Source of the DNA: a phage | Sequence record: PZ452594.1 | Direction: 5' to 3' (one strand) | Length of the DNA stretch: 64,000 nt | Shown here: positions 1-64,000 of the stretch, in pieces | Position numbering within the stretch: the stretch's first letter is position 1 | Layout of the letters: each line of letters begins with the position of its first letter | Notes under the pieces: generated by a model | Databases searched by the model: none | What the model was told of the DNA's origin: nothing | Seen by the model: the letters and a program-made list of their open reading frames with translations, nothing else | Translations under genes and position numbers: made by a program

Positions 1-183
1 CATAAATCCAACCAGTAAAGAAATTATGAACTTGAATTGTAAAGGTGAAATCTGTTCCCATACCTTCTGTTGTTTCTACTTCAATAATATCACCTTCAAC
101 TGCCATTAAAAACCACATAGTTTCATCATATTTACCATTGAAACATTTAGTTTTAACTGTAGCGTTCAGATTAATCGTTTTCA
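1..183 (-). CDS. hypothetical protein, N-terminal part (ORF runs off the window start)
   Basis: ATG at 181-183 (minus) preceded by SD-like GGAG; frame open to position 1; translated start MKTINLNATVKTKCFNGKYDE. Confidence 0.45.
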
Positions 184-211
184 TTTTATTCTCCTTTGTT
201 TGTATAAGATA

Positions 212-241
212 ATACTATCACAAAGGAGCTATACTGTAAAC
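212..241 (-). promoter_or_regulatory. T4-type early promoter (GTTTAC, 18-bp spacer, TAGTAT) upstream of the 1-183 ORF
   Basis: Minus-strand GTTTAC at 236-241 and -10-like hexamer at 212-217, AT-rich upstream. Confidence 0.45.
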
Positions 242-264
242 AACTTTTTATGCAATCTTTGGAA

Positions 265-292
265 AATAAAAAAGGACTCCCGAAGGAGTCCT
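265..292 (-). terminator. intrinsic terminator hairpin after the 297-473 ORF
   Basis: Stem AGGACTCC / loop CGAA / stem GGAGTCCT followed on the minus-strand RNA by a U-run; same hairpin recurs at 53724-53743. Confidence 0.55.
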
Positions 293-296
293 CAAC

Positions 297-473
297 TTAT
301 GCTTTCTGCTTACCAAAACGAGAAGCATCATCTCGAAGAACCGCACGTGCTCGGCGCATAATCTTCTCAACAGTTTGATTGATACGAGAGTTCGACCCAC
401 GCTTGTAGCCAGCGCGTTTAGAATCACCAACTTTCTTTTCAACTGCTTTCTTTGCTTTAACTTGTTTTGCCAT
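297..473 (-). CDS. small basic protein, 58 aa (30.9-like by position)
   Basis: Track ORF 297-515 trimmed to internal ATG at 471-473; lysine/arginine-rich. Confidence 0.5.
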   Translation of the reverse strand: MAKQVKAKKAVEKKVGDSKRAGYKRGSNSRINQTVEKIMRRARAVLRDDASRFGKQKA

Positions 474-718
474 TATAAATTCTCTTTTAAATGAAAATGC
501 AGGACTTATTGGCATTGCCTGCGCAAGCCCTCAAGGGGAACATAGGTTTTTGGATATTTAACGACCAGGATAACCATAAACCCGTCATCATTCACATTCA
601 AGAGGTACACCGTAAAACTGCCGGGGTCTTAAAACTATAATGATTCGCAAATCATTAATCAGACAGTTCGACGGCTCCTCGATTTTAGCTCACACTAAGG
701 CAGTGAATCTCCAATAAA

Positions 719-967
719 TTACTTCAGTGTTACCACAAAGTGACGAACTGCTTTTCGTGCAGCAGAAGCCAGAGGCTTAGCATATTTAAGTTCATCTTTT
801 TCCTGAAGCTCAGCAGCTAATGCAGTTTGAGCAGGATTCAGATGTTTGAAATAACGCAGGATTTCAAGAGCTTCGGCTTCAACATCAATAGATGCGCCAT
901 AGTTTTCGTGACCATTATTCCATGCGTTTCGTTGCAGTTCAAGAGCGTGTTGTAATTGTTTAATCAT
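719..967 (-). CDS. rIII: rIII lysis-inhibition accessory protein
   Basis: 82-aa ORF matching T4 RIII in length, sequence recall and position next to gene 31. Confidence 0.85.
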   Translation of the reverse strand: MIKQLQHALELQRNAWNNGHENYGASIDVEAEALEILRYFKHLNPAQTALAAELQEKDELKYAKPLASAARKAVRHFVVTLK

Positions 968-1106
968 TTAAAAATTCTCGTTAGAGATTAAAACTCGGTA
1001 GTCACGTTCTTCTGAATTTCATCTTCTTTCGACAGATCTCTCAGTTGTAGACTACCACATAGAATTGTTCGGTTAACTTATTATTCCGACACCCAATTCA
1101 TATTAT

Positions 1107-1114
1107 TATTTATA
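1107..1114 (-). promoter_or_regulatory. late-promoter box TATAAATA (minus strand) between 31 and rIII
   Basis: Exact TATAAATA on minus strand; T4 late promoters are defined by this -10 box. Confidence 0.4.
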
Positions 1115-1450
1115 TCACTTATAAAGACACGGAATAGCTTTATAGTGACAAGTAACGAATTTTTGTTTAATTTCTTTTGGCTGCTTAAGACCCAGAGCTA
1201 CAAAAGGATGCGGAACATTTCGAATTTGACCAACTGGAAGAGAAGTCAAATCACCAACTTCGCAGAAACCCTCAGGAACATCAGGACCAACAGAGTGAAC
1301 TACACACAATTCAGGAACTTCACCTTGAACACGTTTACCGATAATAAGTCCTGATTCTGTAACTTCTTCATCACCGGCTTGTGCAGGTTCAGAAACTAAA
1401 ATAACATATTCACCGACAGCACGAATTGGTAGCTGTTGTACTTCAGACAT
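1115..1450 (-). CDS. 31: gp31 co-chaperonin (GroES analogue)
   Basis: 111-aa ORF matching T4 gp31 in length and sequence recall; conserved position between rIII and cd. Confidence 0.9.
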
Positions 1451-1506
1451 CGTTTTTCCTTTTTGCTAACAGATGAATTAATAATAACAAATAATTCTTA
1501 AAGCAT

Positions 1507-1815
1507 TTATTTACCAATAAATTGAAGCAAATGCTCAACTTTCATACCATTAACAGAAATCAATTTGTCAATAGAAAAACCTCGCCAAGCGCCAAGTTCA
1601 ACATCAAATACTGGAATCATATCCGTAGATTCTTTCCGAGTAGATTCAGTCAATTTACCAGTTTGCATGGTTGGCATAAAGTCTGCATCACGAGTACCTT
1701 TCATAGTACGAATAGTACCATCAGACTTTTCAAAAACTATGTTTGAAACACCCATAGACAATTTAGTTTTCAAAATTTCACGAATTGCTACTTTCTGCTC
1801 AGTTGTCAGTTTCAT
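1507..1815 (-). CDS. hypothetical protein (31.1-like)
   Basis: 102-aa ORF in the early-gene orientation. Confidence 0.55.
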   Translation of the reverse strand: MKLTTEQKVAIREILKTKLSMGVSNIVFEKSDGTIRTMKGTRDADFMPTMQTGKLTESTRKESTDMIPVFDVELGAWRGFSIDKLISVNGMKVEHLLQFIGK

Positions 1816-2052
1816 TTATTTACCTATTACAGTTTTAATATGAGTTGTTCCACGTTCTTTAAGGGTGGAAAGTAATTTTTGGCATTTTTCTAAATCAGAT
1901 TTCCAACTATATGGTCTATCAATACTAGTCCAATCAGTTTTATAATACTGTTTCCATTTAGAGAAAAAATATTTCTTATACTCTACAGCAAATGAGATGT
2001 TCTCGTTAGAATAAGAACTAATTGCTGTGAGCTTTACCAAACGAAATTTCAT
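1816..2052 (-). CDS. hypothetical protein (31.2-like)
   Basis: 78-aa ORF; stop overlaps cd-upstream arrangement. Confidence 0.5.
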   Translation of the reverse strand: MKFRLVKLTAISSYSNENISFAVEYKKYFFSKWKQYYKTDWTSIDRPYSWKSDLEKCQKLLSTLKERGTTHIKTVIGK

Positions 2053-2633
2053 TATTCACCACAGAATTCGTTGATATTTTCCCAGTTTAACTTATTCAAG
2101 TTTTTCTTAGGAACATTAAACACTTCAATACCCGCATTTCGCAGAATATCATCCCAGCCAGGTTTATTTTTATCGTATGTTTCGCAATAAACCAGCTTTT
2201 TAATACCAGATTGAGCTATCGCTTTTGCACAATCTGGGCAAGGAGAAAGTGTTACATACATAGTAGCACCTTCAATAGAAGAACCATTTCGTGCAGCAAA
2301 CAAAATTGCATTTAGTTCAGCATGAATTTCATTTTTAGATGACCATTCCGAGTGAGCGCTGCGGTGTTCTTTCGCCAAGACAAAACGATCAGTTGAACCA
2401 AATGATACACATTCAGGCTTATGACCTTGAATGATAGTATGTTTAGGCTTATTCAGTAACCAGCCTTGCTCAGCAGCATAATCACAACAGTTCACACCCC
2501 CTGCGGGTGAACCATTATACCCAGTAGAAATAATACGTCCATTCTTTTCAATTACTGCTCCTACCTTCCAGGAGCAACATTTTGATTCCTGTGATACTAA
2601 ATATGCAATTTGAAGTACTGTACTCGCTTTCAT
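2052..2633 (-). CDS. cd: dCMP deaminase
   Basis: 193 aa; zinc-binding HAE...PCxxC deaminase motifs (HAELNAI, SPCPDCAKAI). Confidence 0.9.
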   Translation of the reverse strand: MKASTVLQIAYLVSQESKCCSWKVGAVIEKNGRIISTGYNGSPAGGVNCCDYAAEQGWLLNKPKHTIIQGHKPECVSFGSTDRFVLAKEHRSAHSEWSSKNEIHAELNAILFAARNGSSIEGATMYVTLSPCPDCAKAIAQSGIKKLVYCETYDKNKPGWDDILRNAGIEVFNVPKKNLNKLNWENINEFCGE

Positions 2634-2968
2634 TTCATAATCACCAGATAAGCAGATTTAGCAGTTTCAACACGATAAATTTCGTGACGAAGTTTAGTTA
2701 TACTTTTAATAACAGAACTAATTATATTCTGCCCATCTTTAAAGCGGTTTTTCTTATCAATAAAAACTGCGCCAGTCATCTTTTTGTGAAGCTCAACCGG
2801 ATACTTCGTCACAATAATAGCATCATACACAGAAGGATGAATACTATTCACCAGAGTATCATTCATTAAAGTTATTCTAATGAACTGTGCTGTTTCAGAA
2901 TCAAGCGCTCTATGATCGCCAGTATCATTTTCAAGACAATTATCAATTATATCAGTTAAATTCATCAT
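2630..2968 (-). CDS. hypothetical protein (cd.1-like)
   Basis: 112-aa ORF, start overlaps next gene stop. Confidence 0.5.
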   Translation of the reverse strand: MMNLTDIIDNCLENDTGDHRALDSETAQFIRITLMNDTLVNSIHPSVYDAIIVTKYPVELHKKMTGAVFIDKKNRFKDGQNIISSVIKSITKLRHEIYRVETAKSAYLVIMK

Positions 2969-3201
2969 AGTACGCCATACACCCTTTGTGCTTCAACTAA
3001 TCCATCAAAATCTAATTTAAGATGCGATATTTGATCGCCATCACCTGGATTCACAATTACTAATACTGAACGAGGGGTTTCAGTAATAACACGAACCGAT
3101 GTTTCAGGAAATCGTTCAGAAACCTTATTTACTAATTCCTGTGCAAATAGTTTAACTTTTTCTTGGAATTCTTTAACAGTAATTGGTTTTTCACTTAGCA
3201 T
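2965..3201 (-). CDS. hypothetical protein
   Basis: 78-aa ORF with SD GAGGAAAACAAA before ATG. Confidence 0.5.
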   Translation of the reverse strand: MLSEKPITVKEFQEKVKLFAQELVNKVSERFPETSVRVITETPRSVLVIVNPGDGDQISHLKLDFDGLVEAQRVYGVL

Positions 3202-3231
3202 TTTGTTTTCCTCATTTGTTTTGGTAGAGCT

Positions 3232-3261
3232 ATAATATCACAACTCTACCGTAAAGTAAAC
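3232..3261 (-). promoter_or_regulatory. T4-type early promoter (GTTTAC-18-TATTAT)
   Basis: GTTTAC at 3256-3261 (minus), -10 at 3232-3237, just upstream of the 2965-3201 ORF. Confidence 0.5.
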
Positions 3262-3263
3262 TA

Positions 3264-3539
3264 TTAAATTGCTTTGAATTCTGATGTCTGTGATTCAAAG
3301 CGAATATCGCCTTTGATGACTAGCTCAGCATCAAGACCGAATACGACAATGATATGCGCTGAACCTGGATACAACGTGATGGCAACAGAATCCACCTGGT
3401 CTGGAAGCAAAGTATTCAATACATGAGTCACTTGAGCATGGATTCGAAGCTCAGCTGCATTATCAAGTTTTTCAAACATATTATTAGCGATAATTTGGCT
3501 AAACACTACTTCTACGATTTTAGAGTAAGTCGGAAACAT
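3264..3539 (-). CDS. hypothetical protein
   Basis: 91-aa ORF. Confidence 0.5.
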   Translation of the reverse strand: MFPTYSKIVEVVFSQIIANNMFEKLDNAAELRIHAQVTHVLNTLLPDQVDSVAITLYPGSAHIIVVFGLDAELVIKGDIRFESQTSEFKAI

Positions 3540-3541
3540 AT

Positions 3542-3734
3542 TTACCTCACATAATTTTCTTCAAGCCAATCAATAACATCCAAAGCGTTATCAAAAGTTG
3601 CGCCATCTACTTTGTCTTCTGTTTCATAATCAAGAACATCTAGGCCTACTCTTCCGTCAACAATAGGCCATAGACAAAATAGATATTTCTTTTCTTTTTC
3701 AATTTTATCACAAAGACGATAAATCTTTTCTAGG

Positions 3735-3742
<8 letters not shown>
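3542..3742 (-). CDS. hypothetical protein
   Basis: 66-aa acidic ORF. Confidence 0.45.
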
Positions 3743-4840
<1,098 letters not shown>

Positions 4841-4936
4841 TTAATCCTATTCCATAGTCCAAATCCATGTATACTGCACCATTGTATACATCGTTGTAAC
4901 GGTATAACGGTCTGAGCATTCTAACATAGTTTTCAT

Positions 4937-5164
4937 TTATTTTTTCTCAACCAATGATTGAATATAATCATGCAGGTCTTTAGATGCTTTACCCCACTTA
5001 TTTTGATATTCATTTTTGAGATTAGCACGTGATTGAGCTAATAAAACATCATTAGTTGGAGGTAAAGATTCTAATCGCTGAATTTGGCGTCCATAAATCA
5101 TTGCAGCCATCTCGGATTCATAAATCAATCCTTTGAGATGTTCAAATTGATGCCATGAAATCAT
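4937..5164 (-). CDS. hypothetical protein (pseT.1-like)
   Basis: 75-aa ORF. Confidence 0.5.
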   Translation of the reverse strand: MISWHQFEHLKGLIYESEMAAMIYGRQIQRLESLPPTNDVLLAQSRANLKNEYQNKWGKASKDLHDYIQSLVEKK

Positions 5165-5460
5165 TTACATTTATCCTCTTTTAACTCTTGACGATAATAA
5201 CATATCATAGTTTTCTGGTCATGTACATATCGTTTTACATCATTAAGCCAAATACGAAATTCCTGAGAATCTTCAAATGGCATACCGACCCAAGCTTTAC
5301 CATCGATAACTTTAACTTGCCAAGATAGTTTAGCTTCGTCATATGACTTTATTTGCACAGGCCAATTAGGATGAACTGTTTCTTTCTTTACTTCTAGAGG
5401 CTTTGTAGAACAACCAACTAGAAGACCAATAGATAATATTACTGCTGATAGTTTAATCAT
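5161..5460 (-). CDS. outer-membrane spanin (lipoprotein), pseT.2-like
   Basis: 99 aa; signal peptide with lipobox LLVGC; directly downstream of a coiled-coil membrane protein. Confidence 0.65.
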   Translation of the reverse strand: MIKLSAVILSIGLLVGCSTKPLEVKKETVHPNWPVQIKSYDEAKLSWQVKVIDGKAWVGMPFEDSQEFRIWLNDVKRYVHDQKTMICYYRQELKEDKCK

Positions 5461-5810
5461 TTAGAAAGGTCCTGGATGTCTTCTGCGAACTTGTTGAAGG
5501 AGTTGTTGATTTGTTTTTCAACCAATCCTGGCTTATGAGCCACCACATCCGCCTTCTTTGCATCTTTGCGCAGTTTTTCATTTTCACGCTCAATAGCAGC
5601 AATTGCCTCACGATTTTTATTATTCATCGCATCAATATAATTATACTGAATTCGCAAATTATTTAATGCTAAGGCGTTTTCATTGGCCGTTTTTGTAATT
5701 TCTACAACAGACGTTTCTAATCTTTCAATTTTATTTTTTAAAATTAAAGAAGTTCCGCCTAATGCAATTACAATTAATAGCAAACCTGCTGTCGTATTAC
5801 TTAATTGCAT
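5457..5810 (-). CDS. inner-membrane spanin, pseT.3-like
   Basis: 117 aa; N-terminal transmembrane anchor followed by coiled-coil-like periplasmic domain. Confidence 0.65.
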   Translation of the reverse strand: MQLSNTTAGLLLIVIALGGTSLILKNKIERLETSVVEITKTANENALALNNLRIQYNYIDAMNNKNREAIAAIERENEKLRKDAKKADVVAHKPGLVEKQINNSFNKFAEDIQDLSK

Positions 5811-6304
5811 AAAGTTTTAATAACCTCTATAATATCGTCTTGAGAAAGACCGTTAATTAAAATATGATGTTCAGCTGGAGATTTAGAAATTTTAAAGCAC
5901 GCCTCAACATCTTCTGCCATATCCGATGCACTACGATTTGGATTACTAATACCAAGGCGGTGTTTTCCCGTCAAAGGATTAACGATGATATAGCATTTGC
6001 AGCTATTGATATGAACATTGGGTTGAGTCTGATTAATGAACACTTCACAATCATACTTAGCGAGTTGATTTTCTAAAAAGACTTTCATCTCCTCAACCGC
6101 ATCAGGAAGCATATCACGGGCTTGCTCAAGACGACGATTTCGATATTCTTTAATGGTCGTTTTCCGCTTGACTTGCTTAGCTAAATCTTTCTTAAGATCG
6201 GTGATATATCCAACTCGACGATTTCCTTTGAATACAGAAATCCCATCTGTAGTATCACCGTATGCTTCAACGACCATTTCAGTAGTAATAAGCTGCAAAT
6301 CCAT
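5801..6304 (-). CDS. alc: Alc-like host transcription inhibitor
   Basis: 167 aa from second ATG; assigned from conserved position between the pseT cluster and rnlA and matching length. Confidence 0.55.
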   Translation of the reverse strand: MDLQLITTEMVVEAYGDTTDGISVFKGNRRVGYITDLKKDLAKQVKRKTTIKEYRNRRLEQARDMLPDAVEEMKVFLENQLAKYDCEVFINQTQPNVHINSCKCYIIVNPLTGKHRLGISNPNRSASDMAEDVEACFKISKSPAEHHILINGLSQDDIIEVIKTLCN

Positions 6305-6335
6305 CATAAAGTCCTCATGTTATGTCAGTAAGATT

Positions 6336-6365
6336 ATTATAACACAACATGAGGGACTTGTAAAC
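6336..6365 (-). promoter_or_regulatory. T4-type early promoter (GTTTAC-18-TATAAT)
   Basis: GTTTAC at 6360-6365 and TATAAT at 6336-6341 (minus strand), just upstream of alc. Confidence 0.55.
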
Positions 6366-6368
6366 AGC

Positions 6369-7956
<1,588 letters not shown>

Positions 7957-7983
7957 AATAAAATGGGCCTTGCGGCCCACTCC

Positions 7984-9162
7984 TTAAAAATATTTTTTAA
8001 AACTCATCATAACTTTATCATCAACATCATTATCAATCTGTGCTACAAGGTAAGATGACAGTTCTACTTCTTGCGGTGCAGATTGAACATTATCAGAATT
8101 AAGATATTCACGAATCCAAGGATATGGATGTTTAACCGGAGCATCGGCAATTGGGCATGGAAGACCGCACTGTTTCATACGAGATACAGTTAAGTAATCA
8201 ATAAAGCTCCACATGCTATTTGTATTTAATCCAGGAACATCGCCATCTTTAAATAAATGAACTGCCCAGTCTTTTTCTTGACGGTTAACTTCCATGAAAA
8301 TATCAACTGCTTCTTGTTCACACTCTTGGGCGATTTTAACCCATTCATCACCATCAGTGCCAAGTTGAAGTTGACGAATAATATATTGGGTGCCTTTAAG
8401 GTGAAGCTGCTCATCACGAGCAATGAACTTCATAATCTTGGCATTACCTTCCATGATTTCCATGTTCTTATGGAAGTTAAAGGTACATGCGAAAGATACA
8501 TAAAAACGAATAGCTTCCAATGCGTTGATTACATGCAAACAGAGGTAAAGAGATTTCATTAGCTCATGCTTCCAATATGTCTCATGCTCAATAGCATCTT
8601 CAATAACGTCTTCGTCTGCATTAATTTCTTTTTGGTATTCGATATCAGCTTTAGCGTTTTCCCAATAACGAGTTTTAATCAGAACATCATCATAATAGCG
8701 TCCAATAGATTCGGCTCGTTTCATAATAGCTTCATCTAATACAATTTCATCAAATACCTTCGATGGATCAGTATAAAGATTTCGCATGATATGAGTATAT
8801 GAACGACTGTGAATAGTTTCACTAAAAGTCCATGTAGCAACCCATGTATCAAGGCTTGGGTCTGAAATTAATGACATAAGTACAGCAGATGGCGCGCGAC
8901 CCTGAATGCTATCTAAAAGTGATTGATACTTCAAGTTGTTAGTAAAAATATTTTGCTGATACTGAGGAAGCTTATTAAACTGTGCAGCATCCATCATCAA
9001 GTTTACTTCTTCAGGACGCCAGAAAAAACTGATCTGCCGCTCAATGAGTTCTTCAAATACTCGATGTCGTTGAATATCATATCGAGCTAAACCTAATCCA
9101 GAACCAAAGAACATCGGTTCATTCAAAACATCAACTGGATTTGTATTAAAAACTGTACTCAT
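7984..9162 (-). CDS. nrdB: ribonucleotide reductase small subunit, uninterrupted
   Basis: 392-aa continuous ORF; di-iron ligand E/H pattern; no intron in the reading frame. Confidence 0.93.
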   Translation of the reverse strand: MSTVFNTNPVDVLNEPMFFGSGLGLARYDIQRHRVFEELIERQISFFWRPEEVNLMMDAAQFNKLPQYQQNIFTNNLKYQSLLDSIQGRAPSAVLMSLISDPSLDTWVATWTFSETIHSRSYTHIMRNLYTDPSKVFDEIVLDEAIMKRAESIGRYYDDVLIKTRYWENAKADIEYQKEINADEDVIEDAIEHETYWKHELMKSLYLCLHVINALEAIRFYVSFACTFNFHKNMEIMEGNAKIMKFIARDEQLHLKGTQYIIRQLQLGTDGDEWVKIAQECEQEAVDIFMEVNRQEKDWAVHLFKDGDVPGLNTNSMWSFIDYLTVSRMKQCGLPCPIADAPVKHPYPWIREYLNSDNVQSAPQEVELSSYLVAQIDNDVDDKVMMSFKKYF

Positions 9163-9857
9163 TTAGAATCCTTAAATTTACATTTATCATAATGCCATCT
9201 TAAAGCATTGCCTTTATTAACTTTCTTACCACAGTGCGGGCAAGGTGGATACTCTGCTCCTTGTTTAGTTCTCAAAGAAATCAAATCACGGGTTTCTTTA
9301 GTATGAGGAACATCTCTTGTCGGAGAAATTGTACCATACATCGGATTAAGCACGCCGACTTTAGCAGCAGCTATATTCTTTTTAGCTTCTTCAGTTTTAG
9401 GCTTTCTCATCTTTTTCTTAGTTTCTTCGCTTTTAGCCCTTCCTTTGGTTGCCGCCGATATTTTGTGTTTGGTTTCTTCTGTTAAACGCAGACCTGTTTT
9501 CGCTTTTGACATTTTCAGTCTCGTTTCTTCAGAAATGACCGTACCTTTGCGAAATTGTGAATTTAACTTCTTTGCATGGGCATATATTTTAGAATGAACT
9601 TTATAATGACGTTTCTTAGTTCCTTTCATATTGCACATCATGAAAAATGCGAATATAACAGATTTTACCGGATAAATCTTTGATAAAATAGCATGCGCTA
9701 TAAAATGTTCTCTAGCTGTTAATTCAACTAAATTTTCTTTATCATCAGAACCTCCCATGCATTTAGGGACTATATGATGTGTCTCTTTATATTCGGATAA
9801 AGGTTCCCGAGCCTGAGCTCGGGAAATTAGGTCGTTATAGATTTTTTGATAATTCAT
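9159..9857 (-). mobile_element. mobE: free-standing HNH homing endonuclease with NUMOD3-type repeats (mobE-like)
   Basis: 232 aa; HNH core HHIVPKCMGGSDDKENLVELTAREHFIAHA; three repeats of the form SEETR/KxKxS..K; sits between nrdA and nrdB. Confidence 0.8.
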
Positions 9858-12121
9858 TACAATTTACACGCTGCACAATCGTCGGCTTTTGGAGTTTCTA
9901 TTTCATAATCATCAGTACCAGAACCATCGCGGGTATTATGATAATAGAAATTTTTTCCGCCAAAATACCAAAAATACAAAAGGTCATCAATCATTATTGA
10001 CATTGGAACCTTTCCTTTAGGGAAGATTTGGGGGTCATAGTATGTATTCGCTGAAGCTGATTGACATACCCATTTCAGCATAATAGCTACCTGCGTAAGA
10101 TAAGGTTTATTACCTTTCTTAGCTAATTTCCATGTATAATCATAGAGGTCTATGTTATGCTCAATATTGGGCACGACTTGATTAAAGGAGCCCTCTTTTG
10201 ATTCTTTAACAGAGACTGGTCCACGTGGAGGCTCGATACCGTTTGTACTGTTAGAAACTTGGGAAGATGACTCACATGGCATAAGTGCTGATAATGTGCT
10301 ATTACGGATGCCAAAGAGCTTAAGGTCTTCCCGCAGCGACGACCAGTCACAAACGTATTTTGGAGCTGCGATTTGGTCAATCTTTTTATTGTACCAGTCG
10401 ATAGGTAATTCGCCTCGAGACCAACGAGTGTCTGAATAATATTCGCAAGGTCCTTTTTCTTTGGCGATCTTAATGGATGCTTTAATGAGTCCATACTGTA
10501 ATCTCTCAAATAGTTCATGTGTTAAATCGTTAGCATCTTCATAAGAAGCAAAGTTACTTGCCAGCCAAGCTGCATAGTTAGTAACACCTACACCAAGGTT
10601 TCGACGCTTTTTAGCTTTTTCTGCTTCAGGAACTGGATATCCTTGGTAATCCAAAAGATTATCAAGAGCACGAACTTGAACTTCTGCTAATTCATTAATT
10701 TTATCTTGGTCTTGCCAATCGAAGTTATCCAGCACAAATGCAGATAACGTGCACAATCCAATTTCAGCATCAGGACTATTCACATCATTTGTTGGAATAG
10801 CAATTTCACAGCACAAGTTACTCTGACGAATAGGTGCCTTTTCACGAATAAACGGAGTGTAGTTATTCGTATTATCAATGAACTGCACATAAATCCTTGC
10901 TGTTCCTGAACGTTCAGTCATGAGCAATTCAAATAGTTCACGGGCTTTAATACGCTTTTTACGAATATTAGGGTCTTTTTCTGCTGCTTCGTATAATTCA
11001 CGGAAACGGTCTTGGTCTTTAAAATAAGAATAATAAAGCTCTCCACCCATTTCATGTGGACTGAACAAAGTAATGTAATCGTTCTTTCCAAAACGTTCCA
11101 TCATTAGATCATTCAGTTGAACACCATAATCCATATGACGAATGCGGTTTTCTTCTACGCCTTTGTTATTTTTTAAAACGAGAAGATTTTCAACTTCCAA
11201 ATGCCAAATAGGATAATAAGCAGTAGCAGCGCCGCCACGAATTCCACCCTGTGAGCATGATTTAACTGCAGTCTGAAAATGTTTCCAAAAAGGAATAACA
11301 CCAGTATGGCGTACTTCACCCATGCCAATCTTAGAACCTTCGGCACGAATCATACCAACGTTAATACCAATTCCAGCGCGTTTAGAGATATATTCAACAA
11401 TTGAAGCGGAAGCCTTATTGATAGACTTTAATGAATCACCTGCCTCAATAACAACACATGAACTAAACTGTCGAGTCGGAGTACGACAACCAGCCATAAT
11501 AGGAGTTGGCAATGAAATCTGTCGAGTAGATACTGCTTCATAAAAACGGATAACATGTTTTAATCTATCAACAGGTTCATCTTGATGCAGTGCCATTCCA
11601 ATAGTCATAAATGCAAACTGTGGAGTTTCATAAATTTGACCAGTGGTTTTATCTTTGACTAGATATTTTTCTTTTAATTGCATCGCCCCGGAATAAGTAA
11701 ATTCCATATCCCGCTCGTGCTTAATTTTTGATTCTAAAAATGTAATTTCTTCTGCTGAATATTTTGACAATAATTCAGGGTCATATTTACCTGCATTTAC
11801 ACAATAAGAAATATGGTCAATAAATGAACGTGGTTCATACTGCCCATAAACATGCTTACGAAGAGAGAACATTAAACAGCGAGCGGCTACATATTGGTAA
11901 TCAGGCTCTTCAACTGAAATAGAATTTGCAGCAGCCTTAATGACAATAGTCTGAATATCATCAGTTGTCATTCCATCACGGAGATAAGATTTAATATTTT
12001 CATATAATTCATAAGGATCTACTGATGTTCCCTCAGCTGCCCAAGATAAAACTTTAATAATTTTTTGTGGGTCAAAGCTCTGAGAAACACCACTACTTTT
12101 GATAACATTAATTAATTGCAT
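9857..12121 (-). CDS. nrdA: ribonucleotide reductase large subunit
   Basis: 754 aa; class I RNR catalytic-site motifs (NLCCEI, PCESSS) and C-terminal CxxC redox pair. Confidence 0.95.
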   Translation of the reverse strand: MQLINVIKSSGVSQSFDPQKIIKVLSWAAEGTSVDPYELYENIKSYLRDGMTTDDIQTIVIKAAANSISVEEPDYQYVAARCLMFSLRKHVYGQYEPRSFIDHISYCVNAGKYDPELLSKYSAEEITFLESKIKHERDMEFTYSGAMQLKEKYLVKDKTTGQIYETPQFAFMTIGMALHQDEPVDRLKHVIRFYEAVSTRQISLPTPIMAGCRTPTRQFSSCVVIEAGDSLKSINKASASIVEYISKRAGIGINVGMIRAEGSKIGMGEVRHTGVIPFWKHFQTAVKSCSQGGIRGGAATAYYPIWHLEVENLLVLKNNKGVEENRIRHMDYGVQLNDLMMERFGKNDYITLFSPHEMGGELYYSYFKDQDRFRELYEAAEKDPNIRKKRIKARELFELLMTERSGTARIYVQFIDNTNNYTPFIREKAPIRQSNLCCEIAIPTNDVNSPDAEIGLCTLSAFVLDNFDWQDQDKINELAEVQVRALDNLLDYQGYPVPEAEKAKKRRNLGVGVTNYAAWLASNFASYEDANDLTHELFERLQYGLIKASIKIAKEKGPCEYYSDTRWSRGELPIDWYNKKIDQIAAPKYVCDWSSLREDLKLFGIRNSTLSALMPCESSSQVSNSTNGIEPPRGPVSVKESKEGSFNQVVPNIEHNIDLYDYTWKLAKKGNKPYLTQVAIMLKWVCQSASANTYYDPQIFPKGKVPMSIMIDDLLYFWYFGGKNFYYHNTRDGSGTDDYEIETPKADDCAACKL

Positions 12122-12438
12122 AAGTCCTCAACTTGAAAATCGTCTTTAAACAATCGGTTAACTATATGAGCTATTATATCACCATGACACGGCTTTGGTT
12201 TACATGTGCATCCTAGCCTCATTCCACGTAAAGGCTCTAAATGTGCTTTAGTTATTTCTCCGGATTTAATTCGACGTATAAAATCTTTTTTGAATAATTC
12301 AATGGCAGCCTCCCGGCTGCCAGCATCTTTACCGACGTAATTTCCCCAAAATGTACCACGGTGAATATTAACATCAAAGTCGGATTTGTATTTATTCACT
12401 ACCCGGCATAGACGGCCCACGCTGGAATAATTCGTCAT
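12112..12438 (-). CDS. hypothetical protein (nrdA.1-like)
   Basis: 108-aa ORF overlapping nrdA start. Confidence 0.5.
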
Positions 12439-12667
12439 ATTGTTTTTCCGTTAATACAGTAATATCATAGTAACAATCGGAAGAAGTTTTAACTGTGGAA
12501 ATTTTATTATCAAAATACTCACGAGTCATTTTATGAGTATAGTATTTTTTACCATAAATGGTAATAGGCTGTTCTGGTCCTGGAACTTCTAACTCGCTTG
12601 GGTTAGGAAGTGTAAAAAGAACAACGCCAGAAGTATCTTTAAATCGTAAAATCATATATCCTCGCAA
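12392..12667 (-). CDS. hypothetical protein (nrdA.2-like)
   Basis: 91-aa ORF. Confidence 0.5.
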
Positions 12668-12675
12668 TAATAAAA

Positions 12676-13536
12676 TTACACCGCCATCTTTCCTTTAATA
12701 GGAGGGTGTGATTCATAGTTGTTAAGAACAAAATTATGCGGCTTTGCGAATTGACTCAACCAAAATACCTGCGATTCTGTGTCCCATTCATCAAATTCAT
12801 CTGGAAATTTTAATTGCAATTCGCATAAATCCATAGGTTCACGACGTAAAATTTCTTTACATTGTTCTACGTGATTCATATAGATATGAGTATTACCGCC
12901 AGAAAATATCAAATCTCCCGGAATAAGATTACACATCTTAGCTACAATATGAACTAACGTAGCATATGATGCAATATTAAATGGAAGACCGAGGAAAACA
13001 TCTACCGAACGTTGATACCACTGGAGGTCAAGGTATCCGTTACGAACATTAAATTGATAGAACATATGACAAGGCGGTAATGCCATATATTTAAGTTCAG
13101 CTGGATTCCATGCAGAAACAATTTGACGCCTATCATTTGGCAGTTTTTTAATACGATCAATAACTTCTATAATTTGGTCTACACCGCCAAAATCACGCCA
13201 CTGTTTTCCATAAATTGGACCAAGTTCACCGCTATGGTATCCTAAATCTTTTGCTTGATTTTCGTAATTTTCATCCCAGACTGTTTTGCCTTGGATTAAC
13301 GAATCATGCTGAATTAATCGTAAATCATTGACATTTGTGCTTCCTGACAAAAACCATATTAACTCAGCAATGCAAGCTTTCCAGGCGAGCTTTTTAGTTG
13401 TTACTGCAGGAAAACCTTTGGTTAAATCCCAACGCAATTTAGTACCAAACAAAGCAATTGTTCCTGTGCCTGTTCGGTCATCGGTTTCATAACCATTTTC
13501 AAAAATGTCTTTAATTAAATCTTGGTATTGTTTCAT
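12676..13536 (-). CDS. td: thymidylate synthase, uninterrupted
   Basis: 286 aa; ThyA active-site region with catalytic Cys (PPCH); no intron. Confidence 0.95.
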
Positions 13537-13580
13537 TTAGTACCTTATATAAATTATAATACATTTTATGAAGCTAATAA

Positions 13581-13940
13581 TCAATACGGTTTAGCATCAA
13601 ATTTTCTCTCAATTTCAGGCGTGAAATATAATTCTTTACCGCGTTTGGAAAAACGACCAATAATATGATAATTATTCTCATCAAACGTGATATTACCAAT
13701 ATTCATAGCTTTCAACCAAATATCGATATTTCTATCCAGCTTTATGTCAAAATTCCAGTACGGAGAACTATTACCGAAAATACTGCAAGCGGATTCAGTG
13801 AAACAACTGCTATAAATCTTGTCCTTAGGAACTACTAATTGATAGACACCTTTAATAAACTGAGGACCCTGCCATTTTGGTTGTTTCGTGTCTTTTTCTA
13901 ATAGAATAGGGTAATAATTAAAATTCATATTTTCCGCCAC
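13581..13940 (-). CDS. hypothetical protein located between frd and td
   Basis: 119-aa ORF with no recognisable motif. Confidence 0.55.
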   Translation of the reverse strand: MAENMNFNYYPILLEKDTKQPKWQGPQFIKGVYQLVVPKDKIYSSCFTESACSIFGNSSPYWNFDIKLDRNIDIWLKAMNIGNITFDENNYHIIGRFSKRGKELYFTPEIERKFDAKPY

Positions 13941-13948
13941 GCGTTATT

Positions 13949-14771
<823 letters not shown>

Positions 14772-14787
<16 letters not shown>

Positions 14788-15131
14788 TGAAAGGGGCCAG
14801 AAGCAAATCCGCTATCTTTAATCATTTTAACTAAAGTTACCATTCCTCTGTTAACTGCTTGCGCGATTTCATCAAAAACTTCATCATTATCACCATAAAG
14901 ATCGCTAAAAAGTTCTAACACATTCTTCTGAACTTTTAATTTACAGCCAACAAATTCGCCTACAGTAAATTCGTTTCCGCCAACTCCAGCGTAAAACGTA
15001 ATTACACCAGTTAATGGTCTTTCACTAGAACATAGGTCGTGTGATAAATTAATATAAGCCGTCCCGGGTACAGTTTTAAGTTGGCAACGAATACTTACTC
15101 GAGCAATTCCAGCTACATGAATGTCAGACAT
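14772..15131 (-). CDS. hypothetical protein
   Basis: 119-aa ORF. Confidence 0.5.
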
Positions 15132-15141
15132 AATATTTTCC

Positions 15142-15384
15142 TCAAATAGACTTTTTCACAATTTTCCAATCAGCTTTAAACTGCTCGACGTCAGAATGAT
15201 AAATCCAGAATCCTGCGCTTTCTCCATCCTCATAAAGAGGGCATCCATCGCATTCATCTTCCCATCCCATGCCACGTAAAAGGTGTTCAGCTTTTTCAAC
15301 AAGTTCAGAATCTTTACCGATGATATTAAAATACCATTTACCTCTAACTTCCGAATCTTTGATGCTCTGACGTTGTAATCTCAT
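15142..15384 (-). CDS. hypothetical protein
   Basis: 80-aa ORF with SD AAGGAGAATAAA before ATG. Confidence 0.5.
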   Translation of the reverse strand: MRLQRQSIKDSEVRGKWYFNIIGKDSELVEKAEHLLRGMGWEDECDGCPLYEDGESAGFWIYHSDVEQFKADWKIVKKSI

Positions 15385-15409
15385 TTTATTCTCCTTAATT
15401 GATAGGGTA

Positions 15410-15439
15410 ATAGTATCACACTACTACCCTTCTGTAAAC
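15410..15439 (-). promoter_or_regulatory. T4-type early promoter (GTTTAC-18-TACTAT)
   Basis: GTTTAC at 15434-15439, -10 at 15410-15415 (minus), upstream of the 15142-15384 ORF. Confidence 0.5.
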
Positions 15440-15804
15440 TACTTTTTGAAAGTTTTTTGCAAAAGTTCAATGATTTCGTCTGCATTGTTTTCGTCAACAA
15501 TGCAGTGAATTTTTGTTACGCCAGAAACCTTGTCTTCGATTTCATCTTCTTCAGAAGTCGGTTCTTTATACTCACGAAAACAATGAAATTCGTCTTCACA
15601 AACGTTAAAGTAAAAATGCTTTCCATTTGCGCATTCAATGTGTTTTATTACTCTAAATCCATCAACAAAGAAAGCTTCTTTAACTTCAAACCATCCGCCA
15701 TTTTCTTGAATAATTTTAACTATTGCTGAATTAGAACGTGGGCGATAATTAATAAATGTATCAATAAGTCTTGGAACAAGTTCATACTTTTTACCGATAT
15801 ACAT
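15439..15804 (-). CDS. hypothetical protein
   Basis: 121-aa ORF. Confidence 0.5.
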   Translation of the reverse strand: MYIGKKYELVPRLIDTFINYRPRSNSAIVKIIQENGGWFEVKEAFFVDGFRVIKHIECANGKHFYFNVCEDEFHCFREYKEPTSEEDEIEDKVSGVTKIHCIVDENNADEIIELLQKTFKK

Positions 15805-15848
15805 TATGTTTTCCTCATTTTAACGGGGCTGTAATAGCCCCTTGATAA

Positions 15849-16076
15849 TTATTGTTCAATCAATCCCATGTAAAATTCTGCGTCTTCAGAATCCATACCA
15901 TCACAATATTCATTAGCCATAAAGCGGGTGAGGTCTTCAAGAGGACCTTCAATAACGATTTGAATACTCCAAAACTTAGAATCTTGCACGCTTGTGATAC
16001 TAAGTTCAGGATAACGATTACGAATAATTTCTTCGATATATTCAAAATCAACGATGTCAATATCAACTTTAGCCAT
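15849..16076 (-). CDS. hypothetical protein, 75 aa
   Basis: Track ORF 15849-16139 trimmed to the internal ATG with SD AAAGAGGAAAATAAT; the extension would overlap the promoter. Confidence 0.5.
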
Positions 16077-16119
16077 ATTATTTTCCTCTTTAATCATCAG
16101 CAGTATTGCCGATAGTTGT

Positions 16120-16149
16120 ATAGTACCATAGAAGGACAAGGATGTAAAC
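16120..16149 (-). promoter_or_regulatory. T4-type early promoter (GTTTAC-18-TACTAT)
   Basis: GTTTAC 16144-16149, -10 16120-16125 (minus); shares the conserved box ATAGTTGTATAGTACCA with other copies. Confidence 0.6.
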
Positions 16150-16173
16150 CGTTTTGTGAAAAAATTTTTTGAA

Positions 16174-16199
16174 ATAAAAAGGGGACCTCTAGGGTCCCC
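16174..16199 (-). terminator. intrinsic terminator after gene 32
   Basis: Hairpin GGGGACC / TCTAG / GGTCCCC followed by U-run on the minus-strand RNA. Confidence 0.6.
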
Positions 16200-16221
16200 A
16201 ATTAATTAGTAATATAATCTA

Positions 16222-17130
16222 TTAAAGGTCATTCAAAAGGTCATCCAGGTCCGTGTCATCAGCACTAGATGAACTACCAGAGCTTGAGCTCATAAAATCA
16301 TCTTCAGTTTTTGTATTGAAGTCATCAACATTGAATGCATCCAAATCATCAGCAACTTTATCAGCTTTCTTAGCAGCAGTTGCAGCGGCACCACCCATAG
16401 CAGCAGTTCCCATAACTTGGCTGAACTTAGTGCTCAGTTCTTCAAATGATTTGAATTTATCTTTAGAAGTCATTTCAGAAAGGTCAACCATTTGTTCGAA
16501 CAGTTCTTTCTGGAAAGATTCATCATCAATGTTTGGAATCGCAGATTGATTCAGGAATTTAGATTCATCGTAGTTACTAAATCCGGAAACTTGTTTAACT
16601 TTCAGTACAAAGTTAGCACCTTCCCACGGACAAGTTACATCAACCGGAGTTTCACCCATTTCAACATCAACTGCAATCATTGCATTGATTTTATCCCAGA
16701 TTTTCTTACCAAAACGGTATTTAAATACTTTACCTTCGTTTTCTGGAGCAGCTGGGTCTTTTACTACAAGAATGTTAGCCCAGTAAGAAGTTTTACGTTT
16801 AACAAGACTGTACTCTTTATTGTCAGTGTTGTACAGATCATTTTTACTGATGTATTGACATACTGGGCAAGAATCGTAATCACCGTGGGTAGATGAACAG
16901 TTTTCAATATACCATTTACCATTTTTCTTGAAACCGTGATTTACAAGAATTGCGAATGGTGCTTGTTCATCATTTTTAGACGGAAGAAAACGAATTACTG
17001 CTTGACCGTTACCCGCATTGTCGAGTTTCAGTTTCCACTCGCCTTTATCTTCAGAAGAAAAACCACCTTTATTTCCAGCCAGTTTAGCCATTTGTGCAGC
17101 GAGTTCAGCAGTAGATTTACGTTTAAACAT
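16222..17130 (-). CDS. 32: gp32 single-stranded DNA-binding protein
   Basis: 302 aa; zinc-ligand region and acidic serine/aspartate-rich C-terminal tail typical of T4 gp32. Confidence 0.95.
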
Positions 17131-17200
17131 TTTTATTTCCTTTTTAATTTAATTAACAGTTGGTGCTATGACGATGTATGACCTCATAGCTGGTCAGTGA
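17131..17200 (-). promoter_or_regulatory. gene 32 autoregulatory translational operator (pseudoknot plus unstructured A/U-rich leader)
   Basis: Minus-strand leader GCTATGAGGTCATACATCGTCATAGCAC followed by AACTGTTAATTAAATTAAAAAGGAAATAAAAATG. Confidence 0.65.
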
Positions 17201-17213
17201 GATAATTATAATC

Positions 17214-17221
17214 TATTTATA
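17214..17221 (-). promoter_or_regulatory. late-promoter box TATAAATA upstream of gene 32
   Basis: Exact TATAAATA on minus strand. Confidence 0.45.
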
Positions 17222-17229
17222 ATAAGCAA

Positions 17230-17883
17230 TTAATACTTGCAAGATTTCACAGTTTCAATGAAAACACTTTTAGCTTTCTGTGAATCAATATTTAAAATTT
17301 TTCTATAAGCCTTTAACTTTATAGAATAATTATTCCAGACTAAATTATCAGTCTGTTCATCGTGTTTATCAATTATATTTAAAAACGAATCAAGCAAGAT
17401 AAACGTTTCAAACGAAATTATATTCGACTGAAGCAGTTTAAAAATATAACTTGATTGAACCTTTGGATTATATTCAAAGATTTCTTTAAAAGCAGAAACT
17501 TCAACTTTTTTACTAAAATAATAAATGTTGCGAATATCTTCTTCAAACTTAAATTTAATTTGCTTTAAGCGTCCGATATATTCACGATAAAACACAAGTG
17601 CATCAGCGTCAGAGATGTCACCAATCCAAGCATCTTGGTTAGCAACCAAATTGCTTATAAAGATTAAAGCAAGTTCCTTTAATTTATATTTTTCTGATAA
17701 CTTCTGGAAAAAATACTTATCCCTTCGCTTTTGATAAGCGGCATCAGACACCCGCATGCACCAATTATACTTAATAACATCATACTTTCCATTCATATGT
17801 TGTTTTATCATTAAGTATAATTTATAAACTGATTTACCATCAATGTATCTTTCACCACCAGCAGGCATGCGGAGTTTAATCAT
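17230..17883 (-). CDS. 59: gp59 helicase-loading protein
   Basis: 217 aa matching T4 gp59 by recall; conserved position after gene 33. Confidence 0.9.
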   Translation of the reverse strand: MIKLRMPAGGERYIDGKSVYKLYLMIKQHMNGKYDVIKYNWCMRVSDAAYQKRRDKYFFQKLSEKYKLKELALIFISNLVANQDAWIGDISDADALVFYREYIGRLKQIKFKFEEDIRNIYYFSKKVEVSAFKEIFEYNPKVQSSYIFKLLQSNIISFETFILLDSFLNIIDKHDEQTDNLVWNNYSIKLKAYRKILNIDSQKAKSVFIETVKSCKY

Positions 17884-18218
17884 AGCAGAAAATCTAATGT
17901 ATTAGTTTTTTCACAACGAACAACAGAAGGACGTAAAAGATTTTCGTCAATAGCTTCTGACTGAATTTTTTCAATTATACCCGAAGGAATAAATTTAGCA
18001 AATTGAGTTTCAGGAATAGAGTTTTCTTCCAAGAATGCTGTCGTAGCTTCAAGATAACTCATTCCAAACTCTTCTACCATTTTTTCAATAATAAATCCAT
18101 TTTCTTGACGATCAAGAAGCTTTGCTATTTCATCCTTTTCTTTTTTGATTGAAAGTTCTTTTTCTGAAAGACCGGTCTCATCGACCGGACGAATATCATT
18201 TAGAGAAAACTGTGTCAT
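17880..18218 (-). CDS. 33: gp33 late-transcription co-activator
   Basis: 112 aa from internal ATG (MTQFSLNDIR...). Confidence 0.85.
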   Translation of the reverse strand: MTQFSLNDIRPVDETGLSEKELSIKKEKDEIAKLLDRQENGFIIEKMVEEFGMSYLEATTAFLEENSIPETQFAKFIPSGIIEKIQSEAIDENLLRPSVVRCEKTNTLDFLL

Positions 18219-18465
18219 AAAGTTCAACTACCTCTTCAGTTTCAGCTTCAAACACATCACGGTTATCTTTATGATACAAAGCTAACAGACGATTAAACAT
18301 CTTGCCATCAACACCAAGTTCATCTTTGGCACGAATTCGAATATCTTTAATCAGTTCATTATAACCGGAAATTTTCAGTTTATGATCAGATGCTTCTTTA
18401 ATAAATTTAGCCAAGTCTTCGCCATGGATAGCTTCATCAAATTCAACCATTTCTTTTTTAGCCAT
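18196..18465 (-). CDS. dsbA: DsbA double-stranded DNA-binding protein
   Basis: 89-aa ORF; position and length as in T4. Confidence 0.8.
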   Translation of the reverse strand: MAKKEMVEFDEAIHGEDLAKFIKEASDHKLKISGYNELIKDIRIRAKDELGVDGKMFNRLLALYHKDNRDVFEAETEEVVELYDTVFSK

Positions 18466-18473
18466 TATTCACC

Positions 18474-19391
18474 TCAAAATTCATTAATGCTATTAGTTAA
18501 TTTAGAAAGACCCGCTTTTACAAAATATGAATAAATTTTGCCACGCGGTGGTAATTTATATGAATTATAGTAATTCACAATGTTTGAAGCAATATTATCA
18601 GGAATATAATCAAAATCAATTAGAACTAAATTTTCTTTATAACGATTATATTCAGATTCTGTGAGAAGCACCTTAGCTTGCTCACGGTCATTAGCAATAG
18701 CTTCAACGATTGAAGTTTTCATTGAAGGAGTTCGTTCACCTTCAACTTTGGTAAACCAAAAGTCAGATCGTACTTTAACTGAAGCAACGTTATCCTTTTT
18801 GTCGCCTTTAAGGATTTTAGTCATACAGTCAATTTCAGCAGAACCGCTTTTAATTTTAACCCATTTCTTATGCATCGGTGACCATTGCTTAACATTTGGA
18901 TATTTGTGAAGTTGAGTAAAGTCACCATCAGATGAAATGATTAAAATCTTGTGTCCTTCTAAAGAGAACTTTTTAACAAGAACAGCAATGTGGTCATCTG
19001 CTTCATACTTATCAATATCCATAACAATGTATGGCATATAAGCTTTCAATTCATCTATGACTTTATGACTGGATTCAAAATAACCTTCCCAGTCCCAAGT
19101 AGATTCTTCTCGTGCTTTTCCGCGGTTTTTCTTGTAATAGTAAGCGAAATCACGACGCCAATATCCAGATTTCGCGTTATCAATACACAGTACAATTTTA
19201 GTGTATCCAAGCGTTTTTGCTTTTTTGACATTAAACTTAATTGAGTTCAATATCAAATGACGAACCATTGATAAATTAATTTTTTCTTTATCTGGGAAGT
19301 TTACCAAAGCAGTTGAAAGCGCAATTTGACTAAAGTCAATAAAGCAAATTCCTTCTTTGTAATCTTCATCCAGCATCATTTCTAAATCCAT
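18474..19391 (-). CDS. rnh: RNase H (5'-3' exonuclease, FEN-1 family)
   Basis: 305 aa from internal ATG (MDLEMMLDEDYKEG...). Confidence 0.92.
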   Translation of the reverse strand: MDLEMMLDEDYKEGICFIDFSQIALSTALVNFPDKEKINLSMVRHLILNSIKFNVKKAKTLGYTKIVLCIDNAKSGYWRRDFAYYYKKNRGKAREESTWDWEGYFESSHKVIDELKAYMPYIVMDIDKYEADDHIAVLVKKFSLEGHKILIISSDGDFTQLHKYPNVKQWSPMHKKWVKIKSGSAEIDCMTKILKGDKKDNVASVKVRSDFWFTKVEGERTPSMKTSIVEAIANDREQAKVLLTESEYNRYKENLVLIDFDYIPDNIASNIVNYYNSYKLPPRGKIYSYFVKAGLSKLTNSINEF

Positions 19392-19453
19392 ATGAACCTC
19401 GTTCAATTAGTGAGATTTCTATTATATACCATCCAAATCTTAAAGTAAACAAG

Positions 19454-19461
19454 TATAAATA
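19454..19461 (+). promoter_or_regulatory. late promoter TATAAATA for gene 34
   Basis: Exact TATAAATA ~35 nt upstream of the gene 34 ATG with SD GGAG. Confidence 0.6.
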
Positions 19462-19495
19462 CTTATTATTGAAAACACAATAGGAGCCCGGGAGA

Positions 19496-22400
19496 ATGGC
19501 CGAGATTAAAAGAAAGTTCAGAGCAGAAGATGGTCTGGACGCAGGTGGTGATAAAATAATCAACGTAGCTTTAGCTGATCGTACCGTAGGAACTGACGGT
19601 GTTAACGTTGATTACTTAATTCAAGAAAACACAGTTCAACAATATGATCCAACTCGTGGATATTTAAAAGATTTTGTAATCATTTATGATAACCGCTTTT
19701 GGGCTGCTATAAATGATATTCCAAAACCGGCAGGAGCTTTTAATAGCGGACGCTGGAGAGCATTACGTACCGATGCTAACTGGATTACGGTTTCATCTGG
19801 TTCATATCAATTAAAATCCGGTGAAGCTATTTCGGTTAACACCGCAGCTGGAAATGACATCACGTTTACTTTACCATCTTCTCCAATTGATGGTGATACT
19901 ATCGTTCTCCAAGATATTGGAGGAAAACCTGGAGTTAACCAAGTTTTAATTGTAGCTCCAGTGCAAAGTATTGTAAACTTCAGAGGCGAGCAAGTACGTT
20001 CAGTACTAATGACTCATCCAAAGTCACAGTTAGTTTTAATTTTTAGTAATCGTCTGTGGCAAATGTATGTTGCTGATTATAGTAGAGAAGCTATAGTTGT
20101 AACACCAGCAAGTCTCTATCAGGCGCAATCTAATGATTTTATCGTACGTAGATTTACTTCTGCTGCACCAATTAATGTTAAACTTCCAAGATTTGCTAAT
20201 CATGGCGATATTATTAATTTCGTTGATTTAGATAAACTGAATCCACTTTATCATACAATTGTTACTACATACGATGAAACGACTTCAGTACAAGAAGTTG
20301 GAACTCATTCCATTGAAGGCCGTACATCGATTGACGGTTTCTTGATGTTTGATGATAATGAGAAATTGTGGAGATTGTTTGACGGGGATAGTAAAGCGCG
20401 TTTACGCATTATAACGACTAATTCTAATATTCGTCCAAACGAAGAAGTTATGGTATTTGGTGCGAATAACGGAACAACTCAAACAATTGAGCTTCAGCTT
20501 CCAACTAATATTTCTGTTGGTGATACTGTTAAAATTTCCATGAATTACATGAGAAAAGGACAAACAGTTAAAATCAAAGCTGCCGGTGAAGATAAAATTG
20601 CTTCTTCAGTTCAATTACTGCAATTCCCAAAACGCTCAGAATATCCGCCTGAAGCTGAATGGGTTACAGTCCAAGAATTAGTTTTTAACGGTGAAACTAA
20701 TTATGTACCAGTTTTAGAACTTGCTTATATTGAAGATTCTGATGGAAAATATTGGGTTGTACAGCAAAACGTTCCAACCGTAGAAAGAGTAGACTCTTTA
20801 AATGATTCTACTAGAGCAAGATTAGGCGTAATTGCTTTAGCTACACAAGCTCAAGCTAATGTCGATTTAGAAAATTCTCCACAAAAAGAATTAGCAATTA
20901 CTCCAGAAACATTAGCTAACCGTACTGCTACTGAAACTCGTAGAGGTATCGCAAGAATAGCAACTACTGCTCAAGTGAATCAGAACACCACATTCTCTTT
21001 TGCTGATGACCTTATCATCACTCCTAAAAAGCTGAATGAAAGAACTGCTACAGAAACTCGCAGAGGTGTCGCAGAAATTGCTACGCAGCAAGAAACTAAT
21101 ACAGGTACTGATGATACTACAATCATTACTCCTAAAAAGCTTCAAGCTCGTCAAGGTTCTGAATCATTATCTGGTATTGTAACTTTTGTATCTACGGCGG
21201 GTGCTACTCCAGCTTCTAGTCGTGAATTAAATGGTACAAATGTTTATAATAAAAACACTAATAACTTAGTTGTTTCACCTAAAGCCTTGGATCAGTATAA
21301 AGCTACTCCAACACAGCAAGGTGCAGTAATTTTAGCAGTTGAAAGTGAAGTAATTGCTGGACAAAGTCAGGAAGGATGGACAAATGCTGTTGTAACGCCA
21401 GAAACGTTACATAAAAAGACATCAACTGATGGAAGAATTGGTTTAATTGAAATTGCTACGCAAAGTGAAGTTAATACAGGAACTGATTATACTCGTGCAG
21501 TCACTCCTAAAACTTTAAATGACCGTAAAGCAACTGAAAGTTTAAGTGGTATAGCTGAAATTGCTACGCAAGTTGAATTCGACGCAGGCGTCGACGATAC
21601 TCGTATCTCTACACCATTAAAAATTAAAACCAGATTTAATAGTACTGATCGTACTTCTGTTGTTGCTCTATCTGGATTAGTTGAATCAGGAACTCTCTGG
21701 GACCATTATACACTTAATATTCTTGAAGCAAATGAGACACAGCGTGGTACACTTCGTATAGCTACACAAGTTGAAGCTGCTGCAGGAACATTAGATAATG
21801 TTTTAATAACTCCTAAAAAGCTTTTAGGTACTAAATCTACTGAAGCACAGGAAGGTGTTATTAAAGTTGCAACCCAGTCTGAAACTGTGACTGGAACGTC
21901 AGCGAACACTGCTGTATCTCCAAAAAATTTAAAATGGATTGTGCAGAGTGAACCTACTTGGGCAGCTACTACTGCGATAAGAGGTTTTGTTAAAACTTCA
22001 TCTGGTTCAATTACATTCGTTGGTAATGATACAGTCGGTTCGACCCAAGATTTAGAACTGTATGAGAAAAATAGCTATGCGGTATCACCATATGAATTAA
22101 ACCGTGTATTAGCAAATTATTTGCCGTTAAAAGCAAAAGCTGCTGATACAAATTTATTGGATGGTCTAGATTCATCTCAGTTCATTCGTAGGGATATTGC
22201 ACAGACGGTTAATGGTTCACTAACCTTAACCCAACAAACGAATCTGAGTGCCCCTCTTGTATCATCTAGTACTGCTACGTTTGGTGGTTCAGTTTCGGCA
22301 AATAGTACATTAACTATTTCTAATACTGGAACGACTTCTTCTCGATTTACATTTGAGAAAGGTCCTGCTTCTGGTAGTAATGCTGATTCTGCATTGTATG

Positions 22401-23368
22401 TTCGTGTATGGGGTAATAAGTACAGCGGCGGTTCTGATGTAACTCGTGCAACGATTATAGAATTCTCTGATGCTACCGGCTCTCATTTCTATTCTCAAAG
22501 AGATACGTCAAATAATGTGTTGTTCAACATTTCAGGTACGATGCAATCAGTCAACGCTAACGTTCGTGGTGTTCTGAACGTTACAGGTGTCTCAACGTTT
22601 AATAGTTCAGTTACAGCCAATGGTGAATTCATTAGCAAGTCTGCAAATGCTTTCAGAGCAATAAATGGTGATTATGGATTCTTTATCAGGAATGATGGCG
22701 GTAGCACATATTTTATGCTTACTGCATCTGGTGATCAGACTGGCGGATTTAATGGATTACGTCCATTATCAATTAATAATGCATCTGGCCAAGTAACGAT
22801 TGGTGAAAGCTTAATCATTGCCAAAGGTGCTACTATAAATTCAGGTGGTTTGACTGTTAACTCGAGAATTCGTTCTCAGGGTACTAAAACATCTGATTTA
22901 TACACCCGTGCACCAACATCTGATACTGTAGGATTCTGGTCAATTGATATTAACGATTCAGCCACTTATAACCAGTTTCCGGGTTATTTTAAAATGGTTG
23001 AAAAAACTAATGAAGTGACTGGGCTTCCATACTTAGAACGTGGAGAAGAAGTTAAATCTCCTGGTACACTGACTCAGTTTGGTAACACACTTGATTCGCT
23101 TTACCAAGATTGGATTACTTATCCAACGACGCCAGAAGCGCGTACCACTCGCTGGACACGTACATGGCAGAAAACCAAAAACTCTTGGTCAAGTTTTGTT
23201 CAGGTATTTGACGGAGGTAACCCTCCTCAACCATCTGATATCGGTGCTTTACCATCTGATAATGCTACAATGGGGAATCTTACTATTCGTGATTTCTTGC
23301 GAATTGGTAATGTTCGCATTGTTCCTGACCCAGTGAATAAAACGGTTAAATTTGAATGGGTTGAATAA
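19496..23368 (+). CDS. 34: gp34 long tail fibre proximal subunit
   Basis: 1290-aa ORF; length, position after rnh and internal repeat architecture match T-even gp34. Confidence 0.93.
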   Translation: MAEIKRKFRAEDGLDAGGDKIINVALADRTVGTDGVNVDYLIQENTVQQYDPTRGYLKDFVIIYDNRFWAAINDIPKPAGAFNSGRWRALRTDANWITVSSGSYQLKSGEAISVNTAAGNDITFTLPSSPIDGDTIVLQDIGGKPGVNQVLIVAPVQSIVNFRGEQVRSVLMTHPKSQLVLIFSNRLWQMYVADYSREAIVVTPASLYQAQSNDFIVRRFTSAAPINVKLPRFANHGDIINFVDLDKLNPLYHTIVTTYDETTSVQEVGTHSIEGRTSIDGFLMFDDNEKLWRLFDGDSKARLRIITTNSNIRPNEEVMVFGANNGTTQTIELQLPTNISVGDTVKISMNYMRKGQTVKIKAAGEDKIASSVQLLQFPKRSEYPPEAEWVTVQELVFNGETNYVPVLELAYIEDSDGKYWVVQQNVPTVERVDSLNDSTRARLGVIALATQAQANVDLENSPQKELAITPETLANRTATETRRGIARIATTAQVNQNTTFSFADDLIITPKKLNERTATETRRGVAEIATQQETNTGTDDTTIITPKKLQARQGSESLSGIVTFVSTAGATPASSRELNGTNVYNKNTNNLVVSPKALDQYKATPTQQGAVILAVESEVIAGQSQEGWTNAVVTPETLHKKTSTDGRIGLIEIATQSEVNTGTDYTRAVTPKTLNDRKATESLSGIAEIATQVEFDAGVDDTRISTPLKIKTRFNSTDRTSVVALSGLVESGTLWDHYTLNILEANETQRGTLRIATQVEAAAGTLDNVLITPKKLLGTKSTEAQEGVIKVATQSETVTGTSANTAVSPKNLKWIVQSEPTWAATTAIRGFVKTSSGSITFVGNDTVGSTQDLELYEKNSYAVSPYELNRVLANYLPLKAKAADTNLLDGLDSSQFIRRDIAQTVNGSLTLTQQTNLSAPLVSSSTATFGGSVSANSTLTISNTGTTSSRFTFEKGPASGSNADSALYVRVWGNKYSGGSDVTRATIIEFSDATGSHFYSQRDTSNNVLFNISGTMQSVNANVRGVLNVTGVSTFNSSVTANGEFISKSANAFRAINGDYGFFIRNDGGSTYFMLTASGDQTGGFNGLRPLSINNASGQVTIGESLIIAKGATINSGGLTVNSRIRSQGTKTSDLYTRAPTSDTVGFWSIDINDSATYNQFPGYFKMVEKTNEVTGLPYLERGEEVKSPGTLTQFGNTLDSLYQDWITYPTTPEARTTRWTRTWQKTKNSWSSFVQVFDGGNPPQPSDIGALPSDNATMGNLTIRDFLRIGNVRIVPDPVNKTVKFEWVE
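20860..21960 (+). repeat. tandem ~30-33-aa coding repeats inside gene 34
   Basis: At least eight units of the form TATETRRG(I/V)A.IAT...N(T)GTD.T.ITPKKL. Confidence 0.7.
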
Positions 23369-23376
23369 GAGGTATT

Positions 23377-24492
23377 ATGGAAAAATTTATGGCAGAGTTT
23401 GGACAAGGATATGTCCAAACGCCATTTTTATCGGAAAGCAATTCAGTAAGATACAAAATAAGCATAGCGGGTTCTTGCCCGCTTTCTACAGCAGGACCAT
23501 ACGTTAAATTTCAGGATAATCCTGTAGGAAGTCAAACATTTAGCGCAGGTCTTCATTTAAGAGTTTTTGACCCTTCCACGGGAGCATTAGTTGATAGTAA
23601 GTCATATTCTTTTTCGACTTCAAATGATACTACATCTGCTGCTTTTGTTAGTTTCATGAATTCTATTTCAAGCAATAGACTTGTTGCTATATTAACTAAC
23701 GGAAAGGTTAATTTTCCTCCTGAAGTAGTATCTTGGTTAAGAACCGCCGGAACGTCTGCCTTTCCATCTGATTCTATATTGTCAAGATTTGACGTATCAT
23801 ATGCTGCTTTTTATACTTCTTCTAAAAGAGCTATTGCATTAGAGCATGTTAAACTGAGTAATAGAAAAAGCACAGATGATTATCAAACTATTTTAGATGT
23901 TGTATTTGACAGTTTAGAAGACGTCGGAGCTACCGGGTTTCCAAGAAGAACGTATGAAAGTGTTGAGCAATTTATGTCGGCAGTCGGTGGAACTAATAAC
24001 GAAATTGCGAGATTGCCAACTTCAGCTGCTATAAGTAAATTATCTGATTATAATTTAATTCCTGGTGATGTTCTTTATCTTAAAGCACAGCTATATGCTG
24101 ATGCTGATTTACTTGCTCTTGGAACTACAAATATATCTATCCGTTTTTATAATGCATCTAATGGATATATTTCCTCGACACAAGCTGAGTTTACTGGGCA
24201 AGCTGGGTCATGGGAATTAAAGGAAGATTATGTAGTTGTTCCAGAAAATGCAGTAGGATTTACGATATATGCACAAAGAACTGCACAAGCTGGTCAAGGC
24301 GGAATGAGGAACTTAAGCTTTTCTGAGGTATCAAGAAATGGCGGTATTTCAAAACCTGCTGAATTTGGCGTCAACGGTATTCGTGTTAATTATATCTGTG
24401 AATCTGCTTCACCTCCGGATATAATGGTACTTCCTACACAAGCATCGTCTAAAACTGGTAAAGTGTTTGGGCAAGAATTTAGAGAAGTTTAA
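23377..24492 (+). CDS. 35: gp35 long tail fibre hinge protein
   Basis: 371-aa ORF immediately after gene 34. Confidence 0.85.
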   Translation: MEKFMAEFGQGYVQTPFLSESNSVRYKISIAGSCPLSTAGPYVKFQDNPVGSQTFSAGLHLRVFDPSTGALVDSKSYSFSTSNDTTSAAFVSFMNSISSNRLVAILTNGKVNFPPEVVSWLRTAGTSAFPSDSILSRFDVSYAAFYTSSKRAIALEHVKLSNRKSTDDYQTILDVVFDSLEDVGATGFPRRTYESVEQFMSAVGGTNNEIARLPTSAAISKLSDYNLIPGDVLYLKAQLYADADLLALGTTNISIRFYNASNGYISSTQAEFTGQAGSWELKEDYVVVPENAVGFTIYAQRTAQAGQGGMRNLSFSEVSRNGGISKPAEFGVNGIRVNYICESASPPDIMVLPTQASSKTGKVFGQEFREV

Positions 24493-24497
24493 ATTGA

Positions 24498-24520
24498 GGG
24501 AGCCTTCGGGTTCCCTTTTT
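24498..24520 (+). terminator. plus-strand intrinsic terminator / stabilising hairpin after gene 35
   Basis: GGGAGCC / TTCG / GGTTCCC followed by TTTTTCTTT. Confidence 0.55.
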
Positions 24521-24523
24521 CTT

Positions 24524-24531
24524 TATAAATA
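24524..24531 (+). promoter_or_regulatory. late promoter TATAAATA for genes 36-37
   Basis: Exact TATAAATA 24 nt upstream of the gene 36 ATG. Confidence 0.6.
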
Positions 24532-24554
24532 CTATTAAAATAAAGGGGCATACA

Positions 24555-25220
24555 ATGGCTGATTTAAAAGTAGGTTCAACAACCGGAGGCTCTGTCATTT
24601 GGCATCAAGGAAATTTTCCATTGAATCCAGCCGGTGACGATGTACTCTATAAATCATTTAAAATATATTCAGAATATAATAAACCACAAGCTGCTGATAA
24701 CGATTTCGTTTCTAAAGCTAATGGTGGTACTTATGCATCAAAGGTAACATTTAACAGTGGCGTGCAAATACCATATGCTGTAAACAATACAAACCAAAGC
24801 GGTATTTATCCTGGCAATGGTGATGCTGCTACTTTTGATACAGCAAATATTGATATTGTTTCATGGTATGGCATTGGTTTTAAATCATCACAAGGATCTG
24901 CAGGTAGAACTGTTGTTGTTAACACTCGTACCGGTGATATCAGCACTAAAGGTGGTATTTATGCAATCGGACCCGTCCGTTCTAACGTTACCGCTCCAGT
25001 TGCAGCAAATGACCTTACTAGAAAGGACTATGTTGATGGAGCAATAAATACTGTTACGGCAAATGCGAACTCTAGAGTGTTGCGTTCTGGCGACACTATG
25101 ACAGGTAATTTAACCGCACCAAACTTTTTCTCGCAGAATCCTGCATCTCAACCTTCACACGTTCCACGATTTGACCAAATCGTAATTAAGGATTCTGTTC
25201 AAGATTTCGGCTATTATTAA
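24555..25220 (+). CDS. 36: gp36 long tail fibre distal connector
   Basis: 221-aa ORF; length and position as in T4. Confidence 0.85.
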
Positions 25221-25228
25221 GAGGACTT

Positions 25229-28200
25229 ATGGCTACTTTAAAACAAATACAATTTAAAAGAAGCAAAACCGCAGGTGCACGTCCTGCTGCTTCAGTATTA
25301 GCCGAAGGTGAATTGGCTATAAACTTAAAAGATAGAACAATTTTTACTAAAGATGATTCAGGAAATATCATTGATCTAGGTATTGCTAAAGGCGGTCAAA
25401 TTGATGGAAATGTAACTATTGATGGAACTTTACGCGTCAATGGACCAATAAACAACTTTGGAAATTTTTCTACAAATGGTACTATTACGGCAAGTAATAT
25501 TGTTTCTGCTACAGTATTCAGATCAACATCCGGTTCATTTTATACAAGAGCAATAAATGATACTGCAAATGCCCATCTTTGGTTTGAAAATACAAATGGC
25601 TCAGAACGTGGCGTTTTATATTCAAAACCGCAGTCTGAAAATGAAGGCGTAATTACAATGCGTGTTCGTCAAGGAACCGCTGCGGGAGCTCAAAATTCAG
25701 AATTTCATTTCATTTCTACTGATGGCGGTATCTTCCAGGCACGTAAGTTAACTGCTTTAACTTCTATTAGTACACCAACTATTAGTGTTAATTTAATTAA
25801 TCATGATTCTAAATCATTTGGACAATACGATTCACAATCTTTGGTTAACTATGTTTATCCTGGAACTGGTGAAACAAATGGCGTAAACTATCTTCGTAAA
25901 GTTCGCGCTAAGTCCGGTGGTACAATTTATCATGAAATTGTTACTGCCCAAACAGGCCTGGCTGATGAAGTTTCTTGGTGGACTGGTAATACACCGTTAT
26001 TTAAACTATATGGTATTCGTAACGACGGTAGAATGATTATTCGCAATAGCTTGGCCATTGGTACTGTGACGCAAGGGTTTCCGTCAAGCGATTATGGAAA
26101 TGTTGGGGCACTAGGAAATATATTTCTTGCTTTAGGTGATAATGGAACTGGTCTAGTTTATAGAAAAACCGGCGTATTTGATTTTGTTGGTTCTGGTTTA
26201 TCTTTGGCATCTATTACACCTGATAGTTTCCGTAGTACCCGTAAAGCAATTTTTGGTCGTTCCGAGGACCAAGGTACAACATGGATTATGCCTGGCACTA
26301 ATGCTGCTTTCTTGTCTGTTCAAACACAAGCTGATACTAACAATGCTGGAGACGGGCAAACTCATATTGGGTACAATGCTGACGGTAAAATGAGTCATTA
26401 TTTCCGCGGTAAAGGCAAAACTAATATTAATACTCAGGAAGGTGTGGACGTTAACCCTGGTATTTTAAAATTGGTAACTGGTTCTAATAACGTACAGTTT
26501 TATGCTAACGGAACAGTATCTTCAATACAAAGAATTAAATTTGATAATGGATTAGTTCTTACTGGTGCTAGACCCGATGGTATTCAACTTGACGCTCCTA
26601 CAACAACAGATGGCACTAAAACTATATTGTGGGCCGGTGGTACTCGCGCAGGTCAGAATAAAAGTTATGTATCTATCAAAGCATGGGGTAATGCCTTTAA
26701 CGCATCTGGCGATCGTTCCCGTGAAACAGTTTTTGAGGTAGGTGATGGGCAAGGTTACCATTTTTATTCTCAACGTGTAGCTCCTGCGCCTGGTTCGACT
26801 GTCGGGCCTATTCAACTACGAGTTAATGGTGGTTTATTAACTTCAGGTAGTATTGTTGCTTCTGGTTCTATTACAACCGAATCTTCTTTGAGTGTTAATA
26901 ATGGCATGTCAGTAAACGGTGAATTAAAGGTTGGTGGTACCGCAGATAACTTCCGTATTTGGAACGCTAAATACGGCGCTATTTTCCGTCGTTCAGAAGA
27001 TTCCTTGTATATAATTCCTACAGCCATTAACCAAGGCGAAAGCGGTGGAATAAGCGATATAAGACCGTTCAGTATTAACCTTGGCACTGGCTCTGTTGTA
27101 ATGGGTAACCATACTCAAGCGGGTAAAAACCTTTTCACGGTTGATAACGTTTCTAAATTAGTACAAACTGATGTTCGTTTCCGTGTTAACATGGATTCCG
27201 ACGGTATTGTTTTGAATGCTTCTTCTCAAGCAGCGTCTAACTTTATCCAAGGACGTAAAGCGGATGTTACAAAATGGTATCTCGGTATTGGCGACGGTGG
27301 TAACGTTGTTCGTTTACATAACTATACCTATTCCCACGGTATTGCATTAAACTCTGATACTGTAGATATTACTAAGCCTCTTAAAATTAATAATATTCGA
27401 ATTGGTACAGATGGCAACATCACAGGTGGTACTGATAATTTTGCCAATTTAAATACAACGTTAAACAATAAAGTCAATGTTGGTGGTTGGTCAGGCGGAG
27501 CTACAACTGGGTGGTATAAGTTTGCGACAGTTAATATTCCTCAATCTACTGGAACAGTATCATTTAAAATATATGGTGGTTCAGGATTTAATTTTAAAAG
27601 TTATGGGCAAGCTTCTGTCGCAGAAATAATTCTTAGAACTGGAAATAATCCTAAAGGACTTAACGCTACATTATGGAACAGAACTTCTGAAGCATTTTCA
27701 CAAATTGCTACAGTTAACACAAGCAATGATACATATGACGTTTATGTTTATGTGGGAGGATATTCAAATGCTTTAGTCGTCGAATATTCATGTACCAGTA
27801 ATAGTACAGTAACTGTTGTTGGTGTTAATGGAGGAATTCAACCTATTGTTGAAACACTTCCAGAAGGTCATGTAGTAGGTAAAACTGTAAGATTATTGAA
27901 TAACATCGATGGAATGTTTGCTGCTGGTGAATCTGATGTTGTTACTCGTGGTGAATTTGTTACCAATAACCAAAAAGGTTTACGCATTAAATCTAGAGGC
28001 AACGATATTGATTCTAATGCTGTTATTATTCGAAATGATGGTGGAAGTTTTTATATTCTAGCTACAGATAAGAATACATCATCAAATCCTGATGCTGCAT
28101 CAGGTAATTGGAATAATTTAAGACCTTTCTCCATTAATATGGCTGATGGTCGCGTTGGTATGAACCATGGTCTAAATATTACCGGCGGTGGCTTGAATGT

Positions 28201-29071
28201 TACTGGTGGCTTGAATGTTACTAGCGGTAATACTAGTTTAGGTAATATCTCGTCTCGTGTAGTAGCAGGTTGGCGAGGAGCGTCTGGTTGGGCTGATAAC
28301 TCGGATACAATGAAATCTAAAATCACCTTTATGGCAGACCATGGGGATTTATCTAATTCAGGCAGTTATTATCCTATTGTAGGTGCATACAGCAACTATG
28401 GTTCAGCAGGTTATCGTCAAACCTTTGAATTTGGATGGGTCGGCTCTGGTACCACCGCTGGGTGGCGAGAAGGTATTATTCGTATTCGCGGAGATAATGC
28501 TAACGGCCAGCAAGCAAGATGGCGCTTTACAATGAACGGTATTTTAGATTGCCCTGGTAAAGTACAGATGCCACAAACAAGCGCATTTGGTGTCAATACA
28601 ACAAATGGATGGGGTGGTAACTCAATTGCGATAGGTGATAGCGATACTGGTTTTAGACAAGTAGGCGATGGGCTTTTAGAAACATGGGCAAACAACGTTA
28701 AGGTCGTTCGTTATACTTCAAGTGAAGTTTATTCCGAGAAAAACGTCAACGCTCCTAACGTTTATATTCGTTCTGATATTCGTTTGAAATCTAATTTCAA
28801 GCCTATTGAAAACGCGCTCGAAAAGGTTGAACAACTTGATGGTTTAATCTATGACAAAGCTGAATATATAGGCGGTGAACCTGTCCAAACAGAAGCAGGT
28901 ATTATAGCTCAAACGTTGCAAGACGTTTTACCAGAAGCCGTCCGTGAAACAGAAGACAGCAAGGGTAATAAAATACTCACTGTTTCTTCTCAAGCCCAGA
29001 TTGCTCTTCTGGTTGAAGCTGTGAAAACACTTTCTTCTCGTGTAAAAGAACTTGAATCTAAACTTATGTAA
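25229..29071 (+). CDS. 37: gp37 long tail fibre distal subunit
   Basis: 1280-aa ORF following 36; C-terminal ~110 aa resemble a fibre chaperone-like domain. Confidence 0.9.
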
Positions 29072-29101
29072 AAGAGGGCTTCGGCCCTCTAAGGATTTTT
29101 A

Positions 29102-29887
29102 ATGGCAATTGTAGGTGTTCCTGGCTGGATTGGCGAATCTGCCGTGAATGAAACTGGACAACGCTGGATGGATGCTGCAATGAGAGCTGTTCGTGTTTCA
29201 GTTCCTGGTTGGATGAGCTCAATGGCTGGACAATCTAAAGAAGTATATTACAGCATTGGTGCTAGTAATTCTTATAATAAAGACACGTTAATAAACTGGA
29301 TAAAAGCCCAAGGCAGTACTCCTGTTGTTATTACTATTACAGGAAATATTGTTTCTCAATCTACTGGTGTTCCATGCTTAGATTTTCCTAGCTCATTAAC
29401 TAATGCATACGTGACACTTAATATCAATTCAGGCGTGCATGTTTGGGGCCGTGGCGGGAATGGCGGAAATAACTCTGCCGGTGGAGCAGGAGGAACTGCA
29501 ATAAATAATGGAATTGGAACTAGATTGCGTATTAACAACAATGGTGTTATCGCAGGAGGCGGTGGCGGCGGTGGAGGCGGATATTATTCTCCTTTTTCAC
29601 AAATGAAATTGACTTTTGGCGGTGGCGGCGGTCGTCCATTTGGTGCTGCTGGCGGGTCTGCTAATATGGAACAGGGCGCTACTGCTGGTACTATTTCTGC
29701 ACCTGGTAAAGGGTCTGTCAATGGTATCTATAATGGCGGGAATGGCGGTGATGCTGGTGCCGCAGGTGGTAAATGTAATATTCGTGGGCAAGGATCAGAA
29801 TATAACGGCGGTGCTGCTGGTAAGGCTGTTACTGGTAATGCTCCAACTTGGACTAAAGTTGGTACAATATATGGTTCAAGAGTATAA
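29102..29887 (+). CDS. 38: gp38 receptor-recognising adhesin (T2 type, glycine-rich)
   Basis: 261 aa with poly-glycine blocks (GGGGGGGGGY, GGGGGRPFGAAGG, NGGNGGDAGAAGG) separated by variable segments. Confidence 0.85.
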   Translation: MAIVGVPGWIGESAVNETGQRWMDAAMRAVRVSVPGWMSSMAGQSKEVYYSIGASNSYNKDTLINWIKAQGSTPVVITITGNIVSQSTGVPCLDFPSSLTNAYVTLNINSGVHVWGRGGNGGNNSAGGAGGTAINNGIGTRLRINNNGVIAGGGGGGGGGYYSPFSQMKLTFGGGGGRPFGAAGGSANMEQGATAGTISAPGKGSVNGIYNGGNGGDAGAAGGKCNIRGQGSEYNGGAAGKAVTGNAPTWTKVGTIYGSRV

Positions 29888-29918
29888 TTTTGAATAAATA
29901 TCCTTAAAAGGAGGGTCT

Positions 29919-30575
29919 ATGGCAGCACCTAGAATATCATTTTCGCCCTCTGATATTCTGTTTGGTGTTCTAGATCGCTTGTTCAAAGATAATGCTACCG
30001 GGAAGGTTCTTGCTTCCCGAGTAGCTGTCGTAATTCTTTTATTTATGATGGCGATTGTTTGGTATAGGGGAGATAGTTTCTTTGAGTACTATAAGCAATC
30101 AAAGTATGAAACATACAGTGAAATTATTGAAAAGGAAAGAAATGCACGCTTTGAATCTGTCGCCCTGGAACAACTCCAGATAGTTCATATATCATCTGAG
30201 GCAGACTTTAGTGCGGTGTATTCTTTCCGCCCTAAAAACTTAAACTATTTTGTTGATATTATAGCATACGAAGGAAGATTACCTTCAACAATAACTGAAA
30301 AATCACTTGGAGGATATCCTGTTGATAAAACTATGGATGAATATACAGTTCATTTAAATGGACGTCATTATTATTCCGATTCAAAATTTGCTTTTTTACC
30401 AACTAAAAAGCCTACTCCCGAAATAAACTACATGTACAGTTGTCCATATTTTAATTTGGATAATATCTATGCTGGAACGATAACCATGTACTGGTATAGA
30501 AATGATCATATAAGTAATGACCGCCTTGAATCAATATGCGCTCAGGCGGCCAGAATATTAGGAAGGGCTAAATAA
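29919..30575 (+). CDS. t: holin
   Basis: 218 aa; single N-terminal transmembrane segment and large periplasmic domain as in T4 T. Confidence 0.92.
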   Translation: MAAPRISFSPSDILFGVLDRLFKDNATGKVLASRVAVVILLFMMAIVWYRGDSFFEYYKQSKYETYSEIIEKERNARFESVALEQLQIVHISSEADFSAVYSFRPKNLNYFVDIIAYEGRLPSTITEKSLGGYPVDKTMDEYTVHLNGRHYYSDSKFAFLPTKKPTPEINYMYSCPYFNLDNIYAGTITMYWYRNDHISNDRLESICAQAARILGRAK

Positions 30576-30848
30576 TTATTTGTTCGTATACATCTCTAGA
30601 TATCGATATACACCCTCAAAACCCTCGTTGAATTCGTCGATGAGGGTTTTCTTATCTTCTTGAGTTAATTCAGAAACAATTTTACGGAATGAATTCTGAT
30701 TTAACTTTCTACCTTCATGCGTTACTCCAATCTCATTCAGAAATGCAATAAAATTAGCACGATTCTCAACAATATCTTCTCTGGAAAATTTAATCAAAAT
30801 AGACGCAACAGTAATAATTTCACGAACTGTATCAATGTTTTTATTCAT
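30576..30848 (-). CDS. asiA: anti-sigma-70 factor
   Basis: 90-aa ORF matching T4 AsiA by recall. Confidence 0.92.
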   Translation of the reverse strand: MNKNIDTVREIITVASILIKFSREDIVENRANFIAFLNEIGVTHEGRKLNQNSFRKIVSELTQEDKKTLIDEFNEGFEGVYRYLEMYTNK

Positions 30849-31009
30849 TAACTATACCACTCAATTAGTTGACTTTGTTATAATATCATCAGACGCTTGA
30901 TTTGTAAACTGGTCTGTGTTATTTTCTTCAAAAATTTTTTCTACGAATTCTTTGAACGACTCACGTTCCTGAGCTACATTATGCTCGATTACCTTTTCAA
31001 GATTATGAC

Positions 31010-31288
31010 TCATTCGAAATAATCTTCAATTTCATAATCATGGACATAAATCATTATAGTTTTTAATACATCATCAATACTTTTTCCTGGAGCTGGAATT
31101 ACGTAAAAATATCCTGCTTTTGAGAGGTCTTTATAAGTTCCAATTAAGAAATCATTATTCTCAAGATGTAGTTCTTCAACTAATTCATTAACAATTGAAT
31201 GGTATAAATTTGGTAGAAACTTATATAGCTTTTCTAGAATATCAATTTTGATTGTGTATTGAACCACGGACTGAGAATCAATAATCAT
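31010..31288 (-). CDS. arn: Arn-like anti-restriction protein (McrBC inhibitor)
   Basis: 92-aa ORF at the expected position. Confidence 0.55.
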   Translation of the reverse strand: MIIDSQSVVQYTIKIDILEKLYKFLPNLYHSIVNELVEELHLENNDFLIGTYKDLSKAGYFYVIPAPGKSIDDVLKTIMIYVHDYEIEDYFE

Positions 31289-31371
31289 AGACCTTCCCCT
31301 TATGTTTCTGTTTGCGATTAGATTCTTTAAACGCTTTCTTCTTATCCTTATGAACAGAAGCTTTATTAAAA

Positions 31372-31584
31372 TTATGTTTTGCGACTAAATTGTTCATAGT
31401 GCTGAATTACCTCTCTCAAACATTTGCATGTGAATGAAAACTTTTTAGCTACACCACATTCAAATATATGTTCTCTTAAATCGCGTGTATCGGTATATCC
31501 CATCTCAACAATAAAATGCCGTATTAGATTTTTATCATTGAGAGAATTAAAATAGTCAGATTTTGAATTAATTTCCCTGGCCAA
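31372..31584 (-). CDS. hypothetical protein
   Basis: 70-aa ORF containing cysteines. Confidence 0.45.
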   Translation of the reverse strand: MAREINSKSDYFNSLNDKNLIRHFIVEMGYTDTRDLREHIFECGVAKKFSFTCKCLREVIQHYEQFSRKT

Positions 31585-31864
31585 ATTGAATCACCTTCAG
31601 TTGACGTTTTAGCTCTTTTATCATTTCTTCGTTCATCGCAATATAAAGATCGCGTAAAGCAGGTTTTAGCATGTCATTTATTATAGAACTAAATGGGCAT
31701 ACATATTCTTTTCCTACAAGCTTTTTGGTGAATTCCATATCACAGAACTTAAATCCCGGCTCATTGGTATAAATTCCCCAATTAGTTGACATCATTTTAT
31801 TGGCATATTCTAGTGCCTGGATTTGATTCATAATTCCATCAATTTGAAACTTTTTAATATTCAT
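31568..31864 (-). CDS. hypothetical protein
   Basis: 98-aa ORF. Confidence 0.5.
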   Translation of the reverse strand: MNIKKFQIDGIMNQIQALEYANKMMSTNWGIYTNEPGFKFCDMEFTKKLVGKEYVCPFSSIINDMLKPALRDLYIAMNEEMIKELKRQLKVIQFGQGN

Positions 31865-32325
31865 TAGTAAAGGTCCTCAGAGTAAAGTTCTTTTTCACTA
31901 CCACCACGTTCAATACGTACTTGTCCAGCGTAAGTTGCAATAATCATTGCTTCTTCACGTGTCCAATAATTACTATATTGGTCAATAAACCCTTGGTCAT
32001 CATCACAAACTTGCTGAGTAACTAATTGAGGTTTAACTACATCTAAAACTTCTGCCATATCTTTAGAATAATGACGAGCACCTGGAATAATAAGAGTTCG
32101 TCCATCTTTTAATTTAAAACGGTTGGCTGCACAGACAATTCGTCGTTGATACTTTTGGTTTTCATCCCAATATGCAGTCTGCCAACAGATTTCAGGAACT
32201 TCTTTCAGAATATCTTCTTCTGTACATTTATAACCATGCGCTTTAAATTTTTCAACAAGACTTTCTGGAGTCTCACGAGATAAAGGCACATTCAGCATTT
32301 TTAAACGATTAATAAATGGGTTCAT
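31864..32325 (-). CDS. hypothetical protein
   Basis: 153-aa ORF. Confidence 0.5.
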
Positions 32326-32651
32326 TTAAACCATCCTTTAATACGTTGCCACAAAGTTTTCTGTTGAGCTTTGTTAACACCAATTGAGCGAATAACTGGT
32401 TGAGATTCCTGGAATTCTTTATAATCAGCAAGGTAAATTTCGTAAGCTGCATCCGTAAATGAACTTATCGCTGCCATAAAATTATTGCGAATACCTACTG
32501 GAGCATCTTTACTTTCACGAATAATCATGTATTTACCAGTCTTAATCTTTACAATAGTTCCAAGATAAGCTCCATGGTACCAAATATCCCAACCCTCTTG
32601 TGTAGGTTCTGCACAACGACGAAGTTCATTAACAATTTCTAACTTGTTCAT
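32322..32651 (-). CDS. hypothetical protein
   Basis: 109-aa ORF. Confidence 0.5.
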
Positions 32652-32661
32652 TATTTATTCC

Positions 32662-33297
32662 TCACAGTTCAGATGCTACAGTGATTACAGCTTCAATGTT
32701 TTCTGCTGAGCGTTTAATGTCAAGATACACATTACCGTTTTTAGCGATTTTACATGACATTCCGATGTCAGTAAATTTCTGAATATGATGTTCCATCATT
32801 TTGTATCCAAAAATTCGCATATTTCCATTATTGTTAATTTCAAAATTGCGAATTCCATGAGTACGTTTTTCTAAAATAGCAAGATAATTACTACGATAAG
32901 TTTCAACCTTTTTAAGAACAAATCCATTTTCATCTAAAAGTTTTAACATGAGGTCTTTATCTTCTTCCATATCGGAAGTAATCTCGCGAGCTTTACGAGT
33001 TGCTCGTTTTTTCAGTAGTTCCGGAGCATTTTCCTGTGCGTATAAAGTTGCTGCGTTTGAAATAATATCCTGAGCTTCACCTGTAATGATTAATCCATCA
33101 CCAGATTTCTCCACCAGGCCTTTTTTAATCAATACCCCAATATTACTATTAACTACTGCGTTACCTAAATCTGGATGCACCTCACGAACTTCTGCAGCTG
33201 TAATGAAATCTTTCTTAGCAATAGTAATTAAAATCGCAGCAGTTTTTTCATTCAGAACATCGTTAGAAGTTTTGATGATGTAAGTTACTTTAGACAT
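32662..33297 (-). CDS. motA: MotA middle-transcription activator
   Basis: 211-aa ORF matching T4 MotA in length and position. Confidence 0.9.
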   Translation of the reverse strand: MSKVTYIIKTSNDVLNEKTAAILITIAKKDFITAAEVREVHPDLGNAVVNSNIGVLIKKGLVEKSGDGLIITGEAQDIISNAATLYAQENAPELLKKRATRKAREITSDMEEDKDLMLKLLDENGFVLKKVETYRSNYLAILEKRTHGIRNFEINNNGNMRIFGYKMMEHHIQKFTDIGMSCKIAKNGNVYLDIKRSAENIEAVITVASEL

Positions 33298-33338
33298 TTT
33301 CTAATCTCCGTAATTCTGTATCAGTAGTTGATAGTTGT

Positions 33339-33368
33339 ATAGTACCACAGTATGCTTTGGTTGTAAAC
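33339..33368 (-). promoter_or_regulatory. T4-type early promoter (GTTTAC-18-TACTAT) upstream of motA
   Basis: GTTTAC 33363-33368, -10 33339-33344, AT-rich UP region; conserved box GTAGTTGATAGTTGTATAGTACCAC. Confidence 0.65.
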
Positions 33369-33391
33369 CGTTTTGTGAAAAAAATTTAAAA

Positions 33392-33418
33392 TAAAAAAGG
33401 GAGAGCCTCGGCTCTCCC
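33392..33418 (-). terminator. intrinsic terminator
   Basis: Hairpin GGGAGAGCC / GAG / GCTCTCCC followed by U-run on the minus-strand RNA. Confidence 0.6.
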
Positions 33419-33423
33419 TAAAA

Positions 33424-33573
33424 TTACTGCTCGAACGCGATAACTATCGTGATAACACGTTGAATTCCGAACGCAAGAAGACCTCCTGCTACGGCTGGAA
33501 CAACGCCTAAACCCGCCAGTAAAATGCTACCAGATACTAATGCAGCGCTTGTAATACCTATGAATGGACTCAT
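33424..33573 (-). CDS. small hydrophobic protein, 49 aa (below track cutoff)
   Basis: ATG overlaps the gene 52 stop (ATGA); predicted membrane peptide MSPFIGITSAALVSGSILLAGLG... Confidence 0.45.
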   Translation of the reverse strand: MSPFIGITSAALVSGSILLAGLGVVPAVAGGLLAFGIQRVITIVIAFEQ

Positions 33574-34898
33574 TTGATTTCCTCTAAATCTTTGGCGTAT
33601 TCTGTAACTACATCAGTAGTTTTCCAATATTCGTTTTCTTCTTTTTTAGCTTTAGCTTCTTCAGCAAGTTTCTTCGCTTCATCGGAAGTCATATGAAAAA
33701 TATTCATTCCAACTAGTTTATCAACATAAGAAGAATACATATCGATTTTCGAAAGTTCTTCGGTCAGTTCTTTACGAGTTTTACCCTGTACAACAATTTC
33801 ACCTGAAATTACTTTCTTAATGAAATGTGCCTTGGCAAAGGCTAAACGAAAAGCTGACTCAGTTTCTTTAATTTTGTTATCAATTCGTTTTTGAACATAA
33901 GTTTTACGAACTTCAACAAAGTCTTTAATTAAATCAACTACGTTATCGTAAACTTGTAGTTTTCCTTTCTCATTAATGACGGTAATATTCTGAGAACGAC
34001 GCTCAATCAACCCGAAGTCTTTCATAATTTTTGCATGGCGTTCTTCTTCGTTATCGCTCAAAGAATATTCTTTACGGAATTTAACTTTGAACCCAAAACC
34101 ATGCTCACCACAAGCATCATCCCACGTAATGAAGCCTTTATCTTCAAGTGGGTCTAAGATTTTACTCACATAAGTTTCACGATCATACTTATACGGAATC
34201 TCAGTGATATGCATTTGAGTTCGTGAAGTAAACTTATATGTTCCACGAATTTCATATTGCCCATCAATTTCAACGACTTCACCACGAAATTCTGGGAATT
34301 CTACCTTCGGTTTAGTTACTTTCTTTCCTTGAAGAGCTTGTAATACAGCTTTCTTAACAGAAGAAACACTATGAGGAAGAATGTAAGTTGCATAACCAGT
34401 TGCAATACCGGAAACGCCATTAAGAAGAACAGTAGGAATAATAGGCAAATAGAAAGCAGGCGGAATGTGTTCTTTATCTTGATGTACCGGAGCATATTCA
34501 GTATCTTTATATACGTTATAGAAATTTTTACTTACACGAGCAAAAATATAACGACTTGCTGCTGCTTTTTGGACGGTACGAGAACCAAAGTTTCCTTGAC
34601 CATCTAACAGAGGAAAGTTATTATTCCAAGTGTTAGCCATCAAAGCACCTGCGTCTTGCGCAGAGTTTTCACCATGATGATATCCAAGGTCCGCTACACC
34701 GCCTGCGATAGAAGCGAGTTTGTGAAACTTATCTTTATTTCCTCGTGCCAAATCAAGAGCTCGAGCAATAACAAATCGTTGAACTGGCTTAAATCCATCA
34801 ATCATATTTGGAATGGCACGATTTTCAACCGTGTACATAGCATAAGCCAATGCTTCATTATCAATGATACTTTTTAAATCGCGATTATTCAGTTGCAT
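33570..34898 (-). CDS. 52: gp52 topoisomerase II medium subunit (GyrA-like)
   Basis: 442-aa ORF; length and position as T4 gp52. Confidence 0.92.
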   Translation of the reverse strand: MQLNNRDLKSIIDNEALAYAMYTVENRAIPNMIDGFKPVQRFVIARALDLARGNKDKFHKLASIAGGVADLGYHHGENSAQDAGALMANTWNNNFPLLDGQGNFGSRTVQKAAASRYIFARVSKNFYNVYKDTEYAPVHQDKEHIPPAFYLPIIPTVLLNGVSGIATGYATYILPHSVSSVKKAVLQALQGKKVTKPKVEFPEFRGEVVEIDGQYEIRGTYKFTSRTQMHITEIPYKYDRETYVSKILDPLEDKGFITWDDACGEHGFGFKVKFRKEYSLSDNEEERHAKIMKDFGLIERRSQNITVINEKGKLQVYDNVVDLIKDFVEVRKTYVQKRIDNKIKETESAFRLAFAKAHFIKKVISGEIVVQGKTRKELTEELSKIDMYSSYVDKLVGMNIFHMTSDEAKKLAEEAKAKKEENEYWKTTDVVTEYAKDLEEIK

Positions 34899-34902
34899 AA
34901 AT

Positions 34903-35043
34903 TTACCATACTAGTGAATGTAGTGCCATAATAACATCAGAAATGAAAAGCACGACTTGAATTAATCCGAACATTACTCCATAATATAGTGCTATTAATA
35001 AAATAGCAAGGGCTAATGAATAGCCCAAGATTTTCTTAATCAT
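34903..35043 (-). CDS. small hydrophobic protein, 46 aa (52.1-like; below track cutoff)
   Basis: ATG overlaps the stop of the next ORF; sequence MIKKILGYSLALAILLIALYYGVMFG... Confidence 0.4.
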   Translation of the reverse strand: MIKKILGYSLALAILLIALYYGVMFGLIQVVLFISDVIMALHSLVW

Positions 35044-35191
35044 TAGATAACAACACAAATGTTAAATATGCACACATACCCTGAGCTAAAGCTTGCGAAA
35101 ACACACTGCTGGCATCAATACAGATAGTTAAAACACATGCTACTATCCAACAAATAAATGAAATAACTCCTAATAATTTTGCAATATTCAT
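35036..35191 (-). CDS. ac: small membrane protein, 51 aa (ac-like; below track cutoff)
   Basis: SD GAGGAAAATA before ATG; 51 aa hydrophobic (MNIAKLLGVISFICWIVACVL...). Confidence 0.5.
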   Translation of the reverse strand: MNIAKLLGVISFICWIVACVLTICIDASSVFSQALAQGMCAYLTFVLLSND

Positions 35192-35198
35192 ATTTTCC

Positions 35199-35279
35199 TC
35201 ACTGGCGTCCGAAGACGCCTTTAGTTTTAAAATTATTACGATAGAACTGCATCACATGTTCGTTATGGAAATTACTCAT
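35199..35279 (-). CDS. stp: Stp peptide, 26 aa (below track cutoff)
   Basis: [29 protein letters not shown]; ATG overlaps ndd stop; matches T4 Stp by recall. Confidence 0.8.
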
Positions 35280-35737
35280 TAATATGCCTGCAAAACAAAT
35301 TTAAAGTTATCAGCCAACATACGGTTCATTTCTTCAAGTGTTTGATACTCAGAATGATGATTACGAGTAAACGCCAAAGCTAACTGACCTTTACCAAATC
35401 CTGTCGTCAGAGGTTTCATCTTAGAAGCAGGCAGATAAAATACTGTGTATGGAACATTGTTATTTGCAATAGTACGTGCAAGCTGAGACCGACGTTGACG
35501 AATATGACTTAGAACTGCACTGAATCCTTGCTTAGAACGCTGATTACCTACATAAAATCGTGCAGACACACATGGATTACTAAATGGACGACCATCTAAT
35601 TTACTTACTAAAAAGTAAAATCCAGGTTTAGATAAAATATCTTTATGCGGAGTTCCCAAAAACCATTCACCACCCTTGATTGTACCAATAACGGTAGCGC
35701 CCGCATTATTCAGATCAGTAACAGTCATGTATTTCAT
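35279..35737 (-). CDS. ndd: Ndd nucleoid disruption protein
   Basis: 152 aa from internal ATG with SD GAGGAAATTAAT. Confidence 0.85.
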
Positions 35738-35797
35738 ATTAATTTCCTCTAAATTATTTTCTACTCCAAGGCCGCATGAATACACACGGCCATTAAA

Positions 35798-36013
35798 TTA
35801 ATCGTCGCAGTCGACGCTCAATTCCCAAAACTCTTCTACGGTATAAGTTTCAGTATCATTTTCAATACAGAAACGTTCATTACTATTGTTTGCTAAAGTA
35901 GCGTTAACTGTCATTTTCTCGCTGGTGCTCTTAAGAGGTGAAATACGAATTAACTGATCGCCGTTATCTAAACAAAAAATTTCACCAACTTTTACATCTT
36001 TAAAGATTTTCAT
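35798..36013 (-). CDS. hypothetical protein (ndd.1-like)
   Basis: 71-aa ORF. Confidence 0.45.
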   Translation of the reverse strand: MKIFKDVKVGEIFCLDNGDQLIRISPLKSTSEKMTVNATLANNSNERFCIENDTETYTVEEFWELSVDCDD

Positions 36014-36128
36014 AATTCACCTCAAGGAGTATAAAATCCAAACGCAGTTGTTGACCATCCCATCCAATACGGGAAATTTGCGCCAATGTAAAACATAAGA
36101 ATATAAAACCAACCGCTCAGCAAATTCA

Positions 36129-36347
36129 TCATTTTACACCATTCCAAATTGTTTCAATCACGGATTTTAAACCATTTTGATGAATATCAATTCCGACAAC
36201 TGCCATCAAATAGATTCCAACTACAACTGAACCCAAGGCGAAAATCAGCATGAAAATGAATAAAGCCGGAAAAATATTATCGAAAAACCATTCAATAAAT
36301 GTAAAAGCACTGCGTTTACGCTTCATATTTTCCTCACATAAATCCAA
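36129..36347 (-). CDS. small membrane protein
   Basis: 72 aa with two hydrophobic segments. Confidence 0.5.
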   Translation of the reverse strand: MDLCEENMKRKRSAFTFIEWFFDNIFPALFIFMLIFALGSVVVGIYLMAVVGIDIHQNGLKSVIETIWNGVK

Positions 36348-36447
36348 AGTAAACGTTTAATACATCAATCATTAAAACGATTGGGAATATACTCAAAACT
36401 ATTAGTATTATAACTACATTCCATATAGCTTTAACAATCTTTTTCAT
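36334..36447 (-). CDS. small membrane peptide, 37 aa
   Basis: Internal ATG with SD GGAGGAACAGAAA; track extension lies in the promoter. Confidence 0.45.
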   Translation of the reverse strand: MKKIVKAIWNVVIILIVLSIFPIVLMIDVLNVYFGFM

Positions 36448-36475
36448 TTTCTGTTCCTCCGTAGTTGATAGGGTA

Positions 36476-36505
36476 ATAGTACTACGGAGGAACAGTCTTG
36501 TAAAC
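36476..36505 (-). promoter_or_regulatory. T4-type early promoter (GTTTAC-18-TACTAT)
   Basis: GTTTAC 36500-36505, -10 36476-36481; 14-bp inverted repeat CTGTTCCTCCGTAG / CTACGGAGGAACAG flanks the -10. Confidence 0.55.
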
Positions 36506-36754
36506 AACTTTTTTAAAAATATTCGTAATAAATGTGAATACCAATCACTACTGCCGAAACCTGTGCAACCCACCACGCACAAGCAATAAGTACAGAATTC
36601 AAAATTTTCATAATAACCTCATCACAAAAGTAAATGTTAAACAAATTACTGGAATACTAATTAACCAAACAAAACACCACCATAATGAACTCATAGTTCA
36701 ATCTCAGCGATTTTCATTTTATTCTCCAAATCTGTATCAGTAGTTGATAGTTGT

Positions 36755-36784
36755 ATAGTACCACGGTCCTTGTGGTATGTAAAC
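36755..36784 (-). promoter_or_regulatory. T4-type early promoter (GTTTAC-18-TACTAT)
   Basis: GTTTAC 36779-36784, -10 36755-36760; conserved box as at 33339 and 62983. Confidence 0.6.
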
Positions 36785-36799
36785 CATTTTGTGAAATTT

Positions 36800-37357
36800 T
36801 TAAATGGAAAGATACCATCCGTTGTAGTTGCTTTTTCTTACAACCTTACGAAGGTCTTCTCTGTCACCGATGAACTTCGGAGTGTACTGGATGACACCTG
36901 GATGAATTTCTTTAGTGTTGAATATAATTATACAGTCAGCGACTTGATGATTCAGAATGGGCCCTAGATTTATTCCAGAACCGTATGGATACTCTCCGCT
37001 GCATCCGGTTGTTACCGAAATCCATCGTGAGTCAGTTTGATGTGTTTTGACTTCTACACGAAGCCCACAGTATTTTGGATGCGCCAATACATCCCATGCA
37101 TATGTATATGGGTCATTAACATCCTCTTGGCCTTTGTTAACATACCCGCTTAGCCAATCTGCTACAAAAAATTCTGCGTACACAGCGATACGACATCTTT
37201 CAATAACTTCTGCTTTATCCTGGTTCGGGTTTTGTTTTAAAGAGTATCTTGCTGTATCAGCAATTTTGGCCTTCATTTCACTAGTCAAGTCACTGTTCGA
37301 TAGGGTAAATGTCGGAATCTGAAATAGTCTCTGCAAACCCGGATTCGTTTTCTGCAT
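36800..37357 (-). CDS. denB: endonuclease IV
   Basis: 185-aa ORF; length and position as T4 DenB. Confidence 0.8.
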   Translation of the reverse strand: MQKTNPGLQRLFQIPTFTLSNSDLTSEMKAKIADTARYSLKQNPNQDKAEVIERCRIAVYAEFFVADWLSGYVNKGQEDVNDPYTYAWDVLAHPKYCGLRVEVKTHQTDSRWISVTTGCSGEYPYGSGINLGPILNHQVADCIIIFNTKEIHPGVIQYTPKFIGDREDLRKVVRKSNYNGWYLSI

Positions 37358-37420
37358 TTAAACTTTCCTTTATGTCGGAATCATAATTTCCCTTAAAACA
37401 AAAGGGCCGAAGCCCTTATT

Positions 37421-37615
37421 TTATTTGAATTGTGCAATTCTTTTTTCTAAACAATCTGCGTAAGATTTCATTGAGATGAACTGTGAAAGCAACAGTTCTT
37501 GCTCAACTGCACTAACCGTTAGAAACTTTGCGCTTTCTAAAAATTTGCTAAGTGCATTAATTTTGAGCATTAATTGATCGTATTCTTCTTTTACTCGTGC
37601 TTGATAACCTAACAT
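37421..37615 (-). CDS. hypothetical protein (rIIB.1-like)
   Basis: 64-aa ORF flanked by GGGC-CGAA-GCCC hairpins. Confidence 0.5.
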   Translation of the reverse strand: MLGYQARVKEEYDQLMLKINALSKFLESAKFLTVSAVEQELLLSQFISMKSYADCLEKRIAQFK

Positions 37616-37643
37616 AATTTTCCTTAGTTAAGGGCCGAAGCCC

Positions 37644-38582
37644 TTATTTAAATTGTTCAGTAACGTCTTCAACTACTTCGTATTGGCAGGTACGCATTTT
37701 AGCATCGTTGTAATCAATCGGAATTGATACTACATCACGCGGATGTACTTTAACTTTTACGACTCGGATGGTTGAACTGCCAAAGTGACGAATATAAGAT
37801 TTAGAACATACATGCAGACCACGAGAACAAGTTTGTGTATCATCGTCATTCACACGAGTACGTGGCATTTTAACTACTTTACCCGGACTGTTATCAAAGG
37901 TGTTTGAGTGACAGTCAAAGTAATTGCTGCGAACTACTTTCCAAGCATAGAAGTAACCATCTTCTGTAATTTCAATATCGTTTGCTACCAAGAAATCAAA
38001 GAGTCGAGATACTGCTTTTTGGCTCGGGTTTTCCAACAGATTTTCCAAGAACGGAAAATAAAATTCAAAGTTTTCGCCTTTTTCCATCGAATCGAGAATA
38101 CGATCAACTAAACCAGACCGCAATTCAATATTTTGATAGAACAAGCTTCCACCTTCAATTCGAACATCACCGGAAATATATTTTTCAACAGCGCGTCGAA
38201 CATTAATTTTTTGTGCAGCTTCTTCTAATTTATCTGCAACAAGCAGATTAAGAATTTCCTGGAAATTTGAATGAGTATTAGGGGTTGCGTTATAAGTTAC
38301 ACCATCAACAGTAATTGAAATGAATTTTTTAGATGCATTCCAAATAATGTCAGATTTAGCAACTGGAGCAATAACTGCATCGCTATTAACTTTAACTGTA
38401 ATATCACCGCTAATAGTAACTTTAGGGTGTTTAGCTTCTTCAGCATTTTTCAAAACACGACGGATTGTGTCAACCGATACACCTTGCCAATCAGCCAATT
38501 CCTGCTGAGTGTAATTACCACTTGAATACAGTTTAACAATTTCAGCTTGTTCGTTTTTGGTCAGGCATTTAATATTGTACAT
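37644..38582 (-). CDS. rIIB: rIIB protein
   Basis: 312-aa ORF directly downstream of rIIA. Confidence 0.9.
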   Translation of the reverse strand: MYNIKCLTKNEQAEIVKLYSSGNYTQQELADWQGVSVDTIRRVLKNAEEAKHPKVTISGDITVKVNSDAVIAPVAKSDIIWNASKKFISITVDGVTYNATPNTHSNFQEILNLLVADKLEEAAQKINVRRAVEKYISGDVRIEGGSLFYQNIELRSGLVDRILDSMEKGENFEFYFPFLENLLENPSQKAVSRLFDFLVANDIEITEDGYFYAWKVVRSNYFDCHSNTFDNSPGKVVKMPRTRVNDDDTQTCSRGLHVCSKSYIRHFGSSTIRVVKVKVHPRDVVSIPIDYNDAKMRTCQYEVVEDVTEQFK

Positions 38583-38593
38583 AATTTTCCTTA

Positions 38594-40771
38594 TTAGGCC
38601 GCAAGGGCCTTCATAGTTTTGGCGATTTGGGAAACTTCATCATCACTTAAAGAGTTGCGATATCCGATGAAGTCGGAAACAATACGGAATTTCTTGGTAA
38701 ACTCAGCAACCATTTTATCACTGTTTTTTGAAGCATTATTTGATAATACATCAAAAAGATTAGTTACTGTCCAGATGTCATGACCGATGGTATCTTTTCC
38801 ACCATTGAAATATACGCCCCGTAATGAACTAACTATATTAGCGAGTCGTGTATATTCTTCAGAAACATCATCTGTACTGAAATACTTCATCATAAAATCT
38901 AGTTCAGGATATTTAATAATTTTATCAATATATCGTTGAGCTGAACTTGAATAACCTACATACTTATCATAATCTACATCATCAAAAGCATCTACATATA
39001 AATCACGCAAAGCTTCAAAAATACATTGGCACTGACCGAGTTCTTTTACCTTTTTCTGTAAAAGCGGACGAATAACATAAAATTCATTAATGCCAATAAG
39101 ATTAGCCATACGAATCAAAATATTCATAGATGGATGACAAAGAGATGTAGTACCATCCATAGAGAAAATATCAGAACGATGCATATACGCTACATAACCA
39201 GTAATTTCATCTGCTTCTGATGTGAGCGTAAATAATTCCTCTTTTTCCCAACGCCCATCTTTAATTTCAAACTTAAACGCTGTAGCAGCTTTAGGACGAG
39301 GAGCTTTACTTTTAACTACCTTTGGAATATAACTTTTTACTAAAGCTTCAATTTCTGACAAATAATGAATGTTAACTTCATCACTTTCAAACATCGCCAT
39401 AATATCAGGGAGTAAATCAATCTGCGATTCTACTTCTGGGTTAATAAACAGAAGGCGTTCGTTATGATGAATATTTAAAGTGTTATTAAATTCACTATCA
39501 TCTAACGCATGTGCTAATCCACGGACAATATTAACACGATTTTTAATATTATCAATAACGATATTAATTTTTGTTGTATTAATACCAAACAGACGATAAC
39601 TTGATGCAACGGCTGAAGTTTCATGACTTTGCTTAATGCGCTTCAGTCGAGGGTCAAGATTTACTTCATACACAACTCCTGCATTGCATAACTTACTATC
39701 AGGTTCAAACATGCTTTGCATCTTCTTATATGACAGATTTTTAGTCGTAAATTTGACTGAATTACTAATCATATAATCTCGAGCAGAATACCCCATCTTC
39801 ATCAATTCACGATATGTATGACGGGGAGATGTGGATTCTTTAAATCGTTTTACATCTTCATTAAATGCTTTCTCACTGAGTTCTTTAACTCGTTCAATAA
39901 TATTTTTACGAGTACGATCATCCAGTGAAAGAGCCTCGCGAGATGGAGCAATATCAAGTGAACCCATTGGAAACTTAATGTAATTCACTTCATTGCGAAT
40001 GCTTAGCCAGTTACGGTCTCTAATAACACCATCGATAGGATAAACAATACCGCCATAGATAGCATATAATCCACCACGATCAGGCCAGTATCTTTCTGGA
40101 TTTACACCATAATAATCATCAAAATCCGGAAAATAATCAATTTCACGGTCAAGACCATTAATGATAGCCAAATCTTTGAACGGTCGCATGATATAAGAAA
40201 CTTCATAAGCAAAGTTTCTAAAGTCTTTTTCTTCAACTGGAACTACGATTTCAATACCAGTTTTATCATCTGGACCCATTTCTTTTACGAATGTAGGTTT
40301 AATCTGTGGACCATCACCATCCATGTAAGCTACATAACCACGAATTTCACCTTTATGATACGAAGTAATACTAAACGTATCAGTATAACTAAATGGAGAT
40401 TTAGAACCTAAACCAAATCCGCCAATAAAGTCATTAGATTCGGCTTTCGATGAACTGAAGTATGAATTATACAACCCAGGAGAATTATCATCACCTTGAA
40501 TATCAAAATCACTCATACCCGGACCAAAATCTCGACAAACAAATCGTGGATCTAATCGTCCTGGAACTTGAATGATAAATTTTTCAGGATTTCCATTGAG
40601 AGCATGGGCATCAATCATGTTGGTAATCAATTCACGGACTACTGCGCGAATCTTGTTTGTATACAAATCAGATGACAGAATTTTAAATACTTTAGGATTT
40701 GCTGCGATGCTAAATGCTTTTGATTTAGCACCATTACCAAGAATTGTTTCTTTTTCAGTGGTGATAATCAT
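38594..40771 (-). CDS. rIIA: rIIA protein
   Basis: 725-aa ORF; matches T4 rIIA in length and N-terminal sequence by recall. Confidence 0.92.
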
Positions 40772-40781
40772 AATTTCCTCA

Positions 40782-40985
40782 TTAATTCATATTGCGTTTA
40801 ATAACTTCAGCAACTTCTAGTAGTTCATCTTTAGTTGCGGTGTCGGATTGAATTTTATCTCTAATATCCTTAAAGCGGTTTTTAAACTCTTCGGCTTCTC
40901 CCATATCGAAAAAGCGTTGAATGATTCTATATTCTCGATGAACTGCTTTATCAAAAAGTTCTAAATTTACTCTGTATGATTTCAT
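40782..40985 (-). CDS. hypothetical protein (rIIA.1-like)
   Basis: 67-aa ORF with SD GAGGATATTGAA. Confidence 0.5.
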
Positions 40986-41010
40986 TTCAATATCCTCATT
41001 TGCCCAATTA

Positions 41011-41040
41011 ATTATACCACATCCTTGTGGTAAAGTAAAC
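41011..41040 (-). promoter_or_regulatory. T4-type early promoter (GTTTAC-18-TATAAT)
   Basis: GTTTAC 41035-41040 and TATAAT 41011-41016; spacer contains the inverted repeat CCACA...TGTGG. Confidence 0.6.
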
Positions 41041-42860
41041 TACTGGCTCATCCATTCTTTGCGAAGGTCAGCATTATCTCCCATGAGCATTTCAAAAAGC
41101 TCTTTCCAGTTCTCAGGAAGTTTAACAACATCATATACTGGGTTTTGAATCATCTCACGATATTCAGATTTTTCTAAAGAGCCAAGTCCCTTAATATAAC
41201 GGATGCTATGTTTAGGTAGAGCATCTTTAGCACTCTCATATTCAGCGACTGTATAAAACCATTCTTGTTTTTTACCGACCTGAGCGATGATTACAGGAGT
41301 TTTGACAAAGCGAATTCTTCCTTGTTCAAACAGTTCTGGCCAATTACTAAAAAATCCGAGCAGAGAAGGATAAATGCTTCCTAGACCATCATGGTCAGCA
41401 TCAGTCATAATAGCAATATTATGATAATTCAAGTTTTCAGCTTTTTCACCGAGAACTAGACCAGTGATTGCGCAAATATCAAATAGTTCTTTGTTTTTAA
41501 GCATATCTGCATAAGACATACCCCAACTGTTGAGAACTTTACCACGTAATGGATAACCACCATGAAGTTCTTTATCACGAACATCAATAAGATATCCGAT
41601 AGCAGAATCACCCTCAGTCAAGAAAAGAGTAGTGTCAGCATCTTTACCACAAAGATTCGCTTTGATATGTTTATGAACCTTAGCTTTAGAAGCCTTTTTA
41701 GCTGCTTTAGTTTCTGCTGCTTTTTCTGCCGCCAATTTACGAGCCAAAGCAGCTTCGATAATCGGCATTAGAATTGCTTCATTATTTAGAATAGCACGTG
41801 AAATCTTTTTAGCATCAAGCTGAATATGACTACGGATTTCACCAAATGGAGAAGTCAAACGCTCTTTAGTTTGAGAATCAAATCGCATGTTTTTCATATC
41901 ACGAACAAACATAACGATAGTCAAACATTCTTTGACACGCGCTTTAGTCACATCAATTTTGAACTTACGTTTGATTTGTGGAATAAGGTCTTCACAAATA
42001 TCATCCATAACACAGTCAATGTGATGGCCACCATTCTTAGTGTGGATGTTATTCACATAAGTTAATTGACGAAATCCATCCGGTGAACGACCAACCGCAA
42101 TAGAACAATTTTCTTGTTCTTGAACGATAGCATGCTCATCATATTGGCGTGCATATTTCTTAAAATTGCCCTGAACCTTTTTACCATTAAAGGTAAATTG
42201 AATATCAGGATAAACAACAGCAAGTGTCTGGAGACGATCTAGTGTAATGTCAAGATAAACTTGGGACAGCTCATTAGTTTCAAATGACATAAAATCAGGA
42301 ATGAAAGTAACACGAGTTCCTTTCCATTTTCCTGGAATAGTTTCCCATGATTTATTTTCCATGCCATTTGAACAACGAACTACAATATTATTTTGACCAT
42401 CGCCAGTTTCACCGACAAACATCACAGAAAAAATGTTAGTTAAACTAGAACCAACACCATTCATACCACCGGTGACACGTTCTTTATCATCACCAAAGTT
42501 ACCACCCGCTTTTGGAATAGTCCAAGCAGCAACTGGACCAGGAATTTCTTCACCGGTAGGTGTTTTAACCATCGCTTGTGGAATACCACGACCGTTATCT
42601 TCAACTGTTACTTGATTGTTTTTGATGGTAACATTAATTTTATTCGCGAATTTAAACTTAGTACGAATACCTTCATCTACTGAGTTATCGATAATTTCAT
42701 CAATAAGCTTAACAAGACCAGGTACATACTGAACACTTTCCCATTTACCAAACAGAAAGCGCTCATGCATTTCATTAGCAGAAGAGCCAATGTACATGCC
42801 ACTACGCTTTTTGATATGTTCAATATCGCTCAGAATTTTAATTTCATTCTTAATCATCAC
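41040..42860 (-). CDS. 39: topoisomerase II large subunit (GyrB-like), single unsplit ORF
   Basis: 606-aa continuous ORF; GHKL ATPase N-terminus and TOPRIM-like region (LTEGDSA). Confidence 0.92.
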   Translation of the reverse strand: MMIKNEIKILSDIEHIKKRSGMYIGSSANEMHERFLFGKWESVQYVPGLVKLIDEIIDNSVDEGIRTKFKFANKINVTIKNNQVTVEDNGRGIPQAMVKTPTGEEIPGPVAAWTIPKAGGNFGDDKERVTGGMNGVGSSLTNIFSVMFVGETGDGQNNIVVRCSNGMENKSWETIPGKWKGTRVTFIPDFMSFETNELSQVYLDITLDRLQTLAVVYPDIQFTFNGKKVQGNFKKYARQYDEHAIVQEQENCSIAVGRSPDGFRQLTYVNNIHTKNGGHHIDCVMDDICEDLIPQIKRKFKIDVTKARVKECLTIVMFVRDMKNMRFDSQTKERLTSPFGEIRSHIQLDAKKISRAILNNEAILMPIIEAALARKLAAEKAAETKAAKKASKAKVHKHIKANLCGKDADTTLFLTEGDSAIGYLIDVRDKELHGGYPLRGKVLNSWGMSYADMLKNKELFDICAITGLVLGEKAENLNYHNIAIMTDADHDGLGSIYPSLLGFFSNWPELFEQGRIRFVKTPVIIAQVGKKQEWFYTVAEYESAKDALPKHSIRYIKGLGSLEKSEYREMIQNPVYDVVKLPENWKELFEMLMGDNADLRKEWMSQ

Positions 42861-42926
42861 TTATCCTCGTTTGGTTTCGGGAATATTATACTCCGGTAAT
42901 CATAAAGCTAAAGGCCCGAAGGCCTT

Positions 42927-43196
42927 TTATTTAAAACGGATAGTCGAATCCTTGAAGAATAGACCAGAACACACGGTTCCTTCTACTTTCTGCCCAGTAG
43001 GTCCAATAGCACGAAATCCAGTATGCTGGAAATCATTTTCAGAGCAACCGAACCAGTTATATCCAGTGATTTCAATATTCGTAAAACCACTTGAAGATAA
43101 AACTTTGGTTGCATTATCAGCATCAGTACATCCTGCTAAAGACACTGCTAATACTAATGCTGCGATAGAACGATTAACATATTTCATAATTTTCAC
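42927..43196 (-). CDS. putative lipoprotein
   Basis: 89 aa; signal peptide with lipobox LAGC. Confidence 0.5.
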   Translation of the reverse strand: MKIMKYVNRSIAALVLAVSLAGCTDADNATKVLSSSGFTNIEITGYNWFGCSENDFQHTGFRAIGPTGQKVEGTVCSGLFFKDSTIRFK

Positions 43197-43564
43197 TTAA
43201 ATTTAATGGCTTGAAGAAGACTAATAACTCTCAAGCGACTTCTTTCATCTTTAACTGTAAAAGAAAGAGGGTCACCAGATTTCATAGTAATGGTACATTC
43301 AAAATCAAAATCTTCTGTAACTTCTTCGAAGAAGTCAAATTCTTCATCATAAATTAGAACATTACTCTGACAACTATGAAGAATTTTTCCATCATTTCCA
43401 GATGCTGTACTAATCATTGTAACATTATGACCTTTCATATCTTCAACGATAAATTCACTAGTCAATATTACAGCATTAATAGAACTATTCCTATTACTAG
43501 CAGAAAGTAGATATTTCTGTTCTTCACCTTCACGAATGCAATATTTCTTACCGATTTTAAACAT
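43193..43564 (-). CDS. hypothetical protein
   Basis: 123-aa ORF. Confidence 0.5.
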   Translation of the reverse strand: MFKIGKKYCIREGEEQKYLLSASNRNSSINAVILTSEFIVEDMKGHNVTMISTASGNDGKILHSCQSNVLIYDEEFDFFEEVTEDFDFECTITMKSGDPLSFTVKDERSRLRVISLLQAIKFK

Positions 43565-43566
43565 AA

Positions 43567-43743
43567 TTACCCTTTAAGTAAGTCGTAAAAACCACCATTC
43601 ACATGCTTAGGAGCAGAAGGCCGACGAGTAGACAAACGATGACATTTAGGGCAAACATCATTTTCTCGTTCAGAAATCTTTTTAATTTTTTCATATTCAT
43701 GCCCGCAATCTTCGGATTGGCATTTATAATCATACATTGGCAT
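43567..43743 (-). CDS. zinc-ribbon protein, 58 aa (FmdB-like; below track cutoff)
   Basis: Hand-translated MPMYDYKCQSEDCGHEYEKIKKISERENDVCPKCHRLSTRRPSAPKHVNGGFYDLLKG; two CxxC-type pairs. Confidence 0.5.
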   Translation of the reverse strand: MPMYDYKCQSEDCGHEYEKIKKISERENDVCPKCHRLSTRRPSAPKHVNGGFYDLLKG

Positions 43744-43745
43744 AA

Positions 43746-44165
43746 TTATTCCTTAAAGTGTGCTTTCAACATCTGATACAAGGACCATGCCTGTTCATTA
43801 TTTTCAATAGTAACTTTCATGACTGGGAATTCTGTGAAATCTTCTATTTGTTCTTGCTCTTTCTCTTCCTGCTCTTCAGCTGCCTGGTATGGATTTTCAA
43901 CTTCATCAAAGAACCCAGCTTCGTTAGTAGAAAGCCAGATAAAGTTTTCGTCAAGGATATCACCATGTGTTGCATATCCAACTGTGCCAGTAGATGTCAC
44001 AATTTTAGTAGGACGACCAAGATGGTCAACATCTAAAATTTTAAAAGGATGCATACCTAAACGGCGTGCATAGATTCCGTTATCAGTATGGTCTTTAATA
44101 AAATTTTCTTGAGCTTGTTTATTTTTAAATTGATACCATTTATTAACTTCAAATTTAATAGCCAT
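43746..44165 (-). CDS. hypothetical protein (possibly goF-like by position and length)
   Basis: 139-aa ORF with acidic central region. Confidence 0.4.
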
Positions 44166-44413
44166 TAATAAATTTCCTTCCAGTAAGTTGTGCCATCTTC
44201 AGTAATTTCACGAAATACACCGTAAATTGGTTGTTTATCACCAACCTTTTCATACACATAAACCGAAGTCAAGTGAGTAAACTTGATGGTGTGTTCCTTT
44301 TGAACTACTACCAAATCTGGATCGAATAATACATCTTCAAATTCGTCATTAGTGCAATTCTGAACAATTTTACGTTTCATTACAATTTCCTCATTAATTG
44401 AACAGTGGAGCAA
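44165..44413 (-). CDS. hypothetical protein
   Basis: 82-aa ORF. Confidence 0.45.
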
Positions 44414-44675
44414 TGCGTTTCAGAAGAGTAGTAGCACCTTTGGCGAATTTTACATCATGAAAAACAGTTTCTTCTTCTGTAACAACTCGAACTTTAATAT
44501 TTTCACAATCCCAATTTTTACGAGCAATCTTCAAAAGCTGCAGTAAATCTTTACATTCAGCAATATCGATAACACATCCACGAGAATCTTCCATTATCGC
44601 ACGATAACCGTAAGCCATACCATAATCGTTGAAAGATTGCTCGATGATAATTAAGTTTTCCATTTTATTCTCCAA
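44394..44675 (-). CDS. hypothetical protein
   Basis: 93-aa ORF. Confidence 0.45.
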   Translation of the reverse strand: MENKMENLIIIEQSFNDYGMAYGYRAIMEDSRGCVIDIAECKDLLQLLKIARKNWDCENIKVRVVTEEETVFHDVKFAKGATTLLKRIAPLFN

Positions 44676-44760
44676 GTTGTTTTCTGTATCAGTAGTTGAT
44701 ATTGATATAGTACCATAATCAACTACTGATGTATATAGTTTTATGAAAAAATTTTAAACT

Positions 44761-45252
44761 TTATGCATAGCGAGCTTTGCTATAGTGTTTAATCCAACTT
44801 TCAGGAATGACTTTGTATGTTCCTAAAAATACCGCGTTGTATAACTTAACGCCATCTTCTACCCATTGATCAGTAATGTATGCACACATGGCGCGAGTAC
44901 GGTTAACAACCCCTTCCTCACCTTCAGTAAATTCAAACTCATAAGGAGCAACGAACTTAATAGCTTGACCGAGTTTCCACTTAAAGTCTACGCCTACATG
45001 CGAAGTATCAATCGTTTCAATTCCTTTAGCGGGAACAGCTTTCAAAAACGCAGGCTCAAGAAATTTCCATCGAACATAACCAAACTGAGGTTTAGACATT
45101 CCATCTTTAGGAATGATACGCACTTTTACTTCAGAATCTTCATCTTTAACACCATGTTTAAGCTGAATGCTTACGACTTCAACCAATTTTCCTGCTGCCT
45201 TAGAACGGGATTTATCAGATACACGAGCAATTTCACCGATATTAATATTCAT
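44761..45252 (-). CDS. motB: MotB-like protein
   Basis: 163-aa ORF; position and length as T4 MotB; C-terminal ITDQWVEDGVKLYNAV. Confidence 0.5.
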   Translation of the reverse strand: MNINIGEIARVSDKSRSKAAGKLVEVVSIQLKHGVKDEDSEVKVRIIPKDGMSKPQFGYVRWKFLEPAFLKAVPAKGIETIDTSHVGVDFKWKLGQAIKFVAPYEFEFTEGEEGVVNRTRAMCAYITDQWVEDGVKLYNAVFLGTYKVIPESWIKHYSKARYA

Positions 45253-45296
45253 AATTATCTCTCACTTGTTAAAAAGATTTTATACTCCGCAGGACC

Positions 45297-45326
45297 ATTA
45301 TACTCTGGTCCCAAGAGTTTGTAAAC
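45297..45326 (-). promoter_or_regulatory. T4-type early promoter (GTTTAC-18-TATAAT)
   Basis: GTTTAC 45321-45326, TATAAT 45297-45302; inverted repeat GGACCA...TGGTCC around the -10. Confidence 0.6.
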
Positions 45327-45826
45327 TAGCTTACACGAACATTAATCACTGCGCTGCGAGGAACTACGGAGTACTCTCCAGCATGAACTACATTAAGAAG
45401 TTCAACGCCATCTTCAATCCACTGGTCAGTTACCCAACCGCCAATCGGATTCGCGAATGGACGACGAATATAAACTGCCTTACACAACAAATCAGTCGGG
45501 TCTTCAATTTTTTCAACTGGTGTTACATACATAGAAACTAAATCCATATCAATATGGGATTTTTCTTGTTCTTCTTTTTCAATTTCTGTCAATAAATTGA
45601 AATCTTCTTCATAGATGATGAATGATGATACCCTTCCATAATAGTTTCTAATTTCCATGTACACTGTACCAATGAGAATTCCGCTATTAACACTAATAAC
45701 AGTAAAAGGATATCCGCCAGTTGTACCAAGAAGTTCCCAAAACTTGCTATCAGTCGTATTCGACATTGTCTGGAAATCAATTTCAGATGGTTTTTTCATT
45801 TGATACGTAGTATTAATTTTAATCAT
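45326..45826 (-). CDS. MotB paralogue (C-terminal domain)
   Basis: 166 aa; C-terminus VTDQWIEDGVELLNVVHAGEYSVVPRS aligns with the upstream MotB-like ORF. Confidence 0.5.
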   Translation of the reverse strand: MIKINTTYQMKKPSEIDFQTMSNTTDSKFWELLGTTGGYPFTVISVNSGILIGTVYMEIRNYYGRVSSFIIYEEDFNLLTEIEKEEQEKSHIDMDLVSMYVTPVEKIEDPTDLLCKAVYIRRPFANPIGGWVTDQWIEDGVELLNVVHAGEYSVVPRSAVINVRVS

Positions 45827-45835
45827 AATTTTCCT

Positions 45836-46348
45836 TTAATCTAAGGTAATAAAGCCTTTTAATTCGGCATGCGATTTGCGAAACATTACTTGATGCCCAC
45901 CAATGATAACTTGATCATCTGGCACTTCATAAATCGCAATGTACATTCCACGATCTTTTAAGTCTTCACGCTCTTCTCGAGTAAACCATCTCATTATATC
46001 ATATTCACTAGCGAAAGCAAAATGATATAATGCAATAAACCACAATGGAATATAATTTTCAATTCGTGAATAATCTTTATTCCATTTAGTTTTAATAGCA
46101 TCATTAGCATTTTCAACTAATAACTTATCATCGTGTGGAATAGGAATACTTTCATGACTTTCATAATCATTGCTATGATGATGAAATGATGATGAATTAA
46201 TACCGCAAAATTTTAGCCAAGTTCGAGTTTTCATAGAATCAAATCCACGATAAGGAGTTGATTGAACACATAACTCTTGCCTAATTTTCATTATACCACT
46301 ATCATCATTTAATGCGCTAAACGATGATTCAACACGATAAATTTTCAT
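45836..46348 (-). CDS. hypothetical protein
   Basis: 170 aa from internal ATG with SD GAGGATAATAAA; the track start lies inside the promoter. Confidence 0.45.
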   Translation of the reverse strand: MKIYRVESSFSALNDDSGIMKIRQELCVQSTPYRGFDSMKTRTWLKFCGINSSSFHHHSNDYESHESIPIPHDDKLLVENANDAIKTKWNKDYSRIENYIPLWFIALYHFAFASEYDIMRWFTREEREDLKDRGMYIAIYEVPDDQVIIGGHQVMFRKSHAELKGFITLD

Positions 46349-46375
46349 TTTATTATCCTCAGTAGCTATGGTGTT

Positions 46376-46405
46376 ATAATACCACAACTAACCGAGGAAG
46401 TAAAC
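46376..46405 (-). promoter_or_regulatory. T4-type early promoter (GTTTAC-18-TATTAT)
   Basis: GTTTAC 46400-46405, -10 46376-46381. Confidence 0.5.
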
Positions 46406-46411
46406 AACTTT

Positions 46412-47095
46412 TTATCGTTTAGTTGGAAGAGATAGAGGATCGCATTCTTCCTCTGATGGAGCGTCTTCAAGACCCATAGCATAGCGCAAAGCATACTTCA
46501 TCATCAGGATGTCTTTCGCACAGTCATGAATAGAATCATGTGCAACGAATCCATCTAAAGTTCCCTTTGGAAGAGGACATGTGGTCATATCACGAACAAG
46601 TAGAAGTGCTTCAATTCTGGTACGAATATCACGCTGATTCCAGAATTTACACGGTTCTAACTTAAATGTATCAAGCTCATTCTCGGAAACGCCATTAAGA
46701 CGTTGAATATCGCGAATGAGATCGACTAAAATTGGAAAATCAAACGACATTCCACGGCACCAGCCTTGAGATTTCCAAGGATCGATATTATGTGCATTGA
46801 TGTAATCGTTGAATTTTGCAATACCATCAATGGTGCTTACATCTTCATCGGATGGTGCAATATTTTTTCGAGCTTCAGGAGACTGATTTTTCCACCATTC
46901 GATAGTGCTTTTAGTAAAAAGACGATGTCCTTTTTGGCTTTTTAAATCAAATTTGATTTTAATGCCACGTGAAACTAATTCATCAAATGTTTCAACAACT
47001 TCTGGGTTAGGGTCAAAGGCAATAACAGCCAAATCAATAACCGCTGCTTTTTCACCGCTTCCCATTGTTTCAAAATCTATAATAAAATCAAACAT
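46412..47095 (-). CDS. dexA: exonuclease A (DEDD 3'-5' exonuclease)
   Basis: 227 aa; N-terminal DxE motif (DFETMG) and later H/D motifs. Confidence 0.85.
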   Translation of the reverse strand: MFDFIIDFETMGSGEKAAVIDLAVIAFDPNPEVVETFDELVSRGIKIKFDLKSQKGHRLFTKSTIEWWKNQSPEARKNIAPSDEDVSTIDGIAKFNDYINAHNIDPWKSQGWCRGMSFDFPILVDLIRDIQRLNGVSENELDTFKLEPCKFWNQRDIRTRIEALLLVRDMTTCPLPKGTLDGFVAHDSIHDCAKDILMMKYALRYAMGLEDAPSEEECDPLSLPTKR

Positions 47096-47352
47096 TAAAT
47101 TTTCCTTGCTAAATCGCGAATTTGACCTACAGTATAGTCTTGAATATAAACTTTATTAATAGGTTCATCAATAAATTTTGCCATAGATTCAATATCTTTT
47201 TGCATCTCTTCAAGACTGTATATTATCTTTAAAGCTTTTTCGCGAATAGTAATATTTTCAGGACCTGGATTTTCTTTAATGACAGCTTTAACATTTGTCA
47301 TAAGAGATTTAAACTGGTACCAACTCAACTCAATCATTAATAATCGCCTCAT
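47095..47352 (-). CDS. hypothetical protein
   Basis: 85 aa; paralogous pattern with the next ORF (MR.L, QF, LEE, DY.G.I). Confidence 0.5.
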   Translation of the reverse strand: MRRLLMIELSWYQFKSLMTNVKAVIKENPGPENITIREKALKIIYSLEEMQKDIESMAKFIDEPINKVYIQDYTVGQIRDLARKI

Positions 47353-47590
47353 AAAGATAGCTAATTTCGCCTAAAACGTAATCATTGATTGTAACAGTTT
47401 TCACTTCACCACAAAAGAATTCTAACGCAATTAAATCTCGTTCAATTTCTTCTAATTGAAGCATCAACTTACTAGATTCAATTTTTACAGTTTCACGATT
47501 TTTACCATGAGCAATTTCATAAATTTCGCTAACTTTATCCTGAAGAAGATAAAACTGATCTTTAGTTATTTCCACGAATAGCTTCCTCAA
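47330..47590 (-). CDS. hypothetical protein
   Basis: 86-aa ORF. Confidence 0.5.
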   Translation of the reverse strand: MRKLFVEITKDQFYLLQDKVSEIYEIAHGKNRETVKIESSKLMLQLEEIERDLIALEFFCGEVKTVTINDYVLGEISYLYEAIIND

Positions 47591-47822
47591 ATTTAATTAG
47601 TAATTTACAGACACTTTCATCTAGTGTAATTACCGTATCTGTATTACTGTGATATGATTGTTTTTCAATTCGTTTAATTGCTAATATAGTATCACTTATA
47701 AGATAAAGCTTATGAAGGAGCTCAGCTCCTGTTACCATAACATCGAGATTATCTTGCTTATTAGTATGCTTCCTTATACCATCTATTAGACGATTTAAAT
47801 ATTTTGAATTGATGTTAATCAT
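47562..47822 (-). CDS. hypothetical protein
   Basis: 86-aa ORF. Confidence 0.5.
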   Translation of the reverse strand: MININSKYLNRLIDGIRKHTNKQDNLDVMVTGAELLHKLYLISDTILAIKRIEKQSYHSNTDTVITLDESVCKLLIKFEEAIRGNN

Positions 47823-47828
47823 ATATCC

Positions 47829-49148
47829 TCACACATAAAATACGTCATAACGACCACGGGTAACACCAACATAAAGAAGTTGTTGAGCTAGTTCAGCATC
47901 TGCATAATGAATACAAGGCGTATAAATGAAAGCACGGTCTACAGACATACCCTGAGCTTTATGGAATGTTGATGCAGGAAGTGCTTTCACTTTACTAAAC
48001 TGTGATTTAGCATCCCAAAAATCACTCCACGGAGCTTTTCCGCCTTTGTTCCAATTTTTATAAGTTTCTGCAGTTTTACCTAAAAATAGGTTAAACTTAT
48101 ATAGCTCTTCATCAGATGAAATTATTTTAATCTTTTCACTATAATATTCATCATCGCCGTAAGTTTCTACTGTTAAATCCCAATGACGAATTAAGTATTC
48201 TCCAGGAACACCACGGGCTTTAACAAACGTCGATGTATACTCTGCTTCTATAATACGAACTAATTGTCCGTTATTAAAAATAATTTCTGACACAGGCTTT
48301 CCATCAATTTTATATGTTTTAATTAATGGTTCCTGCATTACAATAATTTCACCTACAATAAAATCTTTATCAGTTTCAAAAATCTTTTTACGAATAATGC
48401 TATTTAACTTGTCAACAGATTTATTCGTAAATGCCATTACGCGATTTTCAAACAAATCATCTAGAGATTTGACGATTGAAAAATAATTTACCATAAAATC
48501 GCGTAAAGCGGTATCACCTGTAAATCCACGTACTCCATGCCCGTCAACAACTTTATCATAAATCCACTTACCGTTGCGAACATCAGTAGCTACATCAATA
48601 ATAGGAGCATTACTGCGTTTAACTTCAGTAAGTTCACACTGATAAAAATCTTTGTGTGTAAAGAATGGACTGATATAAGCAGTATTTTCTCCTGGATCAA
48701 CAGGTCTAATTTGCTTATTATCACCTATTCCAATTATAGTACACCAAGGTGGAATAGTTGAAAGCAGAATTTTAAATAGCTTTCTATCATACATTGACAC
48801 TTCGTCGCAGATTAATACCCTGCATTTAGCTAAATCTGGTACTTCCTTCTGTTCAAAAAGAACGTTTTCTTCATACGTAACTGGGTTAATTTTAAGAATA
48901 CTGTGAATAGTACTCGCTTCTTTCCCCGACAGTTTTGAAAGAATCTTTTTAGCTGCATGTGTAGGAGCTGCCAAAATGATACCAGTTTCGCCTGTTGATA
49001 TTAAAGCTTCAATGATGAACTTAGTAAGAGTAGTCTTACCAGTACCAGCAGGTCCATTAATAGTTACATGATGTTTCTTTTCTTTAATAGCCCTCATAAC
49101 GATGTTAAAGGCATTTTTCTGGCCTTCTGTCAAATCATCAAATGTCAT
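47829..49148 (-). CDS. dda: Dda DNA helicase (SF1)
   Basis: 439 aa; Walker A GPAGTGKTT and SF1 helicase motifs. Confidence 0.93.
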   Translation of the reverse strand: MTFDDLTEGQKNAFNIVMRAIKEKKHHVTINGPAGTGKTTLTKFIIEALISTGETGIILAAPTHAAKKILSKLSGKEASTIHSILKINPVTYEENVLFEQKEVPDLAKCRVLICDEVSMYDRKLFKILLSTIPPWCTIIGIGDNKQIRPVDPGENTAYISPFFTHKDFYQCELTEVKRSNAPIIDVATDVRNGKWIYDKVVDGHGVRGFTGDTALRDFMVNYFSIVKSLDDLFENRVMAFTNKSVDKLNSIIRKKIFETDKDFIVGEIIVMQEPLIKTYKIDGKPVSEIIFNNGQLVRIIEAEYTSTFVKARGVPGEYLIRHWDLTVETYGDDEYYSEKIKIISSDEELYKFNLFLGKTAETYKNWNKGGKAPWSDFWDAKSQFSKVKALPASTFHKAQGMSVDRAFIYTPCIHYADAELAQQLLYVGVTRGRYDVFYV

Positions 49149-49456
49149 CGGAAAGTCCCTGCAATTGGAATACTAACAATACGCCCAGTATCTAGAATTC
49201 GTTGATATAATCTTTGTGTGTCTATGTCAGGCTTAACATGTTTAACTTCTATTTTATTAAACCAAAATTTACGTGGAGTCTCAACTAATCTTGGAATTCC
49301 CTTACCTAAAGCTAGTCGATACTGCTCTTTAAGAGTAGTAAATACTTTATCAGCAATATTCCATTCAAAAAATACAGCAGGACGATGTTCATCAAGTGGA
49401 ACTGGCGCCGTAAATCCGTCTTTGTCTCGGTAAACTATCGCGTATACATAAACCAT
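49145..49456 (-). CDS. hypothetical protein (dda.1-like)
   Basis: 103-aa ORF. Confidence 0.5.
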   Translation of the reverse strand: MVYVYAIVYRDKDGFTAPVPLDEHRPAVFFEWNIADKVFTTLKEQYRLALGKGIPRLVETPRKFWFNKIEVKHVKPDIDTQRLYQRILDTGRIVSIPIAGTFR

Positions 49457-49457
49457 A

Positions 49458-50204
49458 TTATCCTCGGATAAGTTTAAAAATTGAACAATTTAGCGGATAT
49501 CCTCTTTTCAGTTTAAGTTTATCAATAAAAGACAAATTTTGATACCGCTCTACACCTTGAATAATTTTATCACACATATCATATTGCATTTCTGCTTCTG
49601 ACAACTTTTTCACAATTTTCCAATCCGAGCCTTTAAGAAGAACGTTCAGTTTAACAACTTCAGCGCCTTCTGCTATGCGAGAACCATCAATACGAGCTTT
49701 GAGTGCTATAATCCTTAGCTTAATGTCAGATGTCTGTTTTGATTTAGAAAGCTGAGAAATGTGTTCAATTCGATTTTCACGTTTTTTCTGTATAGCTTTA
49801 ATTTGATTATAAGTCTTTTTGATTTTAGCCCATTTCTTTTCATCTAAATTTAGTTTATGAACTTTTTTCGCAGATGAACGACCAATTCGCAAAGCAAATA
49901 AATCACGCTTTTCAATCAACTCTTCTAAAGTATAATCAGAACGAAATGTATTATACTTTTTCTTTACTGCAATAACATTCCCTTTAATGTATCCAACGTT
50001 ATTATCAAAACGTTCTAATGATAATTTCTCTCCTTCAATACGATTATCAAAAGGTTCTCCCGAGTAAGCGCAAACTTTTTGATCTAAAATGTTCTTAATG
50101 TAATTGAAGTCTAAGTTAAAATCTTTAGAACGTCTTTTTGCAGATGCCTGAGTATGCTCTAGACGACGTTTAATTTTACGAATTTGATTATTAGACAGCT
50201 TCAT
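49458..50204 (-). CDS. basic protein, tentatively Srd-like
   Basis: 248 aa, lysine/arginine-rich; assigned by position only. Confidence 0.35.
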   Translation of the reverse strand: MKLSNNQIRKIKRRLEHTQASAKRRSKDFNLDFNYIKNILDQKVCAYSGEPFDNRIEGEKLSLERFDNNVGYIKGNVIAVKKKYNTFRSDYTLEELIEKRDLFALRIGRSSAKKVHKLNLDEKKWAKIKKTYNQIKAIQKKRENRIEHISQLSKSKQTSDIKLRIIALKARIDGSRIAEGAEVVKLNVLLKGSDWKIVKKLSEAEMQYDMCDKIIQGVERYQNLSFIDKLKLKRGYPLNCSIFKLIRG

Positions 50205-50240
50205 ATTTTTCTCACATCTTACGGACGGTTAACTACTTAT

Positions 50241-50270
50241 ACTATAACATTTTTACTTTAACTTGTAAAC
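50241..50270 (-). promoter_or_regulatory. T4-type early promoter (GTTTAC-18-TATAGT)
   Basis: GTTTAC 50265-50270, -10 50241-50246. Confidence 0.45.
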
Positions 50271-50327
50271 AACTTTATGTAAAAATGCTTTAAAAATTTC
50301 ATGGTATAATGAATCTAAGTCCTTCCA

Positions 50328-50930
50328 TTATAGATTAAATCCTTCAAAATCAAGAGTATAGATAGTGTATGTTGAATACTTTTTGTACTCATATCTATCT
50401 GCAATTTTAAATACACTTCCAGCTGGTATCATTACTTCTTGTTCATCTGAAACTAATTCCATATTACGATAACGATGGCTATCCGGAAACTTAAAGTTTG
50501 GATTGTATTCTTTACAGCGTAGAGCTTTTATAGCATACTCCTGGAAATTGAATACCATAGGAGCTTTGAATTCAAAAATAACCTGTGTGTTATACTCTAA
50601 ACCGGAAGCAAAATGTAGAGCTATATTTTTATCATATGAAGCTGATACGACTTTATCAAATGTAATAATATCAATTCCTTGATTTAACACCTGCTTAGTC
50701 TCAGCTGGAACACCTCTCCAAAGAGGTTTATCGTTTGGAACCAAACGAGATTTGATTATTTCATTTAACCAAGTATGGTCATCTGGTTTGTTGGTAATAC
50801 AATGAATTAAAAGTTCAATTTCAGATAAATTAAACCCTTCAGAAAGTAATTCTTCACGAATAGAAGCACGCACCGATGCATCCATTGATTTTATTTTAAA
50901 ATCTTTTAGTTGCATTACTGAGTATTTCAT
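50328..50930 (-). CDS. modA: ADP-ribosyltransferase ModA
   Basis: 200 aa; R / S.S / E.E signature (LWRGV, SASYD, EQEVMIP). Confidence 0.8.
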   Translation of the reverse strand: MKYSVMQLKDFKIKSMDASVRASIREELLSEGFNLSEIELLIHCITNKPDDHTWLNEIIKSRLVPNDKPLWRGVPAETKQVLNQGIDIITFDKVVSASYDKNIALHFASGLEYNTQVIFEFKAPMVFNFQEYAIKALRCKEYNPNFKFPDSHRYRNMELVSDEQEVMIPAGSVFKIADRYEYKKYSTYTIYTLDFEGFNL

Positions 50931-51562
50931 TCAACTACCTCAATATCATAAACTTTAAATGTTCCAAATGAATCGTGTAATTTTTCTTTTGAAATAGAAG
51001 TTATTCTATACTTTCCAATTGGAATCATCCATTCTTGTTCATGTACAATCATCATTAAGTTATCAGTACGCTCTGAATCTAATCCATCAGTGTCTTCATA
51101 CGTGTACTTAAACTCAGTATTAGGAGAAGAAAGTATAATATCGCTGATATGGTCAGAGTAATTAAAAGCTTTATCAGTTTTTAAACGAAGTATTGTTTCA
51201 GTGAAATATTCAGCATAAGAAAAAGAACACGCTGTATGCAAACTAGTAGTAAATGAATCTACCCTGTTCGTTGAAAACACTTCTCCAACCTGTAAATCTT
51301 TAATAAGTTCTTTTGTCGATTTTGATATACCACGATATAATTGATAAGGTGATTTAGTTAAATGCTTTTTAATGATTTTATTCAATTGCCGATGAAGAGC
51401 TTCATTCTTTTTAGCTTCCATACATTGCCAAAGAACAGACTGCTCAAAGTCAGTAAATTTTTCACAGACTTTTTTATACATATCATATTGAAAATCAACG
51501 CTTTCAGCTTTTATAGATAACTGTTCAACATCTGCAAGATTAATAATCATGATAGCCTCCAT
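50927..51562 (-). CDS. modB: ADP-ribosyltransferase ModB
   Basis: 211 aa paralogue of ModA with EQEWMIP motif. Confidence 0.8.
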   Translation of the reverse strand: MEAIMIINLADVEQLSIKAESVDFQYDMYKKVCEKFTDFEQSVLWQCMEAKKNEALHRQLNKIIKKHLTKSPYQLYRGISKSTKELIKDLQVGEVFSTNRVDSFTTSLHTACSFSYAEYFTETILRLKTDKAFNYSDHISDIILSSPNTEFKYTYEDTDGLDSERTDNLMMIVHEQEWMIPIGKYRITSISKEKLHDSFGTFKVYDIEVVE

Positions 51563-51576
51563 ATACTTCAGAAGCT

Positions 51577-51606
51577 ATCATATCATCGTTAGAAAGGAAA
51601 GTAAAC
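51577..51606 (-). promoter_or_regulatory. T4-type early promoter (GTTTAC-18-TATGAT)
   Basis: GTTTAC 51601-51606, weaker -10 at 51577-51582. Confidence 0.4.
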
Positions 51607-51617
51607 AACTTTTTGAA

Positions 51618-51800
51618 TTATTTTGCCCAGGGAGCCCAAGGCGGAGGGTCAAGATGGTATGAAGCTAGTTCTTCTAGAAGAGCATCTGGGGCTTCAATTC
51701 CATAATTCTGTAATACTATACGGTACTCTTTCTTATAATCGCTAGAATCATTCTGGATATTCGTAGAATGATTATCTTCTAACATCTCAAATAAATCCAT
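51618..51800 (-). CDS. hypothetical protein
   Basis: 60-aa acidic ORF. Confidence 0.4.
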   Translation of the reverse strand: MDLFEMLEDNHSTNIQNDSSDYKKEYRIVLQNYGIEAPDALLEELASYHLDPPPWAPWAK

Positions 51801-51808
51801 ATTAATTC

Positions 51809-52279
51809 CTAGCGATAAAAACCAAATTGACGATTAGCTTCAATAATCTTTCTTTCTTCTTCTGACATTCTCCAGCGTAGTCCAACGTCAAAATGAGCCC
51901 AGACCATCTTAACAAATGCATTTATATCTTTAATATCTTCAATAATGAATGTTTTACTTTTAGAAGGTTGACTCGCTAATTTAACTTTATCATCTTCAAA
52001 CAGGTCAAAAAGACCATATTCGTGAGCTCTTTTATAGCCTTTAATAGTTAAAGCTTCAGAAGAAGAAAATGGTGAATCTGTATTCTGCAAAATATCTTCA
52101 GTATGCTTTATAACTAGAATAACATTTTCTGGATATTTTCTTTCTTTTATATCTTTAATTAAAATATCCGGATTTTCTGCTAAAGGAATAATTAATGAGC
52201 ACTTTTTATCAAGTGTATTTACTGATTTACCTTCTTTAGACATAAATTCTATTGAATAATGTTTTGCTACTTCAATCAT
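51809..52279 (-). CDS. hypothetical protein
   Basis: 156-aa ORF. Confidence 0.5.
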
Positions 52280-52432
52280 GTGATTTCCTCTTGCCTACTA
52301 ATGGGCCGTCAGGAATTTTGTTTTCCTGAATGTATTTCTCATTTTCTTCCATCATTTTAATGCCAATTTTAAGAAGCAAATCCATTGCTTCATTTGCTTT
52401 AGCTTTAGCCTCTTCTAACGTCATATCTCTGT

Positions 52433-52636
52433 TCATGATTTATCCCCATAGATGTCTCTCATCAATTTAAGCGCTGAGCGTTCTAATTTCTTTTCTTTCT
52501 CAACGCTAATCATTGATTTCATCCATTCTTCTGATTCGTTCTGCATTTCTTTATTTGCCTGTTCAACCCAACCATCATCAATGTACATTGAGTTTGGTCT
52601 ATTGAACCATTCAAACATTTTCTTCAGAACTTTCAT
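52433..52636 (-). CDS. hypothetical protein
   Basis: 67-aa ORF. Confidence 0.45.
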
Positions 52637-53108
52637 TTGTTTTACCTAAAACGATAGTATGGACACCGTCAAATTCATGAATTTTTAGCAAATTAGGATT
52701 TAAATTATTCCATAAAGAGGTAATAAAATATGATAGCGCACTTTCGTCCGTAATTATAAATTTATTTCCTTTATCTATTTTCCAATCATATATTGAATCG
52801 TATGAATAGAAGGATAACGGTTTATTATTATAGTATGCTTCAGCAACATCAATATAGTTAGATTTAGTAAATGCTTGAATTGCCATAAATGGAGAATTTT
52901 GTACAGTTTCAATAATTCCGATCTTTTTAAGTTTTATTTCAACATCTTCTGGAACTGGCATTGAAATAAAATCTTCTACTAGATACATGTCATTGTCATA
53001 TCTTTTATCAATCATTACTGCTACTGTAATTGGAACATCCTTGACAAACGCCATACTAATACTATTGATAGACATTTCAAACAAAATCGCTTCCATAATT
53101 TTCCTCAA
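52611..53108 (-). CDS. hypothetical protein
   Basis: 165-aa ORF. Confidence 0.5.
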
Positions 53109-53446
53109 TCACAAGATGTAGATGAACAACTAGAATCACAAGAACTTCCACATGAATCGCCCGTCCATACATGAACAGGAACATTAGTATCATATGAATC
53201 AGAACTAGACTGTGTATTCTGTGCATTAGATGATGTAGTAGGTACTGACCAGCGCCAAGGATTTTTATAATATTCTTGGGCTTCTTCATAAGTCATAGTA
53301 ACTGCTTCTACTGTTCCATCTCCCATATAAACATATTCAACTACAGTTAAAGGAATGTAGTCATTTGAAATAGGAACTACACCTTCTCCGGGAGTTGTAG
53401 AGAAAAAATCCGTAAAGAAACTTTTAAACCAATTAAAGATAAACAT
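53105..53446 (-). CDS. hypothetical protein with Cys/Ser-rich C-terminus
   Basis: 113 aa ending [18 protein letters not shown]. Confidence 0.5.
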
Positions 53447-53652
53447 TACAAAAAGCCTCTTTTGAATTCGACTTGCTTTTCGCCATAATCATATCGAATC
53501 TCTGCATTAAATTCGACAGAACCATCTGCATACATCATAAATGAATGCACAACAACTTCTGTAGACCATGGTTGTAGTTCATATTTCTTCATTACATGTC
53601 GTGAAATGATAATATCTAAATCTTCATTCGGTTTAATCCAACGATTTAACAT
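53446..53652 (-). CDS. hypothetical protein
   Basis: 68-aa ORF with SD GAGGAGAGCGCT. Confidence 0.5.
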   Translation of the reverse strand: MLNRWIKPNEDLDIIISRHVMKKYELQPWSTEVVVHSFMMYADGSVEFNAEIRYDYGEKQVEFKRGFL

Positions 53653-53678
53653 AGCGCTCTCCTCTATAAGATAATTTT

Positions 53679-53708
53679 ATTATACCATACTCATTTTGGA
53701 AAGTAAAC
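53679..53708 (-). promoter_or_regulatory. T4-type early promoter (GTTTAC-18-TATAAT)
   Basis: GTTTAC 53703-53708, TATAAT 53679-53684. Confidence 0.55.
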
Positions 53709-53717
53709 CATTTAAAT

Positions 53718-53743
53718 GAAAAAAGGACTCCCGAAGGAGTCCT
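53718..53743 (-). terminator. intrinsic terminator after soc
   Basis: Hairpin GGACTCC / CGAA / GGAGTCC plus U-run; identical to the hairpin at 273-292. Confidence 0.6.
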
Positions 53744-53748
53744 TGAAT

Positions 53749-53994
53749 TTATTCACCAGTTACTTTCCACAAATCTTCATTTGCAGCAATCCATTCAGTA
53801 CGTTGATTTTCTTCATATACTGTAGAATATGCTGCTTTTTCTGAAGGGAATGTCTGGTAATGTGCACCAGAAATTTTGTGAACGTCAGAATAAAGAGGGA
53901 AAGCTACGGAAATTTCCTTTCCTTCAATTTTCTTATTTCCATCTAATTTCTGCTCAAATGTTTTGATATTAACATAACCGCGAGTACTAGCCAT
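53749..53994 (-). CDS. soc: Soc small outer capsid protein
   Basis: 81-aa ORF MASTRGYVNIKTFEQ... matching T4 Soc by recall. Confidence 0.9.
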   Translation of the reverse strand: MASTRGYVNIKTFEQKLDGNKKIEGKEISVAFPLYSDVHKISGAHYQTFPSEKAAYSTVYEENQRTEWIAANEDLWKVTGE

Positions 53995-54024
53995 GTAATT
54001 CTCCTTTTATTTAAATTACATGAT

Positions 54025-54032
54025 TATTTATA
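54025..54032 (-). promoter_or_regulatory. late promoter TATAAATA for soc
   Basis: Exact TATAAATA (minus) about 30 nt upstream of the soc ATG. Confidence 0.6.
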
Positions 54033-54077
54033 ATAAATTCTCGCGGCTTTTAAGTCGTCGTTTATTTAAACGAGCTA

Positions 54078-54596
54078 TTAATAGCCTCGGTCTTGACGAG
54101 CGAAATTTTCAGCATTTTTCAGATAATAAAGTTTAAATATTTCTTCAGCTGACATTCCAAGAGCAATAAATTTATTCATGAAAAAGTGAAATTGGTCAAT
54201 CAGTTCAAATTTAATTTCAAGCTGATCTTCAGGAGATAAGTCTTGAATTTTCTTGGATTGCATTTCAGAATAACGTTTCTTCCAAGGTTTCCATACGGCA
54301 GAAGCTTCTTTTTCACCATTACTCATACCACCAAGAGAAGTATATAGCTCGCGAGTTTCATCTGCGATATAATCGTCTTGGTTTCGCAACCAAGCAAGAA
54401 CTTCTCCTGCAGTTTCAAGTGAATCAGGATGACGATTTGTTTCTGGTTTATCATTAGCCAAACGAATCTGTAAATGCCGCTGCATATCAAGCATAACCTG
54501 CAGTGGGTCAATATTGTGCATAATATTCTCAGCATATGCACGATTTGCTTTATCAACACCTTCGATCAAATGAGCGCATTCATTAAAGTAAGCCAT
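54078..54596 (-). CDS. 56: dCTPase / dUTPase (gene 56, MazG-like)
   Basis: 172 aa from internal ATG with SD AGGAAAATA; track N-terminal extension rejected. Confidence 0.8.
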   Translation of the reverse strand: MAYFNECAHLIEGVDKANRAYAENIMHNIDPLQVMLDMQRHLQIRLANDKPETNRHPDSLETAGEVLAWLRNQDDYIADETRELYTSLGGMSNGEKEASAVWKPWKKRYSEMQSKKIQDLSPEDQLEIKFELIDQFHFFMNKFIALGMSAEEIFKLYYLKNAENFARQDRGY

Positions 54597-54667
54597 TATT
54601 TTTCCTTTCAATTCATGGGTTAGTAGATTAATTATACAATAAATATATAAAGCAATAAGGAGGACAT

Positions 54668-54868
54668 ATGGTACAAAAATTAATGGCACTTGTTAATGCC
54701 ATAAAAGGTAATAAAAAACGTATAGCTTTTACTATTTCTGCTATGGTAGGAATTTTACTCTGGAACTTTATTCTATCACCTGTTGCAATTGCACATGGTA
54801 TTAATATTCCAGTAGTTACTCTTGATACATTTGTAGATTTAGCATTTGCTTTAGTTGGGTTGATTTAA
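54668..54868 (+). CDS. plus-strand small membrane protein, 66 aa
   Basis: Strong SD AAGGAGG 6 nt before ATG; hydrophobic; stop overlaps the gene 61 stop on the opposite strand. Confidence 0.5.
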   Translation: MVQKLMALVNAIKGNKKRIAFTISAMVGILLWNFILSPVAIAHGINIPVVTLDTFVDLAFALVGLI

Positions 54869-55893
54869 ATCTTAGCATATTTAGATAGCCGCATTTTAGC
54901 CATCAACCCCTGGGCAATATTATTTTTCATATATTCCATAATTTGTTCAGGGGTTGCACCTTCCTTTCTAATCATATCATTAACATCTTTTGATTTCCAG
55001 GGAGATTTATCCCAAAACATAACCCTTTCTCCTGCATCAACTAATTTAGTCATTCGCTTAATAGTGTCAGGATGACGAGGTTCATTATCTAAAACCCACA
55101 CTCGTCTATCTTTAAATGGAACAACTTCTAGGTCTAATTGACCACCCGTAATAGCTATACCATTTTCAATAAAAAGTGAATCTATAGGTCCTTCTAGAAC
55201 ATATACATCACCATCTTTAACTCGTTCGACTCCATAGATTTTTGTTGCTTCAGGATAAGCTTTGATGGTGATATATTTTTGGGGAGCATCTTTCTTTAAT
55301 GCACGTCCTTGAAAAGACTCAGCTTTTCCATTAGCATTATAAATTGGAATAACAAGACGAGGCTCAGGTATTTCCTTTTTATATGTTCCCGGTGCTATGC
55401 TATTAACTAATTTAGGCCATTCAGTTGTAAACCAAAGATATTTCCATTTATCCTTTGGAATACAACGAGCTTTTATATATTTTATAATTGCATGGTCTTC
55501 CGCCAGTTTATCTAATCTAACACATGACGGAAGAGATTTAATTATTTTCTTCTCAGGTTGTTTAGGAAGTTCTTTAGGTTTTTCTACTGGACGACTTTTA
55601 CCTTTTTCTTTTCTTATTTCAAAGATATACTCACGATATAAATCGGGTTCAAACTCCTTTAAATATATTCCGATTGGCGCATGATAGTTGCAGTTATAAC
55701 AATGAATATTTCCTTCATTATTATCACCATAATACCATCCACGGGCTTTATTTTGATCGGTTTTTGAATCTCCACAAACAGGACATCTAAACCGTAATTT
55801 AAAAGTTGAACTATTATTTACTTGCGCGAATTTAGGTAAATGAGCCAATGCACGGTATGCAAACTCATTATCAATCCAAGGTATTGATGACAT
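54865..55893 (-). CDS. 61: gp61 DNA primase
   Basis: 342 aa; N-terminal zinc ribbon (CPVCGDS...CYNC) and TOPRIM-like region. Confidence 0.93.
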   Translation of the reverse strand: MSSIPWIDNEFAYRALAHLPKFAQVNNSSTFKLRFRCPVCGDSKTDQNKARGWYYGDNNEGNIHCYNCNYHAPIGIYLKEFEPDLYREYIFEIRKEKGKSRPVEKPKELPKQPEKKIIKSLPSCVRLDKLAEDHAIIKYIKARCIPKDKWKYLWFTTEWPKLVNSIAPGTYKKEIPEPRLVIPIYNANGKAESFQGRALKKDAPQKYITIKAYPEATKIYGVERVKDGDVYVLEGPIDSLFIENGIAITGGQLDLEVVPFKDRRVWVLDNEPRHPDTIKRMTKLVDAGERVMFWDKSPWKSKDVNDMIRKEGATPEQIMEYMKNNIAQGLMAKMRLSKYAKI

Positions 55894-55895
55894 TT

Positions 55896-56060
55896 TTACT
55901 CTTCTTTTTCTTTAGATTCCTCTTTTTTCTTTTTAGGAATCTGTTCAGGGCCTTTATTTACTACAGCACCTGATGTTGTTCCAGTAGAGATATTTTCAGG
56001 ATTACCACCTGAATCTCCAGCAACCATATCTTCTTTGATAAATTCTTTATATGTTTTCAT
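55896..56060 (-). CDS. small hydrophilic protein, 54 aa (61.1-like; below track cutoff)
   Basis: SD GAGGTTAAT before ATG; MKTYKEFIKEDMVAGDSGGNPEN... Confidence 0.4.
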   Translation of the reverse strand: MKTYKEFIKEDMVAGDSGGNPENISTGTTSGAVVNKGPEQIPKKKKEESKEKEE

Positions 56061-56061
56061 A

Positions 56062-56418
56062 TTAACCTCTATTCATAAAAGCATTAAAAATTTGGTCATC
56101 AATCGATGGAATAGCAACCTTTTCGGCATCATTTAGCAAATCATTAATTTCATCAGATAGCATAACGCATGTACCTTTATTTCCTGTAATTGTTACTGCG
56201 CAATTACGAACGTTTTCTTTATCAAATTTTAGGTTAATATTTTCGTAGTGAAAATCCTTTAATGCCGAATATATTTTTAAAATGAAATTGTCTTTTACTA
56301 CAATAAACCCAACCTCACTATTAAAACGTGGTTCATGGAAACTGTAATAAACCTTTTCATCTATAAAATCGTATGAAATTTTTTCCATTTTTAAATATGA
56401 AAATTCAGAACTATACAT
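56062..56418 (-). CDS. hypothetical protein (61.2-like)
   Basis: 118-aa ORF. Confidence 0.5.
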   Translation of the reverse strand: MYSSEFSYLKMEKISYDFIDEKVYYSFHEPRFNSEVGFIVVKDNFILKIYSALKDFHYENINLKFDKENVRNCAVTITGNKGTCVMLSDEINDLLNDAEKVAIPSIDDQIFNAFMNRG

Positions 56419-56430
56419 ACTAACCTCTAA

Positions 56431-56724
56431 TTACTCACCTACCACTTCAGCGATGATATTTTTATTATTAAAGTTTTTATCACAATACAGAACGTAATTG
56501 TATTGCATTACACCACCAGACTTAAGCTGTTTTTGCACTTCAGCTTTCATTTCAGGGCGATCGCGCTCAACGATATTCATAATATCTGCTTCAATTTGAG
56601 TTTCAACCTCAGTCTGATCAGCAGTCATAGACCACTCACACAAATCTTTATCATAACCTGCCATAGCAGGCTGAGCAGCACAAGAAGCTAAAGCAAAAAT
56701 TGTAGCAAAGATAAATTTTTTCAT
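56431..56724 (-). CDS. sp: Spackle-like periplasmic superinfection-exclusion protein (61.3)
   Basis: 97 aa with cleavable signal peptide MKKFIFATIFALASCAAQPAMA; third ORF after gene 61. Confidence 0.65.
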   Translation of the reverse strand: MKKFIFATIFALASCAAQPAMAGYDKDLCEWSMTADQTEVETQIEADIMNIVERDRPEMKAEVQKQLKSGGVMQYNYVLYCDKNFNNKNIIAEVVGE

Positions 56725-56784
56725 GATAATCTCCTCAGCAGTTTATGTTTATATAGTATCTCAATTTCCAACAAAAGTAAATAG

Positions 56785-57042
56785 TTATTTTAAAACTTCT
56801 GCGTAATCACATGTTACAAACTGTTTCTCTAGCTTGACGATTTTACGAAAGTATCTTTTACATTGACGAATCTGTCGCTTAGTAGGGCGCACAGCAAACT
56901 TAATAAATTCCACTCGACCAAATGGAGGGCTTTCTTCTGATGGAATATCTAACACCAATTCCCACGTATCTGCAATAAGTGCTTTGAATTGAGTATTTTT
57001 CCTAACGTTATACGGAGTAGGTTTAAATAAAACAATATGCAT
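56785..57042 (-). CDS. hypothetical protein (61.4-like)
   Basis: 85 aa from internal ATG adjacent to the dmd stop. Confidence 0.45.
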   Translation of the reverse strand: MHIVLFKPTPYNVRKNTQFKALIADTWELVLDIPSEESPPFGRVEFIKFAVRPTKRQIRQCKRYFRKIVKLEKQFVTCDYAEVLK

Positions 57043-57043
57043 A

Positions 57044-57226
57044 TTATCCTCGGCAATCCACTTCACATACTTTCTTGTCATCAATGAAAGCTTTAACTAA
57101 TGCTTTATTAACTTCAGCATACTGAGTAGTAGCCCATTGAACGTCATCTTTCATCATTGTGGTTTCTTTAGTAAACATGCTTTCATTCTTAAACCACCCC
57201 ATAAAAACTACCTTTACCAATTCCAT
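57044..57226 (-). CDS. dmd: Dmd antitoxin (inhibitor of RnlA/LsoA mRNA endoribonuclease toxins)
   Basis: 60-aa ORF MELVKVVFMGWFKNESMFTKE... matching T4 Dmd by recall. Confidence 0.85.
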   Translation of the reverse strand: MELVKVVFMGWFKNESMFTKETTMMKDDVQWATTQYAEVNKALVKAFIDDKKVCEVDCRG

Positions 57227-57255
57227 AACAATCTCCTCATTTAACCAACAAGACT

Positions 57256-57285
57256 ACTATACCATAGTCTCGTCAGCTTGTAAAC
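57256..57285 (-). promoter_or_regulatory. T4-type early promoter (GTTTAC-18-TATAGT) upstream of dmd
   Basis: GTTTAC 57280-57285, -10 57256-57261. Confidence 0.45.
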
Positions 57286-58712
57286 TAAAATTTTAATTCA
57301 TTTGCCAAAGCATCTAACTGAGCTCGAGTAGATTCATTTCTTTGATAGCGATTCTGTTCAGCCTGAATCTGTTGTGAACCTGCTACTTCACTCACTTCAG
57401 TTGGAGTAGAATCTTGTTCAATTTCTACCCATTTCTGATTTCCCTTTTGAACACCCATCAAAAACTTATTCCATTTATTCTTATCACCATATCGTGATTT
57501 GATTTGCTTAATTAGTTGTTGTTCAGCAGCTGCTAACTCCTCGGTTTCAATGACCGCAAGCATAAAATCGGCTGTTGCTGGAAGACCGGCAGATTCTGCA
57601 ATATCGCTCATGTTAACATCAGAAGAATCCCAAGCTTGCTTACCAACTTGTGCTGCGGTCCAAAGAACAGTTTCGGTTTCAACAGCCAGAGCACGCAATT
57701 CCTCTGCGATAGCTTTAACAGTTGTGTAACTATTTTCTGAATAAACTCTGATGCGACAAGATTTACAAATACCCAGATAGTCAACAATAATGATTGTTGG
57801 AACAAAATTCTTCTTGAGCTTTAATTCATTTAAAAGCGACCGAAATGTATTAGCGTCTGCTCCACCAGTAGGATACTGTTTAACGATTAAACGTCCAAGA
57901 GTAGATTTCTCACGCCATTTTTCCATTTTTCCTTTATATTCAGCGTAAGAAATATGCCCATCATCAATGTCATCAAGAGAAACATCAAGCATGTTAGCGT
58001 CAATACGTTTAGCACAGACTTCTTCTGCCATTTCCATTGAAATGTAAAGAACATTATGACCGAGCTGTAAATAATCTGCTGCCAATGAACACAGACCTAA
58101 TGACTTACCAACGTTAACACCAGCCATTAAAACGTTCAGTGTTCCAGTCTCAGCTCCGCCTTTAGTAATTTTATTTAGAATTTTGAGTTTAAATGGAACC
58201 TTACGAGCTTTATTCATATAAGATAGCCAACGTGCTTCGTAGTCATCCATCCAATCATGACCAACGTAGCTATCAAATGAAATTGATAATGCTTGGCGCA
58301 TGATGTCAGGAATAGCACCTACATCTGGCATTTTCTTATTTCGTTTTTCCGGAGGAAGCTCAGCATTAGTTTGAATTTCAATTATTTTAGATGTGGCGTT
58401 AAACATCGCCCTTTGCTGAACATATTTTTCTGTTTCTTTTACTAACCAGCTATGGTCTTCTGGAGAATCAGCTAGTTTTGAAATAAGTGTTTTTACACCA
58501 GAATATTCTGTTTCAGTAAATGAACTATTTTCTAATGCAACATTTAACGCATTAATAGATGGAACGCTATGGTACTCATTAACATGAGATTTAATTAATT
58601 TGAATGTATTTTTAGCTGGACCACTTTCAAAATATTCTGAATCCATATATGGCCAAACTTTTGAAAAATAAGCTTGATCAAATATAAGATGAGAAAGAAT
58701 AATTTCTACCAC
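57285..58712 (-). CDS. 41: gp41 replicative DNA helicase (DnaB family)
   Basis: 475 aa; Walker A GVNVGKS and DnaB-like motifs. Confidence 0.95.
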   Translation of the reverse strand: MVEIILSHLIFDQAYFSKVWPYMDSEYFESGPAKNTFKLIKSHVNEYHSVPSINALNVALENSSFTETEYSGVKTLISKLADSPEDHSWLVKETEKYVQQRAMFNATSKIIEIQTNAELPPEKRNKKMPDVGAIPDIMRQALSISFDSYVGHDWMDDYEARWLSYMNKARKVPFKLKILNKITKGGAETGTLNVLMAGVNVGKSLGLCSLAADYLQLGHNVLYISMEMAEEVCAKRIDANMLDVSLDDIDDGHISYAEYKGKMEKWREKSTLGRLIVKQYPTGGADANTFRSLLNELKLKKNFVPTIIIVDYLGICKSCRIRVYSENSYTTVKAIAEELRALAVETETVLWTAAQVGKQAWDSSDVNMSDIAESAGLPATADFMLAVIETEELAAAEQQLIKQIKSRYGDKNKWNKFLMGVQKGNQKWVEIEQDSTPTEVSEVAGSQQIQAEQNRYQRNESTRAQLDALANELKF

Positions 58713-58721
58713 ACTTACTCC

Positions 58722-59084
58722 TTAAAAGAATTTAAATTTTTTCTTTGACCTTTTATTAAATGCATCTTGTAGTTGCATTGTAATACATTTTTCTACATGA
58801 GGAGCTAACTCAGCTTTTCTTTCTTGGTCAAGAACAGCAAAGTCCATTACAACCTTTCCATTAACCCAATCTAATTTTGTCACATACACAATGTGTGTAG
58901 AACCATCTTCTAGTTTAATGACAATCTCCTGGATAACATTTTCCATGGCAGATTTAATTATCTTAAGAGATTCATTAAAAAGACGTTCTTTTCTTTCTTC
59001 TTCCCCCTCCGAAGAGGGGGATTCATCGATAATTTCTAGATCTAAATCTAAATCATCTTTATTCATTAAATTCTTCCATATCAC
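58722..59084 (-). CDS. 40: gp40 head-assembly accessory protein
   Basis: 120-aa ORF between 41 and uvsX. Confidence 0.6.
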   Translation of the reverse strand: MIWKNLMNKDDLDLDLEIIDESPSSEGEEERKERLFNESLKIIKSAMENVIQEIVIKLEDGSTHIVYVTKLDWVNGKVVMDFAVLDQERKAELAPHVEKCITMQLQDAFNKRSKKKFKFF

Positions 59085-60240
59085 TTAGCTGATCTAGGTC
59101 AGTTTCTAAATCAGCTGCTGATTTACTTTTACTTTCTGAGGATTTAAATTTTTCAACTTTTGAGTTAATTAATTCATCAACTTCCGCTTCAACAATTTCA
59201 TTACTATCAATAGCACCTAACTGATAAGCACGCTTAATAGCATCACGGAATGGTTGATGCTTAAATAAAGGACCCCAGAATGTAGTGCAGTTGGTATCTT
59301 TTGCACGCCAAGATTTTTCTTCGCGAATCATCTCGCCGGTTTCTTCATCAAGAAATTCACGAGCATACCAACCATTCTTAGGTTTTACTACAAATCCTAA
59401 TTCTAGAGCCATATCTAACAATCCAGAATAAGGATCGATACCGCCGTCAAATTTAACATCAATAAAGAATTTACTTTTTTCTTTAACTGTACGAGATTTT
59501 TCTACATTTAGAACAAATTGATACCCCTGAAGATCAGAACCATCTTTAATCTGACGCTTACCGATAATGAATACAGTATCAGCCGAATACATTACACCTG
59601 TACCGCCTGTCATTACGGTTTTGCTAAACATTTCAATTGTTTCAATTGTATGGTTAACCGCAACACATGGAATATTTTTAATGCTAAAATAAGGAGTAAC
59701 AATACGGAATAATGACTTCAGTGATTTAGCACGAGTCATATCTGCCACAGATTTTTCATTCAAGGCATCTTCCGTTTCTTTCTTAGAAGCCATATTACCG
59801 ATTGAGTCGATGAATACAATAACTTTTTCACCGCGCTCAATAGCTTCAAGCTGATTCACCATATCAATTTTCAGCTGTTCAACTGACTGAATTGGCGTAT
59901 GAATTACTCGTTCCGGGTCAACTCCCATGGATCGCAAATAAGCTGGAGTAATACCAAATTCGCTATCATAGAATAGACAAACCGCGTCAGGATATTTGTT
60001 CAAATACGCCGCAACCATAGTCAAAGACATATTTGATTTAAAGTGTTTAGAAGGCCCTGCGAAAATAGTTAAACCAGACTGCATACCGCCATCAATCGCA
60101 CCAGAAATAGCGATATTAAGCATTGGGATTTTTGTACGGATTACATCCTTTTCATTAAAGAATTTAGATGTAGTCAGTTCAGCAGTCATTTTAGAAGTGG
60201 AAGCTTTAATCAAACGGGATTTTAAATCTGCAATAGACAT
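59059..60240 (-). CDS. uvsX: UvsX recombinase (RecA-like)
   Basis: 393 aa; Walker A GPSKHFKS and RecA-fold motifs. Confidence 0.93.
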   Translation of the reverse strand: MSIADLKSRLIKASTSKMTAELTTSKFFNEKDVIRTKIPMLNIAISGAIDGGMQSGLTIFAGPSKHFKSNMSLTMVAAYLNKYPDAVCLFYDSEFGITPAYLRSMGVDPERVIHTPIQSVEQLKIDMVNQLEAIERGEKVIVFIDSIGNMASKKETEDALNEKSVADMTRAKSLKSLFRIVTPYFSIKNIPCVAVNHTIETIEMFSKTVMTGGTGVMYSADTVFIIGKRQIKDGSDLQGYQFVLNVEKSRTVKEKSKFFIDVKFDGGIDPYSGLLDMALELGFVVKPKNGWYAREFLDEETGEMIREEKSWRAKDTNCTTFWGPLFKHQPFRDAIKRAYQLGAIDSNEIVEAEVDELINSKVEKFKSSESKSKSAADLETDLDQLSDMEEFNE

Positions 60241-60317
60241 TCATTTTTTCCATAGGCATCATTATATTTTCCTCACTGGTTAAAGATAGAGTAATTATAA
60301 CACAATAAATTTAGGCA

Positions 60318-61166
60318 TTAATCAACTGCTATTGGATGAATAGCATTAAACTTATGAAATGCTTCTGATTTTTCTTTACGCGAAACACACATGCGAAGAA
60401 CCTTTAATGGCTCATCTTCTTCACCCAACGATTTTCGTTTTTCAATATTAGAAGTTTTCCAACGAGCTTGCTCTGGAAACTCTCTGTTGATTTGCTCAAG
60501 CGCTCTATTATGTTTAGAATTACTACGAATTGAACTGCACCCGCCAGGAGCTTGTGCTTTTCCAGATACAACCAGATATTTGAACAAGGCCAAATGCGGA
60601 TAACCTTGATTAATTAAATTGAGAAATGCATACATATCTTCGCACAAATCAATTTTTCCATACCCAATTTGTTCTGTCGTAAGTTTTCCAAGGTCATACC
60701 ATGTATTCGTGAATCCATATGAATTTTCACGATAATTACCCCAAGATGAAGTAATTTTAAAAATTGGTAGACGAGCATGGCCATGATAATACCCACAATC
60801 CATGGCATCCTCAACATATTGAATCAATTCATAGAACTGTTCACGGGTTAATTGATTGACTTTATCTACACAGCGACGATCATCTCTTTTTCGCATTGAG
60901 CTCATACGAATCGTAGTATCATCGTCAATCATCCAGATTCGTTGACCTGCATACATATCAGTAATTGCTTTACGAGTACCGGCAATTCCATTTACGTCAT
61001 CAGGAATAGTTATAATTTTAGCTCTAGACCCATAGGCATCATAATAAGCTTTTTCTTCATGTTCACGCACTACAATATGGGGTTCATAATCAGTCGGAAA
61101 CATATCAAGGGCAGAAACTGCCCCGACACGCTGATAACTTGGAATTACGAATTGAATCATTTCCAC
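60318..61166 (-). CDS. putative DNA-modifying glycosyltransferase (non-T4 type, DxD motif)
   Basis: 282-aa ORF at the locus where T4 carries beta-gt; contains WMIDDDTT. Confidence 0.55.
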   Translation of the reverse strand: MEMIQFVIPSYQRVGAVSALDMFPTDYEPHIVVREHEEKAYYDAYGSRAKIITIPDDVNGIAGTRKAITDMYAGQRIWMIDDDTTIRMSSMRKRDDRRCVDKVNQLTREQFYELIQYVEDAMDCGYYHGHARLPIFKITSSWGNYRENSYGFTNTWYDLGKLTTEQIGYGKIDLCEDMYAFLNLINQGYPHLALFKYLVVSGKAQAPGGCSSIRSNSKHNRALEQINREFPEQARWKTSNIEKRKSLGEEDEPLKVLRMCVSRKEKSEAFHKFNAIHPIAVD

Positions 61167-61897
61167 TCACCTTTATAGTCTTTTTTCACAATATGAGTTT
61201 CGCCAGTATTCCACCAATGATCAACCAAGTAAAAATGACGAGAATATACATGAAGACTTCCAACATTCCATATAATAGAACCTGCTTTATACTGACGAGT
61301 TGAATCGCCGGCATTCAAATCAGATACTAATTTATCTAATACGTATTTTTGCCATGCATAATCATTACGGAATCCGAAGACCACGTCATTTGAGCGCATG
61401 TTAACAACCGCATTGACTTTCTTATCACGAATCAGGTACTGTACTGTATTAGTACACATGAAATCTGACATACCATCTTTATTGTAGTCAAATTGCATGG
61501 ATGGACGAGTATAAATCATGATACCACGTCGAGAATCAGGATTTTGACCAAGTTCAGCTAAACACATATCATATTGAGCATAGTTATCTTCTGACCAGAT
61601 AGCCCAACCATAATTCGAGTTAATTTCACCTTTAGAAGATGCTACTTGTTGCCAAATCTTCGGTGTTTCACCCGGAATATCTTTAACGAACAAGCTCTTA
61701 GATTTATACCATTCAAGTTCACGCTGAATGTATTCATCATTAAGAGCGCCAAAAATAAACGGTTCATCTGCTATAAATGATGCGCCAATAATTTCAATAG
61801 TTTTAACGCCAGTTTTATCAACTACGAAATCTTTTTCCTTTAATGCAAGACCCAAATGAAGACGGATTTCTTCAACTGTCATAGAGTCACTAATCAT
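61157..61897 (-). CDS. 42: dCMP hydroxymethylase
   Basis: 246 aa; thymidylate-synthase-like fold, matches T4 gp42 by recall. Confidence 0.93.
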   Translation of the reverse strand: MISDSMTVEEIRLHLGLALKEKDFVVDKTGVKTIEIIGASFIADEPFIFGALNDEYIQRELEWYKSKSLFVKDIPGETPKIWQQVASSKGEINSNYGWAIWSEDNYAQYDMCLAELGQNPDSRRGIMIYTRPSMQFDYNKDGMSDFMCTNTVQYLIRDKKVNAVVNMRSNDVVFGFRNDYAWQKYVLDKLVSDLNAGDSTRQYKAGSIIWNVGSLHVYSRHFYLVDHWWNTGETHIVKKDYKGEWK

Positions 61898-61904
61898 TTA
61901 AACC

Positions 61905-62054
61905 TCAATTGATACATTCATATTTAACTTGTAACAGTAATAAACCCCAACCTATAATAAGTGGCGGAATCATAAGAGGAACTGTTACGCTATAGTATAT
62001 ACTTATTATAACCATCAAGATTAAAAGCAACACTGCTATAATTTTGCTTTTCAT
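61905..62054 (-). CDS. small hydrophobic protein, 49 aa (below track cutoff)
   Basis: ATG overlaps the imm stop (ATGA); MKSKIIAVLLLILMVIISIYYSVTVPLMIPPLIIGWGLLLLQ... Confidence 0.4.
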   Translation of the reverse strand: MKSKIIAVLLLILMVIISIYYSVTVPLMIPPLIIGWGLLLLQVKYECIN

Positions 62055-62302
62055 TCTTTCTCTCTGATGATAATTACCTGATTTGGATGTGCAGACTTTT
62101 TGGTTTCACCCGCAATTGACCAAATGAATGTAATAAACCAACCAATAATTGACCAATTAAACAGTAAAGACGTGAAAAAGATTCCTACTGTCGATTTTGA
62201 CCCACGCATCAAGGCGATGAACCATGGAAGCATGTATATAATAATAGCCAACACACCTGAAACTAAAACCATAAAAATTGAACCTGCTACTAAAGTTTCC
62301 AT
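62051..62302 (-). CDS. imm: Imm immunity-to-superinfection membrane protein
   Basis: 83 aa with two transmembrane segments; length and position as T4 Imm. Confidence 0.65.
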   Translation of the reverse strand: METLVAGSIFMVLVSGVLAIIIYMLPWFIALMRGSKSTVGIFFTSLLFNWSIIGWFITFIWSIAGETKKSAHPNQVIIIREKE

Positions 62303-62309
62303 GTTTTCC

Positions 62310-62690
62310 TCACTTAGTCAAATTTTTTACGCATGAATTATAAGAATTCACTACATACTCCATCGGAGCATTTTTACCGGTACGCCATTGGTAATTATTA
62401 GCCCAATTTGCCCAAAGCTCGGCGCAGTAGTTTTCAATTTTTTCTTCGCGTGTAATTACATCCGAATTACGATATGCTTGAGCAGATTCATCTGGACGAA
62501 TAGCTTCGTCAAAATTCGCCTGCATTTGTTCTACTGTTTGCTTTGGAGCTTCTTTATAACACTTGACATTAGGATTATAAAATTTGCTTGAACAGTTTAC
62601 AATTTTTCCTACATCAGACTGATTTACTACCGGTTCTTGAGCTACACAACCAGTAAGACCTAATGCAATAACCAAAATAGCGATTTTCAT
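62310..62690 (-). CDS. putative lipoprotein
   Basis: 126 aa; signal peptide with lipobox LTGC. Confidence 0.5.
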   Translation of the reverse strand: MKIAILVIALGLTGCVAQEPVVNQSDVGKIVNCSSKFYNPNVKCYKEAPKQTVEQMQANFDEAIRPDESAQAYRNSDVITREEKIENYCAELWANWANNYQWRTGKNAPMEYVVNSYNSCVKNLTK

Positions 62691-62702
62691 AATAATTTCC
62701 TC

Positions 62703-62954
62703 TTAAAACTTAACAAATAACTTTAAAGCATCTTCAATTTTAATTCCTTTTCTTACACCCATAACAGAAATTGGCTGTGACTGAAATTTTCCTTTACCAT
62801 TATAAATTTCTAATCCAGTCACCATTCCATTTTGTTCTATAATACCGTAAGTGTTACCTTCATTTTCAAATTCTTTAACTTTAAAGAGTTTATTAGCTTT
62901 TTCTGCGTTAACAACTTTTAAATTTTGAATAAAATTAGTTTGAATATTTTTCAT
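62703..62954 (-). CDS. hypothetical protein
   Basis: 83-aa ORF with SD GGAGGAACACAAA. Confidence 0.5.
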   Translation of the reverse strand: MKNIQTNFIQNLKVVNAEKANKLFKVKEFENEGNTYGIIEQNGMVTGLEIYNGKGKFQSQPISVMGVRKGIKIEDALKLFVKF

Positions 62955-62982
62955 TTTGTGTTCCTCCGTAGTTGATAGTTGT

Positions 62983-63012
62983 ATAGTACCACAGAGGAAC
63001 AGTCTTGTAAAC
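62983..63012 (-). promoter_or_regulatory. T4-type early promoter (GTTTAC-18-TACTAT)
   Basis: GTTTAC 63007-63012, -10 62983-62988; conserved box CGTAGTTGATAGTTGTATAGTACCACAG. Confidence 0.6.
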
Positions 63013-63094
63013 AGTTTTGTGAAAATTTTTTAGGGAATTCTAAAGGTCCAGAATCATCTGTTTTTCATAAGTATAGATTTATATTACTTGTATG

Positions 63095-63115
63095 AAAAAG
63101 GGACCCGGAGGTCCC
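63095..63115 (-). terminator. intrinsic terminator after gene 43
   Basis: Hairpin GGGACC / CGGA / GGTCCC followed by U-run on the minus-strand RNA. Confidence 0.55.
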
Positions 63116-63128
63116 TAGATTTATTCTA

Positions 63129-64000
63129 TCAGCCAAACAGGAAGTCTAACGAAGCTTTTTCTTCATAGTCCATACCAGCCGATTCACACATGCCTGCAAG
63201 CGGTTTAACAAACGATTTTTGGAACAAAGTTGAGTAGTCAATCCAAGATAGTACATCAGAACGAATTTCTTTTGGAAGTTCTGTACCCGACGGCCAAGCA
63301 ATGCACTTGTCGCCAAATGGATTTCCTTCACGTAATGGAAGAACCATTACCTTATTTCCATCCAAAATTGGAGCTACACCCAAACCACTAACAGCTCGAC
63401 GATAAGTTAGCACACCACGAATATGGAACGGGCATTTAAATCCTGGCCAACCTTTATCATCATATTTCGCTATATCGTTCGCAGTTTTTACTTCAGCAAT
63501 AACTTTATAGTCAAGTTGACGATATTCTTTCTCGAAGTTCTTGTAATATTCTTGGACAGACTCTTCACCTTCCTGAAGAATACGACGAATACTTTCTTCA
63601 AGAGCTTCTTGTACTGCTTTTGGTGTTGAACTTTGCTGAGTTTCCATACCCATGATTTTTAGATGCGGTTCAGCAAATCGCTTATCTTCCATATCATAAA
63701 CGTTCAGAGCATAACGTTTTTTCGCTTTCCAAAATCCACCAACACCCTTTGAACCGAGCGGAGGACAAGAAATAGCTTCACGGTCCATATGCATCAGATG
63801 CTCGCGGTTATTCATATAGTCACATAACTCACGATATGCAACATCAATCATAGGTTCCATCTTTTTCTTACCGAACTGATTCATGAATTCAACTAAATCG
63901 TTCTGCTCTTTGAATCGGTCAAGACCAACTTTTTCAATAACTTTATCTACACAAACATATACCGAATCAGTATCACCTGCTGCGATGAAATCTTCACCAT
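63129..64000 (-). CDS. 43: gp43 DNA polymerase, C-terminal part (gene continues beyond window end)
   Basis: Frame open to the window edge; C-terminal clamp-binding tail ...SLDFLFG. Confidence 0.88.
   Translation of the reverse strand, partial: GEDFIAAGDTDSVYVCVDKVIEKVGLDRFKEQNDLVEFMNQFGKKKMEPMIDVAYRELCDYMNNREHLMHMDREAISCPPLGSKGVGGFWKAKKRYALNVYDMEDKRFAEPHLKIMGMETQQSSTPKAVQEALEESIRRILQEGEESVQEYYKNFEKEYRQLDYKVIAEVKTANDIAKYDDKGWPGFKCPFHIRGVLTYRRAVSGLGVAPILDGNKVMVLPLREGNPFGDKCIAWPSGTELPKEIRSDVLSWIDYSTLFQKSFVKPLAGMCESAGMDYEEKASLDFLFG

Follow-up and report, generated by a model that had tools for sequence, protein, structure and literature searches.

The ndd.1–ndd.6 early accessory cluster of a T4-like phage: predicted small membrane peptides, two PeSL-type promoter cassettes and a hairpin at the ndd.4 start

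Genes between denB and ndd

The window analyzed here, a stretch of 64,000 nucleotides of phage DNA (PZ452594.1), carries on its minus strand, at positions 35798-36790, a block of small genes, which its colinearity with T4 identifies as the already annotated ndd.1–ndd.6 early accessory cluster of Tequatrovirus. T4 and the window share 96.8% DNA identity here (~97%), the records of T4T (HM137666) and T4 (AF158101) place ndd.1–ndd.6 at equivalent positions, and the order (ndd.6, ndd.5, ndd.4, ndd.3, ndd.2, ndd.1), strand and flanks of the genes agree, with denB (endonuclease IV, 185 aa; 36800-37357, minus strand) upstream and ndd (nucleoid disruption protein, 152 aa; 35279-35737, minus strand) downstream. 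The T4 annotation thereby bears out the placement between ndd and denB that had been given in a first-pass annotation of this DNA. The ndd.x genes of the window and of T4 show a nucleotide divergence of ~3% and protein alignment scores of 97-100% of the self-score, and the T4 cluster has the same two promoters and the same 8-codon remnant ORF before ndd.6. All six ORFs match PHROG profiles over their full length (PHROGs 2183, 4135, 2401, 3098, 5011 and 8851 for ndd.1 to ndd.6; E 1.6e-17 to 2.7e-38), and both these and the Pfam matches are to families of unknown function, which, like the published T4 data, agrees with the earlier description of an accessory cluster of largely uncharacterized peptides. 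A scan for Ndd in IMG/VR gave five loci, and the comparative set was therefore built from GenBank phage records.

The first ORF behind the upstream early promoter, P1, is an 8-codon mini-ORF (MKIAEIEL; 36691-36717, minus strand), which has the Shine-Dalgarno (SD) sequence GGAG and whose stop overlaps the start of ndd.6 as ATGA. The mini-ORF is recognizable as what is left of an ORF of 87 aa found at the same position in many relatives: compared with locus L002, 237 bp are missing from the window, and the deletion junction lies within the shared AAATGAAA, at the ATG of the cassette. In T2, the same mini-ORF remnant comes after a 68-aa ORF, and the slot behind P1 differs among phages, holding the mini-ORF, the 87-aa ORF, the 68-aa ORF, or both. 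The gene ndd.6 (28 aa; 36608-36694, minus strand; PHROG 8851, E 1.6e-17) codes for a single hydrophobic helix and lacks a good SD of its own; as read from the sequence, it is translationally coupled to the mini-ORF by the ATGA overlap. A homolog of 29 aa is found in Dhakavirus JS10. The next gene, ndd.5 (36513-36611, minus strand; PHROG 5011, E 3.9e-26), encodes 32 aa from an ATG with the SD GAGG, or 43 aa from a TTG, and shares an ATGA overlap with ndd.6.

Behind the second early promoter, P2, lies ndd.4 (37 aa; 36334-36447, minus strand; PHROG 3098), which encodes a predicted single-pass membrane peptide whose N-terminus, MKKIVK, is basic; no other gene of the cluster is conserved as widely. 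A tblastn search found ndd.4 in 596 phage records, ~100 of these in other genera at ~60% identity, and homologs of Ndd.4 are present in Dhakavirus JS10, Gaprivervirus, Mosugukvirus and Kanagawavirus. Across five genera, 16 residues of Ndd.4 are invariant, and the gene stays next to ndd and denB. The conserved form of Ndd.4 is the 37-aa one, since the 42-aa start of the T4 record needs an ATG that is missing in the window (ACTACGG vs. ACTATGG in T4). The gene ndd.3 (36129-36326, minus strand; PHROG 2401) encodes 65 aa from an ATG, or 72 aa from a TTG. In its product, a basic N-terminus is followed by one long hydrophobic segment and then by a C-terminal tail that is amphipathic; residues 6-63 match the Pfam family DUF7248 (PF23906) at 67.3 bits, where the cut-off is 27. 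The window and T4T have this single 65-aa ndd.3, whereas AF158101 annotates ndd.2a (40 aa) and ndd.3 (26 aa) in its place; the gene is also split in T2. With the exception of an annotated relative in VR20, ndd.3 is essentially limited to Tequatrovirus at >90% identity. An ATGA overlap joins ndd.3 to ndd.2 (36 aa; 36022-36132, minus strand; PHROG 4135), the product of which is uncharged and rich in aromatic residues; ECP52 has a truncated ndd.2 and slur13 a frameshifted one. The block ends with ndd.1 (71 aa; 35798-36013, minus strand; PHROG 2183, E 2.7e-38), which is preceded by the SD GAGGTG and encodes an acidic protein with a net charge of -8. The several ATGA overlaps noticed in the first-pass annotation are thus found between ndd.6 and ndd.5 and between ndd.3 and ndd.2, with the overlap of mini-ORF and ndd.6 as a third.

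The criterion used for single-pass peptides, a hydrophobic stretch of ≥19 residues averaging above 1.6 on the Kyte-Doolittle scale, selects Ndd.6 (2.33), Ndd.5 (2.18), Ndd.4 (3.06) and Ndd.3 (2.71); Ndd.2 (1.17) and Ndd.1 (0.48) fall below this value. The earlier statement that almost all of the products are predicted membrane peptides therefore holds for the first four of these, whereas Ndd.2 is only marginally hydrophobic and Ndd.1 is a soluble, acidic small protein. The basic N-termini of Ndd.4, Ndd.3 and Ndd.5 (sequences of the types MKK.., MKRKR.. and MK..) would fit insertion into the inner membrane with the N-terminus inside (N-in). In public records, the labels 'outer membrane' and 'periplasmic' are attached to ndd.x products; these are old predictions.

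Early promoters, PeSL cassettes and RNA hairpins

The two early promoters that had been proposed at 36476-36505 and 36755-36784 are indeed present on the minus strand, both as TTTACA-N17-TACTAT. P1 (36755-36783) combines the -35 element TTTACA (36783-36778) and the -10 element TACTAT (36760-36755) with a 17-nt spacer carrying TGn, and an A/T-rich stretch lies upstream of it, directly after the denB stop. P2 (36476-36504) has the same hexamers at 36504-36499 and 36481-36476 and likewise a 17-nt spacer; T4 P2 has a TGn, whereas P2 of the window does not. Upstream A/T runs are visible at both promoters, and both fit the published T4/PST PeSL (promoter-early stem-loop) consensus TTTACW-N17-TAYWAT exactly. 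A generic sigma-70 scan of a 3-kb stretch gave no enrichment over shuffles (14 found, 11.9 expected). The T4/PST early consensus TTTACW-N16-18-TAYWAT occurs 16 times in the window against 1.16 expected, a 14-fold excess reached by none of 100 shuffles, and all 16 matches are on the minus strand. P1 is kept in nearly all of the 17 Tequatrovirus loci and in JS10, with the exact consensus missed in L003 and L009/T2.

The P2 cassette is a divergent copy of P1: the direct repeat 36458-36487/36737-36766 is 80% identical, and a near-identical promoter cassette is also found at position 63011 of the window. At their 3' ends, the cassettes carry GGAGG-N9-ATG (P2, starting ndd.4) and GGAG-N8-ATG (P1, starting the mini-ORF). 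Published PeSLs and the cassettes of the window are alike in the consensus, in the AT-rich upstream sequence and the SD and ATG at the 3' end, in the case of P2 in a stem-loop between -35 and -10 or over the -10, and in their occurrence as dispersed repeats adjoining indels between close relatives. The repetition is evident from the 16 promoter copies in the window, and the association with indels from the variable slot behind P1 and from the deletion junction at the ATG of the cassette. The stem-loop of P2 is a 15-bp stem overlapping the -10. P1 departs from published PeSLs in that its spacer holds only a weak stem of 6 bp (UACCAC/GUGGUA), and the fold of the P1 region resembles that of shuffles (z 0.07). 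On these sequence features, P2 is a PeSL cassette and P1 probably one as well. Comeau et al. (2014, PMC4122927) show the denB-ndd locus as an example of cassettes being exchanged and shuffled through PeSLs, and promoter as well as terminator/attenuator activity in vivo has been demonstrated with lacZ fusions for PeSLs of RB49/phi1 only (Arbiol et al. 2010, PMC2839356).

The stem-loop of the P2 cassette (36451-36495, minus strand) is an inverted repeat with a stem of 15 bp and a loop of 15 nt; unlike that of T4, the stem is perfectly paired. Its 5' arm is made up of spacer sequence of P2 plus the first -10 base, and its 3' arm spans the SD of ndd.4 (GGAGG) and stops 3 nt short of the ATG. The RNA hairpin has a predicted folding energy of -25.9 kcal/mol (z -6.9), whereas the leader of an RNA initiated at P2 folds with 0 kcal/mol. 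The hairpin may thus form only on RNA reading through from P1, thereby hiding the SD of ndd.4, and it may also attenuate transcription. In 13 sequences, pairing is present in 98.5% of cells, and five one-sided wobble changes leave it intact; the covariation test found no two-sided compensatory changes within Tequatrovirus, and its shuffle control is uninformative because the Tequatrovirus sequences are too alike. Support for the hairpin was therefore taken from four other genera, in which an analogous SD-covering hairpin lies upstream of ndd.4 (z -5.7, -6.2, -3.2 and -2.2); these hairpins have different arm sequences, which makes a column-by-column alignment with that of the window impossible. 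In addition, a hairpin straddling the -10 is present at 7 of the 14 evaluable early-promoter sites in the window (z ≤ -2.6), and most of these hairpins pair the downstream SD.

The authors who described PeSLs proposed that the stem-loop acts as a terminator/attenuator or in recombination, not by masking an SD (PMC2839356, PMC4122927). SD masking on read-through RNA is not discussed in either paper, and the words 'sequester' and 'translation' are absent from PMC2839356. What is newly added here is the 15-bp hairpin that would bury the SD on read-through RNA, its analogs in four other genera and the 8-codon remnant ORF coupled to ndd.6. A related arrangement is known from the T4 genes e, soc, 49 and I-TevI, in which the SD is paired in long upstream transcripts and a promoter located within the hairpin yields a shorter mRNA that is open and can be translated. 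The internal promoters of these genes are late or middle promoters, which leads to temporal control. In contrast, both promoters of the ndd.4 locus are early, and the ndd.4 hairpin would therefore insulate the cassette rather than time its expression.

Two further, adjacent hairpins are found at 35770-35824 (minus strand), one over the end of ndd.1 (35795-35824) and one in the intergenic region (35770-35791), the latter with the sequence GGCCGUGUG-UAUU-CAUGCGGCC. Together they fold with -26.3 kcal/mol (z -3.5). Neither is followed by a U-tract, and a terminator scan lists only the hairpin at 35795-35824 as terminator-like; the pair may be an attenuator or an RNA-stability element in front of ndd. 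Between ndd.1 and ndd, a U-tract terminator and a promoter match are both absent, and since no promoter match separates them, ndd is probably co-transcribed with ndd.1.

Selection, proposed role and alternative explanations

Several searches were carried out to assign a function to the ndd.x products, and none of the homology, fold and defense-database searches returned a match that gives a function to any of them. A Pfam scan of the six products yielded nothing beyond DUF7248 for Ndd.3; PF26909 is precomputed on homologs of Ndd.1. An NCBIfam scan gave noise only, and PADLOC defense profiles had zero matches at E up to 1. For Ndd.1, a word-indexed homology search returned near-identical Tequatrovirus proteins only, and phmmer against 1.84 billion representatives found about six true relatives, all of them T4-like, plus low-complexity noise. 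The AlphaFold2 model of Ndd.1 had a pLDDT of 44 on a shallow alignment and a pLDDT of 66 with a pTM of 0.31 when diverged relatives were added, and a Foldseek comparison of the model with the PDB gave nothing below E = 2. One candidate role, Ndd.4 as a membrane anchor of Ndd, was set aside: its predicted cytoplasmic part comprises only ~six residues, and ndd by itself has been reported to be sufficient for nucleoid disruption. The early peptide Emp of Mosigvirus (2026 preprint) is encoded by a different gene, which adjoins motA.

In T4, early RNA has been found for all six ndd.x genes, and protein was detected, early, for Ndd.1 only; the other five products are listed as 'NA' in that proteome study (PMC9697503), which is expected for peptides so small and hydrophobic. 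No ribosome profiling or global mapping of transcription start sites of T4 was found in the literature searched. Knock-down by CRISPRi-ART scored all ndd.x genes as 'Not Fit', i.e., without a fitness effect (PMC11879866).

Taken together, ndd.1–ndd.6 very probably form a non-essential, 'hyperplastic' accessory block of the T4 type, with two PeSL early promoters and predicted membrane peptides that would act on the host envelope. The block would be expressed by the host sigma-70 RNA polymerase immediately after infection: transcription from P1 would serve the 8-codon remnant ORF and, by successive ATGA coupling, ndd.6 and ndd.5, and transcription from P2 would serve ndd.4, ndd.3, ndd.2 (ATGA-coupled to ndd.3) and ndd.1 and probably continue into ndd. 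Ndd.4 would be made mainly from mRNA that is initiated at P2 and has an unstructured leader. The peptides, the value of which might vary with the host or the conditions, would enter the inner membrane of the host during the first minutes after infection and may there, as small partners, bind or modulate proteins of its envelope. This proposal draws on an analogy with bacterial small membrane proteins. AcrZ, MgrB, SgrT and MgtS are small inner-membrane proteins with a single helix, often a basic N-terminus and no enzymatic domain, which act through binding of larger membrane proteins. The ndd.x peptides resemble them in their size of 28-65 aa, the one helix and the basic N-terminus; however, there is no sequence similarity, and the phage peptides would be produced during the opening minutes of lytic growth. 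Closer to hand, T4 Ac and gp52.1, encoded just downstream (35036-35191 and 34903-35043 of the window), are small, hydrophobic, early and dispensable like the ndd.x products, but they belong to different families, and the phenotype of Ac is acridine sensitivity.

The most concrete candidate role lies in envelope or lipid homeostasis, because the sole phenotype mapped genetically to the surrounding interval is the stimulation of phosphatidylglycerol (PG) synthesis by T4. According to PMC6071114, phage with the deletion sa-delta-9, which extends from 52.1 to denB inclusive, are viable and show almost no stimulation of the synthesis of any phospholipid, and the overlapping deletion rII-delta-DD2 abolishes PG-specific stimulation; the responsible genes are stated there to be unknown, and earlier work is quoted as linking the stimulation to a protein that appears within 5 min after infection. 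Among Ndd.2-Ndd.6 there might therefore be the T4 early factor, or factors, that stimulates host PG synthesis via an inner-membrane protein of lipid synthesis or its regulation, and it fits this explanation that all six genes are early and that four or five of them encode membrane peptides. We nevertheless consider this identification unlikely. The deletions take out denB, ndd, stp, ac and 52.1 as well, the strains used in the tests had further mutations, and the overlap of sa-delta-9 and rII-delta-DD2 is not narrowed to single genes in the text consulted. Furthermore, a link to lipid enzymes is absent from the sequence features of the peptides in Pfam and NCBIfam.

Alternatively, the small hydrophobic ORFs could be mostly evolutionary filler separating mobile promoter cassettes, in which case the peptides would have little or no effect and the region would matter as a recombination scaffold of PeSL repeats for cassette shuffling. 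The knock-down without fitness effect, the five of six products that escaped mass spectrometry and the variable contents of the slot behind P1 are compatible with such an explanation. Not every member of the cluster is needed, since some phages carry broken copies of ndd.2 and ndd.3. Hydrophobicity by itself is weak evidence, because among all ATG ORFs of 25-80 aa on this strand 25% exceed a value of 1.6 and 15% exceed 2.0; the case for real genes rests instead on the packing of the ORFs, on their SD sites and coupling, and on selection. In the annotated frame, pN/pS is 0.09 for ndd.6, 0.12 for ndd.5, 0.13 for ndd.3 and 0.10 for ndd.1, similar to the control genes ndd (0.10) and denB (0.06); shifted frames gave 0.36 in frame 1 of ndd.6 and ~1-2.5 elsewhere, except that frame 2 of both ndd.5 and ndd.6, which lacks synonymous changes, left the ratio undefined. 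Variation falls on third codon positions as in bona fide genes (8 of the 10 variable sites in ndd.5), which places ndd.1, ndd.3, ndd.5 and ndd.6 under purifying selection. For ndd.4, pN/pS is 0.33 over 7 sites, too few variable sites within Tequatrovirus to single out a frame, and ndd.2 (0.32) is the least constrained gene of the cluster. Five of the six ORFs (ndd.1, ndd.3, ndd.4, ndd.5 and ndd.6) are counted as intact in all 17 Tequatrovirus loci, the split of ndd.3 in AF158101 and T2 notwithstanding. Moreover, conservation of Ndd.4, Ndd.6 and Ndd.1 as proteins persists in Tevenvirinae genera in which the DNA has diverged to ~60-75% identity, with homologs of all three in Dhakavirus JS10, and the coupling mini-ORF was kept after the 237-bp deletion. 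These observations make filler a highly improbable explanation; the cluster is real and under selection, but ordinary.

That the main product of the region is a structured non-coding or regulatory RNA with incidental ORFs, an alternative named in the first-pass annotation, can effectively be discarded: in spite of the very stable P2 hairpin, the hairpin pair after ndd.1 and a match of the P2 hairpin to the Rfam family potC, the structures are local (45 and 55 nt of ~1000), variation elsewhere tracks the codon positions of the annotated frames, the ORFs have SD sites and are coupled through ATGA overlaps, and a permissive Rfam scan of 34800-37800 found no family at its gathering threshold, the potC match being the only one and rejected as chance (23.8 bits vs. 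a gathering score of 44, E 0.14).

Within the preferred explanation of an early accessory block acting on the host envelope, we tentatively propose, as a possibility, that the promoter-embedded hairpin is a transcript-origin switch by which translation of each mobile cassette in T4-type hyperplastic regions is insulated from the neighboring ones, and that Ndd.4 is a conserved inner-membrane binder and possibly a PG factor; this applies to the two parts taken jointly.

Significance of the cluster

As a discovery, the region is of little value, as its ORFs, promoters and cassette nature are already contained in the T4 annotation and in the papers on PeSLs. It is, however, a compact test bed for five very small predicted membrane peptides, mostly under selection and undetected as proteins, a gap typical of phage 'dark matter' that is open to small-ORF-aware methods. 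Furthermore, it sits in the only interval that has been linked genetically to the unexplained stimulation of PG synthesis by T4, a question that dates from the late 1960s. The P2 hairpin suggests a simple rule, open to testing, by which shuffled cassettes of promoter and ORF would escape mutual interference. If the proposal for Ndd.4 is true, its 16 invariant residues in five genera and its constant place beside ndd and denB would be in keeping with specific binding to one conserved inner-membrane protein of the host, and Ndd.4 could be among the missing factors behind the stimulation of PG synthesis by T4.

Organization of the denB-ndd interval

The stretch is colinear with the T4 genome (96.8% identity) and matches 515 phage records, nearly all of which are Tequatrovirus. 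The first-pass annotation, made from sequence alone, had described positions 35798-36790, between denB (36800-37357) and ndd (35737-35279), as a cluster of tiny hydrophobic ORFs driven by two strong early promoters. Coordinates and description were correct: six small ORFs and two promoters were found at those positions, and all ORFs lie on the minus strand. In the T4 and T4T records, the ORFs are annotated as ndd.6, ndd.5, ndd.4, ndd.3, ndd.2 and ndd.1; AF158101, the older T4 record, gives ndd.3 as two ORFs, ndd.2a and ndd.3.

Downstream of denB, the promoter-like sequence P1 (TTTACA-N17-TACTAT; 36783-36755) is followed by an 8-codon mini-ORF encoding MKIAEIEL (36717-36691), ndd.6 (28 aa; 36694-36608) and ndd.5 (32 aa; 36611-36513). 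A second TTTACA-N17-TACTAT motif, P2 (36504-36476), separates ndd.5 from ndd.4 (37 aa; 36447-36334), ndd.3 (65 aa; 36326-36129), ndd.2 (36 aa; 36132-36022) and ndd.1 (71 aa; 36013-35798). Four of the six small ORFs have a Shine-Dalgarno (SD) sequence of their own, namely ndd.5 (GAGG), ndd.4 (GGAGG), ndd.3 (GAGGA) and ndd.1 (GAGGTG), and ndd.6 and ndd.2 start within ATGA stop/start overlaps. Two adjacent hairpins without a U-tract (35824-35770, minus strand; z -3.5) cover the end of ndd.1 and the ndd.1-ndd spacer; located upstream of ndd, they may act as an attenuator, processing site or stability element. At the other end, denB comprises 558 nt in the window and in T4, but many relatives (235Ecol030PP, locus L002, 2536-3355; comparison loci L012, L015, L016 and L018) have a shorter annotation of 477 nt with an additional ORF of ~109 aa upstream, which makes the denB 5' region another variable point.

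The assertion that almost all products are membrane peptides holds for Ndd.6, Ndd.5, Ndd.4 and Ndd.3, whose best 19-residue Kyte-Doolittle values are 2.33, 2.18, 3.06 and 2.71, respectively, and whose length allows one helix each. The basic N-termini of Ndd.4 (MKKIVK), Ndd.3 (MKRKR) and Ndd.5 (MK) suggest an N-in orientation. Ndd.2 is aromatic-rich, has no charged residues and reaches a maximum of only 1.17, and Ndd.1 is hydrophilic with a net charge of -8. Based on hydropathy and charge, the six products are thus predicted to comprise four clear membrane peptides, one borderline case (Ndd.2) and one soluble protein (Ndd.1). Hydrophobicity alone is weak evidence: when all ATG-initiated ORFs between 25 and 80 aa on this strand are counted, a 19-residue window above 1.6 is present in 25% and one above 2.0 in 15%. 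Other small, strongly hydrophobic minus-strand ORFs are found at 34903-35043 (gp52.1) and 35036-35191 (Ac), and those at 33424-33573, 61186-61314 and 61905-62054 could be either genuine genes for small membrane proteins or artefacts of out-of-frame reading.

All six ORFs match PHROG families of unknown function (E 1e-17 to 1e-38), Ndd.3 matches the Pfam profile DUF7248, and relatives of Ndd.1 carry PF26909. Several GenBank and RefSeq records label these tiny ORFs 'naphthalene 1,2-dioxygenase' or 'chaperone for long tail fiber formation', which are propagated annotation errors; 'putative baseplate wedge subunit' and, in a note, 'dNMP kinase' have been propagated as well, as has 'outer membrane protein'. 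Where public records call the products 'outer membrane' or 'periplasmic', the label goes back to an old prediction.

Conservation and selection of the small ORFs

Comparative evidence for the small ORFs is stronger than their hydrophobicity. Seventeen Tequatrovirus loci were compared, comprising 12 named phages (T4, T4T, T2, T6, ECP52, slur13, FL23, EcNP1, Solly, AUBRB02, 235Ecol030PP and ESH35) and five IMG/VR contigs, and pN/pS was determined as a crude count over unique sequences at variable sites rather than as a tree-based estimate. In the annotated frame, ratios of 0.09 (ndd.6), 0.12 (ndd.5), 0.13 (ndd.3) and 0.10 (ndd.1) were obtained, compared to 0.10 for ndd and 0.06 for denB as controls, and the variable sites of these genes are mostly third codon positions. 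Shifted frames of the same alignments gave about 1 to 2.5, except for frame 1 of ndd.6 (0.36); shifted frames without synonymous changes yield no value. The ratio of ndd.4 (0.33) cannot tell frames apart because it is based on seven variable sites only. The weakest member is ndd.2 (0.32), which carries a truncation in ECP52 and a frameshift in slur13. In all 17 loci, ndd.6, ndd.5, ndd.4 and ndd.1 are intact. ndd.3 is split in AF158101 (1633-1829, corresponding to window positions 36129-36326) and in T2 (NC_054931; 1132-1209), whereas T4T and most relatives contain a single 65-aa DUF7248 ORF; the split in the reference T4 record is probably due to a frameshift, be it in the old sequence itself or in the stock from which it came.

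Sequence comparison shows that Ndd.4, with its broad distribution, forms the conserved core of the cluster. Matches to it occur in 596 records, including about 100 from other genera at roughly 60% identity, and 16 residues are invariant across five genera: M1, K2, K6, I8, W9, N10, V17, L18, I20, F21, P22, V24, M26, I27, D28 and F34. Dhakavirus JS10 carries homologs of Ndd.6, Ndd.4 and Ndd.1 together with other ORFs in this interval, and in Pectobacterium phage PM2 the entire interval has shrunk to denB-ndd.4-ndd. Ndd.3, in contrast, is essentially limited to Tequatrovirus, where its identity is high; a relative is annotated in Gaprivervirus VR20. The T4 record lists a 42-aa Ndd.4 (1837-1965 of locus L008; UniProt P39249, '5.0 kDa'), whose ATG is created by a C-to-T change in the SD region: the T4 record reads ACTATGG, and the window (ndd.4 at 36334-36447) and most relatives read ACTACGG, so that the conserved product has 37 aa. 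In Shigella phage ESH35 (L017, 1347-1626; an UNVERIFIED record), ndd.4 directly follows ac; stp, ndd, ndd.1, ndd.2 and ndd.3 are therefore absent there, either through natural deletion or through an assembly artefact.

Early promoters, PeSL cassettes and the P2 hairpin

A generic sigma-70 scan of this 3-kb stretch showed no enrichment (14 sites versus 11.9 expected), in contrast to the published T4/PST early-promoter consensus TTTACW-N16-18-TAYWAT, for which the 64-kb window contains 16 sites versus 1.16 expected, a number reached in 0 of 100 shuffles. All 16 sites are located on the minus strand (3260, 6364, 15438, 16148, 19449, 19977, 30908, 33367, 36504, 36783, 41039, 45325, 46404, 53707, 56781 and 63011). 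Promoter-early stem-loop (PeSL) cassettes are repeated elements in hyperplastic regions of T4-type genomes (Arbiol et al., PMC2839356; Comeau et al., PMC4122927). In each of them, a sigma-70-like promoter (TTTACW-N17-TAYWAT in T4/PST) is preceded by AT-rich sequence and combined with a stem-loop that in most cases spans the -10 or is placed between it and the -35; the SD and ATG belonging to the following ORF complete the cassette. They lead to ORF insertion, deletion and exchange (PMC2839356, PMC4122927). P1 and P2 both fit this published description and, by their sequence, are PeSL cassettes; the denB-ndd interval of T4 and PST is itself an illustrated example (PMC4122927). P1 and P2 are diverged copies of each other (80% over 30 nt), and near-identical cassettes are present at 63011 (like P2) and 33367 (like P1). 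Of the 14 sites that could be evaluated, seven have a hairpin straddling the -10 element with a z of -2.6 or lower, and most of these hairpins pair the downstream SD (for instance, 6364, 46404, 63011 and 3260).

The slot directly downstream of P1 differs among phages, which is the plasticity predicted for PeSL cassettes: the window, T4 and ECP52 contain only the 8-codon ORF, T6, 235Ecol030PP, Solly and AUBRB02 an 87-aa ORF, T2 and FL23 a 68-aa ORF, and slur13, EcNP1 and PST (ORF268/269) both. Compared to 235Ecol030PP, the window lacks 237 bp; the deletion junction lies in AAATGAAA, a sequence found both at the start codon of the cassette and, close to the 3' end of the 87-aa ORF, at an internal Met-Lys. 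MKIAEIEL (36691-36717) corresponds to the last eight codons of the 87-aa ORF, an in-frame remnant that retains the ATGA overlap with ndd.6 and is also present in T2 after the 68-aa ORF. As ndd.6 lacks a good SD, retention of the remnant fits a role as coupling leader.

P2 contains a perfect 15-bp inverted repeat (arms 36495-36481 and 36465-36451; 15-nt loop), whose 5' arm lies within the promoter spacer and the first -10 base and whose 3' arm covers the ndd.4 SD. The read-through RNA segment folds with -25.9 kcal/mol (z -6.9; 0 of 200 shuffles), whereas the leader initiated at P2 (expected start about 36469) is unstructured (0 kcal/mol). In an alignment of 13 copies (Tequatrovirus and paralogous), pairing is kept in 98.5% of cells; the variation seen at five pairs is one-sided and each time leads to a wobble-compatible base, and since two-sided compensatory changes were not found in this set, its pairing is weak evidence on its own. 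Stronger support comes from other genera, in which the segment preceding the ndd.4 homolog folds into a hairpin that covers the SD, each time with arms of another sequence: JS10 (Dhakavirus; z -5.7), VR20 (Gaprivervirus; z -6.2), PM2 (Mosugukvirus; z -3.2) and Entb_45 (Kanagawavirus; z -2.2) (loci L018, L020, L021 and L022). The promoter-embedded, SD-covering architecture at ndd.4 is thus found in five Tevenvirinae genera. In our own reading, the P2 hairpin would mask the ndd.4 SD on read-through RNA only; such masking would resemble the classical T4 cases of genes e, soc, 49 and I-TevI, in which a promoter within a hairpin produces the only translatable mRNA. The role proposed for the stem-loop, a known PeSL component, is to terminate or attenuate upstream transcription, and SD masking is not discussed in the PeSL papers (PMC2839356, PMC4122927).

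Potential function of the cluster

The interpretation given in the first-pass annotation is supported with small corrections. As a finding, the feature counts for little: the T4 genes ndd.1-ndd.6 with their PeSL early promoters are already annotated, and the cassettes there have been described (PMC4122927). The per-ORF selection analysis, Ndd.4 as conserved core, the origin of the mini-ORF and, as a reading, a conserved geometry by which the P2 hairpin would mask the SD are modest additions.

A T4 study assigns all six genes to the early RNA class, with Ndd.1 the sole protein detected (also early), and names the 5-kDa Ndd.4 entry (P39249) to illustrate that some proteins are too small for LC-MS (PMC9697503). 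Knock-down of each gene using dCas13d was scored 'Not Fit', that is, without fitness effect in the laboratory host (PMC11879866). The deletion sa-delta-9, which extends from 52.1 through denB, is viable with about half the normal yield, and the stimulation of all phospholipid synthesis by T4 is virtually gone; the overlapping deletion rII-delta-DD2 abolishes stimulation of phosphatidylglycerol synthesis, and the responsible genes are unknown according to the authors (PMC6071114). The stimulation of phosphatidylglycerol synthesis, mapped to the interval, is the most concrete candidate role, albeit an unlikely one.

Rfam gave no match at threshold, Pfam, NCBIfam and PADLOC searches with the products returned nothing except DUF7248, and an exhaustive HMMER search with Ndd.1 retrieved very few relatives, all of them T4-like. 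AlphaFold2 modelled Ndd.1 poorly (pLDDT 44 and 66; pTM about 0.3), and Foldseek found no match. Because these searches yielded no functional lead, we infer a mechanism from anatomy and context: the products of ndd.1-ndd.6 would be made immediate-early, and four or five of them would be micro-proteins that span the inner membrane once and modulate host envelope proteins by binding to them, with Ndd.1 acting as a separate soluble early factor. The value of the membrane micro-proteins to the phage would then vary with the host or the conditions.

Follow-up and report, generated by a model that had tools for sequence, protein, structure and literature searches.

An undivided T2/T6-type topoisomerase II gene 39 and the empty T4 mobA/bypass cassette site in a phage sequence

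Ever since the first studies of gene 60, T2 and T6 have been known to carry an undivided form of gene 39, which encodes the large subunit of the phage type II topoisomerase. The topoisomerase II of T2 and T6 has two subunits (gp39 and gp52), whereas that of T4 has three. The T6 enzyme has been assayed and structurally solved; it relaxes DNA and is devoid of a GyrA-box and a C-terminal beta-pinwheel, and the TOPRIM domain of T4 carries an insertion of ~70 aa that the other gp39 homologues do not have (PMC11461880). Relative to related phages, the T4 gene is split by insertion of mobA (PMC2988022). mobA and the translational bypass have been described as one mobile cassette, and each clade has 96–99% identical counterpart genomes without it; its 5' break is clean, after residue ~472–473, and a 64-nt parental region is swapped for a homologous region of 67–81% identity borne on the insert. 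The cassette carries the bypass and, in the T4 clade, extends 9 nt further past the landing codon (bioRxiv 10.1101/2022.08.31.505936). The nick that the MobA endonuclease makes in T2 lies inside the region swapped by the cassette, and MobA is efficient in converting phages without the cassette (bioRxiv 10.1101/2022.08.31.505936, citing Bonocora et al. 2011). Here we describe gene 39 and its surroundings in a 64,000-nt stretch of phage DNA (record PZ452594.1), hereafter called the window.

Gene 39 of the window and its product

Over 500 Tequatrovirus (T4-like) records matched the region 40700..43300 at 95–98% identity, and their annotations read rIIA, rIIA.1, 'DNA topoisomerase II large subunit' and hypothetical protein. 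A 24-kb query gave a best match of ~96–97%, and no record in the phage collection was identical to the window (best ~96–98% DNA identity). Downstream of gene 39 lie rIIA (725 aa) and rIIA.1 (67 aa; Pfam T4_RIIA1). Judged by these sequence matches, the window is from a T4-like phage of the genus Tequatrovirus. The features of the topoisomerase genes are as follows.

41040..42857, minus strand: gene 39, DNA topoisomerase II large (ATPase + TOPRIM) subunit, 605 aa plus stop (from the ORF, Pfam, identity to T6/T2 and PDB)
41385..41402, minus strand: TOPRIM acidic motif DADHDG, residues 486–491 in the 605-aa numbering (motif scan); interrupted by cassette and bypass in T4
42885..42924, minus strand: upstream signals of gene 39 (hairpin, AGCTTTA, TATAAT), with a possible MotA-type middle promoter
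33570..34898, minus strand: gene 52, topoisomerase II medium (GyrA-like, DNA-cleavage) subunit and partner of gp39, 442 aa (Pfam DNA_topoisoIV)

In the six-frame ORF list, the minus strand of 41040..42860 forms one open frame of 606 codons if counted from a GTG, and the only stop in its translation is the terminal one. With a stop frequency of ~0.07 per random codon, which we estimated from the window GC content of ~36%, an open frame of 606 codons would arise by chance with a probability of ~1e-19, so the ORF 41040..42860 is real. The original prediction had described a single unsplit ORF of 606 aa; the gene is indeed unsplit, but its product is likelier to be one residue shorter. The in-frame GTG at 42858..42860, the first start codon past the upstream stop, lies one codon 5' of an ATG (42857), and a protein of 606 aa would result if translation began there. 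The sequence 5' of the gene 39 start (…ACGAGGATAAGTGATGATT…) contains a GAGG that is 7 nt away from the ATG and only 4 nt away from the GTG. The GTG-ATG context is invariant across T4, T2 and T6, and the records of T4, T2, T6 and ADUt all annotate gene 39 from the ATG despite the GTG they have in common; the T6 protein that was crystallised is also the 605-aa form. We therefore regard initiation at GTG 42860 as unlikely. Because of the GAGG spacing and the ATG annotation in the four phages, the gene 39 product is most likely a protein of 605 aa starting at ATG 42857.

The original prediction had proposed alignment with T2 and T6 gp39, and the proteins proved nearly identical, in agreement with an unsplit gene. 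The window gp39 matched T6 at 604 of 605 residues (sole difference Q526H), T2 at 603 of 605 (F70L, T173D) and phage ADUt at 604 of 605. At the DNA level, gene 39 was 96–98.6% identical to those of T6, T2 and ADUt (96–97% for T6 and T2), and its length was exactly 1818 nt, equal in all three with zero indels. Synonymous and nonsynonymous codon differences numbered 49:1 against T6, 69:2 against T2 and 25:1 against ADUt. By these ratios, the full-length frame is under strong purifying selection.

Pfam matches above cut-offs in the gene 39 product were HATPase_c, DNA_gyraseB and TOPRIM_C. The GHKL ATPase domain was recognized by HATPase_c (38.4 bits, cut-off 26.4) and by its N-box, G1 and G2 motifs (EIIDNSVDE at residue 54, DNGRG at 87 and GMNGVG at 131). 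The transducer domain was recognized by DNA_gyraseB PF00204 at residues 251–385 (51.1 bits, cut-off 27), and a QTK motif with the QTK-loop lysine was located at residue 329. The TOPRIM domain is uninterrupted and holds the conserved Glu and the DxD in EGDSA (from residue 415) and DADHDG; TOPRIM_C scored 30.7 bits (cut-off 29). The Pfam Toprim model itself had no match at E <= 0.001 in the gene 39 product; despite this, the TOPRIM region was covered by a complete alignment to a solved T6 chain. This chain, 8ylu_C of the T6 topoisomerase, was the best solved-structure match (residues 1–605 to 1–605, 1388 bits), followed by an engineered T4 gp39-gp60 fusion and then by eukaryotic Topo II, ParE and GyrB. 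As read from motifs and domain models, one polypeptide thus has GHKL ATPase, transducer and TOPRIM domains. The GyrA-like partner is encoded by gene 52, whose product matched Pfam DNA_topoisoIV PF00521 at residues 27–429 (E = 9e-77). Because gp39 is nearly identical to that of T6, for which structures and assays are available (PMC11461880), we infer that gp39 and gp52 would form a two-subunit type IIA topoisomerase, (gp39)2(gp52)2, with ATP-dependent DNA relaxation. The predicted activity of the gene 39 product is read across 1–2 residue differences, the window being identical to no record.

Three elements stand 5' of gene 39 on the minus strand: a GGCC-TTCG-GGCC hairpin at 42913..42924, 3' of the 39.1 stop, AGCTTTA at 42903..42909, and TATAAT at 42885..42890, which follows 12 nt on, just 5' of gene 39. 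The whole of 42885..42924 is the same in T4 and T6, and T2 has two base changes, both in the AGCTTTA–TATAAT spacer, so that hairpin, AGCTTTA and TATAAT are invariant in T4, T2 and T6. A sigma-70 consensus scan called no promoter 5' of gene 39, and its sites were no more numerous than in shuffled sequence. Against the T4 middle-promoter consensus, AGCTTTA and TATAAT look like a candidate MotA-type middle promoter. It is possible that 42885..42924 combines a terminator or RNA-stability hairpin with such a candidate promoter.

Variation was also observed among the small genes near gene 39. The 39.1 homologue (42927..43196, minus strand) has 89 aa if counted from a GTG and 86 aa in the T6 and ADUt annotations; it matched no Pfam family. 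It starts MKIMKYVNRSIAALVLAVSLAGC…, which by eye looks like a putative lipoprotein signal peptide with the lipobox LAGC, and the T4 gp39.1 as annotated is shorter, at 65 aa. Between 39.1 and 39.2, a 123-aa ORF without a Pfam match occupies 43193..43564 (minus strand). In T4, 39.2 directly follows 39.1 and there is no counterpart of this ORF; T6 has a gene of the same size at this position, annotated 'similar to RB69ORF005c', and T2 has a different ORF of 105 aa. By this comparison, 43193..43564 appears as a small variable slot adjoining gene 39. Farther away, 19496..30575 is the only plus-strand gene block of the window, and the GC skew flips there. The sizes of its ORFs (1290, 371, 221, 1280, 261 and 218 aa) and its position fit a putative long tail-fibre gene cluster of the T-even type.

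The empty cassette site

We compared the window gene with gp39 and gp60 of T4 (NC_000866), the bypass having been spliced out of the latter. In blastp, residues 2–474 of the 606-aa reading aligned without gaps to T4 gp39 1–473 (98.3% identity), and residues 473–606 aligned without gaps to T4 gp60 27–160 (95.5% identity). One continuous ORF is thus collinear with both T4 parts, as the original prediction had claimed. The gene 39 neighbourhood is that of T4 without 60 and mobA. In blastn, window 43189..41440 aligned to T4 5661..3911 (96.1%) and window 41375..40700 to T4 2793..2118 (97.8%), so that high-identity homology stops at window 41440 (T4 3911) and restarts at 41375 (T4 2793). The intervening window sequence 41431..41386 was only 76% identical to T4 2899..2854. 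Two features define the site.

41376..41439, minus strand: empty mobA-cassette site, 64 nt of parental coding sequence (…A ENLNYHNIAIMTDADHDG LGS…), from blastn breakpoints and codon view
41382..41387, minus strand: equivalent of the take-off/landing site of T4 gene 60, where GGT (Gly) is directly followed by CTA (Leu); in T4, GGA, 50-nt gap, TTA

These 64 nt are ordinary coding sequence, in place of which T4 has a mobA cassette of ~1.1 kb plus the 50-nt gap; the DNA comparison thus bears out the view that the T4 gene was split by an insertion, with a 50-nt bypass in gene 60. The last stretch common to the window and T4 before the break is …ITGLVLGEKA. In T4, GEKA is followed by 43 insert-encoded residues (FEEKEDGEWF…RKNL) and a stop, and gene 60 then has 30 insert-encoded residues, MNYANVAIMTDADHDG, GGA, a 50-nt gap opening with TAG, and TTA GGT TCT. 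In the window, …GEKA runs straight into ENLNYHN…: the codons GCT GAA AAC TTG AAT TAT CAT AAT ATT GCT ATT ATG ACT GAT GCT GAC CAT GAT GGT CTA GGA AGC translate in frame as A-ENLNYHNIAIMTDADHDG-LGS. The split equivalent had been expected near residue 516, around 41300. Since the last 43 residues of T4 gp39 are insert-encoded, the split falls instead at Ala473 (codon 41439..41441), and the codon comparison places the bypass-equivalent point at 41385|41384. The 64-nt site is identical to that of T2, and the 105-nt surround (codons 466–500) has a single T2 difference, outside the site. By sequence comparison, the breakpoints between window and T4 reproduce the published cassette description.

The lower identity of 41386..41431 (minus strand) is an observation of its own: it reaches 76% to T4 between flanks at 96–98%, and the T4 version is the cassette-borne copy (homR). 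We considered local hypervariability of the window at this segment and rejected it, the window version being identical to that of T2.

Every part of the cassette was searched for. Intact MobA (272 aa, from T4T) had no tblastn match in 40700..43300, and its only match in the window was a paralog at 9630..9857. The peptides of the C-terminal extension (CTE) of gp39 and the N-terminal extension (NTE) of gp60 gave only noise at E > 0.3 elsewhere in the window, and the bypass gap region gave only chance matches of 8–14 nt in blastn-short. The take-off hairpin pattern had 0 matches anywhere in the window with up to 3 mismatches allowed. At the site itself the frame reads GAT GGT CTA GGA AGC, and the 50-nt gap with its adjacent UAG stop is absent. 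A hop-like hairpin had been suggested as something to look for, and none was detected at the insertion-site equivalent: the coding-strand fold of 41330..41450 (121 nt) was no better than shuffles (z = -1.16), and that of 41355..41405 (51 nt) gave z = -0.88 with only a local stem of 5 bp. As a positive control, the T4 sequence formed its known stem-loop of 10 bp with a UUCG cap at GGA-UAG. An Rfam scan of the window had zero matches; because the T4-locus control also had zero, this result carries no weight for the bypass element. The alternative of a bypass element elsewhere in the window was rejected, as the pattern search and blastn-short were at chance level. With MobA, CTE, NTE, hairpin and gap all absent from the gene, the original prediction that it contains neither the insertion nor the bypass element held up, and from its sequence we conclude that the bypass element is absent from gene 39. 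The gene should be labelled as a T2/T6-type full-length topoisomerase II large subunit, with no recoding annotation.

Other sites associated with homing endonucleases were also observed in the window. At 9159..9857 (minus strand), an ORF of 232 aa with HNH and NUMOD3 has 56% identity to MobA over its first 77 residues (E = 4e-22). On one side its start overlaps the stop of nrdA (9857..12121, Pfam ribonucleotide reductase large chain), and on the other its stop overlaps the start of nrdB (7984..9162), so that it lies between the two genes. In a review of T4, mobE is listed between nrdA and nrdB (PMC2988022). Because this MobA-like ORF occupies the mobE position, the phage is without mobA yet has a mob-family homing endonuclease elsewhere. 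The introns of T4 carry I-TevI in td and I-TevIII in nrdB (PMC2988022). In the window, the thymidylate synthase gene (12676..13536, minus strand, 286 aa, full-length Pfam match) and nrdB (minus strand, 392 aa) are each a single uninterrupted ORF, and the Rfam scan detected no group I intron in the whole window. Relative to T4, td and nrdB thus appear to be further empty homing sites.

Undivided and divided genes among the relatives

We searched the phage collection with a junction query of 251 nt (41290..41540) spanning both junctions, and counted a record as contiguous when one piece covered at least 80% of the query. The gene was contiguous across the junction in 453 records, including T2, AR1, wV7 and HP3, and split (only one flank matched) in 42, for example T4, HY03 and 215Ecol030PP; an independent search found the T4 cassette itself in 43 records. 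A figure of 506 records with at least 80% coverage was rejected as a count of unsplit genes, since that search joined pieces up to ~1800 nt apart and would include T4-type records. The unsplit gene 39 is the majority state, in ~91% of close relatives. The original prediction had taken T4 as the reference and the unsplit gene as the curiosity; the counts turn this around.

We consider it nearly certain that the window encodes an intact T2/T6-type gp39 of a type IIA topoisomerase, with the gene in its naive state and with gp52 expected to complete a two-subunit enzyme. The collinearity, the breakpoints, the absence of every cassette part, the near-identity to T2 and T6 and the purifying selection are observations. 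In T4, and in a minority of its relatives, the mobA homing-endonuclease/translational-bypass cassette divides the gene into 39 and 60; the window gene never acquired it, or at least shows no trace of it. An undivided gene might also be a secondary revertant, left when a cassette-bearing ancestor lost the cassette by precise removal, for instance through recombination with a phage that had no insert. Mixed infections allow free recombination among T-even phages, clades that lost both endonuclease and bypass have been described (bioRxiv 10.1101/2022.08.31.505936), and the swap of a whole region from a naive phage would be scarless. However, CTE and NTE remnants persist in the published cases of loss (same preprint) and none was found here; at the 64-nt site the window carries the parental allele, identical to T2, and not the 76% copy of T4; homing spreads the cassette to empty sites and does not remove it; and most relatives are uninserted. 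We regard such a history as very improbable; if true, it would amount to a natural 'cure' of a homing-endonuclease/bypass element.

Even less credit can be given to the idea that the unbroken frame was produced by faulty assembly or sequencing, with the true gene being split or a pseudogene. The original prediction had raised it as a generic possibility, and we found no evidence supporting it. Against it, 453 independently sequenced records have a like contiguous junction, the gene shares its exact length of 1818 nt with T2, T6 and ADUt without indels, and synonymous changes exceed nonsynonymous ones 25–49 fold.

An uninserted gene in the naive state has a further implication. Because the 64 nt do not differ from the T2 sequence in which nicking is reported, the window site would very likely be a live MobA target, sensitive to nicking. 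If so, co-infection with a T4T-type phage would convert the window phage to the split form.

Comparison with described topoisomerases

The feature is an ordinary T2/T6-type gene 39, which is already known, and both the two-subunit enzyme and the mobA/bypass cassette are published. Its importance is mainly for annotation; it also adds one more uninserted 'parental' allele defining the cassette boundaries, and such alleles are abundant.

Compared with T4, residues 1–473 are 98% and the final 134 residues 96% identical to gp39 and gp60, and the flanking genes and upstream signals are alike. Through its cassette, T4 has gained a tail of 43 aa on gp39 and a head of 30 aa on gp60, as well as the HNH gene mobA (a pseudogene in laboratory T4 and intact in T4T) and the 76%-identical copy of the replaced segment. 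The 50-nt gap of T4, with its GGA take-off and landing codons and its UUCG-capped stem-loop, has no equivalent in the window.

The domain order GHKL ATPase, transducer and TOPRIM recurs in bacterial GyrB and ParE and in eukaryotic Topo II, in its N-terminal half. Human Topo II alpha and beta, yeast Topo II and ParE aligned over the full length, at E values of 1e-60 to 1e-47; GyrB is much longer than the window gp39. The gp39 proteins of T6 and T2 (605 aa; T6 PDB 8ylu and related entries) are of equal length to that of the window and have all catalytic motifs in common with it. Apart from the codons for Q526H (T6) and for F70L and T173D (T2), the DNA changes in gene 39 are all synonymous, and the gene order rIIA, rIIA.1, 39, 39.1 of T6 and T2 is that of the window.

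Follow-up and report, generated by a model that had tools for sequence, protein, structure and literature searches.

The small open reading frame between goF and gene 39 in the window, a stretch of 64,000 nucleotides of phage DNA (sequence record PZ452594.1), was identified by its sequence and gene order as the T-even gene 39.2, the NwgI orthologue. This early gene is predicted to encode a zinc ribbon with a flexible tail. Its product most likely shifts the host GroEL chaperonin toward an open form that accepts co-chaperonins, a reading that we hold with good confidence. The same GroEL activity is proposed for the window protein because it is 93% identical to, and syntenic with, gp39.2 of phage RB69. 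The gene is not a discovery. It is a true small gene that was dropped by a 60-residue length filter, and it has already been named, annotated and functionally characterised in T4; the name and annotation go back decades, and the functional characterisation dates from 2012.

Reading frame and gene neighbourhood

A sequence-only reading of the window had claimed a 58-residue reading frame on the minus strand, and its translation was confirmed exactly. The protein is MPMYDYKCQSEDCGHEYEKIKKISERENDVCPKCHRLSTRRPSAPKHVNGGFYDLLKG*, with the start codon ATG at 43743-43741 and the stop codon TAA at 43569-43567. Both of the cysteine pairs that had been claimed are present. C8 and C13 form a CX4C knuckle (CQSEDC), not a CX2C knuckle, and C31 and C34 form a CX2C knuckle (CPKC); 17 residues lie between the two. 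The N-terminus, MPMYDYKC, follows the FmdB pattern MPxY(E/D)YxC directly before the first knuckle. By alignment, M1 and not M3 is the start codon: the family profile begins to align at residue 1, and position 3 is Leu in both T4 and RB69.

The genes are closely spaced. Two nucleotides separate the goF stop codon (43748-43746) from the ATG of 39.2, and another two separate the stop codon of 39.2 from the ATG of the next gene (43564). The AAGGA ahead of 39.2 is also kept in T2 and T4, as seen in the alignment, and is its putative ribosome-binding site. A second Shine-Dalgarno-like sequence, AAAGGG (43575-43570), lies 5' of the ATG of the next gene. Translational coupling of 39.2 with its neighbours is compatible with the 2-nt gaps, and each gene appears to have a Shine-Dalgarno-like site of its own. 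The features of the region are collected in Table 1.

Table 1. Features in and around gene 39.2, in positions of the window.
Feature	Position	Strand	Basis or remark
Gene 39.2 (NwgI orthologue), 58-aa FmdB-family zinc-ribbon protein	43567..43743	-	Sequence, HMMs, synteny
Shine-Dalgarno-like AAGGA	43750..43754	-	6 nt 5' of the 39.2 ATG, within the final goF codons; read from sequence
goF (comC-alpha, mRNA metabolism modulator)	43746..44165	-	ORF, PHROG 622 and goF families, T2 annotation
123-aa protein of the PHROG family of goF	43193..43564	-	PHROG 622, E=6e-30
Gene 39.1	42927..43187	-	ORF, PHROG 902, T2 annotation
Gene 39, DNA topoisomerase II large subunit, 606 aa	41040..42860	-	ORF, T2 annotation; synteny anchor
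cef (modifier of suppressor tRNAs)	44165..44380	-	ORF, T2 annotation; same tightly packed early gene string
Sigma-70-like promoter match TTTACA-17-TATAAT	45297..45325	-	Promoter scan, 11/12, best in region; upstream of motB

A 24-kb query from the window is 96-97% identical to Tequatrovirus genomes. A 1.4-kb query around 39.2 matched 684 phage records, nearly all of them T4-like phages of Escherichia, Shigella, Yersinia and Salmonella, with a best identity of 98.3%. By these matches the window is a Tequatrovirus (T2/T4-like) genome. The order of genes is cef, goF, 39.2, a PHROG-622 gene, 39.1 and 39. The order in T2 is identical, and in T4 and RB69 the gene 39.2 likewise lies between goF and gene 39.

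The window and T2 share the extra PHROG-622 gene between 39.2 and 39.1. Its annotation in T2 is shorter, and it is absent from T4, where 39.2 adjoins 39.1 directly. Pairwise BLASTP of its product against goF gives only E=0.15.

Several other observations concern the region downstream. The N-terminus of the 39.1 product has a signal-peptide-like stretch and a LAGC lipobox-like motif (MKYVNRSIAALVLAVSLAGC...), which suggests a candidate lipoprotein. A frame error in the old T4 reference cuts this N-terminus off; in re-sequenced T4 it is intact and has LIGC. Just past the stop codon of 39.1, at 42870-42926 on the minus strand, a GGCC-UUCG-GGCC hairpin is followed by TAGCTTTA (MotA-box-like), 12 nt and TATAAT. 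This segment looks like a terminator or RNA-stability hairpin with a middle-type promoter before gene 39. Gene 39 itself is uninterrupted in the window, as it is in T2 and RB69, and is without the T4-specific 39/60 split, the mobA/60.1 insertion and the translational bypass.

The motB-cef-goF-39.2 string may have its early promoter at the sigma-70-like match upstream of motB, which we treat only as a lead. The promoter and terminator scan of the region gave no more sites than shuffled sequence did. A study of T4 counts the 39.2 transcript among the early ones (PMC9697503, Table S2).

Coding evidence

Length is no proof of coding here, as the AT-rich region holds many wrong-frame open reading frames of 30-60 residues, two of which overlap 39.2. 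We therefore weighed the reading that the frame arose by chance or is only non-coding sequence separating goF from the next gene. In its favour are the short length, the AT-rich genome, the comparable wrong-frame open reading frames close by and the shortened form given in the T4 reference record. Set against this are HMM E-values of about 1e-11 and a dN/dS of about 0.1, together with conservation of 39.2 across a range that extends from Tequatrovirus to Krischvirus and Certrevirus. A single base accounts for the T4 truncation; this difference is restricted to the old reference and absent in MT984581.

Substitutions were compared between the window and three orthologues, those of T4, Mosigvirus p000v and Dhakavirus Bp7. 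The dN/dS values (Nei-Gojobori) are 0.109, 0.107 and 0.052, respectively. Differences at the first, second and third codon positions number 10/5/21, 4/2/10 and 10/4/24. This pattern points strongly to purifying selection on the 39.2 frame. The two overlapping frames, at 43603-43776 on the plus strand and 43599-43733 on the minus strand, were considered and rejected; their lengths are unconserved in T4, and the substitutions fit the 39.2 frame.

The family is also widespread. With the 39.2 protein as query, tblastn found 886 phage records with a match, and in 216 the identity is 99% or more. Homologues lie just upstream of the gene for the topoisomerase large subunit in Tegunavirus and Krischvirus, and one occurs in another genomic context in the Vequintavirinae phage CB7. 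We take 39.2 to be a real gene because of the HMM matches, the tblastn matches and the low dN/dS with its third-position excess. The conservation pattern excludes the chance reading, to which we leave practically no probability.

The T4 gene and its reference record

The public records settle part of what the sequence-only reading had said about annotation. It had called the gene unannotated; a 60-residue length cut-off had indeed missed it, but public records carry gene 39.2, with annotations in hundreds of phage genomes. The RefSeq counterpart in T2 is gene 39.2 (YP_010073654.1), listed there as 'FmdB-like transcriptional regulator'. Identity of the window protein is 93% to RB69 gp39.2 (NP_861696.1) and 81% to T4 gp39.2. 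Both of these share with it the position, a length of 58-59 residues, the CX4C...CX2C arrangement and the C-terminal NGGFYDLLK. Compared with T4 gp39.2 there are 11 substitutions, mostly near both knuckles and at residues 38-42.

The T4 reference (NC_000866/AF158101) annotates 39.2 at 45 residues. It has one extra T and several other differences relative to re-sequenced T4, MT984581 (segments compared: NC_000866.4, 5640-5845; MT984581.1, 1522-1698). In MT984581 the gene encodes 58 residues and ends in NGGFYDLLKG, like the window protein. The other modern T4 records listed, T4T and KJ477684-6 included, are 95.2% identical to the reference segment and one base shorter. Among the matches listed, only sequences of the 1990s match that segment at 99.6-100%. 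The account by Georgopoulos describes T4 39.2 as a 58-amino acid peptide (PMC5153855), in agreement with MT984581.

We considered whether the 45-residue form might be a sign of a dispensable C-terminus or of a decaying reading frame. This was rejected, as MT984581 encodes 58 residues and the other modern records are one base shorter. UniProt Q01434 still gives the 45-residue form, as an 'Uncharacterized 5.1 kDa protein'. A correction is due for both the T4 reference genome and Q01434, which still hold the frameshifted 39.2. By mass spectrometry T4 gp39.2 went undetected (Class_P = NA) in a study that used the 45-residue annotation of this very small protein (PMC9697503).

A zinc ribbon of the FmdB family

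The sequence-only reading had likened the protein to FmdB-type zinc ribbons and had proposed two checks, an HMM search of zinc-ribbon families and the conservation of the four cysteines. Both bear it out. Against Pfam Zn_ribbon_8 (PF09723) the protein scores 45.7 bits (E=6.7e-12; curated cut-off 34.4), aligned from residue 1. Against NCBIfam TIGR02605 (FmdB family zinc ribbon protein) it scores 44.9 bits (curated cut-off 31.3). It also matches PHROG 1076.

HMMER, run exhaustively over 1.84 billion representatives, gave 155 hits at E<=0.001, and the 143 hits of 40-135 residues were aligned. The breadth of the family was taken from this search; a word-indexed protein search gave 7 clusters only. 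C34 is present in all 143 representatives, C31 in 141, C8 in 140 and C13 in 135. Near-invariant in the same alignment are also M1, P2, Y4, Y6, P32 and a G-G-[FW]-Y motif after the ribbon. The CX4C form of the first knuckle is a minority variant, as 97 of the 143 are without the two extra residues. Every T-even orthologue examined keeps all four cysteines. C8, C13, C31 and C34 are the putative zinc ligands.

Changed ligands were seen in more divergent phage homologues. That of Krischvirus (Makalu) has C-x2-H at the first knuckle, and that of Pectobacterium phage CB7 has CxC at the second.

An AF2 model built from a 60-sequence alignment has a mean pLDDT of 79 and four short strands. The pLDDT is 86-88 over residues 1-40 and about 60 over residues 41-58, which have no secondary structure. 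In this model, residues from about 1 to 41 are the zinc ribbon, and residues 42-58 are a predicted flexible tail that carries the family motif NGGFYD. The best fold match in BFVD is T4 Q01434 (TM 0.87, rmsd 1.3), followed by phage proteins of the FmdB family. Foldseek against the PDB returned generic zinc-ribbon modules, none of them significant (best E=0.39). A sequence search of the PDB with the 39.2 protein gave no meaningful match (bL31, E=0.78).

The FmdB family at large has the same N-terminus, the same ligands and the same G-G-[FW]-Y as 39.2, which passes both curated thresholds. Most members differ from it in having a CX2C first knuckle and longer tails, where 39.2 has CX4C and a short tail.

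Function of gp39.2

The gene was reportedly first selected from RB69, by Ang and Georgopoulos in 2012, and the homologues of T4, RB43 and RB49 are said to have behaved alike. [quoted passage not shown] The relevant passage of one of them states that genetic and biochemical data suggest a shift of GroEL by T4 gp39.2 to an open form, which binds the host or phage GroES co-chaperonins (PMC5153855). According to the same passage, certain groEL mutant hosts block a T4 39.2 deletion completely (PMC5153855). A second paper gives a matching summary (PMC4396842), and T4 39.2 is also reported to suppress groEL mutant phenotypes.

For the phage of the window, the following course is proposed. The 39.2 protein would bind to the host GroEL chaperonin or otherwise act on it. 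GroEL would be shifted toward the open conformation that accepts a co-chaperonin, either host GroES or phage gp31. This would help the folding of GroEL-dependent proteins, for example the major capsid protein, where the host GroEL is sub-optimal. On standard hosts 39.2 would be dispensable. Zinc binding, direct contact between the protein and GroEL, and a part played by the tail are putative elements of this proposal.

A different function is implied by the name under which the protein is often filed. As a transcriptional regulator, its zinc ribbon would bind DNA or RNA polymerase and tune early or middle phage transcription. The name 'FmdB-like transcriptional regulator' is found in many records and in PHROG 1076, and 39.2 sits among the modifiers of transcription and RNA metabolism motB, goF and cef. 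Fold matches to the RNAP-binding proteins RbpA and YdjO-SigA were also obtained, although these are weak and non-significant (E 0.85-1.3). However, the literature on FmdB, PF09723 and TIGR02605 yielded no experiment in which a family member was shown to bind DNA or RNAP. Only zinc-ribbon models match the 58 residues, and the profile search detected no DNA-binding domain in them, a result that is compatible with binding all the same. Both characterised members, T4 gp39.2 and Ruc of Mycobacterium tuberculosis, act in protein folding.

The 'regulatory' in the FmdB name reportedly goes back to an untested inference on a gene beside a formamidase operon. Literature searches found no functional study of the FmdB name-giver. 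Of the earlier description as a putative FmdB regulator, the family membership stands; 'regulatory' is only an inherited name, whereas experiments on the T4 orthologue support GroEL modulation. We consider a regulatory role highly improbable. For phage 39.2 proteins the widely propagated product name 'FmdB-like transcriptional regulator' is probably a misnomer, and 'GroEL modulator NwgI / FmdB-family zinc ribbon' would describe them better.

Chaperone links in the family

We found no chaperone gene near 39.2 in the window, T2, T4, RB69, TG1, Makalu or CB7. The weakest tblastn hits of 39.2 are in jumbo phages, and there the surroundings are different. Klebsiella phage fENko-Kae01 has the homologue (PF09723, 39.3 bits) immediately next to a Cpn10 gene (PF00166, E=2e-18), and in Yersinia phage fHe-Yen9-04 it precedes a gene annotated as 'co-chaperonin GroES'. 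When the two-gene block of zinc ribbon and GroES was used as query, 71 phage records matched, and in 47 the match spans at least 80% of the block. DNA identity goes down to about 65%, and both genes are present wherever the records are annotated. The hosts include Escherichia, Klebsiella, Salmonella, Erwinia and Yersinia. The pairing belongs to one lineage and counts as roughly one evolutionary event, and it is an independent link to the chaperonin system. The adjacency of the jumbo-phage homologue to a co-chaperonin matches the GroEL/GroES phenotype of gp39.2. No mention of this gene pair in phages was found in the literature searched.

A second link is Ruc (Rv0991c) of M. tuberculosis, a zinc-binding, redox-activated chaperone that is co-regulated with hsp60/hsp70 (PMC7448276). 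Its gene lies beside those of GroES/GroEL, DnaK and ClpB in some phyla (PMC7448276). Its layout is CxxC-N17-CxxC with a disordered tail; the four cysteines bind one zinc, and oxidation activates the holdase (PMC7448276). We rebuilt the N-terminus of Ruc from the cloning and mutagenesis primers of PMC7448276 (MPTYSYECTQCANRFDVV..DDALTTCERCSGRLRKLF.AVGVVFKG), and took a real Ruc orthologue from M. celatum (4001-4306 of its locus). These score 55.1 and 56.5 bits, respectively, against PF09723. The pairwise identity between the 39.2 protein and Ruc is 35% over 34 residues. The Ruc paper (PMC7448276) mentions neither phage nor 39.2, and no paper connecting gp39.2 with Ruc was found in the literature searched.

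This kinship raises a second alternative, in which gp39.2 is itself a redox-switched holdase like Ruc. Its oxidised cysteines would release zinc, and the protein would bind unfolded proteins without GroEL. The two proteins share the Pfam family and the C-N17-C layout, and the motif KG(S/G)GFY after the ribbon is common to both. In Ruc the cysteines do bind one zinc, and their oxidation turns the holdase on (PMC7448276). Ruc, however, requires its long, disordered, hydrophilic C-terminus for holdase activity (PMC7448276). In chaperones of the Ruc type this region has 7-61 residues. Past the end of the N-terminal Ruc construct (..VVFKG), 39.2 has only 8 partly hydrophobic residues (GFYDLLKG). 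Moreover, the genetics of T4 gp39.2, in the passage devoted to it, is allele-specific for groEL (PMC5153855), and a chaperone gene is associated only with the jumbo-phage homologues, none lying near T-even 39.2. A holdase of this kind seems unlikely to us, somewhat less so than a regulator. GroEL modulation is the preferred reading.

It is conceivable, though we would bet against it, that the FmdB / Zn_ribbon_8 family as a whole consists of small chaperone-network adaptors, so that gp39.2, Ruc and the jumbo-phage ribbon are three faces of one ancient function. The G-G-[FW]-Y after the ribbon could be the part that touches the chaperone; it might, for instance, imitate the mobile loop of GroES where this meets the apical domain of GroEL. 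The kinship with Ruc and the jumbo-phage GroES pair offer inexpensive, testable support for a folding role of a very common family of small proteins. Should all of the FmdB family turn out to be chaperone-network proteins, the link between gp39.2, Ruc and GroES would gain moderate interest.

Comparison with known systems

The zinc ribbon of Rak2/121Q-like jumbo phages (121Q gp614, ENKO_297 and fHe-Yen9-04 g260) lies directly upstream of GroES, whereas T-even 39.2 is far from the co-chaperonin gene 31. The two share the CX4C knuckle (CQNEEC in the jumbo phages, CQSEDC here) and are much alike in the N-terminal half, at 50-53% identity over about 35 residues. The jumbo-phage protein has 67-69 residues and a different tail (FRFKGNWF...).

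Ruc and 39.2 share PF09723, the MPxYxYxC start, the 17-residue spacing, and KGSGFY or NGGFY, respectively, after the ribbon. They differ in the first knuckle, which is CX2C in Ruc and CX4C in 39.2, and in the tail, which in Ruc is Ser-rich, disordered, about 60 residues long and needed for holdase activity. Both have a role in the protein-folding network; the partner of Ruc is DnaK, and the reported target of gp39.2 is GroEL.

Follow-up and report, generated by a model that had tools for sequence, protein, structure and literature searches.

The motB locus

The window analyzed here (the whole 64-kb stretch of phage DNA in sequence record PZ452594.1) belongs to a T4-like coliphage (Tequatrovirus) of the AR1/RB18/wV7 group and shares 99% DNA identity with phage AR1. 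Over the 2 kb that surround the locus (44400-46400), identity is 99.0-99.2% to Escherichia phages vB_EcoM_Maryam and AR1 and ∼98.8% to RB18 and wV7. Two adjacent open reading frames of 163 and 166 amino acids, which the original prediction described as tandem MotB-like paralogues, are located here on the minus strand, and both peptides quoted for them are found in their translations. The annotation of AR1 names the first motB (44761..45252) and the second motB.1 (45326..45826). They form part of an early-gene cluster that in AR1 runs dda – dexA – motB.2 – motB.1 – motB – (ar1_010) – cef – goF – 39.2 – 39, with every gene on the minus strand. The features considered below are the following.

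43746..44165, minus strand: goF, 139 amino acids (phrog_622 at 5.4e-42; AR1 annotation), three genes downstream
44394-44675, minus strand: ar1_010-like open reading frame, 93 amino acids (phrog_3720, function unknown), between motB and cef
44761..45252, minus strand: motB, 163 amino acids (Pfam PF17613, phrog_1671, AR1 annotation)
44785..44976, minus strand: common C-terminal module of MotB, residues 93-156, with a hairpin insertion of 14 residues (hhalign)
45297..45325, minus strand: promoter-like site of the early type, TTTACA-17-TATAAT, 11/12 matches (consensus scan only)
45326..45826, minus strand: motB.1, 166 amino acids (phrog_2333, AR1 annotation)
45341..45490, minus strand: common C-terminal module in MotB.1, residues 113-162 (hhalign, family alignment)
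45506..45574, minus strand: linker insert of MotB.1, residues 85-107, EEQEKSHIDMDLVSMYVTPVEKI, absent from the 143/144-residue forms, including that of T4

The promoter-like site lies within the 73-bp gap that separates the stop of motB.1 from the start of motB, and its sequence is conserved in T4; across the region, the consensus scan returned no more such sites in total than it did in shuffles. The presence of this site before motB suggests that the gene is served by a separate promoter; motB.2 and motB.1 are separated by a few bases only. The −10 hexamer of the site is bracketed by a 6-bp inverted repeat (GGACCA/TGGTCC), also conserved in T4. Between 44300 and 46500, no intrinsic-terminator-like site was found, and Rfam returned nothing credible. 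Three open reading frames on the opposite strand (44866-45324, 45167-45541, and 45657-45803) have no PHROG match and were treated as non-coding.

Downstream of motB, the intergenic stretch 44657-44758 is a repeated cassette with a conserved promoter-like core (GGTACTATA) and a leader (CAACTACTGATACAG). Similar copies are located at 33314-33390, 36711-36763, and 16111-16168. The cassette downstream of motB folds as a hairpin with a perfect 13-bp stem (−20.7 kcal/mol, z = −5.4) and resembles the PeSL promoter/stem-loop elements of T4-type phages, which have been proposed as drivers of gene and module shuffling in these phages. The repeated cassette flanks the ar1_010-like open reading frame, which would fit an insertion mediated by the cassette; T4 lacks this frame and possesses a gap of roughly 170 bp in its place between motB and cef.

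Assignment of MotB and MotB.1

The product of 44761-45252 matches PF17613 over its full length (profile positions 1-162, 321.5 bits, 1.1e-96) and phrog_1671 at 2e-76. It features the motifs VS-x-x-SRSKAAGK and FKWxLG ... ITDQWVEDGVKLYN, which are invariant columns in the MotB family alignment (A2, 22 sequences), and is thus MotB proper (Category 1 of Son et al. 2021). It is a full-length orthologue of T4 MotB, with an equivalent position between motB.1 and cef/goF and an equivalent two-domain layout, and is ∼86% identical to the commonest MotB cluster of the T-even phages (P0126).

The product of 45326-45826 lacks the N-terminal VS-x-x-SRSKAAGK motif and is therefore not MotB proper. Its match to phrog_2333 extends over residues 1-165 (1.8e-83), the stretch DPTDLLC ... 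GWVTDQWIEDGVELLNVVH is invariant in the MotB.1 family alignment (A3, 21 sequences), and the gene is located directly upstream of motB, in agreement with AR1 and T4 synteny; these features identify it as MotB.1 (Category 2 of Son et al. 2021). A second match, to phrog_1671, covers residues 79-162 (1.6e-15). MotB.1 of the window is the orthologue of T4 MotB.1: it is 82-86% identical to the T4-type forms, occupies the same position, and likewise combines an apparently GoF-like N terminus with a MotB-type C terminus.

In contrast to the T4-type forms of 143/144 residues, MotB.1 of the window possesses a 22-residue insert in the linker between its domains, which appears in the DNA alignment with T4 as a 66-nt in-frame indel. 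The insert carries the motif [ILV]D[MFT]D[LVI]xxxYxxP (IDMDLVSMYVTP). The same motif recurs in KOW-type members of the family, where it lies between the domains, and in 180-residue MotB.1 forms, where it is N-terminal. Residues 96-110 of the linker are predicted to be disordered (pLDDT < 50 in the AF2 model), and the motif may serve as a short linear interaction motif.

A common C-terminal domain

BLASTP of MotB against MotB.1 yields one significant segment, which pairs residues 124-152 with 130-158 (16/29 identical, 21/29 positive, E 9e-10). The Smith-Waterman score of the two proteins is 98, compared with 29.5 ± 4.9 for shuffled sequences (n = 5000; z = 14), and none of the 5000 shuffles reached it. 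The C-terminal domain of MotB.1, and this domain only, also matches the MotB family of Pfam: PF17613 aligns to residues 121-160 through profile positions 114-153 of 162 with 33.4 bits, the gathering cut-off being 25 bits. When the profiles of the two family alignments are compared by hhalign, MotB 93-156 aligns with MotB.1 113-162 (probability 98.2%, E 3.1e-14). The common module thus comprises ∼50 aligned residues, more than the 29 first noticed, and MotB has 14 extra residues in the first β-hairpin. In the N-terminal halves, hhalign aligns nothing.

The C-terminal domains of MotB and MotB.1 are homologous, and the two genes are paralogous in this domain. That the blocks resemble each other by chance, or have converged on a short motif, could be argued from a raw pairwise alignment with just 16 identical residues, but this is refuted by the BLASTP and permutation statistics, by a Pfam match above the curated cut-off, by the profile–profile alignment over 50 columns, by intermediate family members that bridge the MotB and MotB.1 types, and by the agreement of the predicted strand patterns of the two proteins, so that we consider it extremely improbable. 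The original prediction of a common C-terminal block and unrelated N-terminal halves, which had left the significance of the similarity to be checked by pairwise alignment, is borne out on all of these points. The observation is correct and has been known since 2021, when Son et al. (PMC7827196) described the common C-terminal domain of MotB and MotB.1, their differing N-terminal domains, and a likely duplication.

Searching all six frames of the window with an HMM of the module finds two copies only, those of MotB and MotB.1. The duplication is old, as indicated by the coding DNA of the 29-codon core, which is 55% identical, with 11 of the 29 third positions identical. Invariant across the whole family are Asp-134, Trp-136, Gly-140, Asn-145, and Val-147 (MotB.1 numbering). 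They belong to a core of the form (T/S)D(Q/R/A)W-x-E-(D/E/N)-G ... N-x-V, which is acidic and aromatic in character.

Predicted structures of MotB and MotB.1

AF2 models computed on the family alignments reach a mean pLDDT of 80.6 for MotB and 78.6 for MotB.1. Both consist of two small β-barrels with a low-confidence linker between them. MotB is predicted to comprise a basic KOW/SH3-like N-terminal barrel (residues ∼1-70), a disordered linker (70-85), and the C-terminal barrel (∼93-157). The predicted layout of MotB.1 is a GoF-like (LSm-like) N-terminal barrel (residues ∼1-83), an acidic linker (84-112), and a MotB-type C-terminal barrel (113-162).

The two C-terminal barrels are modeled with identical strand order, and in each a 3-10 turn connects strand 4 to strand 5. 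In MotB, the strands comprise residues 97-110, 115-132, 135-142, and 145-150, followed by the turn of three residues and a last strand at 154-157. In MotB.1, they comprise residues 117-120, 128-138, 141-148, and 151-156, followed by the turn and a last strand at 160-162. The models suggest that the common domain is an SH3/Tudor-like barrel and not the OB-fold of the cold-shock DNA-binding type that Son et al. (2021, PMC7827196) predicted with HHpred for the C terminus of MotB. The combination expected of an OB-fold, an order of strands 1-3, a helix, and strands 4-5 together with structural neighbours that are OB-folds, was not found for it. The resemblance to the SH3-like small β-barrels of Tudor, PWWP, chromo, and KOW domains is one of fold only, with 9-20% identity, no Pfam match, and no PDB match with the domain profile.

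The N-terminal domain of MotB.1 is modeled with strands at residues 7-10, 41-48, 54-60, 66-72, and 79-82 and a helix at 23-36 (pLDDT 80-88). This arrangement corresponds to the bent sheet of five antiparallel strands (LSm-like/SH3-like) of the GoF/Frd.2/MotB.1 family. Among the BFVD structural matches of the MotB.1 model, homologues of MotB.1 and MotB stand close to the head of the list; GoF appears by name only at rank 49, with a weak E-value of 0.012, above the usual cut-off. Sequence searches of PDB chains with both proteins and with the C-terminal domain profile gave no meaningful match and revealed no solved relative.

A frameshift in the reference sequence of T4 motB.1

Whether T4 motB.1 carries the same C-terminal domain was raised with the original prediction, and the answer depends on the T4 record. 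In the reference sequence, MotB.1 (P0023/P39415; NC_000866.4, 2792-3151) has 119 residues and ends with ...TDQWIGRWR, inside the conserved TDQWIEDG motif. DNA alignment reveals an extra G in the reference (TGGATTGGAAGATGG versus TGGATTGAAGATGG), beyond which the remainder of the domain is intact, shifted to the next frame. T4 motB.1 does carry the domain: it encodes 143 residues in resequenced T4, and the reference record is cut short by this 1-nt frameshift.

A 72-nt probe matches without a gap in the GenBank phage collection only in AF158101.6 and NC_000866.4, which are one sequence, and with one gap in 13 other records of T4, T4T, RB55, and RB59. In the two annotations inspected, those of T4T and of one resequenced T4, motB.1 is given as 432 nt and 143 residues. 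A pattern scan of IMG/VR returned no match to the frameshift allele and three to the in-frame allele, counts too few to be informative. The extra G has the appearance of either an error in the reference sequence or a mutation confined to one stock. Kim et al. (2025, PMC12152347) report MotB.1 as a protein of 13.8 kDa and do not mention the frameshift. Work on MotB.1 should use the form of 143 residues (or the 166-residue form of the window), not the 119-residue UniProt entry P39415.

Charge distribution and possible function

MotB is an abundant early protein that binds DNA tightly and non-specifically, both modified and unmodified, and that co-purifies with H-NS/StpA only when DNA is present. 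It alters the H-NS footprint and remodels H-NS–DNA complexes, its over-expression de-represses part of the H-NS regulon, and it improves fitness and burst size; either of its domains could bind DNA, according to the published work (PMC7827196), and neither domain is assigned this role in the literature. MotB.1, by published accounts, is non-essential and has no known activity.

The N-terminal domain of MotB is basic, with a pI of 9.6 and a net charge of +4 (family mean +3.9). The common C-terminal domain is charge-neutral, with a pI of 6.8 in MotB and in MotB.1 alike. MotB.1 as a whole is acidic, at a net charge of about −10, to which the N-terminal domain contributes −4 and the linker −6.

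Because the N terminus of MotB is basic and the common domain is neutral with an acidic and aromatic invariant core, the N-terminal barrel appears to be the likelier source of the DNA affinity of MotB. We tentatively propose from these sequence properties that the N-terminal barrel might supply most of the non-specific affinity and that the common barrel might serve in docking or self-association, a reading in which our confidence is modest. The common barrel would then bring a DNA-binding barrel (in MotB) or possibly an RNA-binding barrel (in MotB.1) to the same partner or assembly.

Neutral barrels can bind nucleic acid, as PWWP, Tudor, and KOW barrels do. [quoted passage not shown] The neutral charge of the domain and the SH3/Tudor-like fold of its models call into question both the published OB-fold label and the DNA-binding label that the original prediction had attached to the duplicated domain.

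A more specific form of the docking proposal appears rather unlikely and is offered as speculation. A Tudor/SH3-like docking or self-association barrel, in place of a DNA-binding one, would join the basic KOW-like barrel of MotB and the LSm-like barrel of MotB.1 to one partner or assembly. The negative findings published on T4 MotB.1 may, moreover, stem from a 119-residue construct that, owing to a spurious frameshift in the reference sequence, lacks most of the module. If the common domain is indeed a docking module, MotB and MotB.1 would act on the same target.

Origin of the two-gene arrangement

The N-terminal half of MotB.1 appears to have a relative within the same gene cluster. The HMM of phrog_622, the family of GoF, matches MotB.1 of the window over residues 1-103 (2.2e-4) and two of its relatives at 4.4e-6 and 2.6e-5, and it has no match in MotB of the window. 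The N-terminal domains of the MotB.1 family, in turn, are not matched by models of the MotB N terminus. The signal is weak at the sequence level (E 2e-4), and hhalign of the MotB.1 family alignment (A3) against a GoF alignment yields an E-value of 0.23; this GoF alignment is shallow, all 120 GoF homologues listed being at least 80% identical. The control alignment of MotB with the same shallow profile was negative. Because of the E-value of 0.23, the support for a GoF link of the MotB.1 N terminus is that of the PHROG HMM and of published work: its GoF-like nature was published in 2025 by Kim et al. (PMC12152347), who grouped it with GoF and Frd.2 by structural clustering into an LSm-like family. 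The C-terminal domains of the members of this family differ, and the MotB-type barrel is found in MotB.1 only.

MotB.1 therefore looks like a chimera of a GoF-family N-terminal domain and a MotB-type C-terminal domain, whereas MotB keeps its predicted KOW-like barrel. The original prediction had envisaged duplication followed by divergence of the N-terminal halves. Paralogy of the C-terminal domains upholds the first part of that scenario. The second part fits poorly with an N terminus that matches phrog_622 in MotB.1 but not in MotB, and with the lack of any alignment between the two N-terminal halves, which probably did not diverge from each other.

A HMMER search of 1.84 billion representatives returned 30 matches, 28 of which are credible relatives. 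Two large repeat proteins, P0238 (842 residues) and P0245 (605 residues), proved on inspection to be spurious low-complexity matches. No relatives outside T4-like phages were found in this search, and most of the remote family members possess a KOW-type N terminus. One relative, P0055, is encoded at 4001-4438 of a contig from a Klebsiella-type T4-like phage (L008; ENA contig k141_211960, 174,781 bp), where it is the sole gene of the motB family between dexA and cef. P0055 combines a MotB-type KOW-like N terminus (VYVS-LSRS-x-AGK) with a MotB.1-type C terminus. The MotB profile aligns to it from end to end (E 3.5e-18). The C-terminal module of P0055 shares 74% identity with the module in MotB.1 of the window and 33% with the one in MotB of the window. 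This architecture looks like the pre-duplication form.

Since relatives such as P0055 join a KOW-like N terminus to a MotB.1-type C terminus, we infer that the N-terminal module of MotB.1 was replaced by domain shuffling. The ancestor would have been a single gene encoding a KOW-like barrel, the linker motif, and the C-terminal barrel, a form that would still exist in Klebsiella-type T4-like phages. This gene would have been duplicated in the T-even lineage. In one copy, motB, the N-terminal barrel would have been retained, and the C-terminal barrel would have diverged and acquired the hairpin insertion; the other, motB.1, would have kept a conservative C-terminal barrel and exchanged its N-terminal barrel for a module of GoF type that came from within the cluster. 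The order of events may have been duplication and then the N-terminal swap, or a copied C-terminal module may have been fused to a GoF-like gene.

Alternatively, a whole motB-like gene could have been duplicated in tandem, with the N-terminal half of one copy diverging in place beyond recognition. The genes are adjacent and similar in size, and both N-terminal halves are predicted by AF2 to be five-stranded small barrels of similar length. A duplication, which the 2021 paper also suggested (PMC7827196), did occur, as indicated by a different T4-like lineage in which a single-copy gene with KOW-like and C-terminal domains occupies this position. Against divergence in place stand the specificity of phrog_622 for the N termini of the MotB.1 family, which MotB N-terminal models in turn fail to match, the absence of an N-terminal alignment between the family profiles, and the published structural clustering, in which the N terminus of MotB.1 groups with GoF and Frd.2 (PMC12152347). 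On balance, we judge this alternative improbable.

Replacement of the N-terminal module is thus the reading that we prefer. The account as a whole, namely an AR1-type motB/motB.1 pair with homologous C-terminal barrels, a chimeric MotB.1, an ancestral single-copy form, and a docking-module function as tentatively proposed above, appears very likely to us. Each T-even paralogue appears to keep one ancestral-like half, pointing to module swapping in a hyperplastic early-gene cluster.

Further architectures occur among the sequences of the family. P0053 (251 residues) contains two tandem GoF-like N-terminal domains followed by the C-terminal domain, and in the pair P0040/P0032 (247-248 residues), P0040 carries an extra, unrelated N-terminal domain. 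In P0242, an open reading frame of 43 residues that seems to have arisen by deletion, the start of MotB.2 is joined to the final 29 residues of the C-terminal domain of MotB.1.

Follow-up and report, generated by a model that had tools for sequence, protein, structure and literature searches.

Gene content of the dda to dexA region

The window analysed here, a 64,000-nucleotide stretch of phage DNA (PZ452594.1), derives from a Tequatrovirus and is 99% identical to phage wV7. Its ORF listing contains three minus-strand ORFs of 85, 86 and 86 aa between dda and dexA, giving the minus-strand gene order dda, ORF3, dexA.2, dexA.1, dexA. The upstream cistron of the transcription unit is dda (47829–49148, minus strand), an ORF for the 439-aa Dda DNA helicase annotated as dda in the near-identical AR1 and T4, and the downstream cistron is dexA (46412–47095, minus strand), an ORF for the 227-aa exonuclease A according to the T4 and AR1 annotation. 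As listed, ORF1 occupies 47095–47352 (85 aa, ATG start), ORF2 47330–47590 (86 aa, TTG start) and ORF3 47562–47822 (86 aa, ATG start). Counted upward from dexA, the overlaps between neighbours measure 1, 23 and 29 nt, and a gap of 6 nt separates ORF3 from dda. The original prediction, made from the letters of the window, had placed three ORFs of nearly equal length with overlapping frames between dexA and dda at 47095–47822; these positions are exact, and the lengths (85–86 aa) and mutual overlaps of 23 and 29 nt agree with that description.

Start codons and translation signals

Inspection of the junctions suggests that two of the listed starts lie too far upstream. The true starts of DexA.1 and DexA.2 are likely five codons downstream, at ATG 47337 and GTG 47575, because Shine-Dalgarno sequences stand 8–9 nt upstream of these codons: GAGG at 47347–47350 for dexA.1, 9 nt from its ATG and within the last dexA.2 codons, and GAGGA at 47584–47588 for dexA.2, 8 nt from its GTG (both minus strand). 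No Shine-Dalgarno sequence was found by inspection for the longer ORFs starting at ATG 47352 and TTG 47590, and the T4 annotation uses the same downstream starts for both genes, including the GTG of DexA.2. With the likely starts corrected in this way, dexA.1 runs from its second ATG over 47095–47337 and dexA.2 over 47330–47575 (both minus strand), and the translated proteins are likely 80 (DexA.1), 81 (DexA.2) and 86 aa (ORF3) long. ORF3 itself is served by a GAGGA at 47826–47830 (minus strand) that overlaps the dda stop codon TGA (47829–47831) and leaves a spacer of 3–4 nt to the ATG at 47822, and dexA by an AAGGA at 47103–47107 (minus strand) within the last dexA.1 codons.

The positional pattern that the original prediction had read in the first two ORFs (MR.L...E, QF, LEE...D, DY.G.I) stands in part. 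QF, LEE...D and DY.G.I are conserved family-wide, but 'MR.L.' is probably untranslated and composed of the out-of-frame C-terminus of the upstream paralog together with a ribosome-binding site: the 'xTG AGG' codons behind 'MR' are the Shine-Dalgarno sequence itself, for example from TTG 47590 for dexA.2.

The last codons of each small gene hold the ribosome-binding site of the next cistron, the reading frames overlap, and the dexA.1 stop and dexA start share the sequence TAATG at 47093–47097. From these embedded sites and overlapping frames we infer that the small proteins are translated in a coupled fashion from one early/middle mRNA. A promoter and terminator scan found nothing resembling a terminator on the region's coding strand, and its promoter-like matches there were no commoner than in shuffled sequence; Rfam returned no RNA family between 44000 and 51000. 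In T4, the genes from dda.1 to dexA.1 are transcribed from one start site that lies upstream of dda.1 (bioRxiv 2024.04.04.588121).

DexA.1 and DexA.2

Comparison with T4, which the original prediction had proposed as a check, identifies ORF1 as the ortholog of DexA.1 (UniProt P32285, Y00G; ~94% identity, pI 6.25 in the window) and ORF2 as that of DexA.2 (UniProt P39418, Y00H; 96% identity, pI 4.4). Position, strand, overlaps and likely starts are the same in both phages, and the T4 locus differs in lacking the third gene of the window. Both ORFs match phrog_1700 (E=1.4e-43 for ORF1, E=6.4e-49 for ORF2), and PF26837 is the precomputed Pfam label on every one of their near-identical homologs. 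The two proteins align pairwise over 83 residues with 29% identity and 53% positives (BLASTP, E=3e-9), far beyond chance, so the suspicion that at least two of the three ORFs are paralogous is confirmed by formal alignment; ORF3 is excepted at the pairwise level. This kinship is already recorded in databases (PHROG 1700, PF26837), and the new element here is the membership of ORF3 alone.

Products of both T4 genes have been seen at the RNA and the protein level (PMC9697503 supplement), and both proteins are soluble on expression (PMC8076793); a literature search found no published function for dexA.1 or dexA.2. Many public records label the ORFs of this array 'exonuclease', a name not backed by any Pfam or NCBIfam family at threshold and set on three-helix bundles of 80–86 aa, which appears to have spread from the name of the adjacent gene, dexA. 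The RefSeq label 'dextranase' for DexA.2 probably reflects a confusion of gene names, as this protein of only 81 aa has no glycoside hydrolase domain and no Pfam match. Both widespread labels are therefore unsupported.

Domain searches with the three ORFs were otherwise uninformative, with nothing in local Pfam-A beyond a sub-threshold VHS match, only sub-threshold noise in NCBIfam (ESAT-6, MinE and a P-loop family) and no meaningful relative in a sequence-profile search of the PDB. Word-indexed homolog searches returned only near-identical Tequatrovirus sequences. A HMMER profile search of the full library with DexA.1 and DexA.2 gave 10 matches among 1.84 billion representatives, with no distant cellular relative or informative domain fusion, and on these matches the family does not extend beyond T-even-type phages.

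Kinship with helix-turn-helix proteins was considered and rejected: the DexA proteins end ~12 residues past the matched motif, where the recognition helix would be needed, no such family was matched in Pfam-A or NCBIfam, and DexA.2 is strongly acidic. The match to P0107, a 352-aa protein of helix-turn-helix-like repeats (E=1.8e-4), covers a partial motif, its 'ADYIAGEL' falling on the junction of strand 2 and helix 3. Weak family-HMM matches elsewhere in the window, at 32325–32654 (E=0.02) and 3267–3560 (E=0.04), were judged to be chance.

Evidence for ORF3 as a remote third member

ORF3 (47562–47822, minus strand; pI 7.9) corresponds to AR1_017 and belongs to phrog_4967 (E=8e-59), which PHROG keeps apart as a family without known function, with orthologs such as those of AR1 and wV7; the link to DexA.1/DexA.2 is drawn here. 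This ORF3 family comprises 309 Tequatrovirus records that are 90–100% identical, and ~60% of the Tequatrovirus genomes in the collection carry it. BLASTP detected no pairwise similarity of ORF3 to ORF1 or ORF2 (E=21–22), and ORF3 has no match to phrog_1700. The pairwise and profile alignments that had been suggested as a check thus divide: ORF1 and ORF2 are joined directly, and ORF3 is joined to the family at the profile level, through phrog_5263 (E=1.8e-5, residues 1–81).

The phrog_5263 genes, whose profile both ORF3 and DexA.2 match, occur as single copies in Gaprivervirus (VR7, P8), Karamvirus (PG7, CC31), Klebsiella T4-like phages and Moonvirus (KM16), and resemble the window genes in slot, length (76–84 aa) and predicted fold. 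ORF3 departs from them by an insertion of 6 residues behind helix 2 and by the loss of most of the DY..G.I motif, in whose place it reads LDESVCKLL. An HMM built from five single-copy genes of other genera ranked DexA.2 (1.2e-9), DexA.1 (2.4e-6) and ORF3 (6.3e-5) as the top three among 359 stop-to-stop ORFs of the window, followed by the next ORF at 0.043, and none of 5000 composition-preserving shuffles of ORF3 reached its score. Alignment with hhalign likewise related ORF3 to the phrog_5263-type genes (90.5%, E=1.4e-6, 76 columns), and gave no significant result against the phrog_1700-type genes.

Structure prediction, also put forward in the original prediction, points the same way. AF2 models of DexA.1 (pLDDT 93.8; E2-5 H6-22 H26-56 E62-65 H67-79) and of ORF3 from its own alignment only (pLDDT 85.6; E2-5 H6-22 H26-52 E64-67 H69-84) share a strand-helix-helix-strand-helix layout. 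In Foldseek searches of the viral structure library BFVD, the two models reciprocally retrieve family models, each other's type included, with TM values of 0.69–0.88, and DexA.2 is represented by the library model of phage BECP11 DexA.2 matched in this way; for the shared fold the reciprocal TM values are 0.69–0.78. DexA.1, DexA.2 and ORF3 are thus predicted to have one fold, in which a short strand is followed by two long helices, a second short strand that pairs with the first, and a third helix. Each small gene would encode a three-helix bundle of ~9–10 kDa, and the predicted models display no catalytic or DNA-binding motif.

Taken with the link through genes of other genera, this fold supports ORF3 as a remote third member of the DexA.1/DexA.2 family, by a transitive connection; the idea of a small tandem family, first proposed with at least two paralogous members, is thereby extended to all three ORFs. 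That ORF3 is instead a small helical orphan, placed in this slot without kinship to the family and alike only through a convergent three-helix-bundle shape, would accord with the pairwise and subgroup alignments, the lack of a precomputed Pfam label on its homologs, its absence at E≤0.001 from the whole-library search with DexA.1 and DexA.2 and the commonness of such bundles, but we regard it as improbable given that the phrog_5263 match is end-to-end and stronger than that of the genuine member Bp7 gp116 (4.7e-4), that the HMM rank and shuffles speak for kinship, that the strand and helix boundaries are those of DexA.1, that the 17 viral-library matches directly below ORF3's own type include 12 with a named organism, all 12 from T4-like phages, and that the C-termini FEEAIRGNN* (ORF3) and YEAIIND* (DexA.2) are parallel, with the ribosome-binding site of the next gene embedded at the same place.

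Copy number and origin of the array

The number of copies in the dda–dexA slot is 0, 1, 2 or 3 among relatives. RB69, in which dda and dexA are only 9 nt apart, has none; Bp7, WG01, P8, VR7, PG7, a Klebsiella phage and KM16 have one in the same slot; T4-type phages have two; and JE01 lacks dexA.1. Family HMMs and hhalign gave no sequence-level support to the small ORFs lying close to dda or dexA in RB49, in Acinetobacter phage phi1_092060 and in Aeromonas phage Aeh1, whose dexA does not adjoin dda. The proteins of Acinetobacter and Aeromonas phages that Foldseek matched are therefore not placed in their genomes by this comparison.

Comparison of junctions indicates that T4 is a deletion derivative that lost ORF3 with a 232-nt segment (47598–47829, minus strand). 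The deletion is bounded by TGA microhomology, and T4, RB55, e11/2 and SG1 share the junction TTTTATGTATGATTAAATTTGAGG. In these four phages the last 36 nt of ORF3 (nt 226–261 of the gene; 47562–47597, minus strand), comprising the end of helix 3 and the dexA.2 ribosome-binding site, are kept as a relic at 100% identity (blastn). Where genes meet, two short repeats, TAATG and TGA, mark the exact sites of the natural deletions. Estimates of dN/dS are 0.23 for DexA.1, 0.15 for DexA.2, 0.16 for ORF3 and 0.02 for dexA, which indicates purifying selection on all three small genes; at the protein level these evolve ~10 times faster than dexA, and the small proteins differ by 10–15% among the same phages in which DexA is nearly invariant.

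Together, the three small cistrons form an array of ancient paralogs within the dda-to-dexA operon. Judged from its sequence, the duplication is ancient, because no DNA-level repeat is left within the array, where only short chance matches were found, and because DexA.1 shares more with the single-copy gene of Dhakavirus (40–44%, E=1e-17 to 1e-19) than with DexA.2 beside it (29%). The same two observations could also mean that the array was stacked rather than duplicated in place. In that case, mixed infections would have brought together diverged orthologs of different T-even lineages, and unequal or illegitimate recombination would have joined them at the gene junctions that they share. As stacking would have it, the nearest relatives of ORF3 and DexA.2 are single-copy genes of the phrog_5263 type in other genera, and the deletions at TAATG and TGA imply that gene junctions recombine. 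However, an old duplication in place followed by differential loss in other genera predicts the same pattern, and no donor lineage with a close relative of ORF3 appeared in the collections searched, so that we consider stacking a tentative possibility, less probable than not. It concerns the origin of the array only and fits either of the functional readings below.

Inferred function

We posit, as the best explanation and with a probability of roughly 0.45, that this array of ancient paralogs encodes binders of host or host-defence proteins. The small proteins would act as non-enzymatic, stoichiometric partners of such targets in host takeover or counter-defence, the three copies would address different or variant targets, and any one copy could be dispensable, depending on the host. 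The paralogs have come to differ in charge (pI 4.4, 6.25 and 7.9) and at that end of the bundle which helix 1, the loop and helix 2 make up, and different or variant targets may follow from these differences. An unnamed E. coli protein of ~9 kDa, host-derived by mass spectrometry, accompanied His-tagged DexA.1 (Y00G) in a single reported co-elution (PMC8076793). The approximately tenfold faster protein evolution relative to dexA and the T-even-only distribution were also counted in favour of host binding. On the other side, the dN/dS values lie well below 1 and so give no sign of positive selection, and the strict dda–dexA position and overlapping frames could mean a role with those enzymes. 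By analogy only, and from general knowledge, the window proteins may be likened to the early takeover and counter-defence proteins Dmd, Arn and AsiA of T4 in being small, phage-restricted, early/middle, dispensable in the laboratory and variable among relatives; unlike in these respects, there is no relationship of sequence or fold between the two sets.

A role with the flanking enzymes would make the small proteins accessory or regulatory subunits that are not host-directed, which might, for example, modulate the dimer/tetramer switch of DexA, influence whether it acts on host or on 5hmC phage DNA, or adapt the Dda helicase. At least six Tevenvirinae genera keep the dda–dexA slot, but gene order in T4-like phages is generally conserved regardless of function. 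The TAATG overlap of dexA.1 with dexA and the overlaps at other junctions make production look coupled, yet RB69 manages with no small gene, Aeh1 keeps dexA away from dda, and JE01 and T4 do without dexA.1 and ORF3, respectively; nor does the near-invariance of DexA sit well with the divergence of its supposed partners. The quaternary switch of DexA is regulated, and the enzyme is toxic or a threat to the phage itself (PMC12153337); the abstract of that study describes the dimer/tetramer switch and the choice of substrate without mention of any accessory protein. We think an accessory role unlikely.

Returning to host binding, a bolder version, which we likewise hold to be unlikely, is that the dda–dexA slot carries copy-number-polymorphic inhibitors or decoys, each directed against a different host nucleic-acid-associated protein or defence nuclease. 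One candidate class of target would be the DexA-like HREX exonucleases of bacteria, which act against 5hmC DNA. If this version were true, gains and losses of copies from 0 to 3 would track the hosts that a phage has met, and the loss of ORF3 would have cost the laboratory phage T4 a counter-defence gene.

The three-gene array is real but mostly ordinary, and it has little import alone: two of its three genes are long-annotated T4 genes whose kinship family databases already hold. What it adds is that ORF3 is now tied to the DexA.1/DexA.2 family, and that the natural variants with 0, 1, 2 or 3 copies, together with the reported host protein that co-elutes with DexA.1, offer a cheap genetic handle on the role of this family of early proteins.

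Arrangement of the dda–dexA interval

Three overlapping small genes lie on the minus strand between the exonuclease A gene dexA (46412–47095, minus) and the Dda DNA helicase gene dda (47829–49148, minus), namely ORF1 (47095–47352, 85 aa, start ATG), ORF2 (47330–47590, 86 aa, start TTG) and ORF3 (47562–47822, 86 aa, start ATG). The original prediction had placed three such frames here, and its coordinates, near-equal lengths and overlaps all match the ORF listing. Megablast of positions 46300–49300 matched 654 phage records, the best being Escherichia phage wV7 and O157 typing phage 7 (99.0% identical, full length), with AR1 at 98.4%, on which basis we assign the window to the T4-like genus Tequatrovirus. 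As annotated in AR1 and T4, the genes run on one strand in the order srd, dda.1, dda, the small genes, dexA, motB.2, motB.1 and motB. A second neighbouring paralog pair is formed by the MotB ortholog (44761–45252, minus, 163 aa) and an adjoining 166-aa ORF (45326–45826, minus; motB.1 by AR1 naming), which have a C-terminal 29-residue block in common (55% identity, E=9e-10). Because T4 motB.1 encodes only 119 aa, the motB.1 slot of the window is also unlike that of T4.

DexA.1 and DexA.2

Comparison with T4 identifies ORF1 and ORF2 as the orthologs of dexA.1 and dexA.2, as the T4 proteins (MIELSWYQFKSL..., 80 aa, and VEITKDQFYLLQ..., 81 aa) are ORF1 and ORF2 without their first five codons. That at least two of the three frames are paralogous, as originally proposed, is borne out by pairwise BLASTP of ORF1 against ORF2 (29% identity, 53% positives, 83 residues, E=3e-9). 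Both match phrog_1700 (ORF1 E=1.4e-43, ORF2 E=6.4e-49) and all their close homologs in a 5.8-billion-protein collection carry the precomputed Pfam label PF26837, so this paralogy is real but already on record in databases. A local Pfam copy, which lacks the PF26837 model, returned no family for the ORFs.

The phrog_1700 profile spans 160 positions, with DexA.2 covering 1–80 and DexA.1 covering 77–159. In phage ime09 dexA.2 and dexA.1 are fused into a 159-aa ORF by a 1-nt deletion just 5' of the dexA.2 stop (BFVD entry G1FHL1; locus L028, about 1690), a fusion that may exist in nature or may stem from a sequencing mistake. The AR1 dexA.2 is annotated as a 44-aa fragment from an internal ATG (L001 2531–2665), with the full 81-aa frame intact (tblastn, 100% coverage); these 44 C-terminal residues of DexA.2 are also what the 44-position profile phrog_28922 covers, and its origin may lie in truncated annotations of this kind. 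Four near-identical DexA.2/DexA.1 proteins (P0005, P0013, P0034 and P0102) come from entries assigned to Enterococcus faecalis, Salmonella, Shigella and E. coli, which looks like T4-like phage DNA within bacterial assemblies. One of them, P0102, is 141 aa long, lies on a 639-nt contig and joins PF02384 (N-6 DNA methylase) to PF26837; a chimera or misassembly is the probable explanation.

Records matching 47095–47590 are widely labelled 'exonuclease' or, in RefSeq, 'dextranase' and, in one case from T6, 'tail sheath stabilizer and completion protein'. We found no support for the common exonuclease and dextranase labels; these are 80–81 aa proteins without any such domain, and a mix-up over gene names seems to have spread from record to record.

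A remote third paralog

The proposal of a small tandemly duplicated family holds pairwise for ORF1 and ORF2 and, through profiles, for ORF3, which has no BLASTP similarity to either (E=21–22). ORF3, absent from T4, belongs to phrog_4967 (E=8e-59) and has a second, full-length match in phrog_5263 (residues 1–81 on profile positions 1–74 of 77, E=1.8e-5), a profile also matched by ORF2 (2e-7). In other genera phrog_5263 is the lone small gene between dda and dexA, found as a single copy in Yersinia phage P8 and VR7 (Gaprivervirus), PG7 (Karamvirus) and a Klebsiella T4-like phage (E=1e-28 to 3e-32 against the profile). The single-copy gene of Dhakavirus, Bp7 gp116, is a clear DexA.1 relative (40%, E=2e-17) and yet matches phrog_5263 at only 4.7e-4, more weakly than does ORF3.

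An independent HMM built from five genes (P8, an IMG/VR variant, PG7, the Klebsiella phage and Moonvirus KM16) and containing zero Tequatrovirus sequences was run against all 359 stop-to-stop ORFs of at least 50 aa in the six frames of the window. Its top three hits were DexA.2 (1.2e-9), DexA.1 (2.4e-6) and ORF3 (6.3e-5, 17.7 bits), the fourth ORF reaching only 0.043, and none of 5000 composition-preserving shuffles of ORF3 scored above 13.5 bits. With hhalign, the ORF3 alignment matched the five genes at 90.5% (E=1.4e-6; 76 columns, 29% identity, one 6-residue insertion in ORF3), and the five genes matched the DexA.1/DexA.2/Dhakavirus group at 97.2% (E=3.2e-11). Since ORF3 against that group directly was not significant (0.8%, E=0.072), the link between ORF3 and DexA.1/DexA.2 is transitive, passing through the five genes.

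Structure prediction points the same way. The AlphaFold2 models of DexA.1 (pLDDT 93.8, pTM 0.80; E2–5, H6–22, H26–56, E62–65, H67–79), from an alignment with DexA.1 and DexA.2 rows, and of ORF3 (pLDDT 85.6; E2–5, H6–22, H26–52, E64–67, H69–84), from its own orthologs only (at least 90% identity), share one predicted layout. In the viral library BFVD, Foldseek placed ORF3's own ortholog first, with further matches in Yersinia phage fHe-Yen9-01 (76 aa, TM 0.79/0.88), Enterobacter phage CC31 (80 aa, TM 0.71/0.76), phage BECP11 (an 81-aa entry labelled 'Exonuclease' that agrees with this phage's DexA.2 homolog of 81 aa; TM 0.69/0.73) and T4-like phages of Acinetobacter, Aeromonas, Erwinia and Cronobacter. 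The DexA.1 model retrieved the same set plus an ORF3-type protein of Shigella phage Sf25 (TM 0.78/0.73, probability 1.00). Profiles and models together indicate that ORF3 is a new, remote member of the family, listed separately by PHROG and without a precomputed Pfam label.

Start codons and gene overlaps

Shine-Dalgarno-like sequences on the minus strand precede the downstream starts, with GAGGA (47588–47584) 8 nt upstream of GTG 47575 in dexA.2 and GAGG (47350–47347) 9 nt upstream of ATG 47337 in dexA.1. As only A+T-rich sequence lies upstream of the longer starts (TTG 47590 and ATG 47352), and the annotated T4 starts are the downstream ones, the 'TTG AGG' and 'ATG AGG' codons read as 'MR' are Shine-Dalgarno sequences. 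The same nucleotides encode the C-terminus of the upstream gene (...KFEEAIRGNN* in ORF3, ...LYEAIIND* in DexA.2). The N-terminal 'MR.L' resemblance noted originally therefore reflects real DNA-level homology, but of the C-termini of the upstream paralogs rather than of protein N-termini. From the downstream starts, ORF3/dexA.2 overlap by 14 nt, dexA.2/dexA.1 by 8 nt (ATGATTGA) and dexA.1/dexA by 1 nt (TAATG), and the last codons of each small gene hold the ribosome-binding site of the next cistron.

Copy number and origin of the array

Copy number ranges from zero in RB69 (dda–dexA spacing 9 nt), through one in Dhakavirus, Gaprivervirus, Karamvirus, Klebsiella phages and Moonvirus, and two in T4, RB55, e11/2 and SG1, to three in the window, wV7 (99% identity, full length) and, by annotation or blastn, AR1, ime09 (dexA.2/dexA.1 fused), ADUt, sb3 and IMG/VR contigs. 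A frameshift breaks the lone member in one Proteus phage, ABTNLPp2 (L010 1904–2138), into fragments of 38 aa and 65 aa, so that it represents a pseudogene unless the frameshift is a sequencing error. The junction TTTTATGTATGATTAAATTTGAGG is common to all four T4-type phages, in each of which the final 36 nt of ORF3 survive at 100% identity; this remnant encodes the end of ORF3 helix 3, a helix that lines up with the family's own helix 3. Because of this shared junction and remnant, the T4 arrangement is best taken as derived, through a deletion of 232 nt (window 47598–47829, TGA microhomology), rather than ancestral.

JE01 has ORF3 and dexA.2 (L030 1148–1393 and 1386 onward), with dexA.1 precisely deleted between TAATG repeats at two gene junctions; its DexA.2 ends ...AIINV, an ending found in several protein clusters. 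At 80% identity or more, the phage collection holds 497 records with DexA.2, 480 with DexA.1 and 309 with ORF3, and from the first two counts about 17 Tequatrovirus records may be of the JE01 type.

No DNA-level repeat is left within the array and DexA.1 is nearer to the Dhakavirus gene than to DexA.2, suggesting either that the duplication is old or that the array was built from diverged orthologs stacked by recombination. As Aeh1, Henu6, Cronus and phiAS5 each gave two or three Foldseek matches, multi-copy states may recur in other phages. The dda–dexA slot also holds two small ORFs in RB49 (L027 2974–3385) and four in Acinetobacter phage phi1_092060 (L034 2921–3999), with no detectable sequence similarity to the DexA.1/DexA.2 family; Foldseek matches to Acinetobacter phage proteins suggest that some of these may share its fold.

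Expression, selection and possible function

Published experiments support these as real genes. The stretch from dda.1 through dexA.1 appears to be transcribed from one start site upstream of dda.1 (bioRxiv 2024.04.04.588121), and for T4 DexA.1 and DexA.2 both RNA (early) and protein (middle) were detected (PMC9697503 supplement). DexA.1 and DexA.2 are both soluble on expression in E. coli (PMC8076793), and during T4 infection DexA.2 was found joined to cGAS at Lys5 by a CBASS Cap2 enzyme (PMC10097602). In a simple scan of the region, promoter-like matches were no commoner than in shuffles and no terminator-like site was found on the coding strand. The best sigma-70-like match of the region (50241–50269, minus; TTTACA, 17 nt, TATAGT, upstream TG) sits just upstream of the srd ortholog (49458–50204), as expected of a T4 early promoter.

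Across 8–12 distinct Tequatrovirus alleles, pooled Nei-Gojobori dN/dS was 0.16 for ORF3, 0.15 for DexA.2 and 0.23 for DexA.1. The three small genes are under purifying selection and change at the protein level about ten times faster than the neighbouring enzyme DexA. DexA.1/DexA.2 alleles vary chiefly where helix 1 ends, in the loop and where helix 2 begins. Conservation is seen in the LEEI..D segment, in strand 2 and at the beginning of helix 3 (DY..G.I). Predicted pI values are 6.25 (DexA.1), 4.44 (DexA.2) and 7.88 (ORF3), and we detected no enzymatic or DNA-binding feature in the three proteins.

In the main rival reading of function the small proteins would be accessory to Dda or DexA, in keeping with the conserved slot between dda and dexA and the overlapping reading frames; it is weakened by RB69, JE01, T4 and Aeh1, and by the near-invariance of DexA (dN/dS 0.02). 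We tentatively favour a mechanism in which the small proteins would bind host or host-defence proteins stoichiometrically, because the family is small, phage-restricted, early-to-middle expressed, individually dispensable and relatively fast-evolving, although we hold this specific mechanism to be somewhat doubtful. The sole experimental hint comes from His-tagged DexA.1, with which an unnamed protein of ~9 kDa co-eluted that mass spectrometry assigned to E. coli (PMC8076793).

ORF1 and ORF2 are known genes of a known family. To the locus anatomy and three-way paralogy as a whole we assign a probability of roughly 85–90%, and regard the three-gene finding as real, tidy and modest.
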